Source: a virus (taxonomy: Duplodnaviria; Caudoviricetes). Taken from it: DNA of 55,674 nt. The notes under the pieces were generated by a model. That model saw nothing but the letters and a program-made list of their open reading frames with translations. It ran no database searches and was not told the origin of the DNA. The translations under genes and the position numbers were made by a program. Shown piece after piece: positions 1 to 55,674 of the stretch (positions within the stretch are counted from its first letter, which is position 1; each line of letters starts with the position of its first letter). Location: positions 1 to 55,674 of the IMG/VR virus record IMGVR_UViG_3300032282_003382; one strand, written 5' to 3'.

Positions 1-1527
1 AGTAATCGTAACAGCGCAATTAATGTGGTAAGCAATGCCTTAAGTGCCCTGAGTGTCAGAGCAGACACTATGAGCAACAGAATTAGTGATGAAATTTCTA
101 ACCGTAGAAGTGCTAGTGCTGATCTAGAAAGCCACATCAATACAGTAAGCAATGCAGTCAGTATAGTAAGTGCTGCTCAACTAAGCACACAGAATGCTCT
201 AAGCAATGAAATATCAATTCGTGCTGCTGCCAGTGCTACTTTAGAAACTCATATTAATACTGTAAGTAATGCAGTAAGTGTAGTTAGTGCAGCCGTAGCA
301 TCAGTAGAAAGTCATGTTAACACAGTAAGCAATGCAGTAAGTGTAGTTAGTGCTCAGCTTGCTAGTGCTGATACAAAACTTAGTAATGCTATATCTGTAT
401 TGAGTGCTAATTTTACTAGTACCAATGCCCAGTTAAGCAATGCCTGGAGTGCTATTAATAGACTAAGTAATGTGGTTTCAGGTCTGGGTGGTACCAACAT
501 AGATGTTATTAGTCAGTCCCTTTCAGTTATTAGTGCTGCATTCGTAAGTCAGTCTGATCGTGTTAGTGCTATTAGTGCTCAGATGTTTAGTATTAACACC
601 GTTGTAAGTAACCTTACAAGTAATGTATTAAGCATTGACACAAAATTAAGCAATGCGGTAAGTGTAGTAAGTGCGGCTCACTTAAGTGGTTGGAATGCCA
701 TAAGCAATGAAATTTCCGTCCGTGGTGCAGCCAGTGCAGATCTTAAATCAGCTATTAATGTTGTAAGCAATGCGGTATCTGTTGTTAGTGCAGCTCAATT
801 AAGTACACAGAATGCCATTAGCAATGAAATATCAGTTCGTGCTGCGGCAAGTGCAGATCTTAAATCAGCTATCAATGTTGTAAGTAATGCTGTTAGTGTA
901 GTTAGTGCTCAGGTAGCAACCAACTCAGCTCAGATGACTAGTGCTAATAATGCAATTAGTAATGCAGTATCAGTAGTAAGTGTAGCTGCTGCTGCAAAAT
1001 TACCCCTAGCTGGCGGTACTTTAACTGGTACTGTAACTTCCAGAGCTATAACACCAAGTACTGATAACACCTACAACCTAGGTACAGCAAGTACTGGCAG
1101 ATATGCAACCGTTTATGCTGTAACATTTAGTGGTGCAGCAACTACAGCACAATATGCTGACTTGGCAGAAAAGTATCTGGCTGATGCTGAATATGAAGTA
1201 GGTACTGTGGTTGTGATTGGTGGCTCAGCTGAAGTAACACAATCACAAACCAGTCATAATAATAGTGTGCTAGGTGTAGTTTCAGGTAAACCAGCTTACT
1301 TAATGAATTCTGATTCTGCAGGTGCAAGTATTGCCCTAACAGGTCGTGTTCCATGTTTTGTTAAAGGACCAGTTAGAAAAGGTGATGTAATGGTAACCAG
1401 TGATATACCTGGTAGAGCTCAGACACTGGATATTAATAAGTTTATGCCTGGTTGTGTATTAGGTAAGGCTCTGGAAAGTACAGATAACGAGTTGGACACC
1501 ATTGAAATAGTAGTAGGTATTCATTAA
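1..1527 (+). CDS. Long coiled-coil tail fibre/spike-like protein, 5'-truncated, with C-terminal intramolecular chaperone (Peptidase_G2-like) domain
   Basis: Frame is open from base 1; S/A/N/V-rich repeats (SNEISVRAAASADLKSAINVVSNAVSVVS), then LPLAGGTLTG, NTYNLG and YADLAEKY...GRVPC...GKALE typical of fibre C-terminal chaperone domains. Confidence 0.75.
   Translation, partial: SNRNSAINVVSNALSALSVRADTMSNRISDEISNRRSASADLESHINTVSNAVSIVSAAQLSTQNALSNEISIRAAASATLETHINTVSNAVSVVSAAVASVESHVNTVSNAVSVVSAQLASADTKLSNAISVLSANFTSTNAQLSNAWSAINRLSNVVSGLGGTNIDVISQSLSVISAAFVSQSDRVSAISAQMFSINTVVSNLTSNVLSIDTKLSNAVSVVSAAHLSGWNAISNEISVRGAASADLKSAINVVSNAVSVVSAAQLSTQNAISNEISVRAAASADLKSAINVVSNAVSVVSAQVATNSAQMTSANNAISNAVSVVSVAAAAKLPLAGGTLTGTVTSRAITPSTDNTYNLGTASTGRYATVYAVTFSGAATTAQYADLAEKYLADAEYEVGTVVVIGGSAEVTQSQTSHNNSVLGVVSGKPAYLMNSDSAGASIALTGRVPCFVKGPVRKGDVMVTSDIPGRAQTLDINKFMPGCVLGKALESTDNELDTIEIVVGIH
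694..912 (+). repeat. Imperfect 117-nt (39-aa) tandem coding repeat
   Basis: aatgccat(a/t)agcaatgaaat...agtgcagatcttaaatcagctat(t/c)aatgttgtaag begins at 694 and 811; related copies near 80-300. Confidence 0.85.
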
Positions 1528-1529
1528 TA

Positions 1530-4154
1530 ATGAGCAAACCAGTTTGGGTAACTAAAAGTTCTTTCCTGGGAACTATCCCAGAACAGCAGTTTTATTCAAC
1601 CCTGCTGGAAGCCTACGACGATACAGACCCAATCAATCCAATTTATTTTGAACTTGTAGCGGGCCAACCACCCAATGGTATTCACTTAGATGGATTTGGT
1701 GGGTTAGTTGGTTCTCCACAAACTCTTAGAAAAATTGCTGGTGTCCCTGCCAATGTACCACAAGCAGTAACTAGTCGTTTTGCTGTTAGAACTCGTGCTT
1801 CCAGATATGTAACAACATTTACTGGAGATGGTAGCAGCACTTCATTTACATTATTAACCAATCCTGATTTTGATATATTTAGAACATTAATATTAGTAGA
1901 TAATGAGTTTGTAAGTGGATATGTTAAAAAAGTTGGTAGTGTTTTCAGAATGTTCTTGCGTAAACCTCCAGCCATGGGCAGTAATATCCAATTAAGTCTA
2001 TACGATAGCACTGGCCCAGTATCAGACAGAACATTTACAATAACTGTTGTGGGTGAAAATGCCCCAGAAATTTTAAACACCATAACATCCACTGGTTCAT
2101 ATCTGGATGGAAATTACTATGAATATGCTACAGAAGCTCTGGATTTGGATAGTACAGATGTTCTGACTTATTATATTTCCAGCGGAGAATTGCCATCTGG
2201 TATAACATTGAATTCAGAGACTGGTCTTATTAGCGGATACATTGATGTATTAACACCAAATATGTTAGCTGGTCGTACCTATATTGACTATACATTTACA
2301 GTCACTGTATCTGACACTAAATTGACCGACAGCAAAACATTTAGCCTGAGAGTGTATTCATTAGCTGCTGTGGATGCTGCTGGAACTGGCACAACTGGTG
2401 ATAATACATTTTTCACGGCCGACCTTACTAAGAAACATACGCCTGTTATTAGAAATATTTCAGGAGAAATTGGTCCTGTAAGACATGACAATTTCTTTAT
2501 GTACAAGTTTAATGGCACAGACTTTGACGGTGATGTAATCAGTTATAGTAAAGACATTGGTTCTGGTGCATTGTTTGATGACATACTTTTTGGATTTGAT
2601 GGGTCAGCCTTTGATAAAGCACCATTCCAATTCCCACCTGGACTAAGTTTAGATACTGAAACTGGATGGTTGTATGGATATATACCATTCCAAAGCGAAC
2701 TTAAAGTTACTTATGAATTTACAGTATCCTCATATAAGCGCGATGTATTTTTCTTAGACTATGATGGTAGTACATTACTAAATTATATTAGCTTACCTAA
2801 AAAATTCAGTATAACAGTAATGGGTACCGAAAACGCAGATGTAACCTGGGTATCAGATTCTTATTTAGGTAGCATTGACAACGGGGCCATAAGTGAATTA
2901 AAAGTAGAAGCAACCGCAAACAATGGTCATACTTTATTTTATGAACTAGCCACTGGCGAATACAATCGTATGCCAGCTGGGTTAAAGTTGTTATCTGATG
3001 GATTACTTTCAGGCCGCCCAGGATTTAGAACATTTAGTTTAGATGCAGACTATGAAACTTCAACAACATTTGATAAAACAAGTTTCTTTTTTGATGAGAC
3101 AACTTTTGACCAAACTCGTAGATTTACCGTTAGAGTATATGATGAAGAAGGTACCGTTAATGTTACAAAAGAATTTACAATCAGAGTAAACAGAGCTTAC
3201 GACAAACCATATGAAAACTTATACATTGGTGCTCAACTAAACCAAACAGACAAGAATAATTTTGATACTATTATTAACAGTGGAGATTTGATACCTACTG
3301 CTGACTTATATCGTGCCAATGACAAATATTGGGGCAGAACAAACATATTAAAAATGCTCATAGCCAATGGGGTTAATGCTGCTATTCCTGCAGATTTCAT
3401 GTCAGCGATGTCAACTAACCATTATAGAAAAACATTGTACTTTGGTGACATCAAAACAGCACAAGTATTAGATGAAAATGATGATGTAAAATACGAAGTA
3501 GTGTATGTTGAAATTAAAGACGATACAAAAAATTCTTTAGGTAAAAACATAAACACATCCATAACTGCCAAAACACAATCTGGTGATTTGACCTTGTATC
3601 CAAATAATTTAACTGATATGCGTAAACGAATTTTTAATCAGGTTGGACAAGAAAACAAGCGATTACCAGACTGGATGATAGCAAAACAACCTGATGGTTC
3701 TGTTCTTGGATTTACCAATGGCTGTATATTGGCCTATGTTAAACCAGGGAAAGCTGCTGCTGTTGCGTATAGAATTGCAAACAGAGCTAAAATAGATCCA
3801 AGTAATGTCGATTATTTTGACTTTAAAAATATAACTTTCATGGCTGATAGATATATCTGGGATACTGATTTACTAGCCAACTATAATAAAGAAACTAAAA
3901 ATTACTTAACTTATGCAGCTACTACTATTGATGTCTTTAGTAAGAGATTTGATTATGTAGTGTCTGAAGATGGTAGCACTTTAATTTACCCATATGAAAG
4001 TGTATATGTTAACGATCCAAATTCGTTACCAAACCCAACTGCTACTACATTCGACAAGAATAGTTTACAGTTCCTGAAATATCAGGATGTTTATGCTGCC
4101 CCAGAAGAGCGCGATAAATATCTGATGTTTCCAAAGCGTAATATACTAAGCTAA
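1530..4154 (+). CDS. Virion structural protein with repeated putative-Ig (He_PIG/cadherin-like) domains, probably baseplate/tail
   Basis: Repeated LPSGITLNSETGLISG / PPGLSLDTETGWLYG / PAGLKLLSDGLLSG motifs followed by YTFTVTV; located in structural module. Confidence 0.65.
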   Translation: MSKPVWVTKSSFLGTIPEQQFYSTLLEAYDDTDPINPIYFELVAGQPPNGIHLDGFGGLVGSPQTLRKIAGVPANVPQAVTSRFAVRTRASRYVTTFTGDGSSTSFTLLTNPDFDIFRTLILVDNEFVSGYVKKVGSVFRMFLRKPPAMGSNIQLSLYDSTGPVSDRTFTITVVGENAPEILNTITSTGSYLDGNYYEYATEALDLDSTDVLTYYISSGELPSGITLNSETGLISGYIDVLTPNMLAGRTYIDYTFTVTVSDTKLTDSKTFSLRVYSLAAVDAAGTGTTGDNTFFTADLTKKHTPVIRNISGEIGPVRHDNFFMYKFNGTDFDGDVISYSKDIGSGALFDDILFGFDGSAFDKAPFQFPPGLSLDTETGWLYGYIPFQSELKVTYEFTVSSYKRDVFFLDYDGSTLLNYISLPKKFSITVMGTENADVTWVSDSYLGSIDNGAISELKVEATANNGHTLFYELATGEYNRMPAGLKLLSDGLLSGRPGFRTFSLDADYETSTTFDKTSFFFDETTFDQTRRFTVRVYDEEGTVNVTKEFTIRVNRAYDKPYENLYIGAQLNQTDKNNFDTIINSGDLIPTADLYRANDKYWGRTNILKMLIANGVNAAIPADFMSAMSTNHYRKTLYFGDIKTAQVLDENDDVKYEVVYVEIKDDTKNSLGKNINTSITAKTQSGDLTLYPNNLTDMRKRIFNQVGQENKRLPDWMIAKQPDGSVLGFTNGCILAYVKPGKAAAVAYRIANRAKIDPSNVDYFDFKNITFMADRYIWDTDLLANYNKETKNYLTYAATTIDVFSKRFDYVVSEDGSTLIYPYESVYVNDPNSLPNPTATTFDKNSLQFLKYQDVYAAPEERDKYLMFPKRNILS

Positions 4155-4177
4155 ATACAAAGAACGGAGTTTAAAGA

Positions 4178-4927
4178 ATGTCAAGCCAAATTACAACAGA
4201 CAATATTGATGGAACTTACCCAATCGCTGGTCAGGATAATGACAGCCAGGGATTCAGAGACAATTTCACCAATATTAAAAATAACTTTGCTTATGCAAAA
4301 TCAGAAATTGATGACCTACTTACTAAAGTAGTCGTAAAAACTGCGCTATCAGGCGAAGTAAGCACAAATAATACCATGAACGGTGCAGCCATTAACGGCG
4401 CACAGTTAATCAATACTTCAGAAACTCGTTACTCCATTGGTACCACATCTGGTACTGTTACTCTTAACATGGCTGTGGGTAATTACCAATCAGTTACACT
4501 AAATGGTAGCGGAACTTTAGCATTTAGTGGATTCCCAGCAGCTGGACAAATAGGTAAAATTCGTTTAGAAATTGTTATTACTAGTACAGCCTATACTCTA
4601 ACACTACCTGCGGCAGTAACCAAAGGATTAACCTATATCAAAGGTATACAAAACAATGTATTGACATTTGATGCCACTGGTACATATCAGTTTGAATTTA
4701 CTACAGACGATGCTGGTAGTTCAATTACTATGTATGATCTGACCAGAGGTAGAATATCAGCCATAAGCGGTAATCCAACCCCAATGGGTGCTGCAGGTGA
4801 TATTGCAGGTATGATGAGATTTACAAGCACAGACGGAAGCACAGTACCAAGATTATATGTATGTTTGGGAAATTATGATGGCTCAAGTATAATTTGGTAC
4901 AAAGCAATACTAAGCCCTGATGTTTGA
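4178..4927 (+). CDS. Putative virion structural (tail) protein
   Basis: 250-codon ORF, GGAG SD, N-terminal GQDNDSQGFRDNF motif, T/G/S-rich beta region. Confidence 0.55.
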   Translation: MSSQITTDNIDGTYPIAGQDNDSQGFRDNFTNIKNNFAYAKSEIDDLLTKVVVKTALSGEVSTNNTMNGAAINGAQLINTSETRYSIGTTSGTVTLNMAVGNYQSVTLNGSGTLAFSGFPAAGQIGKIRLEIVITSTAYTLTLPAAVTKGLTYIKGIQNNVLTFDATGTYQFEFTTDDAGSSITMYDLTRGRISAISGNPTPMGAAGDIAGMMRFTSTDGSTVPRLYVCLGNYDGSSIIWYKAILSPDV

Positions 4928-5166
4928 TGCATCCTCTGTTTTCAGAACCAAATAGCCTTACCGACAAGGAATTGGCTGACAAGATACTTGACTTGTCACG
5001 CAAACTTAGTGCATCATACCGCATGGGCAATTCATATCTAATTGGACAAATCAATATGATCCTGGGAAGCCTTACAGAAGAACAACGACTCAGACAAGAC
5101 AAAGCATTATCTGAACTCATGGCCAAACATGGCAAGAAATTTGACGATATAATCGATATAAAATGA
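4924..5166 (+). CDS. Hypothetical protein
   Basis: ORF overlaps both neighbours; start could be ATG at 4927. Confidence 0.6.
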   Translation: MMHPLFSEPNSLTDKELADKILDLSRKLSASYRMGNSYLIGQINMILGSLTEEQRLRQDKALSELMAKHGKKFDDIIDIK

Positions 5167-5756
5167 ATGTAGAATTTACTTGGGACACAGAGTTTGACGC
5201 TACAATAGTGTTAGACTCAGAAATCTTACCTAACAAATATCATATCATACTAGGTATGGTAACAAACACATCTGATCAGTCTGATCAGGTTCAGGCCTTT
5301 GAAAAGGTTAAATTTTTCCTCAAAGACTGGATGCAACATAGTTGTTTCTCAGAACATGGCACGCCCAGTTTTAATATTCTGATGGAACACTTTGACCAAA
5401 AAATAGTACAGTTACCAGTATCAGCATCTGACCTAATCATAGGTGCAGCATTGTTTAGTAAATTATATGCCATAGTAGATGGTTATTTAATCATTGATTT
5501 TGTTCAAATACAGAGTGACTTAGGTAGCAATGTACTGTATACTATCAGTGATGAGGATAAATTTACAGAACTTAATAGTCCAAGCTGGACTGATATGCCT
5601 TGGTGGAACAGATCAGATCTTAGTGTAAATGATCTGGAAAACAACAATCCACTTGATTGGTCAGAATTAGATCTAGAAACTACCAAAGACAAAGTTAATA
5701 AACAGAAATTTAATCCCACAATCATAAATGGTGGTAAACATGAGTCTCAGTCCTAA
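5163..5756 (+). CDS. Hypothetical protein
   Basis: 197 aa, ATGA-type overlap with upstream gene. Confidence 0.7.
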   Translation: MNVEFTWDTEFDATIVLDSEILPNKYHIILGMVTNTSDQSDQVQAFEKVKFFLKDWMQHSCFSEHGTPSFNILMEHFDQKIVQLPVSASDLIIGAALFSKLYAIVDGYLIIDFVQIQSDLGSNVLYTISDEDKFTELNSPSWTDMPWWNRSDLSVNDLENNNPLDWSELDLETTKDKVNKQKFNPTIINGGKHESQS

Positions 5757-6267
5757 CGGTGAATTTTTTGTAAACACAGATGATGCTTTTGATCTGTTAT
5801 ACACAATGCCGGAATTTGACTTAAGTAAATTAGAGTTTATTGGTGATGGAACTCTACAATTTAATCAGTCCAATACAGAATTAAAAACAGGATTTTGTAA
5901 ACTTAAGGAATTATATCATTCCTACAAATCCATATTAACTAAACCTGAATTTGATGCTGATCGTCAGAAAACTTGGTTTATGCCTGCAGAATATCAGGAT
6001 GTGGATATTGATAGTTTGGTATTAAAACGATGTACTACACAAGCTGAAACAAACAGGGCAGTTTTGGAACTGTTGGAATACAAGCAGCGGAATCTGTATC
6101 CATTGTTACAATATCTTAATTACATGGTAGAAACACTCAGGGCTAATAACATTGTTTGGGGTGTAGGTCGTGGAAGTAGTGTAGCAAGTTTTGTACTCTA
6201 CTTGTTAGGGGTTCATAAAGTAGATAGTTTGGCCTACAATTTAGATCCCTACGAATTTTTTAGGTAA
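5740..6267 (+). CDS. DNA polymerase III alpha (DnaE)-like fragment
   Basis: WGVGRGSSVASFVLYLLGVHKVDSLAYNLDPYEFF matches DnaE GxGRGSxxGSLVxYxLGITxxDPxxxxLxFERF; start placed after GGTGG SD. Confidence 0.8.
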   Translation: MSLSPNGEFFVNTDDAFDLLYTMPEFDLSKLEFIGDGTLQFNQSNTELKTGFCKLKELYHSYKSILTKPEFDADRQKTWFMPAEYQDVDIDSLVLKRCTTQAETNRAVLELLEYKQRNLYPLLQYLNYMVETLRANNIVWGVGRGSSVASFVLYLLGVHKVDSLAYNLDPYEFFR

Positions 6268-6291
6268 ATACTACTGATCAGGAGATTTATA

Positions 6292-6741
6292 ATGGCAAAG
6301 AAAATTTACAAGACTGCTCGTGGAGCACAAGTAAACATGGACAGTCTAAGACTACAAAATGAAAACGTAATAGCCGTGGGCAATATGAAGGTTAACGCTC
6401 GTGGTGATGAACTAGGACCAGGTGGTCAGGTTGTTCGTACACGCAATCAGGTACTCAAGGATCGTGAAAGAATTCATACCATGGTACCCACCGACGAACC
6501 AGTATACGCAAGTCTGGAAGAAGCATTAGCTGCTCAGGAAGAAGCTGATGCTAATGACCCAGCTATGATGGATAATCTTTCATCACAAGAATCTGTTGCA
6601 GAATCAGAGCCTGAGGAAAATCCCATAGAAGTTGAACCACCAAGCGTAAGAGGAAGCCTTGCAAGTGCTGTAACGAAACAAACTACGGTTAAACCAACTG
6701 TAACCCGTAACACTCGTCAAACAGGACTAAAGCGTATATGA
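6292..6741 (+). CDS. Hypothetical protein upstream of groES
   Basis: AGGAG SD; AVGNMKVNARGDELGPGG motif, acidic low-complexity tail. Confidence 0.7.
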   Translation: MAKKIYKTARGAQVNMDSLRLQNENVIAVGNMKVNARGDELGPGGQVVRTRNQVLKDRERIHTMVPTDEPVYASLEEALAAQEEADANDPAMMDNLSSQESVAESEPEENPIEVEPPSVRGSLASAVTKQTTVKPTVTRNTRQTGLKRI

Positions 6742-7109
6742 TTAACAGCATTAAAATCAAAGAACTAAAACCATTACATGATAATATTTTAGTTACTGAA
6801 ATGAACTTCAAAGAACGTTTTACAACAGGTGGTATTATTGTGGTAGGTGATGACGGCAAGGCATCTGGTATTAGACCACGTTGGGGCAAGGTATGGGCCA
6901 TTGGACCCGAGCAAACTGATGTTAAAATAGGACAATATGTTTTAGTTGCTCATGGTCGTTGGACTCGTGGTGTTAAGGTTGAAGATGACACTGGCGAATT
7001 TGTAATTCGCAGAATTGATAACAATGACATCCTATTAGTGTCTGACGAACCACTTCTTGATGACACACAAAGTACTGCTATTATTGGACAGAAAAAATCC
7101 TTTAGTTAA
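6738..7109 (+). CDS. groES: Co-chaperonin GroES (Cpn10)
   Basis: LKPLHDNILV...TTGGIIV...GKVWAIGP...VKIGQYVL...DIL. Confidence 0.9.
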   Translation: MINSIKIKELKPLHDNILVTEMNFKERFTTGGIIVVGDDGKASGIRPRWGKVWAIGPEQTDVKIGQYVLVAHGRWTRGVKVEDDTGEFVIRRIDNNDILLVSDEPLLDDTQSTAIIGQKKSFS

Positions 7110-7882
7110 TGATTGATTTTAAAAAATACAAGCGATTTTTTGCTTTTGGCTGTAGTTTCACACAATATAAATGGCCTTCCTGGGCTGACCTCATAGCCCA
7201 GGAAATACCAGAGTCCTATAACTATGGGCTAGGTGGATCCAGTAATGTTTTGTTATATCTGAGTTTTATGGAAGTACATCAAAAATACCAGATTACGTCA
7301 GATGATCTGGTAATTTTTACCTGGACCAATTGTGCTCGTGAAGATCGTTATTTAGACGGGCGCTGGCATACTCCTGGTAATATCTATACCACAGGATTTT
7401 ATGATGCTGAATATGTTAAAAAATATGCCGATTTGCGTGGATATTTTCTCAGAGACATGGGTATCATACAGGGCACTAAATTAATTTTAGATAGTTTGAA
7501 AGTAGATCATCATTTCCATTGCATGGTTCCATTGCAAACTGTAAATCAATATACTGACAAAGCCATGAGGAATATCAAAGACATAGAATCCAGATATGCA
7601 GATGTGTTGGCTTTCATTAAACCAAGTTATCATGAAGTAATTTTTGATTTTGATTGGCTTAAACGACAGCCCAGACCCTCAGTCTGGTATAATAATGAGT
7701 TCCATACAGATCCACATCCTACACCAGATGAACATTTAGAATACATTTTAAAAGTTCACCCCGGTACTGTGTTCAAACAAAGTACTGTAGAATATGCCAA
7801 TGAATATACCAAAAGAATTTTGGCTGATGCTTATATTCAGGACATAGAATATATTAAACGGCCTGACGTTTCTAGACTTTAA
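7109..7882 (+). CDS. SGNH/GDSL-hydrolase-like protein
   Basis: FAFGCSFT block I, NYGLGGSSN block II, DPHPT block V. Confidence 0.65.
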   Translation: MIDFKKYKRFFAFGCSFTQYKWPSWADLIAQEIPESYNYGLGGSSNVLLYLSFMEVHQKYQITSDDLVIFTWTNCAREDRYLDGRWHTPGNIYTTGFYDAEYVKKYADLRGYFLRDMGIIQGTKLILDSLKVDHHFHCMVPLQTVNQYTDKAMRNIKDIESRYADVLAFIKPSYHEVIFDFDWLKRQPRPSVWYNNEFHTDPHPTPDEHLEYILKVHPGTVFKQSTVEYANEYTKRILADAYIQDIEYIKRPDVSRL

Positions 7883-7901
7883 ATTCTGTATATGCTACTA
7901 T
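7873..7901 (+). promoter_or_regulatory. Sigma70-type promoter
   Basis: TAGACT-17 nt-TACTAT with extended -10 TG. Confidence 0.5.
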
Positions 7902-7919
7902 AGCATTCAAGGAGACATT

Positions 7920-8186
7920 ATGAGAGTATTAAAACGCTGGATTAGAAACTGGCTTAATAATTATGAAGATGTACCTGTGTCTGTTTGTCATGATCAGGAT
8001 ATTCATACAAATACAAAAAAAATTACATTTACTCTGAACAGAGCCATAGGTGGAGCGGTAATACAAAGCCGGATATATGACAGAACTTTAGATGAGGATA
8101 AAACCACGTTGTACATCATTAATGATGAACAGGAATTTACAGAAGCATTCGCCCAAATCGTTAGCCTGGAGTACTTAAAGATATGA
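7920..8186 (+). CDS. Hypothetical protein
   Basis: AAGGAG SD, 88 aa. Confidence 0.7.
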   Translation: MRVLKRWIRNWLNNYEDVPVSVCHDQDIHTNTKKITFTLNRAIGGAVIQSRIYDRTLDEDKTTLYIINDEQEFTEAFAQIVSLEYLKI

Positions 8187-9103
8187 ATATCTGGACTGAA
8201 AAATATCGTCCCAAAGAAGTAGATGATTATGTGTTTCAAAATCCTGAACAAAAAGAACAAGTAAACAAGTGGATTACTGAAGGTAAGGTTCCACATCTGT
8301 TGTTTAGCGGTAGTCCTGGTACAGGTAAAACTACCTTGGCTAAATTGCTAATCCGCCAATTGGGCGTACAGGATCATGATTTACTAGAGATCAATGCTAG
8401 TCGTGAGCGTGGCATTGATACCATACGCAAAACCATTGTTAACTTTAGCAGCACTATGCCCTTTGGTGATTTTAAAATCATCCTCATGGATGAGGCAGAC
8501 TATCTGACTCCTGAAGCACAGGCAAGTATGCGTGGGGTCATGGAAGAATATGCTGAGACTGCTAGGTTTATTTTAACTTGCAACTATCCCAATAAAATTA
8601 TCCCGGCATTACACAGTCGTTGTCAGGGCTTCCATATTAATAACCTGGACCATACAGAGTTTACAGCTAGGATAGCAACTATCCTGGTAACTGAAAGCAT
8701 TGAGTTTGATCTGGATGTGTTAGACACCTTTGTCAAGGCAACCTACCCAGACTTGCGTAAATGTCTGAACTCTGTGCAACAAAGCATAGCCAATAATAAA
8801 CTCCTAGAGCCTAGTGCATCTAATGCAGGATCCCATGATTATAGACTAGACGCTGTGGAACTATTTAAACATGGTAAAACCCGCGAAGCTCGTAAGTTAA
8901 TTTGCAGTCAGGCTCGTGCAGACGAGATGGATGAATTTTTCAGATGGTGTTATGATAACCTTAGCCTGTTTAGTAAAACAGAACAGGGCCAGGACAGAGC
9001 CATAACTATTATTAAAAATGCACTAGTTAGTCATAGTCAGGTATCAGATTTTGAAATTAACATTGCAGCTATGCTAGTAGAATTATCACAAATTGGAGAA
9101 TAA
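8183..9103 (+). CDS. Clamp loader AAA+ subunit (T4 gp44 / RFC-small-like)
   Basis: WTEKYRP, GSPGTGKTT, EINAS, DEAD, SRC motifs. Confidence 0.95.
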   Translation: MNIWTEKYRPKEVDDYVFQNPEQKEQVNKWITEGKVPHLLFSGSPGTGKTTLAKLLIRQLGVQDHDLLEINASRERGIDTIRKTIVNFSSTMPFGDFKIILMDEADYLTPEAQASMRGVMEEYAETARFILTCNYPNKIIPALHSRCQGFHINNLDHTEFTARIATILVTESIEFDLDVLDTFVKATYPDLRKCLNSVQQSIANNKLLEPSASNAGSHDYRLDAVELFKHGKTREARKLICSQARADEMDEFFRWCYDNLSLFSKTEQGQDRAITIIKNALVSHSQVSDFEINIAAMLVELSQIGE

Positions 9104-9446
9104 CTTGAAGAAAAATAACCTATACCTCATGGCATTTTACCATAAAGTGCCCAAACATCGTGCAAAAACACAATTAAAGAACTTTGGTGGGAACGACGAC
9201 AACTGGACTTACGAAGAACGAGTAGAATTTGGTAGCAAAATCAAGGACCGTGATTACAACCTAGCTGGGGTTATCCTGGATATTGGTAATGAAAAGACTA
9301 TTAAATGCAGCATGGGACCTAATCGAGAATTCCATAGTTTACTAGGTTATTTTAAAAAGTCTTACCCACAGTACTTTCCACAAGAGCCAGCGCCAGTTAC
9401 TCAGCCTGTATTAGAAGTTAAAAAGGAAAATAATGAGCCTGCTTAA
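9093..9446 (+). CDS. Hypothetical protein
   Basis: ORF fills gap and overlaps neighbours; start uncertain. Confidence 0.6.
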   Translation: MENNLKKNNLYLMAFYHKVPKHRAKTQLKNFGGNDDNWTYEERVEFGSKIKDRDYNLAGVILDIGNEKTIKCSMGPNREFHSLLGYFKKSYPQYFPQEPAPVTQPVLEVKKENNEPA

Positions 9447-10338
9447 GACTTTAGTCTTAGGGTTGTTTTGTTTTACAGTACAGGCTGAAACTATTACTTT
9501 AACTTCGCCTTATGGACCAGGTCATTTTACTACCCCACCAGTTTATCCCATACTAGAAGCCGCCAATCAGAGTCAGAACAAGTATAACTTTGTACTAGAA
9601 TTAAAACCCGGTGGAAATGGTGTTGTTAATGTAAGGTACATGGATCAGAGTCCTGAAACCAGACTAAGTATCATTGCTCCAGCTCATGTTGAAAACATTG
9701 ATTCTGGAGAGCTTATAGAGTCCAATTACGTTCCTGTAACCGGCCTCGGCGATGCTTGTGTAGGTGTGTTTGTTCGTAATGATCAGGTATTTAAAAAACC
9801 TGAGCTTATTGTGGGTGGAGTAGGATTTGGAAATGCTGCGCATTTAACTGGATTAAGCGTAGCAGAACGTTTTAATCAAACTAGCAGATACATACCATTT
9901 AAAACTAATCTGGATGCCTTTGTCAGTTTGGCACAGGACGGTGGTATAGACATTACCACTGAGCGAGTATTGACTTACAATAATATGCGCAGCAAGTTTC
10001 AGAATATCAGAGTGTATGCTGTTAACTGCCCTGTTAGAATAACAGATAGTCCTGAAACGCCCACAATGTCAGAGCTTGGATATAGAGTTCCCACTGTTTG
10101 GAACATTTTTATAGCCAACAAAGCCATGAGTGCTGAACGCAGAACCGAATTAGCTAAAATTTTGGATGCTTCTATAGTTAAAGTAGGTGCTGCTAAAATT
10201 AAAGAATTAAGTGATTTACGCCCACCAGTGTTTGATAGTATTAACATACAGAATTTCTATAATTCACGCATAGAAACCCATAGGTTAGTGCTCAGAAAAT
10301 ACAAATCTAAAGTAGAGTCTGATAAAAACTATAAATAA
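9433..10338 (+). CDS. Tripartite tricarboxylate transporter substrate-binding protein (TctC/Bug family), divergent
   Basis: Signal peptide ending VQA; ITLTSPYGPG, LELKPGGNG, GFGNAAHL, YIPFK, PETPTMSELG motifs. Confidence 0.8.
   Translation: MSLLKTLVLGLFCFTVQAETITLTSPYGPGHFTTPPVYPILEAANQSQNKYNFVLELKPGGNGVVNVRYMDQSPETRLSIIAPAHVENIDSGELIESNYVPVTGLGDACVGVFVRNDQVFKKPELIVGGVGFGNAAHLTGLSVAERFNQTSRYIPFKTNLDAFVSLAQDGGIDITTERVLTYNNMRSKFQNIRVYAVNCPVRITDSPETPTMSELGYRVPTVWNIFIANKAMSAERRTELAKILDASIVKVGAAKIKELSDLRPPVFDSINIQNFYNSRIETHRLVLRKYKSKVESDKNYK
10330..10337 (+). promoter_or_regulatory. T4-type late promoter
   Basis: Exact TATAAATA 22 nt upstream of the dctP-like start. Confidence 0.6.
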
Positions 10339-10359
10339 GAATATACAAGGACTAAACTT

Positions 10360-11316
10360 ATGGACAAGACATACAAAATCAAATGGGTAGTAGCACACGA
10401 TCCACTTTATCTGTTTCTCAGAGCTGCTGAGGATTTCAAAGCTGAAGTAAATGCTCGCTGCAATAACTACAAAATTGATGTAGAGATCATGACCCCTACA
10501 CAATATGCAGAGCGTTATAATGATGGTAAGTATGTCCCACGTCAGGAACTATTCAACCTTATGCACTCTGGTGCAGTACAAATGAGTCAGATGGTTACAA
10601 CTACTCTAGCTGCAAAATTTAACAAACAGATGCATGTTTTAGATATGCCATTCTTGTTTAAAGATCATGATCACGCAACTGAAGTATTAGAAGGCAAAGT
10701 AGGAGAGTATCTACTAAACAGTTTTACTCCTGAAAGCAAAGTTAAAGGTTTAGCATTTACATACTCAGGTGGTTTTAGATGTGTTCCAACTAACCAGGAT
10801 GTAAGTAGCCTAGCTGACTTAGTAAATCAACCTATTCGTACTGGTATGAATCCCATGGCTGTAGAAACATTTAAAGCTATTGGTGCTACTCCAGTTCAAA
10901 TGGAACTAGAAGAAATTAATCAGGGTGTATCAGAAGGTCTTATTGTTGGCGGTGAGAGTGCATTTCCTAGAATATACCCATGCAACCAGAATGAGTTTAG
11001 TAAAACAGTTTTAGACACTGGCCATAGTTTATTCTTAACCAGCATTATTGTAAGCACTGATTGGTGGAATACATTACCTGCAGAGCTTAGAGAAATTATT
11101 GCTGATAGTGCAGTAGCAGCAGGCCGAGCAGAACGCCGTAAGAGTATTGAAGATGGTGAAGACACTAAAGTTAAATTAGCCGCAGAAGGTGTTAAGGTAA
11201 TTACATTATCTGATGCTGATAAAGCTGAGTTTAAGGCCAAGACAGAAACAGTATATGCAAAGTTTGCTGACTTCTTTAATCCTGGTCTTGTTGAAGACAT
11301 CAGAAGAGTACATTAA
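10360..11316 (+). CDS. dctP: TRAP transporter substrate-binding protein (DctP family) without signal peptide
   Basis: LDMPFLFKDHDHA, GGFR, FKAIGATPVQM..EINQGVSEGLIVGGE, WWNTLPAELREII, EGVKVITLS. Confidence 0.88.
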   Translation: MDKTYKIKWVVAHDPLYLFLRAAEDFKAEVNARCNNYKIDVEIMTPTQYAERYNDGKYVPRQELFNLMHSGAVQMSQMVTTTLAAKFNKQMHVLDMPFLFKDHDHATEVLEGKVGEYLLNSFTPESKVKGLAFTYSGGFRCVPTNQDVSSLADLVNQPIRTGMNPMAVETFKAIGATPVQMELEEINQGVSEGLIVGGESAFPRIYPCNQNEFSKTVLDTGHSLFLTSIIVSTDWWNTLPAELREIIADSAVAAGRAERRKSIEDGEDTKVKLAAEGVKVITLSDADKAEFKAKTETVYAKFADFFNPGLVEDIRRVH

Positions 11317-11344
11317 TCTGAAGGTGTTGTGAAAATTAATAAAC

Positions 11345-11371
11345 CATAAAACCCCATGTTGGGGTTTTATG
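11345..11371 (+). terminator. Stem-loop, probable intrinsic terminator
   Basis: CATAAAACCCCA-tgt-TGGGGTTTTATG 12-bp inverted repeat after dctP. Confidence 0.7.
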
Positions 11372-11410
11372 TAGTGAAATATTCTATAATTATTTGAAGA
11401 GTACATATAC

Positions 11411-12631
11411 TTGAAGCTGGTTTACAAATCGCAAATCATAAATCCTAAATTAGGATTTTATGAGGTAGGCAAAGATATTTTTTATAATAAAGTAGAAGCC
11501 CTAGAGGCAGCTACTAGGTTAAAACTACCATTTGAATCTATACATTGGAATTTTAATGATAATGTATATAAGAAGGTTGATTGGATTACTGAACCAGAAA
11601 TCTCATTAAGATCTCTATATGAAACCAGAGCTAGACAACTTAGAGAAAAATATGATTATATCATAATGAATTGTAGTGGTGGATCTGATTCAAATACTGC
11701 TCTGTTCAGTTTTATAAATCAAGGATTGCATGTTGATGAAATTGTAGTTAGGTATGCTAAAGCAGCCACTCAGGGTAAAAAACCAGATTTTTTTAACTTG
11801 GCACCAGAGAATGAACACAGTGAATATTTTTTTGCTGTAAAACCCATGATTAGATGGTTACAAAAAGTAAGCCCTAAAACAAAAATAACCATACACGATC
11901 ATAGTTTTGATGCATTTAATGATAAAAATTATTTTGACGAAAACTTTATTTACTGGTGTGGAGATTTCCAAAGTCCTGGTTTCATAACTAGATTCCATCA
12001 CAATACTATCATAGAAAATTTAAGAGAATTTGACAAAGATAAAAAAATTGCTATTGTGTTTGGTATAGATAAACCTAAGATTTATCTTAAAGGTGATAAA
12101 CTGCACACTTTTTTCCTAGACGCACCCATGCAACCTGGACTGGTTCCAACATTTACAGATAATACCAACATAACTTCAGAACTGTTTTACTGGACACCAG
12201 ACTTGCCAGAAATAGTCGTTAAACAATGTCACGAACTTAAAAAATGGTTTTTAATACCGCAGAACAGACCTTATATTAGAATTTTAGATTATAACAAAGT
12301 TAAAGATCCACATTATAGGACTTTTTATGAAACAGTACTCAAGGGTGTAATTTATCCTGATTACGATTTGGGCACATTTCAGTGTAATAAACCTGGTAAA
12401 AGCACATTACAAGAATGGGATTTTTGGATTAAAGATTTTAAACACACCAATGGTTATAATATCTGGGTAGATGGACTAAAGCACATTATTCAAAATGTTA
12501 ACCCTTTATATTTTGATAAGACCCCTGAGCTTGAAACTTTTAACTGGAATATAAAAAGAATTCAAAGTAATAATTATTTCATAGGCTCATTTCCACTTCC
12601 ACCTAGTAAACTAATAGAACTAAACTACTGA
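11411..12631 (+). CDS. PP-loop (adenine-nucleotide alpha hydrolase) ATPase-like protein
   Basis: CSGGSDS PP-loop, GIDKP, ELFYWTPD; TTG start. Confidence 0.7.
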   Translation: MKLVYKSQIINPKLGFYEVGKDIFYNKVEALEAATRLKLPFESIHWNFNDNVYKKVDWITEPEISLRSLYETRARQLREKYDYIIMNCSGGSDSNTALFSFINQGLHVDEIVVRYAKAATQGKKPDFFNLAPENEHSEYFFAVKPMIRWLQKVSPKTKITIHDHSFDAFNDKNYFDENFIYWCGDFQSPGFITRFHHNTIIENLREFDKDKKIAIVFGIDKPKIYLKGDKLHTFFLDAPMQPGLVPTFTDNTNITSELFYWTPDLPEIVVKQCHELKKWFLIPQNRPYIRILDYNKVKDPHYRTFYETVLKGVIYPDYDLGTFQCNKPGKSTLQEWDFWIKDFKHTNGYNIWVDGLKHIIQNVNPLYFDKTPELETFNWNIKRIQSNNYFIGSFPLPPSKLIELNY

Positions 12632-12652
12632 TTCCATTGAAGTTTTTTCTGA

Positions 12653-12681
12653 TTGACATCAGATTAGATTTCACATATAAT
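12653..12681 (+). promoter_or_regulatory. Consensus sigma70 (early) promoter
   Basis: TTGACA-17 nt-TATAAT. Confidence 0.9.
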
Positions 12682-12710
12682 ATGGGTATCTTATAAGCCT
12701 GGAGCCAGAT

Positions 12711-13406
12711 ATGGAAATTAGCATCGTAAATTTTATCGCTGCAAGTGTCTGTGCCTATGAGCATAACGACCATCAGGTCAAAGGATATGGTCAAGGAGAA
12801 GTAAACTCTGAAAAAGTTTTTAGCAATACTATGCTTTTACTGGCAGCTCTGGAAATTAAAGAGAATCATGGTTTGTATAAGGTAACTAAATTAACAATCA
12901 CACAGGAACATCTAGACAAGGCCAACCTGTACAAAGAAGTTCTCCAAAACGATCATATGTTGAAAATACTCAGCAGCAAAAACATATCCAATTGGGAAAA
13001 AGGTGTTTATGACCTGCTGTCCATAGAAGTATTTGATCAAAGAACTATACAAACCAAATCAAACATGATGGCATTTTTGCCCCAGATGGCTCAGACCATT
13101 CTGGATAAGCAGGCAAAACTGGATAAAATTAACCAGTTACCTAGTAAACATCAGGGTCAGGTTGGAGCAAAACTTGAACTAGATGTCACAATCATGCAAC
13201 ATTTTTATATGAACAAGTATAATACCAATCTAACCAAGGCTGTGGACCAATCTGGTAACTTGTATATCTGGTGGGGCCAGTTGGCATTTAAAGAAAATCA
13301 GAAACTTAAAATTACTGGCAAGGTTAAAAAACATGGTATTGAACACGAAACTGGAACTAAAAGCACTAACTTAAATTATGTAAAGGTAAAAGAATATGCA
13401 GAATAA
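12711..13406 (+). CDS. Hypothetical early protein, possible C-terminal OB fold
   Basis: GGAG SD; HQGQVGAKL...KITGKVKKH...TNLNYVK. Confidence 0.65.
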   Translation: MEISIVNFIAASVCAYEHNDHQVKGYGQGEVNSEKVFSNTMLLLAALEIKENHGLYKVTKLTITQEHLDKANLYKEVLQNDHMLKILSSKNISNWEKGVYDLLSIEVFDQRTIQTKSNMMAFLPQMAQTILDKQAKLDKINQLPSKHQGQVGAKLELDVTIMQHFYMNKYNTNLTKAVDQSGNLYIWWGQLAFKENQKLKITGKVKKHGIEHETGTKSTNLNYVKVKEYAE

Positions 13407-13980
13407 AATTATCCTAACGGATTGCGATGGAGTATTGTTAGATTGGGAGTTTGCATTTGATTGCTGGATGCAGAGTCATGGTTTCAACATGGTTGAAGGT
13501 GGTAAATTAGATTATAGAATTGGCAAGCGATACAACATACCCTACGATCAAGGTAAACAACTTATAAAAATATTCAATGCTAGTGCTAGTGTTGGATTTA
13601 TTCCTGCTCTGCGTGATGCCATTTACTATGTAAAGCGACTACATGAAGAACATGGTTATGTATTTCACTGCATAACTAGCCTGAGCTTAGATGCAAGCGC
13701 ACAGAAACTTAGGAAGATGAACCTAGACAAACTGTTTGGTAAGACAGTTTTTGAGGAACTAGTATGTCTGGATACTGGTGCTGATAAGGACCAGGCTCTG
13801 GAACCATATCGTGGAACAGGCCTTTATTGGATTGAAGACAAGCCAAAAAATGCAGACCTGGGCCACGACTTAGGTTTGCGGAGTATACTCATTGAACACG
13901 GCCATAACATGGCACATGACTGTGAGTATCCTGTTGTAAAAAACTGGAAAGAGATCTACAACATTATTGTTGAGGATTAA
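13396..13980 (+). CDS. HAD-superfamily phosphatase (5'-nucleotidase-like)
   Basis: LTDCDGVLLDW motif I, ITS motif II, WIEDK motif IV. Confidence 0.85.
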   Translation: MQNKIILTDCDGVLLDWEFAFDCWMQSHGFNMVEGGKLDYRIGKRYNIPYDQGKQLIKIFNASASVGFIPALRDAIYYVKRLHEEHGYVFHCITSLSLDASAQKLRKMNLDKLFGKTVFEELVCLDTGADKDQALEPYRGTGLYWIEDKPKNADLGHDLGLRSILIEHGHNMAHDCEYPVVKNWKEIYNIIVED

Positions 13981-14711
13981 AGTTCTTTGAATATATGTAG
14001 CACCTCCTTTACGGCTGGATGGCGTTGTATATCCTTGTTGGCAAACTGCATACCTGCGATATACTCTGTCTGTCCATGGCTTTGAAGAAGCTCAAGCAAA
14101 TTTAGCAATCCATTTTCAGCATTGCGTTTATCTGTTTGTTTAGTATCTCCTGTAACAACAATCTTGGACCCATCGCCTAAGCGTGTCAGTAACATTTTTA
14201 TCTGATTTGGCGTTGCGTTTTGCATTTCGTCTGCAATTATCCACGCATTTTTAAAATTTCTTCCACGCATATATGCTAGGGGACATATTTCAATAATTTG
14301 CTCTTCTAGCATACGAACGACTTCTTTGGGACTGTAGTACTCAGTGATAACATCCATGAGTGGTTTAGTCCAGGGTTCCATCTTGCTGTTTAAATCACCG
14401 GGTAAAAACCCGTGCTGCTCATCTTCTACGCCAACTGCTGGGCGTGTCAGAATGATCTTTTCTACGGTACCTTCTTTGTAGGCCTTGATACCTGCTAGAA
14501 CTGCTAACATGGTTTTGCCTGTTCCTGCTGGGCCTACACTATAAACTATGGGATATTTTTCTGATAAAAGTAAATGTACATACTTTTCTTGATTTAAACT
14601 TCTGGGGACGATGCTTACTGTTCTGCGTTGTTTTACATATTCATTAAATTTTGCTGGTGCTGCATTGTTATCTACTAGGGCTAAGTTACTGCGTCTGCTT
14701 CGTTTGCTCAA
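13977..14711 (-). CDS. phoH: PhoH family ATPase
   Basis: GPAGTGKT, LTRPAV, GFLPGD, AYMRGR, DEMQN, TGD..Q.D, RHP; GGAGG SD and TTG start. Confidence 0.95.
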   Translation of the reverse strand: MSKRSRRSNLALVDNNAAPAKFNEYVKQRRTVSIVPRSLNQEKYVHLLLSEKYPIVYSVGPAGTGKTMLAVLAGIKAYKEGTVEKIILTRPAVGVEDEQHGFLPGDLNSKMEPWTKPLMDVITEYYSPKEVVRMLEEQIIEICPLAYMRGRNFKNAWIIADEMQNATPNQIKMLLTRLGDGSKIVVTGDTKQTDKRNAENGLLNLLELLQSHGQTEYIAGMQFANKDIQRHPAVKEVLHIFKEL

Positions 14712-14741
14712 GTAAGCCTCCTAAGGTTAAATGTTACGAAG

Positions 14742-14859
14742 TATTTAGGTCAGTTAGTCAATCATAATACGGCCTTAGAAAAACGGTTTGTACTTTATAA
14801 ATACTGGGCTGTAACTGAGCTTTTTCCAAAACTATGTACCAAACCCAAAAGCATAAATA
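14742..14859. promoter_or_regulatory. Divergent late-promoter-like region
   Basis: CTAAATA on - strand (14742-14748) before phoH; TATAAATA (14796) and CATAAATA (14852) on + strand. Confidence 0.5.
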
Positions 14860-14864
14860 AACTT

Positions 14865-15416
14865 ATGCATACCATTAAAGACCTTTTATCCAATACAAAG
14901 AAAATCTACGGTTCTCGTAACTTCCTAGAGCAACTCATGGACTTTGAGCGTGTATTAGACAGCCTGAATCTTTATGTTTTTAAGAACTGGATTCGTGGCG
15001 AATTAGTAGAAGGCCCAGTTGTTAGCAAATACTGGGTGAGCTGCAAGTTTATGTACCCAAAGAAACTGATGCCTGATCCCCGAGGCGGAGAAAAACTACT
15101 AAGTTATGGTTGTCTGATTAACTATACCAAAGACAAGTTAGAAACACCCATTGAAATTGAAACACCTTCAGACTTCCAGCCTGGAACCAAATATCCAAAA
15201 ATGGTTAAGCGTAGTGTCTGGATCGTAGAAATTATTATGCCTAAGAAGCTCATGTCAGACATTGAACGCGGCAGCGTTGATCTCGAAGATGAAATTATTG
15301 ACATGGAAGATTTACAAAAGGCTGATGAGCAGGACTTAGAAGCTGAAAGTATGCAGACACAGGATCAACAAAACATGGAAGATTCAGGAGCACCAGGAGC
15401 AGCACCTAATGTCTAA
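14865..15416 (+). CDS. Hypothetical phage protein
   Basis: 183 aa; DFERVLD...NW..GELVEGP...MPDPRGG; acidic tail. Confidence 0.75.
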   Translation: MHTIKDLLSNTKKIYGSRNFLEQLMDFERVLDSLNLYVFKNWIRGELVEGPVVSKYWVSCKFMYPKKLMPDPRGGEKLLSYGCLINYTKDKLETPIEIETPSDFQPGTKYPKMVKRSVWIVEIIMPKKLMSDIERGSVDLEDEIIDMEDLQKADEQDLEAESMQTQDQQNMEDSGAPGAAPNV

Positions 15417-15957
15417 AGTAATTACTGAAGGCCTAAGAATAGGCGATCTTAAAGGCATGGTAGATTCACATTGTACCATAGACGAATACACAAGTAAGAT
15501 GGGCGATGATCATGACATCATTGTAATAAGTTTTAAAGTACAAGACCAAGCACCAGCTCTGGATCTAGTTGACTTTATTGAAAAAGGTTATGATTTTGTT
15601 CTGGATGGTGATGCAACATCAACTGAACTTGATGATGGTAAGTATATGGTATTTGTTGAGGTAGAACGTACACCAAAATTTGTAAACCAGTTATTAAATA
15701 TGCTAGCTGAAATGGAAAACCTAACTGAAAACAAAGGTTCAGAGTTTACATTCAGTTATGGTAAAAAAGCACAAAAACACCCCTGTGATTATCAGAACCT
15801 TAGTAGGCTGGTGCCACTAACTACTGAACAGTACAAGCGCCGTTATGGTAAAACTGAAATCGATGAAATGAAAACTGCTGCAAATATCCCTGTGGATACC
15901 AAAGCACCTGTTAACGATTACACAGAAAGTTTAAGAGTAGCCGCAGGAATAAAATAA
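15409..15957 (+). CDS. Hypothetical phage protein
   Basis: AGGAG SD; IDEYTSKMG, FIEKGYDFVLD, VFVEVER. Confidence 0.75.
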   Translation: MSKVITEGLRIGDLKGMVDSHCTIDEYTSKMGDDHDIIVISFKVQDQAPALDLVDFIEKGYDFVLDGDATSTELDDGKYMVFVEVERTPKFVNQLLNMLAEMENLTENKGSEFTFSYGKKAQKHPCDYQNLSRLVPLTTEQYKRRYGKTEIDEMKTAANIPVDTKAPVNDYTESLRVAAGIK

Positions 15958-16436
15958 TGTTCAGAGTCATACAACTAATAGTAGTATTAGTTATTTTTGC
16001 TGTGTTAGCAGCAGGTATGTATTATGTATCAGGACTCAGAGCTGACCTAGCAGTAAGTCAGGAAAACTCCAAGAAATTAGAAGAGGGTATCAAAGCCCAA
16101 CAAGAAGCCATGGAAGCACTCAAAGCTGATCAGGCTAAGATCAAAGACATCAACAACGATCTAAACACCAAGATCCAGTTACAAAACAAAGACATGGACA
16201 ACCTTAAAGATAGGTTCAGTACCAATGCCAAGGGTGAGAAACGAGACTTTGGTGGTACTGCTGTAAAGAATCCTGGTGGTATGGAACGAGCTGTTAACCG
16301 TGGTACGGAAAATGCTAGCCGTTGTTTAGAGATAGCATCAGGATCTCCATTAACAGAGCGTGAAAAGGCTGCTACTAAAAAGTCTGAAATTAATACCGAG
16401 TGCCCAGCACTTGCTAACCCTAACTACAAACCATGA
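15957..16436 (+). CDS. Inner-membrane spanin (Rz-like)
   Basis: N-terminal TM helix, long coiled coil, C-terminal Cys pair; overlaps a lipoprotein gene. Confidence 0.7.
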   Translation: MFRVIQLIVVLVIFAVLAAGMYYVSGLRADLAVSQENSKKLEEGIKAQQEAMEALKADQAKIKDINNDLNTKIQLQNKDMDNLKDRFSTNAKGEKRDFGGTAVKNPGGMERAVNRGTENASRCLEIASGSPLTEREKAATKKSEINTECPALANPNYKP

Positions 16437-16804
16437 GATATATTCTACTACCTTTATTATTGTTATTGACTGGTTGTGCTAGTTTTGATTTGTTTAAGTC
16501 AGAGCCAGCAGTACAACCCATAACAATACAGACTAAGCCCACAGAGCGTACTAAACTTGACTTGGCTGATCCAGCACCCTTGCAGATTAAAGCACCTAAA
16601 TGGATTTTAGTAACACCTGATAATGTTGATACGGTCTGGAAAAGACTAGCAGAACAAAAAGCAGACATGGTATTGTTTAGTTTAACTGACGATAACTATG
16701 AAGCATTATCCATGGACATGGCAGAAATTCGTAACTTTATTAGTACCCAGAGAATGATTATACAGAAGTACAAAGAATACTATGAGCCTAAGGAGGCAAA
16801 ATAA
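16433..16804 (+). CDS. Outer-membrane spanin lipoprotein (Rz1-like)
   Basis: Lipobox LLLTGC, Pro-rich segment. Confidence 0.75.
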   Translation: MRYILLPLLLLLTGCASFDLFKSEPAVQPITIQTKPTERTKLDLADPAPLQIKAPKWILVTPDNVDTVWKRLAEQKADMVLFSLTDDNYEALSMDMAEIRNFISTQRMIIQKYKEYYEPKEAK

Positions 16805-16998
16805 TGGATAACAAAGCATACGAGAAGCATAAAGCAGAACAACCTGTACAAAACCATACAGTAAAAGAAGTAGCTACTATTGATCCCTTTGATGGTGAAC
16901 ATACCAACACAGAGATCGGCATGGTTGTGGTCATAGGTGTATTATTGGTATATGCATTATGGCAAATTGTAAGACCTAAAAAGAAAAAGGATGATTAA
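16804..16998 (+). CDS. Small single-TM membrane protein
   Basis: AGGAGG SD; [16 protein letters not shown] followed by basic tail. Confidence 0.6.
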
Positions 16999-18580
16999 AA
17001 ATATGTCAAGTTTCCCAGTAACTGGATTAAGTGTTGATTTAGACTTAAGCAAATTTGCAACCAAAGAAGAACTGCAAACAATTAGTTTAACACCTGGCCC
17101 AAAGGGCGACAATGGTGTAGATGGCAAACAAGGTGTACAAGGCGAACACGGTGAACGTGGCGATGTTGGGCCACAAGGCCCAGTAGGTGAACGTGGTGAG
17201 AAGGGTGATGTTGGTCCCCAAGGTCCACAAGGTGAACAAGGGCCCCCTGGCCAAGTAATTACTATTGATCACGAAGGCAAACAAGGCGTTGAAGGTCCAG
17301 TTGGACCACGTGGTGAGAAGGGCGATAAAGGAGACACCGGCGAAGTTGGTCCACAAGGACTACAAGGCGTTGAAGGTCCACAAGGTCCACGTGGACCACA
17401 AGGTGAACAAGGTGCTAATGGTGTTGCTGGTGCAAAAGGTGACAAGGGAGATAAAGGCGATGCAGGTGCTCCAGGAGCGAAAGGTGATACTGGCGCACAA
17501 GGTCCTAAGGGCGATGCAGGTGCTCCAGGTGCAGGTACACAGGCTCAACTTGATGATTTGCTACGCCAGATTAACGAACTTAACGCTAAAGTAACCAGTT
17601 GCTGTGATAACAAAGATACAAAGATCACAGTCATTGAAAAGAGCGAAACAGGTGCTCAAATTATTCTAAACTTAGATAGTCGTAACATCAACAGTTTACC
17701 ACGCAATTCAGCGCCAGGTAAATGGTATGACTTGACCAGCAATCATAATGATGCTACTGTATTTGGTACAGTGGCCTATGGCAGTTTAGGTGGACAATAT
17801 TGTGCTGTATTCCCAGGCGGCGCGGCCAACTACGTTCAAGTACTATCTAGAGAATATTTCAAAGGTGGTGCTTTTACAGTTCAGAGTTGGGTGTATGTTA
17901 CAAAAGTAGACAACTGGAATCGTATTATTGACTTTGGTAATGGCGTTGGTGTTCAGTGTATTGTATTGTCCAACAGTTACGGAACAAGCGGCAATCCTGG
18001 ATTGTACATGGAAAGTCAAGCGTTACAAATGAAGGCAAAAGTTGCGGCACCATTGAATCAATGGAATCATATCTGTACTACATTTGTGCCTAACACTAAT
18101 CCTGATAACAAACCAGTTGTTAATAATACAGCTACTGATACTACTAAAGGTGTTGCTAAAATCTTTATCAATGGTGTGTTACAAGGTGCAACTTACATGC
18201 CTAAGCCAACCAATATAGTGCGTAAAAATTGCTATATTGGTAAATCAAATTGGCCACCGACACAAGATCCAAACATGACTGGCGGTATTGGTGCTGTTCA
18301 GATTTATGACGGTGCATTAACTGATGCTGAAATCTTGGCAAACTATAACACAACTAAGAGTTATTATGCAACGGCTCCAGTTCAGCCTCCAATGCCAATA
18401 GCACCGGCAGCTACTCCAGCAACCACTACAACTACCAGTGCAGGGTATCCAGGTGCTGTATCAATGGGTGCTCCTACTCCGATGCCAATGTCTAGCTCAA
18501 GCAGTGTGTCAGCACCATCGGCCCCAGCTCCAGCACAACTTGACTCAAGTGTAGCTGCGGCAGGTTATATTAATTTATAA
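16991..18580 (+). CDS. Collagen-like repeat protein with LamG/concanavalin-A-like domain
   Basis: G-X-Y repeats, then [46 protein letters not shown]; P/A/T/S-rich tail. Confidence 0.85.
17095..17535 (+). repeat. Collagen (Gly-X-Y)n coding repeat
   Basis: Repeated ggtccacaaggt / ggtgacaagggagat-type units, interrupted once by QVITIDHE. Confidence 0.9.
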
Positions 18581-18592
18581 AAGGAAAACAAT

Positions 18593-18805
18593 ATGAACGC
18601 ATTAAGAAGTATGTTAAGTGACGATACTGGTGCAGTTAGTAGCAAACGCACAATCACATTCCTGTCATTTTTATTATGTGCAGCTGGATTTATCAGCAAT
18701 ACATGGTTTGAAATTAAAATTGATGCAGGGCTATTTAATAGTCTTATGTACATTGTTATCGGTGGACTAGGATTTACAGCAAGCGAAAAGTTTGCTGCCA
18801 AATAA
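18593..18805 (+). CDS. Small 2-TM membrane protein, holin-like
   Basis: AAGGA SD; SSKR then two hydrophobic helices, GLGFTASEKF. Confidence 0.6.
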   Translation: MNALRSMLSDDTGAVSSKRTITFLSFLLCAAGFISNTWFEIKIDAGLFNSLMYIVIGGLGFTASEKFAAK

Positions 18806-18817
18806 GGAAAAAATAAT

Positions 18818-19414
18818 ATGGCATTAATTGATTCAGTATTAAACATGATAAGCAAGACCCCAAAGGATCCAGATGCACCTAAGCCTCCAGTAGGTAGTCG
18901 TAGTGAGCGTGAAGCAAAGATCAAAGATAAAGCAGGTATGGTTATTAACATATTTGCTTTATTACTAGCCGTTAACACTTACTTTGGTAATAGTTACAGC
19001 AGTCTAATCCTTAATAACACTATCAAGGCCAACGATACCTGGGCATTTTATCAGGCCAAGAGCATGAAGCAAACCATGGCAGAATATGCTCGTGATGATG
19101 CTATCAGAGCTGGAGATAAGAAACGAGCTGCAGAACTTAGCGCCAAGATTGACCGTTATGAAAACGAACCTGGTGATGGTAAGAAGGATTTGATGGTCAA
19201 AGCTAAGAAGTTAGAAGTAGAACGCGATGCTGCTAAAGTTAAATCACCCTGGACTAGTTATGCCAGTACAGCATTCCAGTTAAGCATCGTATTATTGTCA
19301 GCCAGTATCTTGGCAGTTAGCATGAGCTTGTTCTGGGGCAGTTTTGTAGTAGCAGGACTTGGAACATTGTTAATGAGTCAGGGCGTCTGGCTCTGGTTAC
19401 CAATAGTTTTATAA
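18818..19414 (+). CDS. DUF4337-like membrane protein
   Basis: TM, ANDTWAFYQAKSMKQ, coiled coil, FQLSIVLLSASIL and a further TM. Confidence 0.75.
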   Translation: MALIDSVLNMISKTPKDPDAPKPPVGSRSEREAKIKDKAGMVINIFALLLAVNTYFGNSYSSLILNNTIKANDTWAFYQAKSMKQTMAEYARDDAIRAGDKKRAAELSAKIDRYENEPGDGKKDLMVKAKKLEVERDAAKVKSPWTSYASTAFQLSIVLLSASILAVSMSLFWGSFVVAGLGTLLMSQGVWLWLPIVL

Positions 19415-19438
19415 TAAATATACAAAAGGAGCAACAAC

Positions 19439-19753
19439 ATGGAGTCAGAACAGAAAAAAGATCCTAACTGGATGCAAAATCTATGGCGTCCTGCCATGGG
19501 ATGGATGTATATGGTTATATGTATGTTAGACATGGCAATATTTCCAGTTTTATGGAGTGCATTACAAGCATATATGAAAATGCCAATTACACAATGGAAT
19601 CCATTAACCCTACAAGGTGCAGGATTATTCCATATTGCTATGGGCGCAGTTCTAGGTATTGCAGCATTTGGTCGTACACAAGAAAAGATTGCAGGTGCTA
19701 ACAATGGTGGCGCAGCGCCTGCTCCAAAACCAGCACCAGAACCAGAACGTTAA
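19439..19753 (+). CDS. Holin-like protein (GTA 3TM holin family-like)
   Basis: WRPAMGWMY...GAVLGIAAFGRTQEK. Confidence 0.7.
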   Translation: MESEQKKDPNWMQNLWRPAMGWMYMVICMLDMAIFPVLWSALQAYMKMPITQWNPLTLQGAGLFHIAMGAVLGIAAFGRTQEKIAGANNGGAAPAPKPAPEPER

Positions 19754-19770
19754 AATTTATTAGCAATCTG

Positions 19771-19802
19771 ATGCCGGCAAGTTTGACTCTGCCGGCATTT
19801 TC
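19771..19802 (+). terminator. Intrinsic terminator hairpin
   Basis: ATGCCGGCA-10 nt-TGCCGGCAT followed by TTT. Confidence 0.65.
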
Positions 19803-19811
19803 ATCTATAAT
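19783..19811 (+). promoter_or_regulatory. Sigma70-type promoter for dnaJ
   Basis: TTGACT-17 nt-TATAAT. Confidence 0.8.
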
Positions 19812-19817
19812 TGAGCC

Positions 19818-20693
19818 ATGAGTTATTATGATACTTTGGGTGTAAGTAAAACGGCGTCTCAGGATGAGATTAAGAAGGCCTATCGTAAATTAGCCAGCAA
19901 ACATCACCCTGACAAGGGCGGCGATACTAAAACATTTCAGGAAATTCAAACTGCTTACGATGTATTAGCTGACCCTAACAGACGAGCTGAGTATGATGCT
20001 GGCCCTAGACAATTCTCACAATTTAGTGGGCGTAGTCAAAGTAACCCATTTGAAGGCATGGGCCCAGATCCTTTTGGTTTTGGGTTTAATCATAATGGCG
20101 GTGATTTTCATATAGACATCAATGAAATTTTTGGCCGTATGGGTGGACGTCAACAACCACAGCGTAACTCAGACATCAGAGTAGCCGTAGAAATACCATT
20201 ATCAAGCACTCTAGCCGAACAAAAGAAAACCATACAATACAAAACCAGCAAGGGTACTAGCCATACTGTTGAAATTGTTATACCTGCTGGTATACAACAG
20301 ATGTACAGAGTCAGATATTCAGGTTATGGTGATGATACTTATCCCCATGTCAGACCTGGAGATCTTTTGGTTGAAGCTCATATAGGGTTGCCAGAAGGAT
20401 ACACTATAAACAATAATAAATTATACAAAAAGGTATTACTACCTTTGACTGATGCTTTAACTGGTGCTAAAATAGATATTGAGAATTTTGATGGAAAAAC
20501 TCTGGAGGTTAGATTACCGCCAGGATTGCAAGACCAGAGTAAAATATGCCTGCGTGGGCAAGGATTAATGGCGCATCGTGGCCAAAGAGAAGATTTATAT
20601 CTGGATGTTAAAATTGAAATACCTAAATTAGATACAGATCAAACCATAGCTGAATTTTGTCAGGTATTAGAATCCCGCAAGTCAGGCCAATAA
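19818..20693 (+). CDS. dnaJ: DnaJ-class co-chaperone (type II, no Zn finger)
   Basis: YYDTLGV...[20 protein letters not shown]-rich region, C-terminal domain with PGDL. Confidence 0.93.
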
Positions 20694-20718
20694 ATATTTT
20701 TATAACTAAGGAAACACC

Positions 20719-22977
20719 ATGATCCAATATAACGCTGACATGGAAGCGGTGATTAGCCACGCTGTAGAGTTAGCAGTTAAGTATGAACATGAATATGTAA
20801 TGCTAGAGCATGTATTACTGAGTCTAATAAATCAAAAGAACTTCAGAGTATTACTCATAGATTTTGGTACAGATGTTGAAGGATTGGAAAAGGATCTAGC
20901 AGAATATCTGCTTACTATCCCCAAACATCATCACAAAAAAACATATCAGCCCAAGCGTACTAACAGCCTTGAGAGAATTTTTAACAGGGCATTGACGCAG
21001 GTTTTGTTTAGCGGCCGCAATCATGTATTGCCCATAGACTTGTTCCTGAGCATTAGCATGGAAGAAAAGAGTCATGCTAGTTACTTTATTCAGAAATACA
21101 ACATTGACAAGAAAGAGTTAGTACAATTCTTTAACGAAAACTATTCACAAGTCGCCAGCAACATGAGCGACAATAAGGCCGATTTAATCCTAGATGAGCA
21201 TTGTACTAACCTTAATGAAATGGCCAAGGCAGAGAAAATTGATCCTGTTATTGGGCGTGATAGTGAGCTCATGGAGATTATACAAGTACTAGCCCGTAAA
21301 CAAAAATCCAATGTATTGTTGGTTGGTGATCCTGGTGTAGGTAAGACAGCTATTGTAGAAGGACTTGCACTTAACATTGTGGAAGGTAATGTTCCGCCCC
21401 ACTTAAAAGATCATATTGTATATAACCTAGATGTGGGTAGTATGCTTGCTGGGTCAAAATATCGCGGGGACTTTGAAGAAAAACTTAAAGACACTATCAA
21501 AGCTCTACAAGCTAAAGGAAATTGTATTCTATTCATAGACGAAGCACATCAGATGCATGGTGCTGGCGCTGGCGGTGGGGGTGGTGTAGACTTAGCTAAT
21601 ATGCTTAAACCAGCTTTAGCCAAAGGCGGATTAAAAGTAGTAGCTAGTACAACCTGGGAAGAATATACACAGAGCTTTGAAAAGGATCGCGCACTGATGC
21701 GCCGCTTTTATCGCTTAACTGTGGACGAGCCTACTCCAGATGTTACTAAACAGATCTTGACTAGACTTAAGCCAATTTATGAACAATTCCATGGTGGTAA
21801 GATTCATCTTAAAGCTATCAATGCTGCTGTGGATTATAGTGTAAGGTACATAACTGATAAGAAGTTACCAGACAAGGCCATTGATCTTATTGACATGGCC
21901 TGTGCCAAGGCTAAAATTATTGATCCAAACTTTGTGATTAAGCGTCAGAATATTCTGGAAGTAGTTAGTAAGGCTGCTAAAATTCCATTGGAAAACCTTA
22001 CTAATGAGTCAGAGGCTATTACTGTTAACTTAGAAGATAACATTAAACAAAAACTATATGGCCAGGATGAAGCAATTACACAGGTACTGGAAAAGATTTA
22101 TATTGCCAAGGCTGGCCTTAAGACTATTAATAAACCCATAGGTAACTTTTTATTCCTGGGACCAACAGGAGTAGGTAAAACAGAGCTAGCCAAATTATTG
22201 TCTGAAAACCTGCAGATGAAACTTATTCGTTACGATATGTCAGAGTATCAGGAACGCCATGCCATAGCAAAGCTCATTGGTGCGCCACCAGGATATGTAG
22301 GCTATGAAGATGGTAACCTGGGCGGTGGACTATTGGTATCAGACATTGAAAAGAATCCGCATAGTATAATATTGTTTGACGAAATTGAAAAAGCACATCC
22401 TGATGTTAGTAATGTACTACTTCAGCTCATGGACGAAGGTACAGTTACTAGTTCAAACGGCAAAAAAGTAAGTGCTCGTAATACCATAATAATCCTAACC
22501 AGTAATTTAGGTGCTACCGAGTCTGAAAAGAATACCATAGGATTTGGTGACCTTACTCGCAAGGGTGAGGATGACAAAGCTGTTAAGGAGTTCTTTAAGC
22601 CTGAATTCCGTAACCGGTTGGATGGGGTAGTTAAGTTCAAGAGTCTGGATATGCAGTATGTAAAACGCATTGTGAACAAATTTATTTCTGAGCTTAATGA
22701 AATGCTGTCACAGAAAAACATCAAACTTCGTTGTTCAGAAAAATGTATTGATGCGTTAGCAACCAAGGGCTATGATAAGAAAATGGGGGCTAGGCCGCTT
22801 GCTCGTACCATAGATTCAGAGATCAAAGTACCATTAAGTAAAAAGATCTTGTTTGAGAAAATTCCAGGCAACAGTATTATTGAAGTTGACTATACTGACA
22901 AGTTCCTGTTTAATGTAATACTTTCTACAACTGAAAGGGAAATCCTAAGTGGATCAGAAATTTTGGAACAAACTTAA
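20719..22977 (+). CDS. clpA: ClpA-type Hsp100 AAA+ unfoldase
   Basis: Clp N domain, GDPGVGKT, GPTGVGKT, PPGYVG, IGF loop, GARP; no ClpB M-domain. Confidence 0.93.
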   Translation: MIQYNADMEAVISHAVELAVKYEHEYVMLEHVLLSLINQKNFRVLLIDFGTDVEGLEKDLAEYLLTIPKHHHKKTYQPKRTNSLERIFNRALTQVLFSGRNHVLPIDLFLSISMEEKSHASYFIQKYNIDKKELVQFFNENYSQVASNMSDNKADLILDEHCTNLNEMAKAEKIDPVIGRDSELMEIIQVLARKQKSNVLLVGDPGVGKTAIVEGLALNIVEGNVPPHLKDHIVYNLDVGSMLAGSKYRGDFEEKLKDTIKALQAKGNCILFIDEAHQMHGAGAGGGGGVDLANMLKPALAKGGLKVVASTTWEEYTQSFEKDRALMRRFYRLTVDEPTPDVTKQILTRLKPIYEQFHGGKIHLKAINAAVDYSVRYITDKKLPDKAIDLIDMACAKAKIIDPNFVIKRQNILEVVSKAAKIPLENLTNESEAITVNLEDNIKQKLYGQDEAITQVLEKIYIAKAGLKTINKPIGNFLFLGPTGVGKTELAKLLSENLQMKLIRYDMSEYQERHAIAKLIGAPPGYVGYEDGNLGGGLLVSDIEKNPHSIILFDEIEKAHPDVSNVLLQLMDEGTVTSSNGKKVSARNTIIILTSNLGATESEKNTIGFGDLTRKGEDDKAVKEFFKPEFRNRLDGVVKFKSLDMQYVKRIVNKFISELNEMLSQKNIKLRCSEKCIDALATKGYDKKMGARPLARTIDSEIKVPLSKKILFEKIPGNSIIEVDYTDKFLFNVILSTTEREILSGSEILEQT

Positions 22978-23653
22978 AATAGTAAAGTTTGGAAAGACTA
23001 ACAAGATTTCGTTTGGACAATATGCCTATAAATTAAAGTTACGGGCTCATGGTGCATCTGCTCTTAAAGATAAAGAGTATTGTAATAACTTAGAAAAAAT
23101 TACAACTTATCTGGAAAAAAGGCAGTCCTATGGTAGTTGGTCGTCTAGCAGATTTTTAACAGCTGAAGAGATGTTGTCGCTCCATAAAATTTATGCAGAA
23201 ATGATGGAGCAGGACAAAATAACAATGCGTGTAGAAGAGCCGTTTGCAACATTTTATTTTGAAACAGAAGATGATGCCAAGTATTTTGCTACAAAAATGC
23301 CCAAAACTATGTGCATTGAACTATTTCAGTATCCTGAATCTGAAACCGAATTAGAAGCACTCAGAGCCAATAAAATAATTAAAAAACGTCCTATTATGGG
23401 TTATGCTTATTGTGTAACATTTAAACCAGGCACTTATGAAGAGTCTGATAAAGCAGCCATAAAAAATCTAATTGAAAACTTAGATGCAAAAGCTAGCAAT
23501 GGTTTTATAGATCGTCTTAATGATAAAAACCATAAGTTTTGGAGTTCTTACAAAATTTATATCAGAACAGAAGCTGATTATACCTGGATGGCCATGGCCG
23601 TTAATTCAAAACTATTAGGAAAAATAAATCAACTACACTTCACCAATAAATAA
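22949..23653 (+). CDS. Hypothetical protein
   Basis: 234-aa ORF, GTG start overlapping clpA. Confidence 0.65.
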   Translation: MDQKFWNKLKIVKFGKTNKISFGQYAYKLKLRAHGASALKDKEYCNNLEKITTYLEKRQSYGSWSSSRFLTAEEMLSLHKIYAEMMEQDKITMRVEEPFATFYFETEDDAKYFATKMPKTMCIELFQYPESETELEALRANKIIKKRPIMGYAYCVTFKPGTYEESDKAAIKNLIENLDAKASNGFIDRLNDKNHKFWSSYKIYIRTEADYTWMAMAVNSKLLGKINQLHFTNK

Positions 23654-23669
23654 TTTAAAGGAACTTATT

Positions 23670-23837
23670 ATGGCCCAAATTGTGCAAAAAACTCTAACCA
23701 TTAGTTTAAGTAAACTGGTTAAAACCTCAGATGCAGATAATGATATTGATACATCTAGTCTAAATGAAAATCTAGAAGTTCTAGTAGCTGAACTTATTAA
23801 TGACCCCTCTATTATTGTTGAAGTGACACATGACTGA
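23670..23837 (+). CDS. Small hypothetical protein (55 aa, not in ORF track)
   Basis: AAGGA SD; MAQIVQKTLTISLSKLVK...IIVEVTHD; overlaps next start. Confidence 0.75.
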   Translation: MAQIVQKTLTISLSKLVKTSDADNDIDTSSLNENLEVLVAELINDPSIIVEVTHD

Positions 23838-24639
23838 TAAACTTACGTTTGAAAATACATTTAAGAAAAAAACAACGACCCCAAAGGTTGTAGCACCAAC
23901 AGTAGTACCACAGTCCACAAAGTCAGTATTAAAACCACATGTTTACTTTGCATTACCCTGTTATGGTGGTCTAATTTATGAGAGCTGCTTTATGAGTCTG
24001 CTTAGATTTACTACTTTAGCAGCTCGTGCTGGTCTGGAATGGACAGTTGACACCATGGTGAACGAGAGTTTAATTCCCCGTGGCCGTAATAACCTTGTAG
24101 CAAAGTTTTTAAGCAATCCAGGTGCTACACATCTGATGTTCATTGATGCTGATATTCGTTGGCAACCCGAATACATCTTTAAAATGCTAGAAGCTAACAA
24201 AGAAGTGGTTTGTGGATTATACCCCATGAAATGTGTACCACCTAAGTTTGTTATTAATGCCATTCCTAATAGCGTTAAAGAGGGTCAACTAGAAGAAGTA
24301 AGTACTGCTGGTACAGGGTTTATGATGATTAAACGTGAATGTATTGAAGAAATGGTCAGAGCTTATCCTGAAACCAAATACAATGACAACATTGGTGTAG
24401 GTAAAGAGTTTGAACCCAATATGTATGCTTTGTTTGATTGCAGCATTGACTCTGATAAGAACTACTTGTCTGAAGACTGGACCTTCTGTTATCGTTGGCG
24501 TAAACTAGGTAAAAAGGTTTGGGTACACAAGGATCTAATATTGGACCATCAGGGCACTTACACATTCAGAGGTGCTGAAGCTGCTGAGTATCATAATAAG
24601 TTAGCAGCAGAAGCTGAAGCAGCACAAAGGAAAGCATAA
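23830..24639 (+). CDS. GT-A fold (family 2-like) glycosyltransferase
   Basis: ESLIPRGRN, HLMFIDADI (DxD), GTGFMMIKR, YLSEDWTFC, LDHQG. Confidence 0.8.
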   Translation: MTDKLTFENTFKKKTTTPKVVAPTVVPQSTKSVLKPHVYFALPCYGGLIYESCFMSLLRFTTLAARAGLEWTVDTMVNESLIPRGRNNLVAKFLSNPGATHLMFIDADIRWQPEYIFKMLEANKEVVCGLYPMKCVPPKFVINAIPNSVKEGQLEEVSTAGTGFMMIKRECIEEMVRAYPETKYNDNIGVGKEFEPNMYALFDCSIDSDKNYLSEDWTFCYRWRKLGKKVWVHKDLILDHQGTYTFRGAEAAEYHNKLAAEAEAAQRKA

Positions 24640-25112
24640 TGGACTACACTGAGAAAATAACTTTAGATATTTTTTTAAGATCACGTAGTTTAAAATCAAA
24701 AAACAAAAATCCCAGAATAGGTATAAGTATAAATTCTGAAAAATTAGATGAATTTGATGCTGTACCTGATGAGGTTGGGATTACAAAAGTTTCCTATAGT
24801 ATTGAAGTCCCTGAAGGTGAAAATATATTAGCAATTTCTTTATTGAATAAAGAAAGCGATAAAGATACAGTAGTTTCAGATACTGGTGAAATATTAGATG
24901 ATTTAAACTGTGAAATTTTAGGAGTTACTATAGAAGGTGTAGAGCTAGATAATTTAGTTCGAGCTCATGGAACCTATTATTTAAATGAGCCAGTGTTTTA
25001 TAACAACGAAGAAAATTCAGTATTACCAGGTCATACTTTTCTTAGCTGGAATGGGACTTTTAAGTTCCGTTTCAGCAGTCCCTTGTACATCTGGCTTTTA
25101 GAAAACGTATAA
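24639..25112 (+). CDS. Hypothetical protein
   Basis: 157 aa; WNG...FSSPLYIWLLE C-terminus. Confidence 0.7.
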   Translation: MDYTEKITLDIFLRSRSLKSKNKNPRIGISINSEKLDEFDAVPDEVGITKVSYSIEVPEGENILAISLLNKESDKDTVVSDTGEILDDLNCEILGVTIEGVELDNLVRAHGTYYLNEPVFYNNEENSVLPGHTFLSWNGTFKFRFSSPLYIWLLENV

Positions 25113-25143
25113 TTCTGCTAAATATCCTTAAGAGGGATATAAC

Positions 25144-25359
25144 ATGTTCATATCAGATTTTCTAAGCGAAGACAAGCCTAAGATTCGTAAAGTTACCAAA
25201 ACCAGAGCTGACGATAGTGTAGAAACAACCTATGAAGTTCTAAACTCCAAGGGTGTTACAGTTAAGACTGGTATGAGCAAGGAAACAGCCGCTGACTACC
25301 TCAAGCATCATTATCCTGATCTAGTAGCTGAAACATATCGCAAAAAATTCTCAGCTTAA
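25144..25359 (+). CDS. Hypothetical protein, putative internal head protein
   Basis: N-terminus MFISDFLSE; late-promoter-like motif upstream. Confidence 0.6.
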   Translation: MFISDFLSEDKPKIRKVTKTRADDSVETTYEVLNSKGVTVKTGMSKETAADYLKHHYPDLVAETYRKKFSA

Positions 25360-25360
25360 C

Positions 25361-25639
25361 ATGGACATAGATTTACTCAGGTTTGATTTATACTGCACTA
25401 ACATTAGCAATACCCCACAGTATAGAATCTATATTGACGAAGATTTTCTAGTAGAACGCAACTACATCTGGAATAATGCAGAATGTTTTGTCAGAGAAAA
25501 CTGTGAGCTTAGATTAGAGCCCGGTCTGCACAAAATAAGCATTTTAGCAGATAACCCAGAGATTTTCGTAATAAAAAATGCCCTATTCAATTCAGAGCCA
25601 TTAGAAGTAAACACAGACGGTTCTTTTACGAAGCCATAA
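25361..25639 (+). CDS. Hypothetical protein
   Basis: 92 aa; PQYRIYIDEDFLVERNYIW. Confidence 0.65.
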   Translation: MDIDLLRFDLYCTNISNTPQYRIYIDEDFLVERNYIWNNAECFVRENCELRLEPGLHKISILADNPEIFVIKNALFNSEPLEVNTDGSFTKP

Positions 25640-25665
25640 ATACCAGATATAGTTACGAGGATATT

Positions 25666-26058
25666 ATGAAACTAAACGAATTTCACATTGAAAACGATGC
25701 AGCCATAGGCATGAAGGCCGAACAAATGCATGCCGATCATGAAGTACAAATGGCCCGTGCAGACTGTTACAAAGCTGCAAAAGCAGCCATTGATTTGCAC
25801 ACACTACTTAAGACTGTTCCTGATAGTGCTAACCTAGAAGGTTGGGTACAAGCAAAGATTACTAAAGCTGCTGACTATTTGGATAGCGTTAGAAACTATT
25901 TAGAATATGAAAAAATGTCTGGTAACGATTTCACTGTTGCTGAAGATGGTGGCACTAGTGCAGGTGGTATTGCATCAAGCATGGGTGGTGGCAATGGTTT
26001 CTTAAATGGCGGTCCAGGTTCTCCTGTTATTCGCCGCACAAAGAAAAAAGAAAAGTAA
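25666..26058 (+). CDS. Hypothetical protein, putative internal head protein
   Basis: GAGG SD; MKLNEFHIE; LEGWVQAKITKAADYL. Confidence 0.7.
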   Translation: MKLNEFHIENDAAIGMKAEQMHADHEVQMARADCYKAAKAAIDLHTLLKTVPDSANLEGWVQAKITKAADYLDSVRNYLEYEKMSGNDFTVAEDGGTSAGGIASSMGGGNGFLNGGPGSPVIRRTKKKEK

Positions 26059-26059
26059 T

Positions 26060-26521
26060 ATGAAGTCTAGCGAGTTCATAACAGAGTCAATTATTGAAGA
26101 TACTATACAGGCTGGTGATGATTTTGGTATTGAATTAGAAGATGGAACCTTAATTGATACCTATGTTTTAGAATCTATTAATGGTAGTATCATACTTGCC
26201 GCAACATCAGAAATTGTTGAGGCATTAAGCACAGCATATACTTTAACTGAAGCTGAGTATCAGGGACATAAGGTTCCCTTAGGCAAGCCCATGAGAGGTG
26301 ATGTTAAAAAGTTCAAGGTGTATGTAAAGGATCCCAAGACTGGTAATGTTAAAAAGGTAAACTTTGGTCACGGTGGTACTAGTGCCAAGAAAGCTGGTCA
26401 GAAGACCATGCGTATTAAAAAGTCTAATCCAAAGAGACGCAAAAGTTTTAGAGCAAGACACCATTGCGAGAATCCAGGTCCTCGTACTAAAGCAAGATAT
26501 TGGTCTTGCAGAGCCTGGTAA
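26060..26521 (+). CDS. Putative head protein with basic C-terminal domain
   Basis: MKSSEFITE; KKVNFG...RRKSFRARHHC...ARYWSC; start moved to ATG 26060. Confidence 0.7.
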   Translation: MKSSEFITESIIEDTIQAGDDFGIELEDGTLIDTYVLESINGSIILAATSEIVEALSTAYTLTEAEYQGHKVPLGKPMRGDVKKFKVYVKDPKTGNVKKVNFGHGGTSAKKAGQKTMRIKKSNPKRRKSFRARHHCENPGPRTKARYWSCRAW

Positions 26522-26532
26522 AAGGAAAACAA

Positions 26533-27465
26533 ATGTTTGATATTAAAAAATTCTTAGAAGCAGAAGCTAGACTTAATTCACCATATAAGCCAGCTCGTGC
26601 TGAACACAGACCAGATACTGCCATGGGTACCGACAAGGCACCATTTAAAGGTAAGTTAGTAGGCAGCGATGAGAGTGTTGACCCAACACTAACTAATCAA
26701 TTAGAATCAGAGTGGGGTAAGTTTAAAGAAGAAAATATTTCACCTGTTAAACCAGGACAACCAACAACACCACCAAGTCCAGAAGAAAAAGCAGCAGCAG
26801 CCAAAGCAGCTATGGTTGCTAAGACAACTTTACAACCAGCTGGTATTGACCCACTTAAGTTATCCAAAGGTGATAAACCAACTCAGAATAAATTAGCCAG
26901 CATCATTAATACTATTGCTAGCGACCCACAAACAGCCTCTAAACTTAATCCATTACTAAAGAGCGCAGTAACTGAAACTGATAATCCTTCTGACAAAGTA
27001 TCATTAGATATTCCACTCCTAATTCGTTTACTTGAGTATGCTCGTGAAGATGCTAAAACAGACATGGACTTACATGATTTAACAGAGAAACTAATTGCTC
27101 AGGGTTCGGAGCCTGGTAAGACATTAACCATGGCTGACTATGAAGACTTAGTACCTGGTACAGATGTAGTAACCATGGCTGAAGGTAAAATTAGAAACTT
27201 TGACATGGATACTGAAGAAGCTGCTGATGTTGCTGCAAAAATTAATGAGCATCTGGATCATATGCAACAGGATCTTAGTGAGATAGAACAAATTGTAAAA
27301 CACCATGTACCTAGTGTGTATCGTAACATGGAGGCTTATACCTTTGCACATATCAAGACATCATTTGGCGGCTATGGTTACATTGATCGTTTTAATACTA
27401 GCATTTCTGATTTAGTTGAAGAACTCAATGAATATGCCCAGGGTGATGACGAAGATACAATGTAA
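26533..27465 (+). CDS. Hypothetical modular protein, putative internal head protein
   Basis: AAGGA SD; modules PFKGKLVG, DIPLLIRLLEYAREDA and an acidic C-terminal module. Confidence 0.7.
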   Translation: MFDIKKFLEAEARLNSPYKPARAEHRPDTAMGTDKAPFKGKLVGSDESVDPTLTNQLESEWGKFKEENISPVKPGQPTTPPSPEEKAAAAKAAMVAKTTLQPAGIDPLKLSKGDKPTQNKLASIINTIASDPQTASKLNPLLKSAVTETDNPSDKVSLDIPLLIRLLEYAREDAKTDMDLHDLTEKLIAQGSEPGKTLTMADYEDLVPGTDVVTMAEGKIRNFDMDTEEAADVAAKINEHLDHMQQDLSEIEQIVKHHVPSVYRNMEAYTFAHIKTSFGGYGYIDRFNTSISDLVEELNEYAQGDDEDTM

Positions 27466-27512
27466 TACAGGTGTATGCTTGTAAGACTTACAGGTAATAA
27501 ATTAAATCCAAC

Positions 27513-27538
27513 GGGGTATTGGTCAGAGCCAATACCCC
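27513..27538. other. Perfect 10-bp intergenic hairpin
   Basis: GGGGTATTGG-tcagag-CCAATACCCC; no U-tract on either strand. Confidence 0.7.
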
Positions 27539-27559
27539 AATCTTATAGACCTTAAGTTA

Positions 27560-28069
27560 ATGACAAACTTTGAAATTTACCGTAAAGAAGTATATGAACT
27601 AGTTATAGAAACAGAACATCGTTTACATTTAAACATCAGCACTACCCTTGAAGCCTATGTAGTAAATCTCGTAGCCCATTATTTTGATAAACCTGATTTA
27701 GATTATACAGAACCTGTGGCTATAACCTATATGACCATGAAACAACAACATACTGCCAACATGGCTAAATTGCAAAAACTGGCTGATGTTTGTTTATTAG
27801 TAAGTGGAGTATGTCCATTTAATGCTAGTCGTTATGGGGTAGACCCAAAGTATTATACAGACATAGGCCGTACCTGTTATTATGAGGCTAGTCAATGCCC
27901 TAAACCACCAGATCAGTTATTAGCTGAACTGTCACAATACTTTCCTAAACTCCGAGACATCATAAGTGCTAGTCTGGATCAGACCACTAAGAGTCTTAGG
28001 CAAAAACGCAAGCTCACTGAAGCTGGTAGTGAATTATATGGTAACCTTGGTCCAATAATAATTACTTGA
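27560..28069 (+). CDS. Hypothetical protein
   Basis: 169 aa helical ORF; LADVCLLVSG, YYTDIGR. Confidence 0.7.
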   Translation: MTNFEIYRKEVYELVIETEHRLHLNISTTLEAYVVNLVAHYFDKPDLDYTEPVAITYMTMKQQHTANMAKLQKLADVCLLVSGVCPFNASRYGVDPKYYTDIGRTCYYEASQCPKPPDQLLAELSQYFPKLRDIISASLDQTTKSLRQKRKLTEAGSELYGNLGPIIIT

Positions 28070-28073
28070 TGTA

Positions 28074-28102
28074 TTGTATTTTAGTTTTGTATCTGTTACA
28101 AT
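28074..28102 (+). promoter_or_regulatory. Sigma70-type promoter
   Basis: TTGTAT-17 nt-TACAAT with extended -10 TG. Confidence 0.6.
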
Positions 28103-28126
28103 GCATGTCTACTTTAAGGAGAATGT

Positions 28127-28387
28127 ATGAGTAGCAAAATGTTTAATGCAGAACAAAAGGCCAAGCTGAACCAACTAGTAAACGAAGGTATCGGCATCCT
28201 GACCGAAATTGAAGATCTAACTGGTGGACTAAATGACACCATCAAAGCTGTGGCTGAAGAAATGGAAATTAAACCAGCCACACTCAAGAAGGCTATTAAA
28301 ATTGCCCAGAAGTCTAAACTGGGTGAAACTAATGCCGAGCACGACGAACTTGTAACTATTTTGGAAACTGTAGGACGCACTCTTTAA
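28127..28387 (+). CDS. Small dsDNA-binding protein (T4 DsbA/GapR-like)
   Basis: AAGGAG SD; LNDTIKAVAEEMEIKPATLKKAIKIA helical pattern. Confidence 0.6.
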   Translation: MSSKMFNAEQKAKLNQLVNEGIGILTEIEDLTGGLNDTIKAVAEEMEIKPATLKKAIKIAQKSKLGETNAEHDELVTILETVGRTL

Positions 28388-31047
28388 TGAGTTATGTGGA
28401 TGCATTCTGGGAAAGAGATCGTGACCGTATTCACGTCGTAGAGCGTGTGAACGGTGAGCGTGTCTATACAGAATATCCTGCTAACTATGTGTTTTATTAC
28501 AATGATCAAAAGGGTAAGTTCAGAACAATTTATGGTAATACTGTAAGTCGTTTTAGCACCAAGAGCCATAAAGAGTTTCAGAAAGAAGTTCGCATACACG
28601 GCAAAGATAAAACTTGGGAGTCGGATATTAACCCAGTGTTTAGATGCCTGAGCGAAAACTATCTGGGCAAAGATAGTCCAAAACTTCAGACTTGTTTTTT
28701 CGATATTGAAGTGGACTTTGACCCTGTGCGTGGATATAGTCGTCCTGACGATCCATTTAACCCTATTACAGCCATCAGTTTATATTTTGACTGGCTGGAT
28801 AAACTAATCACATTAGTTGTTGCCCCCAAGGGCATGAGCACAGAAACTGCTACAGAAATTTGTGATGGTTTTGAAAACTGTTTCTTGTTTAGTACTGAAG
28901 CAGAACTCTTGGATGCATTCCTGAACTTGATTGATGACGCAGACATCCTAAGTGGTTGGAACTCAGAAGGCTTTGATATTCCCTATACCACCATGCGCAT
29001 CAACAAGGTGCTGAGCAAAGATGACACTCGTAGACTTTGCCTCTGGGGTCAATATCCCAAGCACCATCCTTTTGAGCGTTTTGGATCTCAGGAATTTACC
29101 TTTGATTTAATTGGTCGTGTACACCTGGACTATATGCAGTTATATCGCAAATATAACTATGAAGAACGACATAGTTATGCCTTAGACGCTATTGGTGAAT
29201 ACGAACTAAACGAACGCAAGTTAGCTTATGAAGGTACCCTAGACCAGTTATATAACAAGGACTTTAAAAAGTTTATTGACTATAACCGTCAGGATACCAT
29301 CTTGTTGGCCAAGTTAGATAAGAAGTTAAGATTTTTAGATCTAGCTAATGAACTTGCCCATGATAATACTGTATTACTACAGACTACCATGGGTGCTGTT
29401 GCAGTAACTGAACAAGCAATTATTAATTATGCACATCAACGAAGTTTAATTGTACCTAACCGAAAGGAAAGAATTACAGATGAACAAACTCAAGCCGCAG
29501 GTGCCTATGTTGCTTATCCCAAAAAAGGGCTACACGACTACGTCGGAGCCATCGACATCAACAGTCTGTATCCTTCTGCGATCCGGGCCCTCAACATGGC
29601 GCCAGAAACAATTGTCGGACAACTCAGACAAACAATGACGCAAAACTATCTGGCTGCTAAAATAGCCAGTGGTACTAGCGCATCCGGAGCCTGGGAAGGA
29701 TTGTTTGGTACCCTAGAGTACACCGCAGTTCTAAATCAGGAAGCAGGTACAGAAATTACCATAGACTGGGAGGGCGGTGACTCAGATGTTTATAGTGCTG
29801 CCCAGGTCTGGAAGATGATATTTGATGGTAATAATCCCTGGACACTGAGTGCTAACGGTACCATCTTCAAGTATGATACTGAAGGTACTGTACCTGGACT
29901 GTTGGGTCAATGGTATTCAGAGCGTAAAGAACTTCAGGCAAAAAAGAAGGCTGCCACTGAAGCTTCTGAAATTGCGTTCTGGGATAAGCGTCAATTAGTT
30001 AAAAAAATTAACCTAAACAGTTTGTATGGTGCTATTCTTAACCCAGGGTGTAGGTTCTTTGACATCAGGATTGGACAAAGTACTACTCTGGTTGGTCGTC
30101 AGGTTGCCAAACATATGGCCAGTTTCCTTAATGAACAAGTTACTGGTGAATATAATCACTTAGGTGATTGTATTGTTTATGGTGACACAGACTCATGTTA
30201 CTTTAGTATGTACCCTATATTAAAGGCTGAGATCGAGTCTGGTAAGATGACCTGGAATAAAGATATTTGCATACAGTTATATGATGAAATTGCAGATCAA
30301 CTTAACCAGAGCTTTCCAGCCTTTATGGAACAGAGTTTTCATTGTCCTAGAAAGTTAGGTGAGATCATTAAAGGCGGGCGTGAGCTTATTGGTATTAAAA
30401 GTTTGTTTATTACTAAGAAGCGTTATGCTGTGCTGATTTATGATCAGGAAGGAAAACGACTGGATGTTGATGGTAAACCAGGTAAAGTAAAAGCCATGGG
30501 TCTGGATCTAAAGCGTTCAGATACTCCTAAGGTAGTACAGGATTTTCTAAGTCAGATTTTAATGGAAACGCTCAAAGGTTCTGACAAGGAAATTATCATA
30601 GAGATGATCAAGGACTTCAAACTGTTGTTTGCGCAAAGACCAGCCTGGGAAAAAGGTACGCCTAAGAGAGTAAACAACTTAACTAAGTTTACCAACGAAG
30701 AAAAGCGTTTAGGTAAAGCTAATATGCCTGGACATGTCAGAGCTGCTATGAACTGGAATAACCTGAAGCGTATGAATTCAGACAATTACAGTATGCAAAT
30801 CATGGATGGTATGAAAACTATTGTGTGTAAGCTCAAAGATAATCCCATGGGTTATACTAGTGTTGGTTATCCCACAGATGAAACACATATACCTGAATGG
30901 TTTAAAGAATTACCCTTTGATGACGATGAGATGGAAGCCACTATTGTAGATCAGAAGGTAGACAACTTATTGGGTATCCTAGACTGGGACTTGTTAAATG
31001 CCACTAATAACAAGAGTATGGTAAACGACCTGTTTAGTTTTGATTGA
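28387..31047 (+). CDS. polB: Family B DNA polymerase (gp43-like)
   Basis: Exo FDIE, GWNSEGFDIPY, YNRQD; pol DINSLYPS, KINLNSLYG, YGDTDS, KKRY. Confidence 0.97.
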   Translation: MSYVDAFWERDRDRIHVVERVNGERVYTEYPANYVFYYNDQKGKFRTIYGNTVSRFSTKSHKEFQKEVRIHGKDKTWESDINPVFRCLSENYLGKDSPKLQTCFFDIEVDFDPVRGYSRPDDPFNPITAISLYFDWLDKLITLVVAPKGMSTETATEICDGFENCFLFSTEAELLDAFLNLIDDADILSGWNSEGFDIPYTTMRINKVLSKDDTRRLCLWGQYPKHHPFERFGSQEFTFDLIGRVHLDYMQLYRKYNYEERHSYALDAIGEYELNERKLAYEGTLDQLYNKDFKKFIDYNRQDTILLAKLDKKLRFLDLANELAHDNTVLLQTTMGAVAVTEQAIINYAHQRSLIVPNRKERITDEQTQAAGAYVAYPKKGLHDYVGAIDINSLYPSAIRALNMAPETIVGQLRQTMTQNYLAAKIASGTSASGAWEGLFGTLEYTAVLNQEAGTEITIDWEGGDSDVYSAAQVWKMIFDGNNPWTLSANGTIFKYDTEGTVPGLLGQWYSERKELQAKKKAATEASEIAFWDKRQLVKKINLNSLYGAILNPGCRFFDIRIGQSTTLVGRQVAKHMASFLNEQVTGEYNHLGDCIVYGDTDSCYFSMYPILKAEIESGKMTWNKDICIQLYDEIADQLNQSFPAFMEQSFHCPRKLGEIIKGGRELIGIKSLFITKKRYAVLIYDQEGKRLDVDGKPGKVKAMGLDLKRSDTPKVVQDFLSQILMETLKGSDKEIIIEMIKDFKLLFAQRPAWEKGTPKRVNNLTKFTNEEKRLGKANMPGHVRAAMNWNNLKRMNSDNYSMQIMDGMKTIVCKLKDNPMGYTSVGYPTDETHIPEWFKELPFDDDEMEATIVDQKVDNLLGILDWDLLNATNNKSMVNDLFSFD

Positions 31048-31053
31048 TACTAT

Positions 31054-32073
31054 ATGCCTTTCGCACCTATAAATGTAAACTTTAGTACGGTATTAAAAGA
31101 GATAAATGTTTTAAAATCGTTGCTTTTAGAAACCCAAACAGTTTTGGATAGGGGAGCAATTCAACTTTTAAATGACAAGGTTTTAAATACAGTAAATCTT
31201 TTAGCATATGGTGAAATATTTGTCAGAAAGACTGAGCTTGAAGAATTGTTTACTAATCAGTTTAATGCGTTTTCAGCAGCTAATGATGCTACAGTTTCGT
31301 TTCTAAAAGAATTGTTAAATGCTAAACAAGATTTACTTAAGCATACAATAGATGTTGTAAAACCTTTAATAGAATTAAAAATTCAAGTAAGCGTTGGTAA
31401 AAACTATACCTACGATAGTATATTAACAAGTTATTTAAAGGACGACATATCATTCAGGGACAAGGTTAAAAATTTATTACACCGAGCTACCGATTTTAAA
31501 TATCCAGCTCTAATTTTAGGTAAAGACTATCTTAACCTTTCAGATTATATAGTGTCCAATGATCCATTATTTGTAATTTTTCCAGAACAAGATGAATCTA
31601 ATTTAGATACCCTTTATCATCCTGTTTATGTTAATAGCATCCGAAAGTATTTTTATAAAAATAATAATGAAAACAAATTGACATTACTACCTGAAAACCA
31701 ATTTGGTATTATAGTATCTAATGTTTATGAAGATACTCTACCAGATGCTAAAATAGTTGATCATTTCAAAAGTATTAAAAATTTACTCAGACCTGGCGGA
31801 TCTTTCTTTTTTACTTTTTTTGATTATACTAATGTTGCTAGTCTTGAATTAGTGGAAAAAATTACTGAATTTGGAAATCAATTAATGGAGCCTAATATAG
31901 TCCTGCCGCCTATAAGATTTTATGATGATTACAAGCAAATCATAGAAGGCCAAGGAATGTACATAGATGGATTTGTTCAGGGCGCCACTCATAATTTAAT
32001 GGTAGTGCGTAAGGATGGAGAACTTAAAACGATTAAAGCTAAAAAAGTAATTGGTGAAATAATTGCAGTATAA
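31054..32073 (+). CDS. Coiled-coil plus degenerate class I SAM-methyltransferase-like protein
   Basis: LPENQFGII...IKNLLRPGGSFFFTF resembles MTase post-II motifs; motif I poorly conserved. Confidence 0.5.
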   Translation: MPFAPINVNFSTVLKEINVLKSLLLETQTVLDRGAIQLLNDKVLNTVNLLAYGEIFVRKTELEELFTNQFNAFSAANDATVSFLKELLNAKQDLLKHTIDVVKPLIELKIQVSVGKNYTYDSILTSYLKDDISFRDKVKNLLHRATDFKYPALILGKDYLNLSDYIVSNDPLFVIFPEQDESNLDTLYHPVYVNSIRKYFYKNNNENKLTLLPENQFGIIVSNVYEDTLPDAKIVDHFKSIKNLLRPGGSFFFTFFDYTNVASLELVEKITEFGNQLMEPNIVLPPIRFYDDYKQIIEGQGMYIDGFVQGATHNLMVVRKDGELKTIKAKKVIGEIIAV

Positions 32074-32075
32074 TG

Positions 32076-32104
32076 TTGCACGATCTAAATAAACATGCTA
32101 TACT
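32076..32104 (+). promoter_or_regulatory. Sigma70-type promoter with nested CTAAATA late-like motif
   Basis: TTGCAC-17 nt-TATACT with extended TG; CTAAATA at 32085. Confidence 0.65.
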
Positions 32105-32125
32105 TAAATCTAACGGAGAAAATTA

Positions 32126-32860
32126 ATGAAAGACAACCTTACAGACCTAGTTAACCATACCCATGTATTGGGCAATGTTAGCTTTGTTAAAATTGTTGGC
32201 ACAGACAAAGAAACTGAATTCCAGAGCGTAGCTGATGACAAATCAGTTATTATTCAGGGTAAGTTTAAGAATGTTATCCCTGAGTTCAATGGCGTATTTG
32301 GTATGCCTAACTTAACCAAACTAAACATCATTCTTAACATTCCTGAGTATGATACCGATGCTAGCATTGTAGTTAATACCCAAACTAAGAATGGTGAAAC
32401 TGTACCTAGCGGATTGCGTTTTGAAAACAAAGCCAGCGACTTTAGAAACGATTATCGTTTCATGAGCACTGAAATTGTAAACGAAAAGCTCAAGGATCTA
32501 AAAGCTAAGACTAGTATTAAGTGGAATGTTAGTGTACAACCTAGCGTAGCAAATATTCAGCGTTTTAAATTCCAGAGCCAAGCAAACACAGAAGAGCCTG
32601 TATTTGTAGCCAAGACTGATGGTAGTAAACTAAAGTTTCACTTTGGTGACCCAAGTAGCATGAACGGTGAGTTTGTGTTTGATAATGGTATTTCAGGAAC
32701 ATTGACCAAGGCCTGGCAATTTCCAGTAGCACCAGTAATCAGTATCCTAAACTTGCTAGGCGATAAGACTTTGCAGATTAGTGATCAGGGTGCTCTACAA
32801 ATTATTGTTGACTCAGGCACAGCAGAATACACCTACACACTACCAGCACAAGTTAAATAA
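32126..32860 (+). CDS. Sliding clamp (gp45/PCNA-like)
   Basis: 244 aa with two-domain beta/alpha pattern ending ISDQGALQIIVDSGTAEYTYTLP; close to the polymerase; clamp loader in the same window. Confidence 0.7.
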   Translation: MKDNLTDLVNHTHVLGNVSFVKIVGTDKETEFQSVADDKSVIIQGKFKNVIPEFNGVFGMPNLTKLNIILNIPEYDTDASIVVNTQTKNGETVPSGLRFENKASDFRNDYRFMSTEIVNEKLKDLKAKTSIKWNVSVQPSVANIQRFKFQSQANTEEPVFVAKTDGSKLKFHFGDPSSMNGEFVFDNGISGTLTKAWQFPVAPVISILNLLGDKTLQISDQGALQIIVDSGTAEYTYTLPAQVK

Positions 32861-34494
32861 TGACCATTGCTAAAGACAATCTGACAGCAAGACAGAAGGA
32901 TTATGCTATCTTCCTTCCAGCTATCTCTGGTTTTTATAGCGGCTATGTAGGCAAACAACGACATGAAACCCATGTAGACCCTGCTCGTATCCCTAGCAGG
33001 TTTGAACACGGCATAGAAGGTCTTAACTTCCTAAATCCTGAGCAGGCTTACTTCCCATATCGTTGGGGCCTATATAGTGCTGGCCATGCTAACCTAGATA
33101 CATCTAAGTTTGATGCATCTGAGGATATGATTCGTAATCGTGACAAGGATAGTTTTATTCTTGGTGACTCAGGTGGTTTCCAGATTGGTAAAGGCGTCTG
33201 GGAAGGTGATTGGAGAGCTGGTTCTGGTTGTGCCAAGGCGCATAAAAAGCGTACACAAGTTCTGGACTGGATGGAAAGTTACATGAACTATGGTATGACC
33301 CTAGACGTGCCCGGTTGGGTAGGGCGTACCCCCGCAGGTGTTGCTGCTACTAAGATTAGCAACTATGGCGAAGCTGTTGAAGCCACAAAGTTTAACTTTG
33401 AATATTGGTTAAGGAATCGTAAAGGTAACTGTAAGTTTTTAACTGTGCTACAGGGAGACAACCATAAAGAAGCTGACGAGTGGTACAATGAGATGAAGAA
33501 GTTTTGTGACCCTAAAGTATATCCCAACGATCACTTCAATGGTTGGGCCATGGGATCACAAAATAAATGCGATGCTCATTTAGTAGTAAAGCGGTTAGTA
33601 ACCATGATTTATGATGGATTGTTGGAAACTGGCAAACAGGACTGGATTCACTATTTGGGTACTAGTAAGTTAGAATGGGCTATGATGTTTACAGATATAC
33701 AAAGAGCCATACGCAAGTATCATAATCCTAACTTTACTATTAGCTTTGACTGTGCTAGTCCATTCTTAGCTACTGCTAATGGTCAGGTCTATAACGAAAA
33801 TAGACTAGATAATCGTGGTAAGTGGGCTTACAAGATGATTAAATGTGTAGACGATAAAAAGTATGCTCGTGATAGTCGTATGTTCAGAGATGCTGTTATC
33901 CAGGATGGTATCTACAAGAACTTTATTGATAGTCCTATAATGCAGCGTACTGAGATCAAAGATATTTGCATCTATGGTGCAGGTGTACGCAAGACCGATG
34001 CTGAACTTGGTGGTACTAAGTTTAATGTTAATAACGATGATCATTATCATGTTAAGCCAGATCGTAATAAGATTAATAAAGTAGGACGCACTAGTTGGGA
34101 CAGTTTTAGCTATGCTATCTTAATGGGCCATAACATTCATGCGCACATTAGATCTGTGCAGGATGGTAACGATCTGTATGACAGTGGTGTTATTCCAGCA
34201 GCTCTGGTAAGAGAACAGACTGACAGAAAATATTTCAGAGACTTAGTAGACTCAATCTTTAGTGCGCCTAGTTATGGTGCAGCCATGGCCATAGTTGATC
34301 ATGATTACAATAGTAAATGGTTCATGGATATTCGTGGCAGTAGTGCAAACGGTTATCTGGGTAAGAATGCCAGAAACGCCAATACTATGTTTGATGAACT
34401 ATTTGACATGCAAACTGGTCCACCAGTAGTAAATGAAGATGGTCTAAACCTTGCAAAACTAGATGCTCTGGAAGAAGCAGAAAAGAAGAAATAA
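32860..34494 (+). CDS. dpdA: TGT-superfamily guanine transglycosylase, DNA-acting DpdA-like
   Basis: LGDSGGFQIG, MTLDVP, VLQG, GWAMG, IHYLG, ISFDCAS; adjacent to replication and folE/que genes. Confidence 0.85.
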   Translation: MTIAKDNLTARQKDYAIFLPAISGFYSGYVGKQRHETHVDPARIPSRFEHGIEGLNFLNPEQAYFPYRWGLYSAGHANLDTSKFDASEDMIRNRDKDSFILGDSGGFQIGKGVWEGDWRAGSGCAKAHKKRTQVLDWMESYMNYGMTLDVPGWVGRTPAGVAATKISNYGEAVEATKFNFEYWLRNRKGNCKFLTVLQGDNHKEADEWYNEMKKFCDPKVYPNDHFNGWAMGSQNKCDAHLVVKRLVTMIYDGLLETGKQDWIHYLGTSKLEWAMMFTDIQRAIRKYHNPNFTISFDCASPFLATANGQVYNENRLDNRGKWAYKMIKCVDDKKYARDSRMFRDAVIQDGIYKNFIDSPIMQRTEIKDICIYGAGVRKTDAELGGTKFNVNNDDHYHVKPDRNKINKVGRTSWDSFSYAILMGHNIHAHIRSVQDGNDLYDSGVIPAALVREQTDRKYFRDLVDSIFSAPSYGAAMAIVDHDYNSKWFMDIRGSSANGYLGKNARNANTMFDELFDMQTGPPVVNEDGLNLAKLDALEEAEKKK

Positions 34495-34496
34495 GT

Positions 34497-34525
34497 TTGA
34501 TTTTATTAATTTATAATAGTATAAT
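34497..34525 (+). promoter_or_regulatory. Sigma70-type promoter
   Basis: TTGATT-17 nt-TATAAT. Confidence 0.7.
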
Positions 34526-34534
34526 AGGAACATT

Positions 34535-34987
34535 ATGGAACAACATAAACAAGCCATGACAGAACAGCGTCAAAGAATACAGGATCGTGCTACAAAAATG
34601 ATCTGGGTTACCTTTCGCAAGGAAGGTATCCACAAGTATCCAGCAGCAGCTACAGATCCAAGTCTGGCTACAGGTGACGAATATGATGTCAGTTTCTTAG
34701 CTACCCCACATCGTCATATCTTTCATTTTAGAGTAGCCATACAAGTATTTCATGATGACAGAGATATTGAGTTTATTCAGTTTAAGCGTTGGCTGGAAAA
34801 ACTTTATAGTGAAGGTACTCTGCAACTTAACTATAAGAGCTGTGAAATGATTTCAGATGATCTATATCAGATTATCGCAACCAGGTATCCAGACCGTGAC
34901 ATTGAAATTGATGTTGCGGAAGATGGAGAAAACGGTAGTGGTACAAAGTATCTAACGCATTATCCTAACTTAAACATGAAAATATAA
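34535..34987 (+). CDS. dpdL: QueD-paralogous T-fold protein, DpdL-like (putative CDG decarboxylase)
   Basis: LATPHRHIF (LxxxHRHxF), RDIEF, SCEM, EDGENG; lacks the QueD CxxxHG motif. Confidence 0.65.
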   Translation: MEQHKQAMTEQRQRIQDRATKMIWVTFRKEGIHKYPAAATDPSLATGDEYDVSFLATPHRHIFHFRVAIQVFHDDRDIEFIQFKRWLEKLYSEGTLQLNYKSCEMISDDLYQIIATRYPDRDIEIDVAEDGENGSGTKYLTHYPNLNMKI

Positions 34988-34996
34988 GGAATTATC

Positions 34997-35224
34997 ATGG
35001 CTCATCCAGCTTGGCTTAAGAAGTATTTGAAAATGAAACCTGAAGTATCTGACATCTTCACAGACCTAGAAGAATTTAAGGCGTTTTGTGTAAAGTATGG
35101 TAGAGTATTCAGAGAAGCTGATCTATATAATAATCGCAATGAGACTTACCAGGACTTTAACCGCAGCAAAGCCGGCAAGAATGTTAAAAACGGCTGGTCT
35201 GAAGAACTTAAAAAGATGGCATAA
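34997..35224 (+). CDS. Small hypothetical protein in the dpdA operon
   Basis: AAGGA SD; IFTDLEEFKAFCVKYGRVFREADLY. Confidence 0.75.
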   Translation: MAHPAWLKKYLKMKPEVSDIFTDLEEFKAFCVKYGRVFREADLYNNRNETYQDFNRSKAGKNVKNGWSEELKKMA

Positions 35225-36297
35225 TGAATACGATTTATATTGTACCCATTGAACCTATTGATCAAAGGTACACTAAACAATGGTATGAAAATATCCCAGA
35301 ATTGTTTAATACAGCCATTTTTAATAATAAACTAAAATACAAAGTAAAAACACTAGATGGTGTTCAGTTAACTGCTGGTACTACATCTGGTGCATTTTTA
35401 GACTTTGGTGCCACTAATGTTTATAAGGCTAGTCAGACACAGCTCATTAGTGAAATGTTTAGCAGAGGTGAGATTGTAGCAGGAGATAAGTTTTTAGTAA
35501 CTGATGCCTGGAATTTTGTAATCACTGCTATCAGATATATGTCTGACTTGTTAGAGATTCCTGTAGAGATACATGGTATCTGGCATGCAGGTGCTTATGA
35601 CCCAAGTGATATTTTAGGTTATAAAATGTCTAAACCCTGGCCCTGGCATACTGAACTTGGTTGGTTTCATGCTTGTACTACTAACTATTATGCTACTCAT
35701 TTTCATAGAGATATGTTTATGCGTAATTTAGAAATTGACAATGATATCTATGGTTACAAGGCCATAGTAAGCGGACAGCCACATAATCCCATTATTGCTC
35801 AGTGTGAAAAATATGTTTCCAAAACTAAGAAAGAAATGGTTATTTGGCCACATCGTTATAATGATGACAAGCAGCCTAATATCATAGAAGATCTTTCAAA
35901 GCGATTAACTCCAGAAGTAGTTATTACTCAGAAAATGAATCTAAACAAGGATAAGTTTTATGAGACCATGGGTGATGCTAGTGTAGTGTTTAGTTGCAGC
36001 CTACATGAGAACTTGGGTATTAGTCAGATGGAAGGTACTTTGGCTGGAGCCATTCCAGTAGTTCCAGATCGTTGTAGTTACTCAGAAATGTATGTGCCAG
36101 AATTTAAATATCCAAGTATCTGGACCGAAAGTTTCGACAATTATAAGAAATACAAGGCTGATATTATTGACTTTATTTCTGACAAAGTGTACAATAGATC
36201 TAAATATATCACAGCACTAGCATATCAGACAGATATCTTAAAGAACAAATATCTGAATGCTGATGTAATGATTAACAATATTTTAGGATTAAAATGA
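35224..36297 (+). CDS. GT-B (GT4-like) glycosyltransferase resembling GTDC1/QTMAN
   Basis: WPHRYNDDKQP; ASVVFSCSLHENLGISQMEGTLAGAIPVVPDRCSYSEM (ExxG...E motif). Confidence 0.8.
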   Translation: MNTIYIVPIEPIDQRYTKQWYENIPELFNTAIFNNKLKYKVKTLDGVQLTAGTTSGAFLDFGATNVYKASQTQLISEMFSRGEIVAGDKFLVTDAWNFVITAIRYMSDLLEIPVEIHGIWHAGAYDPSDILGYKMSKPWPWHTELGWFHACTTNYYATHFHRDMFMRNLEIDNDIYGYKAIVSGQPHNPIIAQCEKYVSKTKKEMVIWPHRYNDDKQPNIIEDLSKRLTPEVVITQKMNLNKDKFYETMGDASVVFSCSLHENLGISQMEGTLAGAIPVVPDRCSYSEMYVPEFKYPSIWTESFDNYKKYKADIIDFISDKVYNRSKYITALAYQTDILKNKYLNADVMINNILGLK

Positions 36298-37004
36298 CAG
36301 ACACAAGCAAACATCTATCACAAGTATTACGCGAGCGCATGAAGTCCGATGGTAAAAGGTTCTGGGCCGGAGATAACATCAGCGACTACATAGCTGAATC
36401 AGACAAAGAACACTTGATCTCTGAAGCCACAGAAGCATTTGAAAAGGTTCTGGATGTATTACTAATTGATCGCGAAAACGATCCTAACAGTAAAGGCACA
36501 GCCAAACGATTGGCCAAGATGTACTTCAATGAGATTATGTCAGGACGCTATGATCCGGCACCTAATGCTACATCGTTTCCCAACAATAATGATGATGGTG
36601 CTCAACCCTATAACGGTATGATAGTTGTCAGGGCAGAACTAAAGAGTATGTGTAGTCATCATCATCAACCAGTTACTGGTACAGCCTATATTGGTGTTAT
36701 TCCCAATGGCAGAGTAATTGGACTTAGCAAGTATATTAGAATTGCGCAATGGTGTGCTCGCAGAGGTACTTTGCAAGAACAATTATGTAATGATATTGCC
36801 AACAATATTGGTATTGCTACTGGTAGTGGAAATCTTGGTGTATATGTACAAGCTACTCATGGTTGTTGTGAAAACCGTGGTGTAATGGCTCGTAGTAGTC
36901 TTACACAAACCACAGTATTACGTGGTGCATTTAATGACGATCCTGGTACCAAGAAAGAATTTTTCGACAACATTAAACTACAACAAGATTTTGCTCCTCG
37001 TTAA
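36294..37004 (+). CDS. folE: GTP cyclohydrolase I
   Basis: DPN..GTAKRLAKM, SMCSHH, VIGLSK, LQEQL, HGCCENRG. Confidence 0.95.
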   Translation: MTDTSKHLSQVLRERMKSDGKRFWAGDNISDYIAESDKEHLISEATEAFEKVLDVLLIDRENDPNSKGTAKRLAKMYFNEIMSGRYDPAPNATSFPNNNDDGAQPYNGMIVVRAELKSMCSHHHQPVTGTAYIGVIPNGRVIGLSKYIRIAQWCARRGTLQEQLCNDIANNIGIATGSGNLGVYVQATHGCCENRGVMARSSLTQTTVLRGAFNDDPGTKKEFFDNIKLQQDFAPR

Positions 37005-37012
37005 GGGAAACT

Positions 37013-37414
37013 ATGAAAGTAGGACTTAGTTATAGCCGCTGCATCGTGGACATCCTGGATGGCCAGGTGCAGGAAAGAGATGTTTTAGTCATTGTCACGG
37101 GCACCAAGTTTGACCCGCACAATGATCAGCAATGGGCTGACATCTATCGTGGTTATGAGATCACCTGGTCCCGGTTCAACTATACCGAAAGCGAATACCG
37201 CGATCTCACTATCCGGATGTACAACAATGGTCAGATACACCAACCGCGTTTGTTTGACGCTGGCCGTCGTTTTACAGGCGAAACTATATGGGGCCGATAT
37301 TGGCGTGACCTTGTGCCGATTCCCGAAGATCTAGAACAGCATCCTGCTGCGCAGGAACTCTGGGATCAGTTTAAAATGGTTGCTGCATTAAGCGATATTA
37401 AAATTATTGATTAA
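37013..37414 (+). CDS. Hypothetical protein
   Basis: MKVGLSYSRCIVDI...GQIHQPRLF. Confidence 0.75.
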   Translation: MKVGLSYSRCIVDILDGQVQERDVLVIVTGTKFDPHNDQQWADIYRGYEITWSRFNYTESEYRDLTIRMYNNGQIHQPRLFDAGRRFTGETIWGRYWRDLVPIPEDLEQHPAAQELWDQFKMVAALSDIKIID

Positions 37415-37422
37415 GAGAAGTT

Positions 37423-37869
37423 ATGCCACGCAAACAGAAAGAACTAAAAGTACCATGTTTTAGTTGTACAACCATGCATAAGGAAAGTGAACTGATTGAA
37501 ATGTCTGGTCAGTTAATTTGCCCTAGTTGTGGTGAAGGCTGGGTTATGTTAGACCAGCGTGATAGCTATGTTGAAGTGGATTTATTAGAAGCATTAGAAG
37601 AATTAAAGCGTGAATTTGAATCATTAGTAGTACCACTAACCAAGGAGAATAAAATGGCAAAAAGTAAGCCCGCAGTAAAAACCATCAGCGACAAGCTGGT
37701 CAAAGTAAACGAAAACTTCACCATTAACATGTATGACAACGGTTTCATGATTGAAGTTGGCGGCCGAGACAACGAGAACGAGTGGAAGAATGCCAAGATC
37801 ATGGTGACCACCGTGGATGAACTGGTGGCCCTGGTGCGTGAAGCCACTGAAATGGAACGAGATAGTTAA
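37423..37869 (+). CDS. Zn-ribbon-like ORF fused in frame to a second small gene (internal start 37654)
   Basis: CxxC...CxxC N-part; AAGGAG SD before in-frame ATG 37654. Confidence 0.6.
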   Translation: MPRKQKELKVPCFSCTTMHKESELIEMSGQLICPSCGEGWVMLDQRDSYVEVDLLEALEELKREFESLVVPLTKENKMAKSKPAVKTISDKLVKVNENFTINMYDNGFMIEVGGRDNENEWKNAKIMVTTVDELVALVREATEMERDS

Positions 37870-37896
37870 TTTAACAATTTTATTTGGAGTTTTATT

Positions 37897-38283
37897 ATGA
37901 AACCTGTTTGTGCATATCCATCGTGTAATTCTTTGGTTCATACTGTAGATAGAAAACGAAAGAAACTAAGAACTGTGTGTAAAACTCATCACACAACGAA
38001 AAAAGATTTAGTTAATGCTTGGAAATTATCTAAACAATGTGCCAACAAACATGGTGACATTACTGGTACTCCTTGTCTGGTTACAGATAAATTTACTAAC
38101 CCTTCACACTTGGACATTGATCATGTTGATGGAAATCCGTTTAACAACAACCCAAACAATCATCAAGTCTTGTGTAAGTTATGTCATATAGATAAAACTA
38201 TGAGACGGCAAGATCATATGCGTAGTGCAAAACAGAAATCATTTACAAGCACTGCTGGTAATCTTTTTCACGGAGTAAATTAA
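37897..38283 (+). CDS. HNH endonuclease-like protein
   Basis: LDIDHVDGNPFNNNPNNHQVLCKLCHIDKT. Confidence 0.85.
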   Translation: MKPVCAYPSCNSLVHTVDRKRKKLRTVCKTHHTTKKDLVNAWKLSKQCANKHGDITGTPCLVTDKFTNPSHLDIDHVDGNPFNNNPNNHQVLCKLCHIDKTMRRQDHMRSAKQKSFTSTAGNLFHGVN

Positions 38284-38284
38284 T

Positions 38285-38698
38285 ATGACTTCATGGACCA
38301 TAGCAACCACAGAAAAGAAATCTTGCGAAGAGCGGGAAATCTGGACCAAGGGTGATCAAGAGATTGTAGTAATAAATGGCTTCCGTTGGGGATCATATAG
38401 TGTTGAAACATCTGACGATAATCCACCAGATGGTATTACTGCAGAAAACTCCGAGGGTATTGATATGAATGCTCTATACGGTGACAACATTGAAAACTCA
38501 GAACTAATTAGCATGGATGATGGCTGGTATGGTGACATTGAATATAGCGATAATATCACCGAAGAAGCACAAGAACTAATACAGGAAGGTATTGACGAAG
38601 AAGGCGACCATTATAGTTACTTAGAAAATAATGGTTGGACTAACGATGATACCGAAGCCTGGTTTTTTGGACCGTTGGAAATTACTAAAGAAGATTAA
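38285..38698 (+). CDS. Acidic hypothetical protein
   Basis: GGAG SD; KKS..E, GFRWG, GPLEI. Confidence 0.75.
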   Translation: MTSWTIATTEKKSCEEREIWTKGDQEIVVINGFRWGSYSVETSDDNPPDGITAENSEGIDMNALYGDNIENSELISMDDGWYGDIEYSDNITEEAQELIQEGIDEEGDHYSYLENNGWTNDDTEAWFFGPLEITKED

Positions 38699-39369
38699 TG
38701 CAAGCTCATATCATTACCCTTAAAGGGCATGAGTTATCTGAAAGACTAAGTCAGGAGTGCAGAGCCCAGGCAGCAAAGTTTAATATAACTGCCTGGGTTT
38801 TTGATGCCATCTGGGGTAAAGATTATGCTGAACATGCCAGTAAGTTAAATATCCACATCCATCCAACTGTACCTAATGGTAAAATGACCATAGGTCACTA
38901 TGGTAATTTTCTGAGCCATTTTTATCTATGGCAGCAATGCGTTAAAGATGCTAAACCTTATCTGATATTAGAACACGATGGCTACTTCATTAAGCCGCTA
39001 CCTAATAATATTTTAGATCAGTTCACTGATGTACTTAAACTAGACAGTATTGATCCGTATCGCAAAGACTATGAGCAAGTAATGGCTGACGAGTTTAATA
39101 TGCCATTGTGTATCCGAAATATAAAGCCTAGTAAAGTTAAACAAGCTGGTGGTTACACCTGGGGCTGTTATGCCTATATTATTAAACCACATGCTGCCCA
39201 AAAACTTATTGACTGGGTCAAAGAATATGGGTTCTTACCCACAGATAATCAGATAGGCCTTGGTATTATAGATATTAAAACTTGTTATCCAACCATAGCA
39301 AGGATGCATCCATTTTTGTGCATAGGAGATAATATCTATACCCAATCTACAGCAGCCTACACCGAGTAG
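38698..39369 (+). CDS. Glycosyltransferase family 25-like
   Basis: FDAIWG, GNFLSHFYLWQQC, LILEHDG, AYIIKPHAAQKLI, PTD. Confidence 0.85.
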   Translation: MQAHIITLKGHELSERLSQECRAQAAKFNITAWVFDAIWGKDYAEHASKLNIHIHPTVPNGKMTIGHYGNFLSHFYLWQQCVKDAKPYLILEHDGYFIKPLPNNILDQFTDVLKLDSIDPYRKDYEQVMADEFNMPLCIRNIKPSKVKQAGGYTWGCYAYIIKPHAAQKLIDWVKEYGFLPTDNQIGLGIIDIKTCYPTIARMHPFLCIGDNIYTQSTAAYTE

Positions 39370-39383
39370 TCCATAAATAAAAA

Positions 39384-40484
39384 ATGGAAGATAATAAGCA
39401 CGAAACACTTACACAACAATATAGCACCTGGGGCGATAAGTTATTACAACATACTGATGTTTTACATAGCATTCAGTTTAAAAGGCAATTTAAACCCATA
39501 ACTGTTCAGCTGAGTCCAGTAGAAGCTTGTAGTAGCGGCTGTCCATTTTGTAGTGTTGCTGAGAGACCATTAAAGTCATATCTGCCCTGGGCTGATCTTA
39601 AAAAAGTACTAGAGGATTTTAAATCCCTGGGTGCCAAAAGCATAGAGATAACTGGTGGCGGTGAACCTTTATTATACAGGGATAAAGAAGCCAAGACTGA
39701 CATCAATTCCATTGTAGAATATGCTTCAGAGCTAGGATATGACATTGGTATCATAACCAACACTTTAAAACTAAATCGTATTAAACCAGAAAACTTTGAT
39801 AAAATTAAATGGATTCGCATAAGCCTAATTAAACTGGATGAAGGTTATAATCCAGAAGATTATGATTTTGCTGGATTCCCCAAGTCTAAAATTGGTCTAA
39901 GCTATATCATTTATGAAGGTACTCAAGGAACTGGTACTAGACTAGGCATGAGTTATAAGCCTACTGATGTTGAGACCATAAACAGAATTGCCAAAGTAGT
40001 TGAATTACATCCTGAAATTAAATTCGTTAGAATTGCTGGTAATTGTTTAATCAAAGGTAATAATGCTCTGATCCGAGACAAGTTTAAAAGAGTAATAGAT
40101 GCCATAGACACCAATAACAAGATATTCATTAAAGATATTGGTGATGATGACAGTCCCTTTGATCAGGGCTGTTATGTGGGCATGGTTAGGCCTTATGTAG
40201 CACCTGATCCCACTGGTACTGGAAAATACAAAGTTTACACCTGTACTAGTCATGTTCTGAACAAGCAAAATTATGATTTAGACTATGCCCTGTGTGATGT
40301 AGATAATATTAAGTCAACCTGGGAAGCATTAAATAAGAATTATGCAGACCAGGGTTATCCATATCAGATAAAAAACAACTGCGGTACAAATTGGACTGAA
40401 TCATGTAACTATTGTTACTACAAGTTCAATAACAAGATACTGCATACTGTTGCCCAGGAAATGCCTGATAAAAATTTTGCTTAA
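39384..40484 (+). CDS. Radical SAM protein with C-terminal SPASM/twitch-like Cys cluster
   Basis: CSSGCPFC, ITGGGEPLL, ITN, CY...CTS...CNYC. Confidence 0.9.
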   Translation: MEDNKHETLTQQYSTWGDKLLQHTDVLHSIQFKRQFKPITVQLSPVEACSSGCPFCSVAERPLKSYLPWADLKKVLEDFKSLGAKSIEITGGGEPLLYRDKEAKTDINSIVEYASELGYDIGIITNTLKLNRIKPENFDKIKWIRISLIKLDEGYNPEDYDFAGFPKSKIGLSYIIYEGTQGTGTRLGMSYKPTDVETINRIAKVVELHPEIKFVRIAGNCLIKGNNALIRDKFKRVIDAIDTNNKIFIKDIGDDDSPFDQGCYVGMVRPYVAPDPTGTGKYKVYTCTSHVLNKQNYDLDYALCDVDNIKSTWEALNKNYADQGYPYQIKNNCGTNWTESCNYCYYKFNNKILHTVAQEMPDKNFA

Positions 40485-41068
40485 TGAACAAATTCGACGA
40501 ACAATACTACAAAACAAATAACTACACAAATTACTTAAGTAAAAAAGAACGATATCTCAGAACAGCCGATGAGATATATCAGACTTTTAATAAGTTTAGC
40601 ATACTTAATACAGAATCTACCATATTGGATTATGGTTGTGGTGTAGGATTTTTAATTGCTGGTTTTGAAAAAATTGGATTTCAGAATGTCTATGGATACG
40701 ATATATCTGAATGGGCCACTGCCAAAGCATCAGAGTTTGGTCATAAACTAATATCTAAACCAGAGGGCTTTTATGATCTGGGTATCTTTTTAGATGTTTT
40801 GGAACACATGACTGATGAACAAATAGATACTACTTTTTTAAAATTAGAATTTGACAAAGTATTGGTGCGCATACCTTGCAGCGTACCCACAGATCCAAAA
40901 CGATTCTTTTTAGAAGTAAGCAGGCAGGATGATACCCATATTAATTGTAAAACACCATCAGGCTGGATTGAATGTTTCCGTAAAATAGGATACAAGGTCC
41001 ATTTGGAACTGAATATGGCCAGTATATACAATTCTGATGGATGTTTTTGCAGTTTGTTTATCAGATGA
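40484..41068 (+). CDS. Class I SAM-dependent methyltransferase
   Basis: ILDYGCGVG, GYDISEW, DVLEHM, DTHIN. Confidence 0.9.
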   Translation: MNKFDEQYYKTNNYTNYLSKKERYLRTADEIYQTFNKFSILNTESTILDYGCGVGFLIAGFEKIGFQNVYGYDISEWATAKASEFGHKLISKPEGFYDLGIFLDVLEHMTDEQIDTTFLKLEFDKVLVRIPCSVPTDPKRFFLEVSRQDDTHINCKTPSGWIECFRKIGYKVHLELNMASIYNSDGCFCSLFIR

Positions 41069-41070
41069 GC

Positions 41071-41099
41071 TTGACTATTATTGTAGTATCGTATAATAT
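41071..41099 (+). promoter_or_regulatory. Sigma70-type promoter
   Basis: TTGACT then TATAAT (15 nt spacer) or TAATAT (17 nt spacer). Confidence 0.6.
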
Positions 41100-41130
41100 T
41101 AGTTCTTAATTAAGTGCCAAGGAGTAGCTA

Positions 41131-41595
41131 ATGCTATTAAAGTTATTGGACAAGCTGGGCCGTAAGCGTATTGTAATGGATAGAGTAAACAATGAACCTT
41201 ATCTGGAGCGGTATTATGTTTTTCTCAAGGACCGAGGAGTATTTCCATTTAATGTCTTTCTACACAAGTTTCTTAAGTCAGATCCCGATGACTTGCATGA
41301 TCATCCTTGGCCTTATGCCACGCTGATACTTAAAGGCGGTTACTGGGAATGGATGCCTAAATTCGATGATACCGGTAATAAAATATCTGAGTACAAAGTT
41401 TGGCGTGGACCTGGACATTTTAGGATTAGTAGTGCCAAAAGTTTTCACAGAGTAGAATTAGAGCCAGGTGTAACAGCCTGGAGTTTGTTTATGCCAGGCC
41501 CTAAGCAAAGAGAATGGGGATTTCTTAGCAAAGGTGTCTGGATTCAATGGGAAAAATATCTTGAACTTAGACGGCTTAATGCTCAAAAAATATAA
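41131..41595 (+). CDS. Cupin-fold protein
   Basis: LHDHPW...ILKGGYWE...FHRVEL; AAGGAG SD. Confidence 0.8.
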   Translation: MLLKLLDKLGRKRIVMDRVNNEPYLERYYVFLKDRGVFPFNVFLHKFLKSDPDDLHDHPWPYATLILKGGYWEWMPKFDDTGNKISEYKVWRGPGHFRISSAKSFHRVELEPGVTAWSLFMPGPKQREWGFLSKGVWIQWEKYLELRRLNAQKI

Positions 41596-41803
41596 ACATA
41601 TCTTTTTTGACATAGATAAACCTTTGACTCCTAATGATAAACACTATACACTAATCTACAACTATACATCGCCCAAAAGACATTGTAGAGTCTGGTATGA
41701 CGTTAGATACAAAGAAGAAGCTTTTGTATTTTGGTTTGCTAACATGAAAAACATTTACAACAATAATTTGAAAGACTATTATGACACAGAAACTAACTAT
41801 TGA
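41579..41803 (+). CDS. Hypothetical protein
   Basis: Fills gap and overlaps both neighbours; start moved to ATG 41579. Confidence 0.45.
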   Translation: MLKKYKHIFFDIDKPLTPNDKHYTLIYNYTSPKRHCRVWYDVRYKEEAFVFWFANMKNIYNNNLKDYYDTETNY

Positions 41804-42281
41804 TCACAAGCAGTTCCAGAGCATTGTAGCTGCAATTTGTAGAGACATTGTTCTGGACGATTGGCGTCCTGATTATATTGTGGGTATTACTCGTGGTGGG
41901 TTACTACCCGCAGTTCTTATAAGTCATTATTTGGATGTACCTATGCACACTCTTAAGGTAAGCCTGCGTGATACTTCTGATACTGAAAGTAATTGCTGGA
42001 TGGCCGAGGATGCGTTCAATGGTAAAAACATTCTGATTGTTGATGATATTAACGATAGTGGTGCTACCATTAATTGGATTATGTCAGACTGGCAAGCCAG
42101 TGCATATCCTAAAGATTTGAAATGGAATGATATCTGGGGTAACAATGTCAGAGTAGCTGTTATTGTAGACAACTTATCAAGCCAGTCTAACCTTAGTGCT
42201 CATTATGTAGGTATGGAAGTAAACAAGGCAGAGAATGATGTCTGGATTGATTTTCCATATGAAGACTGGTGGATGAAATGA
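41781..42281 (+). CDS. Type I (purine) phosphoribosyltransferase, Gpt/Hpt-like
   Basis: IVGITRGGLLPA, ILIVDDINDSGAT (PRPP loop), WIDFPYE. Confidence 0.9.
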   Translation: MTQKLTIDHKQFQSIVAAICRDIVLDDWRPDYIVGITRGGLLPAVLISHYLDVPMHTLKVSLRDTSDTESNCWMAEDAFNGKNILIVDDINDSGATINWIMSDWQASAYPKDLKWNDIWGNNVRVAVIVDNLSSQSNLSAHYVGMEVNKAENDVWIDFPYEDWWMK

Positions 42282-42652
42282 CAGCCCTGATTGATGCTCA
42301 ACTATCAGGATATGCACCCTGGACTGATGAAGTAGAAGAACTATCAGACTTTCATGTAGCTGTATACAAAGATAAATTTGCAGTATCTCCAGGCCATTTA
42401 TTGTTTGTGCCTAGACACAATACTCCAGAAGTTATACAAGATGCGTTCTATAGTGCCTATATGCATGGTTGCCGTTTAAAACTCAGCGAACAATGTGATG
42501 GGTTTAATATAGGCATGAACACTGGAGACGCCGCAGGACAAACAGTTATGTACCCCCATATACATCTAATTCCCAGATACCGAGGTGATGTAGAGAATCC
42601 CCGTGGTGGTGTTCGTAATGTTATACCAGGCAAAGGTGATTACAAAGCATAA
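42278..42652 (+). CDS. HIT family nucleotide hydrolase
   Basis: SPGHLLFVPR, GFNIGMNTGDAAGQTVMYPHIHLIPR (first His replaced by Tyr). Confidence 0.9.
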   Translation: MTALIDAQLSGYAPWTDEVEELSDFHVAVYKDKFAVSPGHLLFVPRHNTPEVIQDAFYSAYMHGCRLKLSEQCDGFNIGMNTGDAAGQTVMYPHIHLIPRYRGDVENPRGGVRNVIPGKGDYKA

Positions 42653-43473
42653 TGCCTGGTATAGACAATTGGTTAAACCTTAACCTAATTCCTGGAGACA
42701 CAAGCAATCTAACAAAACAGTTAGCATGCCAGTTCAATCTGGGCACAGTTAAAAAGTTATCTATAAACGATGCTGCTGATTATACGGCAGATATCATATA
42801 TCAAAAGTATAAGGATCTGTACTTAAGTTTTAGTGGTGGGCTAGATAGTATGTTTGTGGCCAATGTCTTATATAGAAATAAAATACCATTTAAACCTATT
42901 ATTTTTGATTGGTATTGGCAAGAACCTGAGTGCTGGCATGCCTATGACTGGTGTGAAAAGCATCAGATTGAACCCATAGTTTATACTATAACTAAAGATA
43001 CTGAACAGGAATTTTTAGAAAAAATACTTAAGTATGCTTTGCAAGTTAAAACTCCAGCTAAGATTGGTTATATACCCATAATCCTGGCAGAAACATTACC
43101 TATTACTGGCAGGCTCATTACAGGTTATGGTGATCCGTTTTATATTTCAGTTAGTTATTCTGAGCCCATGGGCGATGTTTTTGAAATATCAGAACACGAC
43201 TATTATATGGATTTAGTTTACGGGTCAGATCATCCAGGTGGATTTTTAAGTTATACTCCAGAAATGTTTTTTAGCCTGGTGCGAAATATTCCAAATCATC
43301 TTAATACACAACAAGCCAAGGCTGAAATTTATGGATTAGAGTTCAGGCCAAAGTTTAATAATATTAATGTATTACCCTGGGGTAAATATCAAACACTCAG
43401 AGACAAGATAAATAAACCGTTTGAACTTACCGTACAACGATACCATAAAACTTCATTACTTAAATTGTTATGA
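42652..43473 (+). CDS. PP-loop ATPase-like protein
   Basis: LYLSFSGGLDS, LITGYGDP, GFLSYTPEM. Confidence 0.7.
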   Translation: MPGIDNWLNLNLIPGDTSNLTKQLACQFNLGTVKKLSINDAADYTADIIYQKYKDLYLSFSGGLDSMFVANVLYRNKIPFKPIIFDWYWQEPECWHAYDWCEKHQIEPIVYTITKDTEQEFLEKILKYALQVKTPAKIGYIPIILAETLPITGRLITGYGDPFYISVSYSEPMGDVFEISEHDYYMDLVYGSDHPGGFLSYTPEMFFSLVRNIPNHLNTQQAKAEIYGLEFRPKFNNINVLPWGKYQTLRDKINKPFELTVQRYHKTSLLKLL

Positions 43474-44282
43474 CACCAGTAATTTTTACGCATAAAGATA
43501 TATTTAAAAACAAAAACTATTTTAGCACATACAATTATATTCTGGATAGGAATTTTAAGTATTCAACAAATATTTGTCCACACCGTGGCTATGCTTTATC
43601 CAGACCCACCTACGCATTCAATGATTTAAGTTGTGGATTACATGGTTGGTCCTGGGACTTAAATGGAAAAGCCAGTCAACCCAATCAATCTAATTTAGTT
43701 CAGAAACAAGCCACCTTAGGGAAAAGTGGATTTATATTCAAGGACTTTGAAGAGCCAAATACTCCCTGGGTACATGAGCTAGGTGCTGAAGATTTAGAGT
43801 ATAGCCATAGTTTTTATAGAAAATGTCCTGGTGACTGGCGCTGGCAGATGGAGATGCATATTGATTTAGCTCATGTGCCTTACATACATCCTACATTGTC
43901 TAGCTACATAGACATAACTAAAATTAAAACAGAAGCTGGTGAAAATTATATTGCACAGTATCATGATCATGGCTGGTGGTTGTTTGTATATCCTGGTATA
44001 CATATAGAATATGAGCCAGGTAAAATTTACATTTCTGAAATGATACCCAATAAAACTGGATTGGGCTATGAGATGTTTGGGCATTATTTGTTTGATCCAT
44101 TACTTTCAGAATCAGAAAAAAATAATTTCTGCTTTGTGAATGAAACTACTCTGGATGAAGACATAGCAGCAGTAGCTAAAATGAAAATGGATTTTGTGAA
44201 ACCTAAGCCAACCACAGACCCATTGGAAGTATATAATCTACACTGGTATGATTTTTATAAAGAAAATTATCATGCCAGGTAG
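43470..44282 (+). CDS. Rieske non-heme iron oxygenase alpha-subunit-like protein
   Basis: CPH-x16-CGLH Rieske motif; E-x3-D-x2-H-x4-H (EMHIDLAHVPYIH) and distal ED. Confidence 0.85.
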   Translation: MTPVIFTHKDIFKNKNYFSTYNYILDRNFKYSTNICPHRGYALSRPTYAFNDLSCGLHGWSWDLNGKASQPNQSNLVQKQATLGKSGFIFKDFEEPNTPWVHELGAEDLEYSHSFYRKCPGDWRWQMEMHIDLAHVPYIHPTLSSYIDITKIKTEAGENYIAQYHDHGWWLFVYPGIHIEYEPGKIYISEMIPNKTGLGYEMFGHYLFDPLLSESEKNNFCFVNETTLDEDIAAVAKMKMDFVKPKPTTDPLEVYNLHWYDFYKENYHAR

Positions 44283-45150
44283 GAATAATTGGGTAAAACT
44301 TTCTTATGACGGTAAACCTCAAAGAAGTTTGTCTGAAAGTTTTATAATAACATACACAGAAAAAACTGATCGCATTATTAGTTTTAAACAGGCATGTACT
44401 GAATCAGCTCAGGAAATCTTTGACACTTATAAGAATGTCTATGTTAGTATGAGTGGAGGTTCTGATAGTGAATGTGTAGCAAACAGTTTTTATAATGCTG
44501 GATTGCCCTTTACCCCTGTAATATTAAAGATAGAAGATTATAACAGACATGACATTGTATATGCTCTGGACTGGTGTAAACAACGAAACATTAATCCTGT
44601 AGTTATCGAGCATGAAGTACAAAGCTGGGTATCTACTATAGCTGCATTACAAAAATTAGACCGTAACAGAATGTTATGGGGCATGGGCAATGTTTGGTTG
44701 GCTGATCATGTTAAACAATTAGGTGGTTATTTAGTAACTGGCTGCTGTGACCTACAACTCATACCTGATCCTGATTTAGAATTAGAATATTCTAAGCTAA
44801 ATGCCAAGTTTCAGGGTCAGTATGTACACTGGGAATGTGACTATGCTGTGGATCATCACGACCCAGGATATCATCCCAATGGATTCTTTATTTGGAAACC
44901 TGAAATGTTGCTGAGCTTCATAAATGAACGCAATCCAGCTTGGACTAATGCAGAAGCAAAATGGAATGTATATAAGGTTGGTCCCAGACCTAAATATGTG
45001 GGCATGGAAAATATTGACTTTGAAACAATTTATAGTACAATACGAAGTCCAGTTACAATTAAAAAGATAGTAGGCAAACACGATTGGATATTAGCTGGAA
45101 CTAATGAAACTTTATGGCAAGATATCTACGCTGGGAAAAAGCCAGCATAA
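44272..45150 (+). CDS. PP-loop ATPase-like protein, paralog of 42652
   Basis: VYVSMSGGSDS, LVTG..D, GFFIWKPEM; start moved to ATG 44272. Confidence 0.7.
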   Translation: MPGRNNWVKLSYDGKPQRSLSESFIITYTEKTDRIISFKQACTESAQEIFDTYKNVYVSMSGGSDSECVANSFYNAGLPFTPVILKIEDYNRHDIVYALDWCKQRNINPVVIEHEVQSWVSTIAALQKLDRNRMLWGMGNVWLADHVKQLGGYLVTGCCDLQLIPDPDLELEYSKLNAKFQGQYVHWECDYAVDHHDPGYHPNGFFIWKPEMLLSFINERNPAWTNAEAKWNVYKVGPRPKYVGMENIDFETIYSTIRSPVTIKKIVGKHDWILAGTNETLWQDIYAGKKPA

Positions 45151-45159
45151 ATATTAGTC

Positions 45160-45231
45160 AGAGGACTTGGCATTCACCCCTCTTAAAACATTCTGCATGC
45201 CATAAAACTTACTCAGAGAAAGAGGCAAGAG
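45160..45231 (+). ncRNA. Candidate preQ1-I-like riboswitch / pseudoknotted queD leader
   Basis: P1 AGAGG(45160-64)/CCTCT(45179-83); loop TGGCAT pairs with ATGCCA(45197-202); A-rich linker; sits before queD. Confidence 0.55.
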
Positions 45232-45711
45232 ATGGCAAAATACATTTCAACAAAAACTTATAAACAAATTGGCCCAGTGGCCTATCGTCAATGGCGTGCT
45301 GATAGTCATTGCAATCTAGTTCATGGATACGCACTTAGTTTCCACTTTGAATTTGAATGTGATACCCTGGACGCTCGTAATTGGTGCATGGACTTCGGTG
45401 GGCTTCGTCCACTAAAAGATAAACTAGAGGAATGGTTCGACCATACTCTATTGGTTGCACAGGATGATCCTCATCGTGATGCACTACTAAACTTAGGTAA
45501 ACTGGGCATAGCCAAGATCACCGAAGTGGAAAAAACTGGCTGCGAAGGCTTGGCTGACTTCCTGTACGAATATATCAACACCATATTCTTCCCCATGTAT
45601 GGAACAGAAGAAGCCAAGCGTGTGTGGTGTTGCAAAGTAGAAGTCAGAGAGACCGATGCTAACATGGCCATGCGTGTGGGTCATAGAGAAGACAACGAGT
45701 TTAGTGATTAA
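45232..45711 (+). CDS. queD: 6-carboxy-5,6,7,8-tetrahydropterin synthase
   Basis: HCNLVHGY, MDFG, FDHT, GCEGLA, VEVRET. Confidence 0.9.
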   Translation: MAKYISTKTYKQIGPVAYRQWRADSHCNLVHGYALSFHFEFECDTLDARNWCMDFGGLRPLKDKLEEWFDHTLLVAQDDPHRDALLNLGKLGIAKITEVEKTGCEGLADFLYEYINTIFFPMYGTEEAKRVWCCKVEVRETDANMAMRVGHREDNEFSD

Positions 45712-46568
45712 TGAATGCGCTGGACATAAAATGGTTGCATGTTGAACCTAGTTCAAGATGTAATGCTTATTGTCCAGCGTGTCCCAGAAATAATGGATCT
45801 ACTCAAAAACAAGAATTTATCCAGACTGATTTAGATACAGAAAAATTTGAAGTTGTTGTAAAATCATTGTACAATTTAGAAACTATCCAGTTTTGTGGAA
45901 ATTTAGGTGAACCTGTAATAGCACATAATTTTTTAGACTTAATACACATAGCTAAAAAACATTGTACAAAAATACAAATCCACACAAACGGCAGTTTAAG
46001 AAATATTACTTGGTGGAAAGAATTAGCTGCGCTGTTACAAGATATAGAACATAATGTTTGGTTTGGTATTGATGGCATTAATGACATCCATGCAATTTAT
46101 AGACAAGGCACTGATTACACAAAGATAATAGACAATGCTAGTAGTTTTATTAATAATGGTGGACATGCTACCTGGCAGTTTATACCCTTTGATCATAATA
46201 AACATCAAATTTTAGAATGTATGAGATTAAGTCAGCAACTGGGATTTAAAAACTTTAAATTTGTAAAATCATATAGACAACAACAACAAGTGAATAACAT
46301 TCATTGGCGAACTAAAGAAAATGTTAGTATTAATACACCTAACGAAGTTATTCACTTATTAAGAAAAGAACAAAATATAGAAGCTATGTCAGTCCAAGAA
46401 AAAGACTGTATGCATCTATCTTATCCCAGTGTGTACTTATCAGCACTGGGTAAACTGAGCACTTGTTGTTACTTTGGTAATATTCAATGGTATGATGATG
46501 TGTACCAACTATTGGAGAGTAAATTAGATTTAACTCACCATCGTTGTTTGGAATCATGTGGGGAATAG
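45711..46568 (+). CDS. Radical SAM protein
   Basis: CNAYCPAC, GNLGEP, HTNG, FGIDG, YRQG, HN.HQ, C...CC...C. Confidence 0.88.
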   Translation: MNALDIKWLHVEPSSRCNAYCPACPRNNGSTQKQEFIQTDLDTEKFEVVVKSLYNLETIQFCGNLGEPVIAHNFLDLIHIAKKHCTKIQIHTNGSLRNITWWKELAALLQDIEHNVWFGIDGINDIHAIYRQGTDYTKIIDNASSFINNGGHATWQFIPFDHNKHQILECMRLSQQLGFKNFKFVKSYRQQQQVNNIHWRTKENVSINTPNEVIHLLRKEQNIEAMSVQEKDCMHLSYPSVYLSALGKLSTCCYFGNIQWYDDVYQLLESKLDLTHHRCLESCGE

Positions 46569-46594
46569 TCCACATTAACTTTAAGGAGAAATAA

Positions 46595-47206
46595 ATGTTA
46601 GATAAGTTATTACCTGGTATTGATAAAGCTCTAGCTACTAAGCTAGTGATTTTTCATACCTTCATTATTGCACTAAGTAATTACCTGGTAAGCATGAAGT
46701 TTGAGTTATTGGGATTCCCACTAACTTACGCTGCATTCACCTTCCCACTAGTCGTCGTTGCAACTGACTTGACTGTTAGGATGGTAGGTAAGAGCCTGGG
46801 CAGAGCAGTAGTAGGACTTAGTTTTATCCCAGCAATTTGTGCCAGTATCTGGGTAGTTATAGCGTCTGGTGCTCCAGAAAGCGTTGCACTTAGAATTGGT
46901 GTTGCTAGTGGTGTAGCATACCTAATCAGTACATTGCTTGATGTTTATGTGTTCCAGTGGTTCAGAGAGAAGTATAGCTCTTGGTGGATTGCACCAACCC
47001 TGAGTAGTGTAGTTACTAGCATTATTGATACCTACGCATTCTTTGGTACGGCGTTCCATAATAGTGCCAACGAGTTTATGGCAGCAAACTGGCAAGTAGT
47101 AGCTACTAACCAGATCATTACTAAGATTGTTGTTAGCTTACTTGTTATTCTGCCAGCTTATGGTGTATTGCTCAATTATTTGCAAAAGAAGATTGAAGCT
47201 GAATAA
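46595..47206 (+). CDS. yhhQ: Queuosine-precursor (preQ0/preQ1) transporter, YhhQ/VUT family
   Basis: IIALSNYLV, AFTFPLVVVATDLTVRMVG, RIGVAS..AY, LLDVYVF, IDTYAFF..AF, LPAYGVLL. Confidence 0.9.
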   Translation: MLDKLLPGIDKALATKLVIFHTFIIALSNYLVSMKFELLGFPLTYAAFTFPLVVVATDLTVRMVGKSLGRAVVGLSFIPAICASIWVVIASGAPESVALRIGVASGVAYLISTLLDVYVFQWFREKYSSWWIAPTLSSVVTSIIDTYAFFGTAFHNSANEFMAANWQVVATNQIITKIVVSLLVILPAYGVLLNYLQKKIEAE

Positions 47207-47411
47207 CAATCAGTTGTTGTCTTGGGTGGCCAATGCTGTTATAGTATTGGCCACTGTCACCACAGCATTTGACATCATACCCGCAAATAAAGTATTATTC
47301 CTTGTGGGCTGTATACTTTGGACTATAGTTGGAATAAAATGGCGTCAACCAAGTCTGTGGTCACTTAATATATTTTGCGGATTGTTATACATTATAGGAT
47401 TGTTGAAATGA
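47193..47411 (+). CDS. Small 3-TM membrane protein
   Basis: Hydrophobic ORF (WVANAVIV, YP-like IIPAN, W..VGIKW); start uncertain, TTG 47193 chosen. Confidence 0.55.
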   Translation: MKLNNNQLLSWVANAVIVLATVTTAFDIIPANKVLFLVGCILWTIVGIKWRQPSLWSLNIFCGLLYIIGLLK

Positions 47412-47746
47412 AAGCACAAAAACCAGCCGAGGGAATCCTCAAACAACATGATTGGGGCAAATCTAAGGTCTATCAGGTCATCTGCGATTGTGGCCAATCT
47501 GACCACACCCACACAGTATGGGTAGAAGCAGATGATTGTAATGTATCTGTACAAATTTATGTAGATGTTAAAAGCCCATCTTGGAGCATGAATCGTTTTA
47601 AACAAATCTGGACATTGTTAACTACAGGTTATCTACGGCACGAAACTGCGTTATCCATGTCTAATCAACAAGCTCTGAATTATGCAGAAGCATTAAAGTC
47701 TGCCATCAAAGATGTTGAAAACTTTAGAAAGAAAACCAATGTCTAA
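47408..47746 (+). CDS. Hypothetical protein
   Basis: MKAQKPAEGIL, CDCG..DH, QQALNYA; ATGA overlap. Confidence 0.7.
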   Translation: MKAQKPAEGILKQHDWGKSKVYQVICDCGQSDHTHTVWVEADDCNVSVQIYVDVKSPSWSMNRFKQIWTLLTTGYLRHETALSMSNQQALNYAEALKSAIKDVENFRKKTNV

Positions 47747-48587
47747 AATCAAAGTAGCAGAACTATTTTATAGCATACAAGGAGAAGGTAGGTACATGGG
47801 TGTGCCTAGTGTGTTCTTGCGTGTATTTGGATGTAACTTTAAATGTGCCGGTTTTGGCATGCCCCGAGGAGAATTCAGCAATGAAGCTATCAATATTGAC
47901 CCTGCTAACTATACCGACTACAAATCCCTTCCTCTTGTTAGCACAGGTTGTGATAGTTACGCTAGTTGGGATCCTCGCTTTAAGCATCTATCTCCCGTTT
48001 TGGATACTGATGCGATTGCCCTTGCTATTGTGGATACGCTACCGCACAAGGAATGGCGCGACGAACATCTGGTGATCACAGGAGGTGAACCTTTATTAGG
48101 ATGGCAACGAGCATATCCAGACTTGCTGCGGCATCCTAAAATGGCAGATCTTAAAGAGATCACTTTCGAAACTAACGGTACTCAACCACTAACTGATGAG
48201 CTGGCTGATTACTTGCTAGAATGGTTGATGCCACATCCAGATTATACCAGAGAAATCACATTCAGTGTTAGTGCAAAACTACCATGCTCAGGTGAGAAGT
48301 GGTCAGATGCCATTAAGCCCGAGGTAGTAGCAGGTTATCAGCAGCTAGGTTATGTGTATCTCAAGTTTGTGGTGGCCACAGATCGTGATGTGCAAGATGC
48401 TATCATGGCCGCGCATGAGTTCAAGGAGGCAGGTGTGGATGTGCCTGTGTATCTAATGCCCGTAGGTGGTGTGGAAAGTGTTTATAGTCTGAACAATCGC
48501 ACAGTGGCACACAAGGCCATGGAACTGGGTTATCGTTACAGCGATAGACTTCAGGTCCCTTTGTTTAAAAATGCCTGGGGTACTTGA
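47739..48587 (+). CDS. queE: 7-carboxy-7-deazaguanine synthase
   Basis: ELFYSIQGEG, FLRVFGCNFKC...GCDS, ITGGEP, ETNGT, SVSAKL, YLMP, RLQV. Confidence 0.92.
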   Translation: MSKIKVAELFYSIQGEGRYMGVPSVFLRVFGCNFKCAGFGMPRGEFSNEAINIDPANYTDYKSLPLVSTGCDSYASWDPRFKHLSPVLDTDAIALAIVDTLPHKEWRDEHLVITGGEPLLGWQRAYPDLLRHPKMADLKEITFETNGTQPLTDELADYLLEWLMPHPDYTREITFSVSAKLPCSGEKWSDAIKPEVVAGYQQLGYVYLKFVVATDRDVQDAIMAAHEFKEAGVDVPVYLMPVGGVESVYSLNNRTVAHKAMELGYRYSDRLQVPLFKNAWGT

Positions 48588-48590
48588 TGT

Positions 48591-48674
48591 GGCCCAGGTG
48601 ACTCTGTTGTGGAACAACTCTAGCATGATGCTGATGAACACCTGATATGGTTACTTAAAGGAAAGTCACTATGA
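48591..48674 (+). pseudogene. Possible gene remnant after queE
   Basis: Reads GPGDSVVEQL*HDADEHLIWLLKGKSL with internal TAG and no start. Confidence 0.3.
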
Positions 48675-48744
48675 GAAAATTAGTTAATAAATAATGCACG
48701 AACCCTTCGACTCAATTGCTAGTATCAACCTATCAGGAATAACC

Positions 48745-49119
48745 ATGAACAATTTTTTCAAGAAGATATTTGGATCCAAACCTGACCCAGAACCTAAGGT
48801 TAACATCCCACGCAAACCCAAAGAGCTTAGTCCTAAAGAAAAGGCTACTGCTTCTAACGAACCCTATATTGCTATACTAAGTGTAGATATAGACGACACT
48901 AATCCAAGAAATGGTAGCTTTGAACTAGACTGGAACGAATTCTTTGTTGCTAAACTGATCAGAGCAGGATATGTGGGCAAAGATGATAGTCAGATCATCG
49001 ATCAATGGTTCCAGGATGTCTGTCGTCATGTTGTCTTGGAAACCTATGAGCAATATGAAGCCATGAATCCCAAAGTTCGTCGTAAAGACAGGAATGACGG
49101 TAGAGCTGAGTACAGTTAA
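48745..49119 (+). CDS. Hypothetical phage protein
   Basis: AGGA SD; KEKAT..EPY, GSFELDWN, DQWF; alternative start 48694. Confidence 0.75.
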   Translation: MNNFFKKIFGSKPDPEPKVNIPRKPKELSPKEKATASNEPYIAILSVDIDDTNPRNGSFELDWNEFFVAKLIRAGYVGKDDSQIIDQWFQDVCRHVVLETYEQYEAMNPKVRRKDRNDGRAEYS

Positions 49120-49640
49120 TGATACTCTATGTCACTGGACATAACCATATTCTGGCACCTAAAGCAGCATCAGACTTCGAATACGCTGAACAAGATACCC
49201 AGATAGCCTATAAACAAACTCATGTACATCCAGCTAACAAACCCTACACCTACGCCCATAGACTAAGCCAGATTCTTAAGGCCAGATTATTTCTGGATGC
49301 TATGTTTTATCAGTCTGATGCAGAAAGTGTAAACAAGTTTTTAAACTTTGTATTGATAGATCAACCCGAACAATATGTAGCGATTCTGGCCCTGGCCAGA
49401 CCTAGTAAAGAGACATCAGAACAACTTAATACGAGCCTAAGGTCCTATAATAGACCAGATCCGATATTCATTTACTATTATGAACTTCAGAGCCAGTTTA
49501 ATCCAACCTGGGCCATGCCACATCTGATAATGCCCACAACCGAAACCATATTCAAAACATATACTGATGAACTTACTATGTCTGATGCCCATATGGCTTG
49601 GACCAAAATACTTCTAAAAAGGTTGACAGCTACTGAATAA
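49119..49640 (+). CDS. Hypothetical protein, possibly degenerate SGNH-like
   Basis: MILYVTG..H, HPAN, AHMAW. Confidence 0.55.
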   Translation: MILYVTGHNHILAPKAASDFEYAEQDTQIAYKQTHVHPANKPYTYAHRLSQILKARLFLDAMFYQSDAESVNKFLNFVLIDQPEQYVAILALARPSKETSEQLNTSLRSYNRPDPIFIYYYELQSQFNPTWAMPHLIMPTTETIFKTYTDELTMSDAHMAWTKILLKRLTATE

Positions 49641-49651
49641 AGTGCTATTAT
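49623..49651 (+). promoter_or_regulatory. Sigma70-type promoter
   Basis: TTGACA-17 nt-TATTAT with extended TG. Confidence 0.75.
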
Positions 49652-49679
49652 TATTCTACATAATTTCTAAAGGTTTAAC

Positions 49680-50729
49680 ATGAAATATTTGCTTGTAGAT
49701 TTAGCCAATGGGTTTTTTAGGGCTCGTCATGTAGCACATCGTGGTAGTGAACTAGAGGAACGAGTAGCGTTTGCTATTCATGTAACTCTGGGTAGCATAC
49801 AAAAGGCCTGGCGTGAACAAAAAGCAGACCATGTAGTATTCTGTTTAGAAGGGCGCAGCTGGCGTAAGGACTATTACAAACCCTACAAAGCTAATCGTGC
49901 CGAAGCTCGTGCAGCACAAACAGAAAAAGAACAGGAAGAAGATAAGGCATTCTGGGGTGCATTTGATGACCTACAACAATACCTTATTAATAGTACCTGT
50001 TGTACAGTACTACAACATAAACAACTAGAAGCAGATGATCTTATTGCTGGTTGGATACAAATACATCCAAACGACAGTCACGTAATCATTAGCTCTGACT
50101 CAGACTTCCATCAACTACTAGCAACTAATGTAGAACAATACAATGGCGTAGCAGATGAGCTGCATACCATTAACGGCATCTATGATAAGAAGGGTAAATT
50201 AGTACTGGATAAGAAGACCAAGGAGCCCAAGACTATTCCTGATCCTGAATGGATCTTGTTTGAAAAAGTTATGCGTGGTGATCCTACTGACAATATTTTT
50301 AGTGCCTATCCAGGTGTACGCACTAAAGGTTCTAAAACTAAAGTAGGGTTAACAGAAGCCTATGAGGATCGTCACAAACAAGGATTTGCCTGGAATAACC
50401 TAATGTTACAACGCTGGACAGACCATAACGGTGTTGAGCATAAAGTATTAGATGATTATCATCGCAATCGTGTACTAGTAGACCTCAAAGCACAGCCTGA
50501 TGCCATTAAGTCTATTATTGTACAAACAATTACTGAAGCAAGTACTGCTAAATTAGTCAGCATGGTAGGTGCAAAGTTTCTGAAATACTGTGGCAAATAT
50601 GACCTGGTTAAACTAAGTGAACAAGCCACACAATATTCAGAAATGCTTAACAGCACTTATCCTGAAACAGAAGCATCTGCTGATACGCAGAACTTTCTGA
50701 AACAACTTACACTGGAGAATGTATCATGA
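49680..50729 (+). CDS. rnh: T4 RNase H-like 5'-3' exonuclease (FEN family)
   Basis: LLVD..N, SWRK.YY..YKANR, EADD, SSDSDF.QL, GD..DNI. Confidence 0.92.
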   Translation: MKYLLVDLANGFFRARHVAHRGSELEERVAFAIHVTLGSIQKAWREQKADHVVFCLEGRSWRKDYYKPYKANRAEARAAQTEKEQEEDKAFWGAFDDLQQYLINSTCCTVLQHKQLEADDLIAGWIQIHPNDSHVIISSDSDFHQLLATNVEQYNGVADELHTINGIYDKKGKLVLDKKTKEPKTIPDPEWILFEKVMRGDPTDNIFSAYPGVRTKGSKTKVGLTEAYEDRHKQGFAWNNLMLQRWTDHNGVEHKVLDDYHRNRVLVDLKAQPDAIKSIIVQTITEASTAKLVSMVGAKFLKYCGKYDLVKLSEQATQYSEMLNSTYPETEASADTQNFLKQLTLENVS

Positions 50730-51205
50730 GCTTAACTGCAAAACCCATTGTTAAAAATAAATTCTGGATCGTAGAGAAGGATGGCGAAAAGGTTGCTACC
50801 ATCCAACGCAATACTCAGGGTGTAGTATATGTACACAATAATGAACGTAAGTTATTTGATAACATCAAGAACTTAGAAAAGACTTACAACATTAGTTTTG
50901 ATACTAAAGTTCAGACTAAACCTAAGGCAGTAGTAACTGAAGACATTTCAGGTTATCCTACTGCACATCGTCCACATAATGTCCTTAAAGATATTAAACA
51001 CAAATCCTTCATCTATACCAAGAGTGCCAAGAGCAAGAGTTATTTCTGTGCTGGCTATTACATCATTGAATTTAGTAATAACTGGATGCCTAGCTTTTGT
51101 CCTAAACTAATTACTCTACAACGATATAAGTTTCAGGGTCCGTTTAAGTCTAAGTTAGAACAACAAGAACATCTTAGGTTGGCTAATACCAAGGACGTAA
51201 TTTAA
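50726..51205 (+). CDS. Hypothetical phage protein
   Basis: GGAG SD; KSKSYFCAGYY, FCPKLITLQRY..GPF. Confidence 0.75.
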   Translation: MSLTAKPIVKNKFWIVEKDGEKVATIQRNTQGVVYVHNNERKLFDNIKNLEKTYNISFDTKVQTKPKAVVTEDISGYPTAHRPHNVLKDIKHKSFIYTKSAKSKSYFCAGYYIIEFSNNWMPSFCPKLITLQRYKFQGPFKSKLEQQEHLRLANTKDVI

Positions 51206-51405
51206 TGGACAGTATTGTAAAGAAATTTAACGAAAAAGTACAAATACTGAACCAATCCGGCTCAAAAGAGTTAACTTTGGGTGCAAAAGAAGCCAGGGAA
51301 TTGCATCATGCAATTTTCAACATGCTAGAGCGTATTAGTGAGCTTGAGAAGGCCAAGGCCACTGATAATGTGGTTGAATTGATAGCTGATGGTGGTAAAT
51401 TTTAA
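51205..51405 (+). CDS. Hypothetical protein
   Basis: AAGGA SD; ends DGGKF. Confidence 0.7.
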   Translation: MDSIVKKFNEKVQILNQSGSKELTLGAKEARELHHAIFNMLERISELEKAKATDNVVELIADGGKF

Positions 51406-51431
51406 GTTTTTTTTAGATAAATACTTATATA

Positions 51432-51731
51432 ATGAGCAGACCTAAACCTACAGTATTAATTGAGCAGGTTCAAAAAACGACCTATAAATGCGACCAGATT
51501 TTAGAAAGCCAGGGCATTTGGGCTGTGTTCTATGAGAACAAACCCATTAACCTAAAAAGCTCTAACCTAGTTACCAGTTACCCAGGTCCAAAGTATAAGA
51601 AGGTTAGTTTCAGTAACCAGGGTCATGCTATCAACTTATGTAAGAAATTAAATGCCTTGTTCAAAACTGACAAATTTTCTGTAGTATTGCTCACACAAGG
51701 TGACACAATCTACCCTAAACCCACAGCGTAA
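51432..51731 (+). CDS. Hypothetical phage protein
   Basis: MSRPKP, GPKYKKVSFSNQGHA. Confidence 0.75.
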   Translation: MSRPKPTVLIEQVQKTTYKCDQILESQGIWAVFYENKPINLKSSNLVTSYPGPKYKKVSFSNQGHAINLCKKLNALFKTDKFSVVLLTQGDTIYPKPTA

Positions 51732-52086
51732 TTATGTAGAGCAGATACTTAAACTGCTCAGCATAGACATAACGCTAGAATCCCTAAACCAGTATCAATT
51801 TCTTATTTGGAAAAATCCGTTTGATCCTAACTCCATGCAGTTAACCAAACATGGTTATCAGATATTCCGTGATAAATTGACATTAGAAGCAAAGCGTTTT
51901 AAAATAAAACCTGAACACGCAAAAACTAAAACCTACGCTATTATATCTAAAAAAATGGCAGGACCTTTTTACTTTAGCCCAGCATATACTTTGTATGCAT
52001 TTGATAGTCGCGACTCCTTCATGTTAAGTTTAATGAGTGGTGATTTAAGTCAGTACCTGGAACAAAATAGTTTTCGTGATAACTAG
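51700..52086 (+). CDS. Hypothetical protein
   Basis: 128-aa ORF; MQLTKHG, GPFY. Confidence 0.6.
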   Translation: MTQSTLNPQRNYVEQILKLLSIDITLESLNQYQFLIWKNPFDPNSMQLTKHGYQIFRDKLTLEAKRFKIKPEHAKTKTYAIISKKMAGPFYFSPAYTLYAFDSRDSFMLSLMSGDLSQYLEQNSFRDN

Positions 52087-52094
52087 GAGTTAAT

Positions 52095-52769
52095 GTGGCA
52101 ATAGATTGGAAGTATCCATTGCATGAAGATGGTGTATATTATTGTATACCTAAGTCTGATCAGGAATTACATACATTCATTGAACCTAACTTAGATACAG
52201 GTCCCTGGATAGCAGGTGGTGCTGCTCTGAGATGGTATGAGGGTAAATCCCTGGACGACCATGATGTAGATATATTTTGTAGCAGTCAAGAACAATATGA
52301 TAATGTTAACAATAAAATTCATGCAAGATACATTGATGACCCTACTGCCTACTGCATTACTAAATTATTTGAAACTGATAATGCATCAACTTTAAGAATT
52401 GATAAAATAGTAAAAAATTCTGACTCCTTGTTTGGGCTAAATGGCATAGCCATCAGCTGGAAAATTCAGTTAATTAAAAAGTTTATGCCTGCAAACTTGG
52501 ACGAATTATTAGATAAGTTTGATATTAGTGTCTGTAAGGTAGCTACAGACTTTAAAAAATTTAAAGTTAACCCTGAAGCTGCCAGAGACATTAAAGCCAA
52601 ACGTCTGTACTTTCCCAATGGCTTTAAACCAGATAGCCTAAAACGCATAGTGAAATACAATGCCTATGGTTATACCCCTGATCCTGATATCTGGGATAAA
52701 TTATTCCAAGTAGAAGGCCTAGTAACTAAATTCCATCCCAATGTTGGAGATTATGACAATGCATTCTGA
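52095..52769 (+). CDS. Pol-beta superfamily nucleotidyltransferase (CCA/poly(A) polymerase head-like)
   Basis: WIAGGAAL...DVDIF, IQLI, FDISVC, RIVKY..YG; AGGAG SD and GTG start. Confidence 0.75.
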   Translation: MAIDWKYPLHEDGVYYCIPKSDQELHTFIEPNLDTGPWIAGGAALRWYEGKSLDDHDVDIFCSSQEQYDNVNNKIHARYIDDPTAYCITKLFETDNASTLRIDKIVKNSDSLFGLNGIAISWKIQLIKKFMPANLDELLDKFDISVCKVATDFKKFKVNPEAARDIKAKRLYFPNGFKPDSLKRIVKYNAYGYTPDPDIWDKLFQVEGLVTKFHPNVGDYDNAF

Positions 52770-53133
52770 AGCTGGCTGGAGTTTGCTAAGTCCTAACCCA
52801 ATTATTAAGTACCTACCAGAGTTTGATGAACATATAGTATACTGGTGTGGCATAGGTATGCTACATTCTACGGCTTTAACTCTGGCATGTCACCATATGG
52901 CTAATATCTACCCTGGTGCTAGCGTTAAAGCAGCCTTGTATGATAAATTTTTGAAATTATATAATGCTGGGGCATTTCAGACTTCAGACTGGGACACACT
53001 GGCTAACCAAGGTTATGCAACTCATTATGACTTAATTAGTAGCTGGTTAAAAAATAAGGGCGGAACTGCCCCGGGTCCTGATCGAGATTTAATTCAAGTG
53101 CTATCCATGCTTAAACTAAACCAGAGTGTTTAA
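52753..53133 (+). CDS. Hypothetical protein
   Basis: GGAG SD before ATG 52753. Confidence 0.6.
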   Translation: MTMHSEAGWSLLSPNPIIKYLPEFDEHIVYWCGIGMLHSTALTLACHHMANIYPGASVKAALYDKFLKLYNAGAFQTSDWDTLANQGYATHYDLISSWLKNKGGTAPGPDRDLIQVLSMLKLNQSV

Positions 53134-53158
53134 TATAATTATTAGTAAGGAATTAATC

Positions 53159-53365
53159 ATGTACAATACCAGAATATCAGATTTAGAATACAAACATGTC
53201 TTATTAGAGCGAGAAATTATCAAACTAGGACAGAACCCTAACTTTGATGAAACTCAGATGACCGAACTTAAGAAGAAAAAACTAGCCATCAAAGATGAAA
53301 TTACTCGCCTGCACAGACTACAATGGGATATAGATCATGAACATGTGGGTTACGGCGACGAATAA
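53159..53365 (+). CDS. DUF465/YdcH-like small coiled-coil protein
   Basis: L..KH..LEREI...LKKKKLAIKDEI. Confidence 0.75.
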   Translation: MYNTRISDLEYKHVLLEREIIKLGQNPNFDETQMTELKKKKLAIKDEITRLHRLQWDIDHEHVGYGDE

Positions 53366-53370
53366 AACAG

Positions 53371-53399
53371 TTGACAAGCATCTGAAAAGATGCTATACT
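53371..53399 (+). promoter_or_regulatory. Sigma70-type promoter with palindromic spacer
   Basis: TTGACA-17 nt-TATACT; AGCATCT-gaaa-AGATGCT lies inside. Confidence 0.85.
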
Positions 53400-53439
53400 G
53401 GTAACTGTTTGCTAATTTGTTTAGCCTGGAGATAAAACG

Positions 53440-53829
53440 ATGGCGTTCCATTTAGAGGGTCCTTGGCTTACTACCACAGGTAAAAAGAAAGGCAAGGTTA
53501 AATTTCGCAATGCAGAACAAGCTCGCAACGCTCGTATGAATAAAGAAAGCTGGGAAAAACTCCTGCAAGATCATAAGGTTACGGCAGAAGAAAAAAAACG
53601 CAAGCGGGCATTGGCAAGTAAGCCCTATGTGCCAGCCATGCCTGGCTATCGTGGTGCTACTGACCCACGCATTCCTAGTTTGGAGACCACAGGTGCGCCT
53701 TGTGTAAAAGCGCCTGCCAAGATCTACACTGGTGACAAGATGATTGGTATTTCACAAATGCCAAAGTCAAACGCTGTTCCAATTTTCAATCCGGACCACA
53801 TCATAGAAATTGCTCGTATGCGAAGATAA
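53440..53829 (+). CDS. Basic hypothetical phage protein
   Basis: GGAG SD; YTG..MIGI..M.KSNAVP. Confidence 0.75.
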   Translation: MAFHLEGPWLTTTGKKKGKVKFRNAEQARNARMNKESWEKLLQDHKVTAEEKKRKRALASKPYVPAMPGYRGATDPRIPSLETTGAPCVKAPAKIYTGDKMIGISQMPKSNAVPIFNPDHIIEIARMRR

Positions 53830-53857
53830 TACACAGGTAGCAAAATGTATCACTACA

Positions 53858-54238
53858 ATGGAATTAGACAAAATGGAAACTGAAAACACCCTGTGGGAAC
53901 AGAACGAAGTATTTCGTATACTCAGCGGCAAACCAGGTACAGCCTATCAGGAGTCTGAGGATTATGAAAAAGCTTCTTTCCGTAAATGGACTGTATCCTT
54001 GCTGCATAATGGGCCTATCACCGTGGAGTTCGTCAAAAGCGATGGAACCCTACGCACCATGCGCTGCACCCTGGATCGGTCACTGATTGATGCGCCCATG
54101 CACCCAGGTTTGACTGAATCCAAGACCCGGACCAAAGATGTCCATGTGCAAACTGTGTGGGATCTGGAAGCCAAGCAGTGGCGCAGTTTCCGCTATGACC
54201 GTTTGAAGATTATCAGTGTGAACATAGAGCTTGCGTAA
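53858..54238 (+). CDS. WYL_2/SH3 beta-barrel-like protein
   Basis: VEFVKSDGTLRTMRCTL...VWDLEAKQWRSFRYD. Confidence 0.75.
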   Translation: MELDKMETENTLWEQNEVFRILSGKPGTAYQESEDYEKASFRKWTVSLLHNGPITVEFVKSDGTLRTMRCTLDRSLIDAPMHPGLTESKTRTKDVHVQTVWDLEAKQWRSFRYDRLKIISVNIELA

Positions 54239-54246
54239 GTAGAAAA

Positions 54247-54825
54247 ATGACCGATCTAAAACAAGAAGTCTATGTAAGTGTAGACGTTGAAACAGATGGG
54301 CCTATACCAGGTCCGCATAGTATGCTGAGTCTGGGTGCTGTAGCAATGTTACCCAATAATGATATTAATCTAAGGGAGATTGATAGTTTTACTACCAATC
54401 TAATTACATTGCCAGGTGCTGCACCAGACCCTGATACACAAATCTGGTGGGAATCACAGGATCCTAAGGTATATGCTGCAAGCAGAGACAATCCTAAAGA
54501 TCCTGTTATTGCCATGACAGAGTTTACAGACTGGTTGGATAAGTTACCTGGATTGCCAGTATGTGTGGCTATGCCAGCAGGCTTTGATTTTATGTTTGTG
54601 TACTGGTATCTGATGCGTTTTGCTCATCGTAGTCCTTTTAGTTTTAGTAGCCTGGATATCAAGACGTATGCCATGGCTGTACAAAAAACTGGATATCGTA
54701 AAAGTGCAAAGCGTTATTGGCCTAGTCGTTGGTTTCCTAAGAACATGCCTCACACCCATGTAGCTCTGGACGATGCTCGTGAACAAGGTCATTTGTTTTT
54801 AAACATACTTAAGGATAACACATGA
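54247..54825 (+). CDS. DEDDh 3'-5' exonuclease (DnaQ/Rv2179c-like)
   Basis: VDVETDGP, GFDF, LDIKT, HVALDDA. Confidence 0.88.
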   Translation: MTDLKQEVYVSVDVETDGPIPGPHSMLSLGAVAMLPNNDINLREIDSFTTNLITLPGAAPDPDTQIWWESQDPKVYAASRDNPKDPVIAMTEFTDWLDKLPGLPVCVAMPAGFDFMFVYWYLMRFAHRSPFSFSSLDIKTYAMAVQKTGYRKSAKRYWPSRWFPKNMPHTHVALDDAREQGHLFLNILKDNT

Positions 54826-55286
54826 AACAAGATATTGAACTAAGCATCAAGAAGTGTTTGAAGTTTTTGCAAATCCGTCAAAAAATACACATCTATAAGT
54901 TTGAAGAACATAAACAGATTCCTGATGCCGACTCTGGTGTATATGTTATTGCCATGGACTCTGGTAAGAAGTCCGAAGCAGTATATGTAGGCAAGGGTGA
55001 CATCAAAGCTCGTCAGATCAGACACGCCTGGAAGGCTTATGATCGTGTACCAGTAGGCCATGCTTATCCCAAGGGCTGGCAATGGCTGGCTGAGAATGTA
55101 GCTCGTGTTCCAGAAAACTGGACTGTGTATTATGTAAGTCTGGAAAAGGAAACAGCAAGGAGTGCCATGGAAGGTGGTCTAATTCATATGCTACAGCCTT
55201 TGGCCAATGATGAGACTTTCAAAGATGAAAACCGTGAAATTTCCCCAGTAGAATCAAGCACTTACAAGGCACGAAAAAAGGCTTGA
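54822..55286 (+). CDS. GIY-YIG nuclease-like protein
   Basis: SGVYVI...VYVGKG...R..RH...E..LI..LQP..N. Confidence 0.75.
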   Translation: MKQDIELSIKKCLKFLQIRQKIHIYKFEEHKQIPDADSGVYVIAMDSGKKSEAVYVGKGDIKARQIRHAWKAYDRVPVGHAYPKGWQWLAENVARVPENWTVYYVSLEKETARSAMEGGLIHMLQPLANDETFKDENREISPVESSTYKARKKA

Positions 55287-55311
55287 CTTTTGGCTCTAAA
55301 TCCAGCATAAT
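55283..55311 (+). promoter_or_regulatory. Sigma70-type promoter
   Basis: TTGACT-17 nt-CATAAT. Confidence 0.7.
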
Positions 55312-55341
55312 GCTTGCATAGTAACTAACTAGGAGCACTAA

Positions 55342-55674
55342 ATGTACGCAATCCAAACAGGCACTAAGTTTCTCAAGCCCAGCGCCAGCTACACATCATT
55401 CTATGATATTGTTGTTACAGAGACTCCTAAGTTCGTTAAGACACATCAGGAAGCTATTGCCCAACGCAATGCTATCCTAGCACAGATTGACAAGAGCATC
55501 GGGTATTTTGAAGCACAGATGGCCAGTGAAGGCGCAAAGGTAGCTAAAGAGCTCGCAAGGATCCCTAAGCTAGAAGCCAAGTTAGCAGAGCTTAAAGAAC
55601 TGCCCTACAAAGAAGTATACAAGCGGATCCCACGCTACGAGAAGGAGCTGAAGGATGCCATGTGGTACAAGACA
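55342..55674 (+). CDS. Hypothetical protein, 3'-truncated (not in ORF track)
   Basis: AGGAG SD; MYAIQTGTKFLKPS... open to window end. Confidence 0.75.
   Translation, partial: MYAIQTGTKFLKPSASYTSFYDIVVTETPKFVKTHQEAIAQRNAILAQIDKSIGYFEAQMASEGAKVAKELARIPKLEAKLAELKELPYKEVYKRIPRYEKELKDAMWYKT

Follow-up and report, generated by a model that had tools for sequence, protein, structure and literature searches.

In the window analysed here, which covers 55.7 kb of a jumbo-type phage with PA5oct and Vibrio phage 2.275.O among its relatives, a putative DpdA-like transglycosylase is probably tethered to the sliding clamp by the same kind of docking peptide as the DNA polymerase carries. The polymerase C-terminus reads NNKSMVNDLFSFD (nt 31006-31044), and the 544-aa enzyme carries NANTMFDELFD at residues 506-516 (nt 34375-34407), in which T-M-F-D-E-L-F-D stands in register with the polymerase end S-M-V-N-D-L-F-S-F-D. 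Both strings, as well as the TAATG overlap of the clamp and enzyme genes, had been pointed out in the original prediction and were found in place, the enzyme motif being internal in the window, 28 residues before the C-terminus and thus near the end, not terminal. While this sequence observation is confirmed, the interpretation that the enzyme rides the clamp is partly supported: the shared motif and the docking described below speak for it, and physical binding is what we infer from them. The tests named in advance as refutations were run in silico, and none of them refuted the idea of a clamp tether. The shared motif and the adjacency of the clamp and enzyme genes extend well beyond the window, across related phage loci. 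In a literature search, no paper linking DpdA to a clamp was found. The features are compiled in Table 1.

Table 1. Position of the features in the window and basis of their assignment.
Feature	Position (nt)	Strand	Basis or remark
RFC-like AAA+ clamp-loader subunit	8183..9103	+	Pfam AAA 5.5e-16, DNA_pol3_delta2 2.8e-14, Rad17, RFC1-lid
Family B DNA polymerase, 886 aa	28387..31047	+	Pfam DNA_pol_B 2.5e-34, DNA_pol_B_exo1 8.8e-17; phrog_262 6e-189
Polymerase tail S-M-V-N-D-L-F-S-F-D, presumed clamp-binding peptide	31015..31044	+	Read from sequence
339-aa protein between polymerase and clamp	31054..32073	+	Without assigned function
PCNA-fold sliding clamp, 244 aa, two domains	32126..32860	+	AF2 and Foldseek
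Rest of predicted peptide pocket, clamp residues 35-42 and 239-244	32228..32251, 32840..32857	+	Best docking run
Clamp interdomain connector loop, residues 114-131	32465..32518	+	Interface residues, best docking run
Clamp stop/transglycosylase start overlap TAATG	32858..32862	+	Sequence; one-base overlap
TGT-fold, DpdA-like putative DNA 7-deazaguanine transglycosylase, 544 aa	32860..34494	+	Catalytic body ~residues 1-490
Linker, residues 493-508	34336..34383	+	Low confidence; conserved G493, G498, G501, N506
Clamp-binding-like motif T509-M-F-D-E-L-F-D516	34384..34407	+	Sequence; column counts; docking
Second acidic C-terminal motif, without assigned function	34432..34473	+	Family consensus D-D-S-G-L-D-E-x-x-L-D-x-L-E
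GTP cyclohydrolase I (FolE), first step of 7-deazaguanine synthesis	36294..37004	+	Pfam 2.5e-38; NCBIfam FolE 2.9e-39
QueD-like 6-carboxytetrahydropterin synthase	45232..45711	+	Pfam PTPS 5.5e-15; NCBIfam QueD 1.1e-8, below curated cut-off
YhhQ-type preQ0/preQ1 transporter	46595..47206	+	Pfam Vut_1 4.9e-22; NCBIfam NF008406 1e-52
QueE-like radical SAM enzyme (7-carboxy-7-deazaguanine synthase)	47712..48587	+	Pfam Radical_SAM 4e-5; NCBIfam QueE models

The clamp fold proposed originally for ORF 32126-32860 was borne out by its AF2 model (pLDDT 92.4), for which Foldseek against the PDB returned yeast and human PCNA as the best matches (E 2e-11, TM ~0.7). At the level of sequence, the ORF showed no Pfam match and no match to any clamp in the PDB, and only phrog_12062, a family of unknown function, was found. 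Homologues in phage vB_Pa-PAC2 and phage Phosso carry the labels PCNA and sliding clamp beta. Judged by the modelled fold, the gene encodes the PCNA-like sliding clamp of the phage, and the clamp-loader AAA+ gene found elsewhere in the window speaks for this as well. In a comparison of 45 clamp sequences, L239-P240-A241 was nearly invariant, and Lys was the commonest residue at positions 121, 123, 126 and 128 (32 to 43 of 45). The predicted pocket is only modestly more conserved than the remaining clamp, and random sets of clamp residues matched the conservation of the core pocket in 505 of 10000 draws, which speaks against the tether. In 78 of 80 related loci the clamp gene immediately precedes the transglycosylase gene, and in 28 of the 78 loci with both genes the two overlap or are separated by no more than 5 nt.

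A strict pattern, [ST]-x(0,1)-hydrophobic-x-x-L-F-[DESTQ], written after both instances had been seen, matched three of the window's 114 plus-strand ORFs with a length of 40 aa or more, namely at the polymerase end, in the tail of the 544-aa enzyme and at an internal site of ORF 31054-32073. For the 80 related loci, a looser pattern gave 62 matches in 80 enzyme ORFs and 99 in 76 polymerase ORFs, compared to 36 in 1034 ORFs outside the seven query families, 7 of which fell within the last 40 residues; as the patterns were derived from the data, these counts describe specificity and do not represent an unbiased P value. The polymerase tails of the 69 genomes with a complete polymerase end showed F at position 3 in 66 cases and the core L-F likewise in 66. 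On the enzyme side, the motif could be located in 74 of the 80 loci and in 63 of these 69 genomes, and among the 63 enzymes F occurred in 60, L-F in 56 and an acidic residue at the following position in 58. Members of the enzyme family thus keep the motif, which corresponds to the tail of the cognate polymerase, as the original prediction demanded. The same pairing was observed in PA5oct (HFDSLFGW on the polymerase, SFNSLFDV on the enzyme), in Vibrio phage 2.275.O (polymerase end NNTDLFDW, enzyme end NNNDLFGW) and in Phosso (polymerase end FNDLFTF, enzyme end IVEGLF), the enzymes of which carry the motif at 27-40% overall identity. Among 112 full-length representatives of the enzyme clusters, 33 showed [LMF]F in the last 6 residues (17 of 941 control ORFs) and 21 an internal copy (38 of 941), and C-terminal or near-terminal copies together amounted to 54 of 112 compared to 55 of 941. 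Altogether, the sequence comparison indicates a resemblance of the two tails beyond chance. Co-variation between them is anecdotal, both cores lacking Leu in two loci (L002 and L034; hypergeometric P 0.03, uncorrected for relatedness).

In the AF2 model of the enzyme, the pLDDT falls below 50 at residues 496-510, and a short helix was modelled for the monomer at residues 511-514. The column counts for 79 family members were 75 for T509, 45 for F511, 55 for L514 and 63 for F515, and N506 was kept in 77. Since N506 and T509 are better conserved than the hydrophobic positions of the motif, the stretch may have a further or a different role. The flanks of the motif vary in composition and length.

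A complex of three clamp copies with the enzyme tail (residues 493-527) was predicted with scores of 0.68, 0.63 and 0.53 (median 0.63), compared to 0.00 for the best of three controls. In the calibration, 58 of 80 solved complexes but only 2 of 110 mismatched pairs attained the mark used. As a caveat, the docking used its own alignments and three clamp copies, unlike the calibration set-up. The runs agreed in at least 54% of the contacts, with a partner pLDDT of at least 49. The docked interface comprised tail residues 504-511 and 513-523 and clamp residues 35-42, 114-131, 200, 221-223 and 239-244, and the contacts of lowest error connected tail residues 509-515 with clamp residues 39-42, 131, 221-223 and 239-242. 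In the prediction, the motif therefore sits in the connector-loop pocket of the clamp, a result that supports binding without proving it; since many PCNA-peptide complexes have already been solved, the pass may reflect structures already familiar to the predictor.

The contacts predicted for the connector loop and the C-terminus of the clamp correspond to the canonical PIP mode. In eukaryotes, PCNA clients that carry a PIP box, for example DNMT1 and UNG2, act on newly made DNA, and the PIP motif has the spacing hydrophobic-x-x-aromatic-aromatic with a consensus beginning with Gln. The logic would be the same here: a short motif would link an enzyme that modifies DNA or removes bases to the clamp at which replication takes place. 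The enzyme motif differs from the PIP consensus in having no Gln, the system belongs to a phage with base exchange as its chemistry, and no homology of the enzymes is implied. A parallel in design is offered by T4, whose gp43 terminates in ASLDFLFG. As described in PMC2988020, this hydrophobic, acidic C-terminus is a ligand of the gp45 clamp, which binds similar C-termini of gp55 and gp33, and an internal copy of the motif works in a gp55-gp33 fusion; a crystal structure of the RB69 clamp with peptide is described there as well. In T4 as in the arrangement proposed here, a hydrophobic-acidic peptide on a flexible linker would be common to polymerase and non-polymerase clients. The T4 clients are polymerase and transcription factors, whereas the client proposed here would modify DNA by exchanging bases. 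The motif is internal in most members of the enzyme family, and its internal position in the window counts against the tether, as T4-type motifs are C-terminal.

The name DpdA, originally given to the 544-aa enzyme, turned out to be only approximately right. The AF2 model (pLDDT 93.1) retrieved TGT in Foldseek at E 2e-6, and VIA-align with T. maritima TGT (2ash_A) gave a Z of 19.7 for 305 aligned residues, while hhalign connected the enzyme family to E. coli Tgt with 88.9%. Within GDSGGFQ, LD and FDxASP, the enzyme residues D103, D149 and D297 align with D89, D143 and D264 of E. coli Tgt, the three catalytic Asp of base-exchanging TGTs, which are invariant across 74 family members. However, no TGT or DpdA profile matches the enzyme and it lacks the zinc motif CxCxxC known from Tgt, both of which count against the reading preferred here. 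The enzyme is accordingly described as a remote, divergent relative with a TGT fold, closest to DpdA2. Based on the fold, the catalytic Asp and the neighbours FolE, QueD, QueE and YhhQ, it most likely replaces guanine in DNA with a 7-deazaguanine base by DpdA-like chemistry. The NCBIfam QueE models matched 47712-48587 at about 1e-11 to 1e-12, in an N-terminal stretch only and below the cut-off. A purine phosphoribosyltransferase and a HIT-family protein are encoded among the deazaguanine genes (41781-42652), and QueC was not found in the window, which is an incomplete contig. In PA5oct, several restriction enzymes fail to cut the phage DNA, a resistance that the authors of PMC12191111 interpret as modified G.

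The nearest tested relative is the protein YP_008125322 of phage nt-1, named DpdA2, which according to PMC6884629 and PMC10516641 inserts preQ0 into DNA at low modification levels. Like the 544-aa enzyme, DpdA2 of the Vibrio phages nt-1 and VH7D is described as a remote TGT fold beside FolE, QueD and QueE-type genes. In hhalign, the enzyme family profile matched the nt-1 protein with 94.1% (E 1.3e-7), the alignment being confined to 173 central columns in which DSGG.Q, the LD aspartate and the ISxD aspartate are aligned. A BFVD search returned an nt-1 protein at E 3e-9, and tblastn showed no connection between the two proteins. The PolB of nt-1 ends LESFFG, and nt-1 DpdA2 comprises no tail resembling that end, so a tether cannot be a common property of DpdA enzymes in phages. 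Another distant TGT-like protein, likewise encoded between deazaguanine-synthesis and polymerase genes, is the DpdA3 found in Campylobacter phages and in Cellulophaga phage phiST, which PMC10516641 credits with complete replacement of G. The phiST protein (gp042, 259 aa) was mapped to CGPG_00065 by gene order, and BFVD returned a phiST protein of 259 residues at E 6e-3. The gp042 sequence matched the family profile in 87 columns only (84%); it has no tail of the enzyme kind, and the phiST polymerase is of the Pol III alpha type.

In the mechanism proposed for the window, a folded enzyme body would be followed by a flexible tail bearing a short linear motif like the polymerase peptide, and both peptides would dock in the hydrophobic pocket under the interdomain connector loop of the clamp. 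One clamp trimer could then carry polymerase and transglycosylase together or one after the other. The tether would hold the enzyme on DNA freshly loaded by the phage clamp loader and let it scan in one dimension, and base exchange would be coupled in time and place to phage replication, with modification during copying. It may be speculated, purely by extension, that modification would be selective for newly made phage DNA.

A different reading accepts the shared motif as real and lets the enzyme copy bind another replisome hub (SSB, helicase or polymerase) or form an intramolecular lid on the active site, the likeness of the tails reflecting a common hydrophobic-acidic style instead of a common receptor. 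It would fit the better conservation of N506 and T509 compared to F511 and L514, the conserved Gly-rich stretch 493-501 upstream, which suggests a further function, the second acidic motif that follows the first, and a clamp pocket barely more conserved than its surroundings. We nevertheless regard it as unlikely, since the motif of the enzyme lines up with the polymerase peptide in 63 genomes, both proteins of 2.275.O end in a nearly identical octapeptide, the enzyme gene directly follows that of the clamp in almost all loci, and docking places the motif in the canonical pocket with every control at 0.00. The lid in particular is opposed by the low pLDDT of residues 496-510, which are not modelled as packed on the enzyme body.

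The 544-aa protein could also be a TGT-fold enzyme acting on tRNA, free base or nucleotide, with the modified base entering DNA via the nucleotide pool and the polymerase, and with the motif assembling a nucleotide-synthesis complex at the fork. The lacking profile match and zinc motif point in this direction, and the phosphoribosyltransferase and HIT protein could make a deazaguanine nucleotide. Such a role appears quite improbable in view of the three invariant catalytic Asp and of DpdA2, which as the nearest tested relative inserts preQ0 into DNA, and in PMC10516641 the case is made that every 7-deazaguanine modification of DNA known so far arises post-replicatively; furthermore, a clamp tether is most sensible for a duplex-DNA substrate. 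That the tails merely match by chance, as short hydrophobic-acidic strings without function, is hardly credible. The motifs are indeed short and the patterns were written post hoc, but the conservation across related loci and in PA5oct, 2.275.O and Phosso, the excess of (near-)terminal copies over the control ORFs and the variable flanks already contradict it.

A weaker motif had also been assigned to the HNH protein. ORF 37897-38283 does end STAGNLFHGVN, but the fit fails due to the missing hydrophobic residue three positions before L-F; no homologue of the gene was found among the 80 related loci, and the HNH protein has no support as a clamp client. The ORF between polymerase and clamp showed no match in Pfam or PHROG and has a weak homologue (22-30% identity) in 27 of the 80 loci; its pattern match at residue 60 falls outside the region aligned with the homologues. 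In the second motif of the enzyme tail, 72 of 79 sequences have L534 and 74 have E538, and its pattern matched 41 enzyme ORFs and zero other ORFs in the 80 related loci. It is missing in 5 of the 74 enzymes with a located first motif, and these five end at most 4 residues beyond the first motif.

Since sequence searches failed both for the 544-aa putative DNA transglycosylase (the enzyme) and for the PCNA-fold protein encoded upstream of it (the clamp), a comparison of folds was needed to identify them. None of the sequence libraries searched put a name to the clamp ORF, and the PDB sequence search yielded chance-level matches only. The AlphaFold2 model of the clamp, built on 45 relatives (pLDDT 92.4), showed a two-domain clamp fold, for which Foldseek retrieved PCNA structures at an E-value of 2e-11 and TM-scores of 0.65-0.72, so that the assignment of this ORF as a sliding clamp in the original prediction holds. 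More distant clamp homologues occur in further large phages.

For the enzyme, no match to Pfam TGT (PF01702) was obtained at E-values up to 0.01, and among 33 distant relatives only 3 showed sub-threshold matches (E 0.009 to 0.09). The curated DpdA models (Pfam DpdA PF23859, NCBIfam, PADLOC Dpd) and PHROGs gave no match either, nor did single-sequence and profile searches of the PDB, and an Atlas feature search returned the PF23859 cluster only at rank 16 with a score of 0.89. The AlphaFold2 model based on 74 relatives (pLDDT 93.1) comprises a TIM-barrel TGT fold. All Foldseek matches in the PDB were TGT structures (best E-value 1.9e-6), and VIA-align superimposed 305 residues on the T. maritima TGT 2ash_A (Z 19.7, rmsd 4.2). 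In an hhalign comparison of the enzyme family with E. coli Tgt (88.9%), the residues D103, D149 and D297, which are invariant across 74 sequences, fall on D89, D143 and D264, which we take to be the catalytic or substrate-binding aspartates. The CxCxxC zinc string, located at residue 302 in E. coli Tgt, is absent from the enzyme. C370, H424 and H429, which are invariant among close relatives, might make up another site.

The relation to known DpdA proteins is remote. The alignment of the enzyme family with the tested transglycosylase DpdA2 of Vibrio phage nt-1 (YP_008125322) reached 94.1% with an E-value of 1.3e-7 over 173 columns, and that with phiST gp042, taken as DpdA3 from its gene order, 84% over 87 columns, a distant relationship that falls short of placing the enzyme in either subfamily. 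According to the accessible text of PMC6884629 and PMC10516641, YP_008125322 is called DpdA2 and inserts preQ0 into DNA. Among the best structural matches in BFVD are proteins of phage Motura that are annotated as transglycosylases, together with one nt-1 protein. The name DpdA given in the original prediction is thus only roughly right, since the enzyme matches no DpdA or TGT profile and is a remote relative of TGT fold, nearest to DpdA2. We therefore call the enzyme DpdA-like, of a separate branch and outside any named subfamily. This family is very large: of 8000 candidates scored, 7913 matched at E up to 0.001, so that the number of its clusters (90% identity) is 7913 or more, and 880 representatives matched at 50% identity. 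Nearly all members are without annotation and, where the sources name them, they are termed 'hypothetical protein'.

The nearest cultured relatives of enzyme and clamp are jumbo phages, namely the PA5oct-like Pseudomonas phages (40% identity for the enzyme, 32% for the clamp), Sinorhizobium phage Phosso and Vibrio phage 2.275.O. Genes for 7-deazaguanine synthesis and uptake are found in the window with FolE, a QueD-like and a QueE-like protein and a YhhQ-type preQ0/preQ1 transporter; QueC was not recognised in this incomplete contig. Among 80 related viral-contig loci carrying enzyme homologues, the gene order reads polymerase, sometimes a 339-aa gene, clamp, enzyme, 150-aa gene, glycosyltransferase and FolE. 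The clamp gene lies upstream of the enzyme gene in 78 of the 80 loci, with both genes overlapping or nearly abutting in 28 of these 78, and a FolE homologue follows downstream in 36 of the 80. In PA5oct the enzyme homologue stands beside QueE, in 2.275.O beside QueF, QueC-type and FolE genes. Either the 150-aa protein or the GT-B-like glycosyltransferase could be a candidate for further modification of the inserted base.

Features of the window with their nucleotide positions
Feature	Position	Remarks
Minimal Pol III alpha fragment, 179 aa	5728-6267	short stretch of Pol III alpha NTPase domain, PF07733, 3e-7
RFC-like clamp loader	8183-9103	AAA 5.5e-16, DNA_pol3_delta2 2.8e-14
Host-like genes	10360-11316, 16991-18580, 19818-22977	
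Family B polymerase	28387-31047	
ORF with internal pattern match	31054-32073	match at residue 60
Sliding clamp, 244 aa	32126-32860	
Putative transglycosylase (enzyme), 544 aa	32860-34494	
NANTMFDELFD	34375-34407	enzyme residues 506-516, 28 residues before the end
Second acidic motif	34432-34473	enzyme residues 525-538
150-aa protein, phrog_17812	34535-34987	after enzyme in 68/80 loci
GT-B-like glycosyltransferase	35224-36297	after enzyme in 58/80 loci
HNH protein	37897-38283	
Purine phosphoribosyltransferase and HIT-family protein	41781-42652	

The original prediction proposed that the enzyme rides the phage clamp by means of a tail peptide resembling the end of the polymerase, and the sequence features it named were found exactly at the positions it gave. 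The family B polymerase ends with NNKSMVNDLFSFD, the tail of the enzyme carries T509-M-F-D-E-L-F-D516 (the L-F motif), and the ATG of the enzyme overlaps the stop codon of the clamp ORF as TAATG. In the monomer model of the enzyme, residues 496-510 show a pLDDT below 50, followed by a short helix at residues 511-514. A pattern modelled on both tails matched 3 of the 114 plus-strand ORFs of the window, two of them being the tails themselves. The third match is internal to its ORF and lies where homologues are unaligned, and was treated as chance. For the HNH protein a weaker copy of the motif had been proposed. Its tail ends with STAGNLFHGVN, in which STAGNLF falls outside the pattern, and the gene is without a homologue in the 80 loci, so this claim was dropped.

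In the 69 genomes whose polymerase end is complete, the 9-mer of the polymerase follows [NST]-T-F-x-x-L-F-[DSE]-F; 66 of them have F at position 3, and 66 have L-F. The motif of the enzyme could be located in 63 of these genomes, where it reads T-x-F-x-x-L-F-[DE]. Of these 63 motifs, 56 have the T, 60 the F and 56 the L-F, and the residue after L-F is acidic in 58. Across the 63 genomes both 9-mers are in register. The pairing recurs in more distant phages, namely PA5oct (HFDSLFGW in the polymerase, SFNSLFDV in the enzyme), Vibrio phage 2.275.O (ends NNTDLFDW and NNNDLFGW) and Phosso (ends FNDLFTF and IVEGLF). In 5 of the 74 loci with a located motif, the enzyme ends no more than 4 residues past it. 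A terminal or near-terminal copy was found in 54 of 112 full-length family representatives compared to 55 of 941 control ORFs. Elsewhere in the 80 loci even a looser pattern was rare, with 36 matches across 1034 further ORFs, of which 7 lie close to an end. Altogether, the observation of a shared tail motif is confirmed: it is conserved in the enzyme family and stands in register with the cognate polymerase end. Co-variation of the two tails was weak and anecdotal, with a P of 0.03 uncorrected for relatedness. Column counts over 79 close relatives gave G493 in 79, G498 in 79, G501 in 78, N506 in 77 and T509 in 75 sequences, while the hydrophobic positions were kept in fewer (F511 in 45, L514 in 55 and F515 in 63). 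The better conservation of N506 and T509 hints at an added role of the motif.

A complex of three clamp copies with residues 493-527 of the enzyme tail was predicted along with three controls. The docking scores were 0.68, 0.63 and 0.53 (median 0.63) compared to 0.00 for all three controls, with a contact agreement of at least 54% and a partner pLDDT of at least 49. In the calibration, 58 of 80 solved complexes attained this docking mark, as did 2 of 110 mismatched pairs. The predicted contacts connect T509, M510, F511, L514 and F515 with clamp residues 39-42, 131, 221-223 and 239-242, while tail residues 516-523 would run along the connector loop (119-129), which is the canonical mode of clamp-peptide binding. 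The prediction thus places the motif in the clamp pocket and supports a docking of the tail under the interdomain connector loop. Another explanation for the docking result would be that it is partly a memory of the predictor, since many PCNA-peptide complexes are solved. The residues of the predicted pocket were conserved only modestly above the rest of the clamp, and this difference was marginal. Concerning the proposal that the enzyme rides the clamp, every computational test run agrees with its core, and the binding itself is a prediction from the models.

A similar situation is described for T4, where gp43 ends with ASLDFLFG. The accessible part of PMC2988020 reports that the gp45 clamp is bound by the C-termini of gp43, gp55 and gp33, which are alike in being hydrophobic and acidic and can replace one another, and that the clamp-binding segment still works when internal, as in a gp55-gp33 fusion. 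Unlike the enzyme studied here, nt-1 DpdA2 has no tail resembling the end of the nt-1 PolB, and phiST gp042 also lacks a tail of the L-F type. The 'TGT domain-containing protein' of Vibrio phage vB_VcorM_GR7B (locus L093, MT366760.1, 2117-3733) carries a lysine-rich tail of about 60 residues without an L-F motif, and a family B polymerase was not found in this record. By this tail, the protein may be kept on DNA in another manner. These three tails rule out a motif general to all DpdA enzymes; given its lack in nt-1 DpdA2 and phiST gp042, the motif, and with it the putative tether, is specific to this branch.

Downstream of the L-F motif, a second conserved acidic motif with the family consensus D-D-S-G-L-D-E-x-x-L-D-x-L-E was observed, which the monomer model shows as a confident helix at residues 531-543. 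Its pattern occurred in 41 enzyme ORFs and in no other ORF of the 80 loci, and it is missing where the enzyme stops just past L-F. In a subclade of close enzyme relatives (P0002-P0024), the first motif is degenerate, with Ala for F511 and His for L514, and a second copy reading hydrophobic-x-S-x-L-F-E-G-[DE] follows 20-40 residues downstream, which looks like motif turnover. In two loci (L047, 10512-11087; L060, 8931-9506), an ORF of 191 aa is inserted between the genes of the enzyme and of the 150-aa protein; it ends with S-T-Y-[VT]-S-L-F-E-E-T-V and could, by this ending, be a further candidate clamp client.

By means of 7-deazaguanine modifications, phage DNA escapes restriction enzymes. 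The reported modification levels differ between DpdA subfamilies, from below 0.1% of guanines up to full replacement, and no mechanism for this range is given in the accessible text of PMC10516641. As a joint reading, which we regard as tentative and somewhat doubtful, the enzymes described here would constitute a sixth and very large group of TGT enzymes acting on DNA, which are true clamp clients and exchange bases while on the clamp, just behind the polymerase. The tether, beyond enzyme kinetics alone, would set whether traces or most of the guanines are replaced, and also whether the host DNA is spared. A further partner in the replisome would be brought in by the second acidic motif. A different route, via the nucleotide pool, would fit a pair of genes found among the deazaguanine genes of the window, coding for a purine phosphoribosyltransferase and a HIT-family protein, which could turn a deazapurine base into a nucleotide. 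A tether to the clamp would offer a concrete, testable way in which bases could be exchanged at high density, in time with replication and selectively in the phage. If this reading holds true, the phage clamp would be a tool-belt for DNA hypermodification, and a DNA-modifying enzyme would join the phage clamp clients, in parallel to the PCNA-tethered enzymes of eukaryotes. A full-text literature search found no paper linking DpdA or a deazaguanine transglycosylase to a sliding clamp; the word 'clamp' is absent from PMC10516641 and PMC6884629, and the accessible part of PMC7824862 contains no link between deazaguanine and PCNA. Both ingredients of a clamp-tethered phage DNA base-exchange enzyme are known, and their combination appears to be unpublished as far as the literature searched goes.

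Furthermore, a probable function is assigned to a large 'hypothetical protein' family of uncultured jumbo phages, and this also points to a candidate for the transglycosylase of the PA5oct-like phages. The DNA of PA5oct resists several restriction enzymes, which its authors attribute to modified G; in its accessible text, PMC12191111 names QueE and PTPS and no transglycosylase, while that of PMC7824862 mentions a 'deazaguanine synthesis/incorporation system' in this phage. The transglycosylase of PA5oct may already be included in Supplementary Data S1 of PMC10516641 and in Supplementary S1.11/S5 of PMC7824862.

Further observations concern the polymerases and the host-like genes. The minimal Pol III alpha fragment of the window fits the split, minimal Pol III alpha beside PolB that the accessible part of PMC7824862 describes for one jumbo-phage group. 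In PA5oct (L081, MK797984.1, 605-5831), the polymerase is annotated as two CDS with a 'Hef-like homing endonuclease' gene between them, and in four metagenomic loci (L004, L005, L052 and L061) the polymerase match also ends near query residue 600. The host-like genes of the window code for a DctP-family solute-binding protein, DnaJ, a ClpB-like double AAA+ chaperone and a collagen-repeat protein, the latter also comprising a ConA-like lectin/glucanase (Laminin_G_3) domain.

Follow-up and report, generated by a model that had tools for sequence, protein, structure and literature searches.

The leader of the queD gene in this phage DNA is predicted to encode a compact H-type pseudoknot aptamer of ~43 nt. 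From its conserved and mutually exclusive pairings we lean towards reading it as a ligand-activated (ON) translational riboswitch, in which the 3' strand of helix P2 would be shared between the knot and a helix over the start region of the gene. The aptamer sequence and fold are conserved in more than 200 loci. The stretch analysed here (the window; 55,674 nt) makes up a record that is a fragment, with a CheckV completeness estimate of 16%, and was found in 20 DNA sequencing runs from 7 studies (lake, freshwater, estuary and aquaculture water); the runs listed for it include no RNA run, a blank that carries no evidential weight. The parts of the leader, in window coordinates, are as follows.

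45146..45153, + strand: CATAAATA, a T4-late-promoter-like octamer that includes the TAA stop (45148-50) of an upstream 300-aa ORF
45160..45164, + strand: P1 5' strand, AGAGG, pairing with 45179-83
45165..45167, + strand: L1, ACU; first base (A45165 in the window) variable, C and U invariant
45168..45173, + strand: P2a 5' strand, UGGCAU, pairing with 45197-45202 and having the same letters as the start region (AUGGCA)
45174, + strand: U of the U.C mismatch, facing C45196
45175..45176, + strand: P2b 5' strand, CA, a newly identified inner extension of P2 (C45175-G45195 and A45176-U45194)
45177..45178, + strand: L2, CC; C45178 abuts the P1 3' strand
45179..45183, + strand: P1 3' strand, CCUCU, pairing with 45160-64, from covariation
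45184..45193, + strand: L3, UAAAACAUUC, 10 nt and A-rich; A45186, A45188 and A45190 invariant, YUC conserved
45194..45196, + strand: P2b 3' strand, UG, and C45196 of the U.C mismatch, from column counts
45197..45202, + strand: P2a 3' strand, AUGCCA, the proposed shared (switching) strand, overlapping the anti-start strand 45198-45203
45198..45203, + strand: anti-start strand, UGCCAU, pairing with AUGGCA 45232-37 in the minimum-energy fold of the leader
45208..45229, + strand: linker; two short predicted inner helices (CUU/AAG and CUC/GAG) hold part of the Shine-Dalgarno sequence, from the minimum-energy fold and energy evaluation of the window
45220..45225, + strand: Shine-Dalgarno sequence (SD), AAGAGG, read from the sequence, 6 nt upstream of the queD ATG
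45232..45711, + strand: queD, 159 aa, PTPS/QueD family; ATG at 45232, the first six bases forming the 3' strand of the start-sequestering helix (the sequestor)

The two helices, P1 and P2, that the initial annotation drew as a pseudoknot are conserved in the queD leaders of uncultured phages, and the covariation that it proposed to look for in related phages is present in both. In an alignment of 47 distinct sequences P1 and P2 are 91.0% paired, as against 72.5 ± 1.4% after shuffling; 0 of 500 shuffles reach the observed value, a count that is not a probability, the sequences being related by descent. Sliding the partners in the same alignment gives 42-56% pairing. With 100 distinct sequences, 92.5% of cells are paired (70.2 ± 1.0% when shuffled), and compensatory changes occur in eight of the ten P1 and P2 pairs. 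A model based on the motif matches 64 of the 80 queD loci retained from 476 IMG/VR relatives, and has one match in the window.

P1 is 99.0% paired in the 100 sequences. Both closing G-C pairs are invariant, and the three others covary (AU/UA; GC/CG/UA; CG/AU/UA). P2 spans 8-9 positions in total. In the window all six pairs of its outer part, P2a (UGGCAU/AUGCCA), are Watson-Crick; across the 100 sequences all five modelled P2a pairs covary and 85.9% of cells are paired, a count biased toward pairing by the fitting of the alignments to a model that contains P2. Next to P2a lies the U.C mismatch, with T in one column and C in the facing one, each in 99 of the 100 sequences; some of these sequences came from a search pattern that preset both bases, and in the queD-derived set each column is conserved to 90% or more. 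In P2b of the queD-derived set the outer pair is C-G in 45 of 46 rows, and the inner pair is A-U in 41, G-C in 4 and something else in 1. This last row is misaligned and is actually G-C. In scans of IMG/VR viral sequences, the A-U form of the inner pair gave at least 119 matches and the G-C form at least 120; the A.C combination gave nine, of which one is genuine, and no G.U was seen there among 79 distinct rows, though the pattern permitted it. The A45176-U45194 pair exchanges with G-C as one unit.

The unpaired bases are conserved in the manner of an aptamer in the 44 queD-derived sequences that are independent of any search pattern. Loop conservation can be read solely from this set, since 54 of the 100 aligned sequences came from a pattern in which several loop bases were preset. 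L1 has the form NCU with a variable spacer; its first base is T in 47, A in 30 and C in 23 of the 100 sequences, and its second and third are C and T in all 100 (both preset in 54), while in the 44 queD-derived sequences the U is invariant and the C at least 90% conserved. C45178 is invariant in the 44, and the base preceding it is T in 71, C in 18 and A in 11 of the 100, the window itself having C. By analogy with known knots, L3 may contact the minor groove of P1.

Many of the G.U pairs in the 100-sequence alignment are compatible solely with plus-strand RNA. An element acting at the DNA level was rejected because G.U pairs are both frequent and strand-specific. Folding 45154-45240 alone by minimum energy gives z = -0.28, with 80 of 200 shuffles equally stable; such folding is blind to pseudoknots, and single-sequence folding is therefore uninformative here.

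The same 3' strand of P2 also has a partner at the ribosome site. In the window the two competing duplexes have equal energies (P2a -6.9, sequestor -6.9 kcal/mol), and the bases of the AUG are computed to be unpaired 1-4% of the time in the knot-free ensemble versus 33-57% when the P2 strands are made unavailable. The sequestor is 97.6% paired in 43 distinct leaders of the start-sequestering kind, with C-G/U-A/A-U and U-A/A-U exchanges. More generally, 108 of 113 distinct leaders can form a helix between the P2 3' strand, with the bases following it, and the ribosome site (the SD in 58, the start codon in 54). These helices overlap P2 by 2 nt or more and mostly have at least 6 bp, and in 73 of the 113 leaders the helix is better than 95% of shuffles. 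In the subgroup with the G-C inner pair, 47 of 64 leaders have an SD- or start-covering helix overlapping P2 by at least 2 nt; the anti-SD helices there are only 4-6 bp long, and just three of the 64 are better than 95% of shuffles. The distance from P2 to the SD or start codon is 21-42 nt. At least four types of platform are found (start-codon hairpins AUC/GAUG and AUUG/CAAU, an SD hairpin CCUAUG/CAUAGG, and ACUCC/GGAGU), each of which draws on the P2 3' strand again. The three strands also vary in concert, as a comparison of GACUU/AAGUC/AUGACUU with GGCAU/AUGCC/AUGGCA shows. What is found, then, is the combination by which a riboswitch is recognised, a conserved predicted aptamer joined to varied platforms in the 5' leaders of functionally related genes.

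Since the P2 3' strand doubles as the anti-start or anti-SD strand, formation of the knot should free the ribosome site. This agrees with the ON logic proposed earlier, which here is predicted from mutually exclusive pairings. The route to it differs. The initial annotation had the P1 3' strand as the switching element, CCUCUU (45179-84) being complementary in the window to the SD AAGAGG (45220-25); such a pairing of at least 5 bp is possible in 19 of the 113 distinct leaders, and in none of the 57 whose P1 is of the most frequent type (AGCGG/CCGCU). It is the P2 3' strand, not the P1 3' strand, whose competition for the ribosome site is conserved.

Upstream of the knot, the octamer CATAAATA does not run directly into AGAGG as had been described; six bases, TTAGTC, intervene, and P1 begins 9 nt past the TAA of the upstream ORF. 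Among 125 distinct sequences from upstream of the motif, a TAAATA with its end 0-9 nt ahead of P1 occurs 31 times (2.0 expected by shuffling), and a sigma70-like -35/-10 element ending there occurs 24 times (1.1 expected). Three loci (L229, L271 and L278) have the consensus TTGACA-17-TATAAT right before P1. These elements are candidate promoters, and their concentration so close to P1 suggests that in many phages the transcript probably starts at the aptamer. The short gap after the stop in the window, and the frequency of short gaps elsewhere, would also suit a signal that acts on the upstream ORF by recoding or coupling (readthrough, frameshift or reinitiation), with no sensing. We consider this very improbable: the stop lies anywhere from 0 to 418 nt from P1, an open frame enters P1 in only 19 of 118 loci, strong promoters lie between stop and knot at many loci, the upstream genes vary, and the partner conserved along with the knot lies downstream, in the start region. 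The variable spacing was the ground on which such a signal was rejected.

The product of the window's queD matches PF01242 in Pfam (5.5e-15) and phrog_2389 in PHROGs (2.8e-39), and 134 of 146 ORFs downstream of the motif fall with QueD in a single BLAST cluster, the rest being short ORFs ahead of queD or miscalled starts. All four divergent examples tested are PF01242, and the downstream genes of the G-C subgroup are also QueD-like. The link to queD made in the initial annotation is thereby borne out, and the motif appears almost confined to QueD/PTPS leaders in phage contigs. It is absent from 16 of the 80 retained queD relatives. The cultured phages with the nearest QueD proteins (ACP17, 70%; X1 and BUDD, ~65%) leave no space for a leader and give no whole-genome match to the model. 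These absences indicate that the motif is dispensable for queD expression as such. When two leaders were compared with 50,697 phage records by blastn, a weak method for a 43-nt motif, the only matches were short chance ones outside the aptamer. Among five larger relatives of the window, QueF is found in one and QueC weakly in two, and TGT/DpdA is recognisable in none.

In bacterial genomes, the A-U pattern matched at least 120 stretches, and three of the 80 examined are genuine. These are L229, L271 and L278. Each lies on a metagenome-assembled genome (MAG) contig upstream of a QueD-like ORF, and phage DNA may here have been binned into the MAG; the others were judged chance matches within genes. 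The G-C pattern also matched at least 120 bacterial stretches, with none convincing among the 80 examined and one 22-bit match without P1 pairing.

On the reading that we favour, the shared strand would close the ribosome site when the knot is absent, leaving queD untranslated. The P2 5' strand would act as a decoy copy of the ribosome-site sequence, so that knot formation would occupy the shared strand and expose the start codon; in other phages the shared strand would pair with the SD rather than the start codon. The knot would most likely be stabilised by a small, planar molecule that presents a guanine-like face and stacks between P1 and P2; a 7-deazaguanine (for instance preQ0, preQ1 or CDG) and an intermediate of the pterin type are the candidates. 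We infer the small-molecule effector, its identity and the switching as drawn here. QueD is the first committed enzyme in 7-deazaguanine synthesis. A biosynthetic gene would not be expected to be switched ON by its end product, which counts against this reading.

There is also a narrower form of the proposal, which we put forward as possible though doubtful. Here the motif would constitute a new, phage-only class with a preQ1-I-like pocket that activates translation of QueD, and its effector would be a metabolite other than the end product of the pathway, such as a pterin precursor (dihydroneopterin triphosphate) or a folate-status signal. With a pterin precursor as effector, the phage would divert GTP-derived pterin to deazaguanine synthesis solely when the precursor is available.

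Pseudoknot operators are known in T4-like phages, as in gene 32 mRNA, and with this precedent the knot could instead be a protein-binding translational operator or a ligand-free switch, responding to a phage or host protein, the ribosome, S1, temperature or Mg2+ and sensing no metabolite. The sequence holds no proof of a small-molecule ligand, and the upstream ORF stops 0-12 nt before P1 in 61 of 118 loci, where terminating ribosomes could remodel the knot. We nevertheless regard an operator or ligand-free switch as unlikely. The unpaired bases are invariant despite strongly divergent QueD sequences, and the same bases are invariant with sigma70-type or TAAATA-type elements upstream and in contigs from <20 kb to >350 kb. 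An unchanging chemical partner would account for this more readily than would a protein that co-evolves, and the exclusive link to one enzyme family points to the metabolites of its pathway.

No published description of the motif was found in the literature searched, which excludes subscription journals and bioRxiv supplements. Two papers on phage deazaguanines (PMC6884629, PMC10516641) are listed with no occurrence of the word "riboswitch", and a passage of another (PMC9004378) describes riboswitches as rare in phages. The motif is abundant, both in the two IMG/VR scans and in the retained queD relatives, and it combines small size and a clear decoy-strand design with a position on the entry enzyme of the phage 7-deazaguanine pathway. 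If it binds a ligand, synthetic biology would gain a new, minimal-size natural ON switch, and the motif could serve as a probe for the timing or gating of deazaguanine synthesis by phages and as a test case for rebuilding a preQ1-I-like pocket around another L1 and a lengthened P2. Were it indeed a new class, the preQ1 knots would gain their first activating relative, and the phage 7-deazaguanine biosynthesis genes their first riboswitch.

Among the known systems, preQ1-I (RF00522) resembles the motif in its parts, and the preQ1-I-like architecture named in the initial annotation holds up. Both are small H-type pseudoknots with a 5-bp P1 closed by G-C, a P2 made with the 3' tail, a C directly 5' of the P1 3' strand (the invariant C45178, which may pair with the ligand), and an A-rich L3, with three invariant adenines at alternate positions in the phage motif. 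Both also precede a 7-deazaguanine/queuosine biosynthesis gene, with translational control through P2 predicted for the phage motif. According to PMC11625349 (sections 4 and 8), in preQ1-I that C sets specificity and follows U in type I or A in types II and III, the L1 uridine (U6) contacts preQ1 in all three types by reading N9-H, the A-rich L3 lies along the P1 minor groove, and the closing G-C of P1 forms the pocket floor.

The motif might accordingly be described as a divergent true member of preQ1-I, with preQ1 (or preQ0) in the usual pocket and control in either direction. The common architecture, the queuosine-pathway gene downstream and the base before the invariant C, which is mostly U or A (82 of 100), are consistent with this; we nonetheless hold membership to be quite unlikely. 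No Rfam family matches anywhere in the window at gathering thresholds, and none matches the motif in 45050-45350, in locus L001 or in 20 further loci at E values up to 10, so that the preQ1 membership suggested earlier finds no matching PreQ1 model at any threshold tried. Over the record the best RF00522 scores are 10.8, 10.6 and 9.4 bits, all away from the motif, against a gathering score of 39. Weak matches to snoRNA, miRNA and lncRNA families were judged to be chance. The preQ1-contacting uridine with which preQ1-I L1 opens is variable in the phage motif, where L1 is NCU, a difference at the loop start that the initial annotation had seen in the window alone. P2 is also longer (2-4 pairs in preQ1-I), with its conserved U.C mismatch and its invariant C-G plus A-U/G-C; L2 is just 2 nt, and the 10-nt L3 has the additional YUC. 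In preQ1-I the SD or terminator is sequestered upon ligand binding (OFF), with the SD in or next to P2, unlike the phage motif, where the SD or start lies outside P2, 21-42 nt beyond it, and is opposed by the P2 3' strand, so that the predicted logic is ON. A further difference is that the phage motif lies almost solely in phage contigs, and the passages searched of a 2024 review of the family give neither an activating nor a phage-borne example.

PreQ1-II and preQ1-III (RF01054 and RF02680) have the pathway and a pseudoknotted aptamer in common with the phage motif, with no match to either model; according to section 8 of PMC11625349 they are HLout-type folds of ~80-100 nt with another pocket and OFF logic. 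In fold type and size the phage motif is also like SAM-II, SAM-V, fluoride and guanidine-III, from which it differs in conserved sequence and gene context, and it has no Rfam match to them. These four are H-type pseudoknot riboswitches whose ligand sits where helices join or within a triplex. The knot in the 5' region of T4 gene 32 mRNA is a protein operator that nucleates binding of its own protein; it resembles the phage motif as a leader knot controlling translation (predicted here), and differs in having no invariant loop signature linked to a metabolic enzyme. In switching there is a parallel with the add adenine riboswitch of Vibrio vulnificus, which is ligand-activated and translational and precedes a bacterial salvage gene. 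That riboswitch belongs to the purine class and folds as a three-way junction and not as a pseudoknot, and it shares with the design proposed here a strand common to the aptamer and the anti-ribosome-site helix.

The pseudoknot lies in the 81-nt spacer between the stop codon of a 300-aa ORF (TAA 45148-50) and the ATG of queD at 45232, a gene identified by PF01242 and phrog_2389. Its helices had been proposed in an initial annotation, and the strands of P1 (AGAGG 45160-64/CCUCU 45179-83) and P2 (UGGCAU 45168-73/AUGCCA 45197-45202) are present as described, although CATAAATA (45146-53), said to lie directly before AGAGG, is separated from it by six bases. Folding of the single sequence gives no signal (z = -0.28), and is uninformative, since minimum-energy folding cannot represent a pseudoknot.

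Relatives were gathered by a QueD protein search of IMG/VR; judged by eye, most of the best 80 of 476 related loci share this leader and show clear compensatory changes. A covariance model built from 44 distinct leaders (R1) matches the window once, with no second copy found there, and matches 64 of these best 80 loci at E ≤1.8e-4. For 47 distinct rows, 91.0% of the cells in the two proposed helices are paired, versus 72.5 ± 1.4% with shuffled 3′ partners (reached in 0 of 500 shuffles) and 42-56% with slid partners, and changes occur on both sides at 7 of the 10 pairs. A degenerate pattern derived from the loops retrieved at least 119 further stretches, and R1 matches all 80 of those fetched. 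With both sources combined (100 distinct sequences, 54 of which had some loop bases preset by the search pattern), pairing is 92.5% versus 70.2 ± 1.0% shuffled; in both shuffle comparisons the aligned sequences are related to one another. P1, in which three pairs covary, is 99.0% paired; the figure for P2 is 85.9%, and each of its five pairs covaries. The alignments of both sets were fitted to a model that already contained P2. The covariation check proposed for queD leaders of relatives thus bears out both helices, in the smaller and the larger set, and we consider it nearly certain that the motif is a real RNA structure.

P2 is longer than first described. The added pair C45175-G45195 is C-G in 45 of 46 rows, and A45176-U45194 is A-U in 41, G-C in 4 and other in 1, a misaligned row that is really G-C; in column counts, the few sequences with G at A45176 all carry C at U45194. 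The combinations at this inner pair were then scanned over the whole viral collection.

Combinations at the inner P2 pair (45176/45194)
A-U: at least 119 stretches
G-C: at least 120 stretches; R1 matches 78 of the 80 fetched, 66 at E ≤1e-3
A.C: 9 stretches in all, 1 matched by R1
G.U: 0 of 79 distinct pattern-derived rows, though permitted by the pattern

On these counts, P2 comprises 45168-76 paired with 45194-45202, interrupted by the conserved U45174.C45196 mismatch. This reduces L2 to C45177-C45178, and L3 is the 10-nt UAAAACAUUC, in which A45186, A45188 and A45190 are invariant. The sole real A.C copy among the nine pattern matches (locus L452, 137-192) may represent a step between the A-U and G-C forms, or may pair as an A+.C wobble.

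The protein downstream of the motif is QueD/PTPS, and 134 of 146 called ORFs fall in one BLAST cluster with the QueD of the window. The other 12 are short ORFs preceding queD (loci L003; L005, L006, L010; L069, L073, a cupin), an insert beside a partial copy (L063, L068) or four miscalled starts; PF01242 was found in 4 of 4 divergent N-terminal variants tested. Downstream of the G-C subgroup, the gene is likewise QueD-like. Among 160 fetched pattern matches in prokaryotic genomes, out of at least 120 for each of the A-U and G-C patterns, three are real copies, all on MAG contigs ahead of QueD-like genes, and the motif was not found in the closest cultured phages.

In L063 (2305-2983; L068 has the same coordinates), a partial aptamer copy at ~2305-2340 (R1 E 0.098) keeps P1, L1, the P2 5′ strand and the P1 3′ strand, without L3 and the P2 3′ strand, and is followed by a 184-aa ORF (2366-2920) with a sub-threshold NUMOD3 match, the complete motif and queD; this resembles insertion of a mobile endonuclease-type gene into the leader, with the leader's 5′ half duplicated. 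The leader at L066 (2918-2972) has lost the P1 5′ strand (UAAGG opposite CCGGU), retains L2, the P1 3′ strand, L3 and P2, and may be a decaying copy.

The window, a complete IMG/VR virus record of 55,674 bases, is a genome fragment estimated at ~16% complete, with T4-type DNA polymerase, clamp loader, PhoH and tail fibre genes. The same fragment, with its PhoH and T4-type replication module, encodes a 752-aa ATP-dependent protease (20719-22977; phrog_4871, 2e-245). Its gene set includes FolE, QueD, a SPASM radical-SAM protein, a YhhQ-type preQ0/preQ1 transporter and QueE, which offers little guidance on the ligand of the motif. The motif sits within a long run of nucleotide or base-modification genes on the same strand.

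Genes of the same-strand block, window 35224-48587
36294-37004: FolE
39384-40484: radical-SAM protein
41131-41595: PHROG "cysteine dioxygenase" match (phrog_4786), without a Pfam match
42652-43473 and 44248-45150: two family-less ORFs with an SGGxDS PP-loop-like motif
45711-46568: radical-SAM protein, SPASM-like
Elsewhere in the block: two glycosyltransferase-like ORFs
Elsewhere in the block: methyltransferase
Elsewhere in the block: purine-type phosphoribosyltransferase
Elsewhere in the block: HIT protein
Elsewhere in the block: Rieske protein
Elsewhere in the block: YhhQ-type preQ0/preQ1 transporter
Elsewhere in the block: QueE

Five larger motif-bearing records (180-382 kb, three at least 98% complete) have QueC weakly in two and QueF in one, and TGT/DpdA (PF01702) was recognised in none of the five, although distant DpdA families could evade the model.

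Promoter-like sequences are enriched 0-9 nt before P1: among 125 distinct upstream sequences, sigma70-like -35/-10 pairs end there in 24 (1.1 expected) and TAAATA in 31 (2.0 expected). TATAAAT is quoted as the T4-type late promoter motif in PMC9004378; we call the motif of the window promoter-like only, because it shares bases with the stop codon of the preceding ORF. Across loci, P1 begins anywhere from 0 to 418 nt after the upstream stop, a spread that disfavours a recoding signal for the upstream ORF.

The initial annotation had the P1 3′ strand switching between P1 and the SD. CCUCUU (45179-84) is indeed complementary to the SD (AAGAGG 45220-25), but a pairing of at least 5 bp is possible in just 19 of 113 leaders, and in none of the 57 that have an AGCGG P1. 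Expression platforms vary while the aptamer is constant, and it is the P2 3′ strand that is reused in every platform. In the minimum-energy fold of the window, UGCCAU (45198-45203) pairs with AUGGCA (45232-37); the P2a (outer P2) and sequestor duplexes are each -6.9 kcal/mol, and the AUG is unpaired 1-4% in the knot-free ensemble versus 33-57% with the P2 strands withheld. A helix that would close the ribosome site and shares at least 2 nt with P2 is found in 108 of 113 distinct A-U-group leaders, covering the start codon in 54 and the SD, via a CCUAUG/CAUAGG hairpin, in 58; it is better than 95% of shuffles in 73 of the 113. In 43 start-sequestering leaders, selected on the bases that follow P2 (a choice that biases two of the seven sequestor pairs), the helix is 97.6% paired, with C-G (34), U-A (7) or A-U (1) adjoining the AUG and U-A (32) or A-U (3) outermost. 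Three strands co-vary (GACUU/AAGUC/AUGACUU, GACAU/AUGUC/AUGACA, GGCAU/AUGCC/AUGGCA), and the P2 5′ strand is therefore a decoy of the start region. For the G-C subgroup the case is weaker, since its anti-SD helices are just 4-6 bp and, although 47 of 64 leaders conform to the pattern, only 3 of 64 beat shuffles.

In many start-sequestering leaders, the linker AUCAAACUU after P2 (window 45203-45211) is near-invariant and is followed by ACUC...GGCAAGAG or GCUAC...GACUAGAG. In SD-sequestering leaders (e.g., L001, 2968-2995), the hairpin loop is often UGCUAUAAU, a perfect extended -10 on DNA that is absent from some; a second promoter here would yield aptamer-free transcripts.

Knot formation and ribosome-site closure exclude each other, so that a stabiliser of the knot should switch translation ON. 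There is a good probability that the motif is a cis-regulator of queD translation, and we infer, on good grounds, that it would act as a ligand-activated riboswitch. The invariance of C45178 points to a ligand that would present a guanine-like face. The pathway end product is disfavoured because control would be ON; 7-deazaguanines rank first as candidates because of the fold alone, and pterin precursors second because they are physiologically sensible.

The openly accessible literature searched holds no description of the motif, and the passages searched of a 2024 preQ1 family review make no mention of a phage, virus, queD or activating member. We rate the motif as a riboswitch-like pseudoknot with a fold related to preQ1-I. 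Judged by the defining features given in PMC11625349, it shares with preQ1-I the H-type knot, the G-C floor of P1, a C directly before the P1 3′ strand (with U or A ahead of it) and an A-rich L3. In contrast, the Rfam preQ1-I family model, proposed as a check, finds no match at the motif; the ligand-reading L1 uridine is unconserved here (T 47, A 30, C 23), P2 is much longer than in preQ1-I, with a conserved mismatch inside it, and the ribosome site lies outside P2. Because of these differences, we describe the motif as preQ1-I-like in fold, yet do not assign it to the preQ1-I family.
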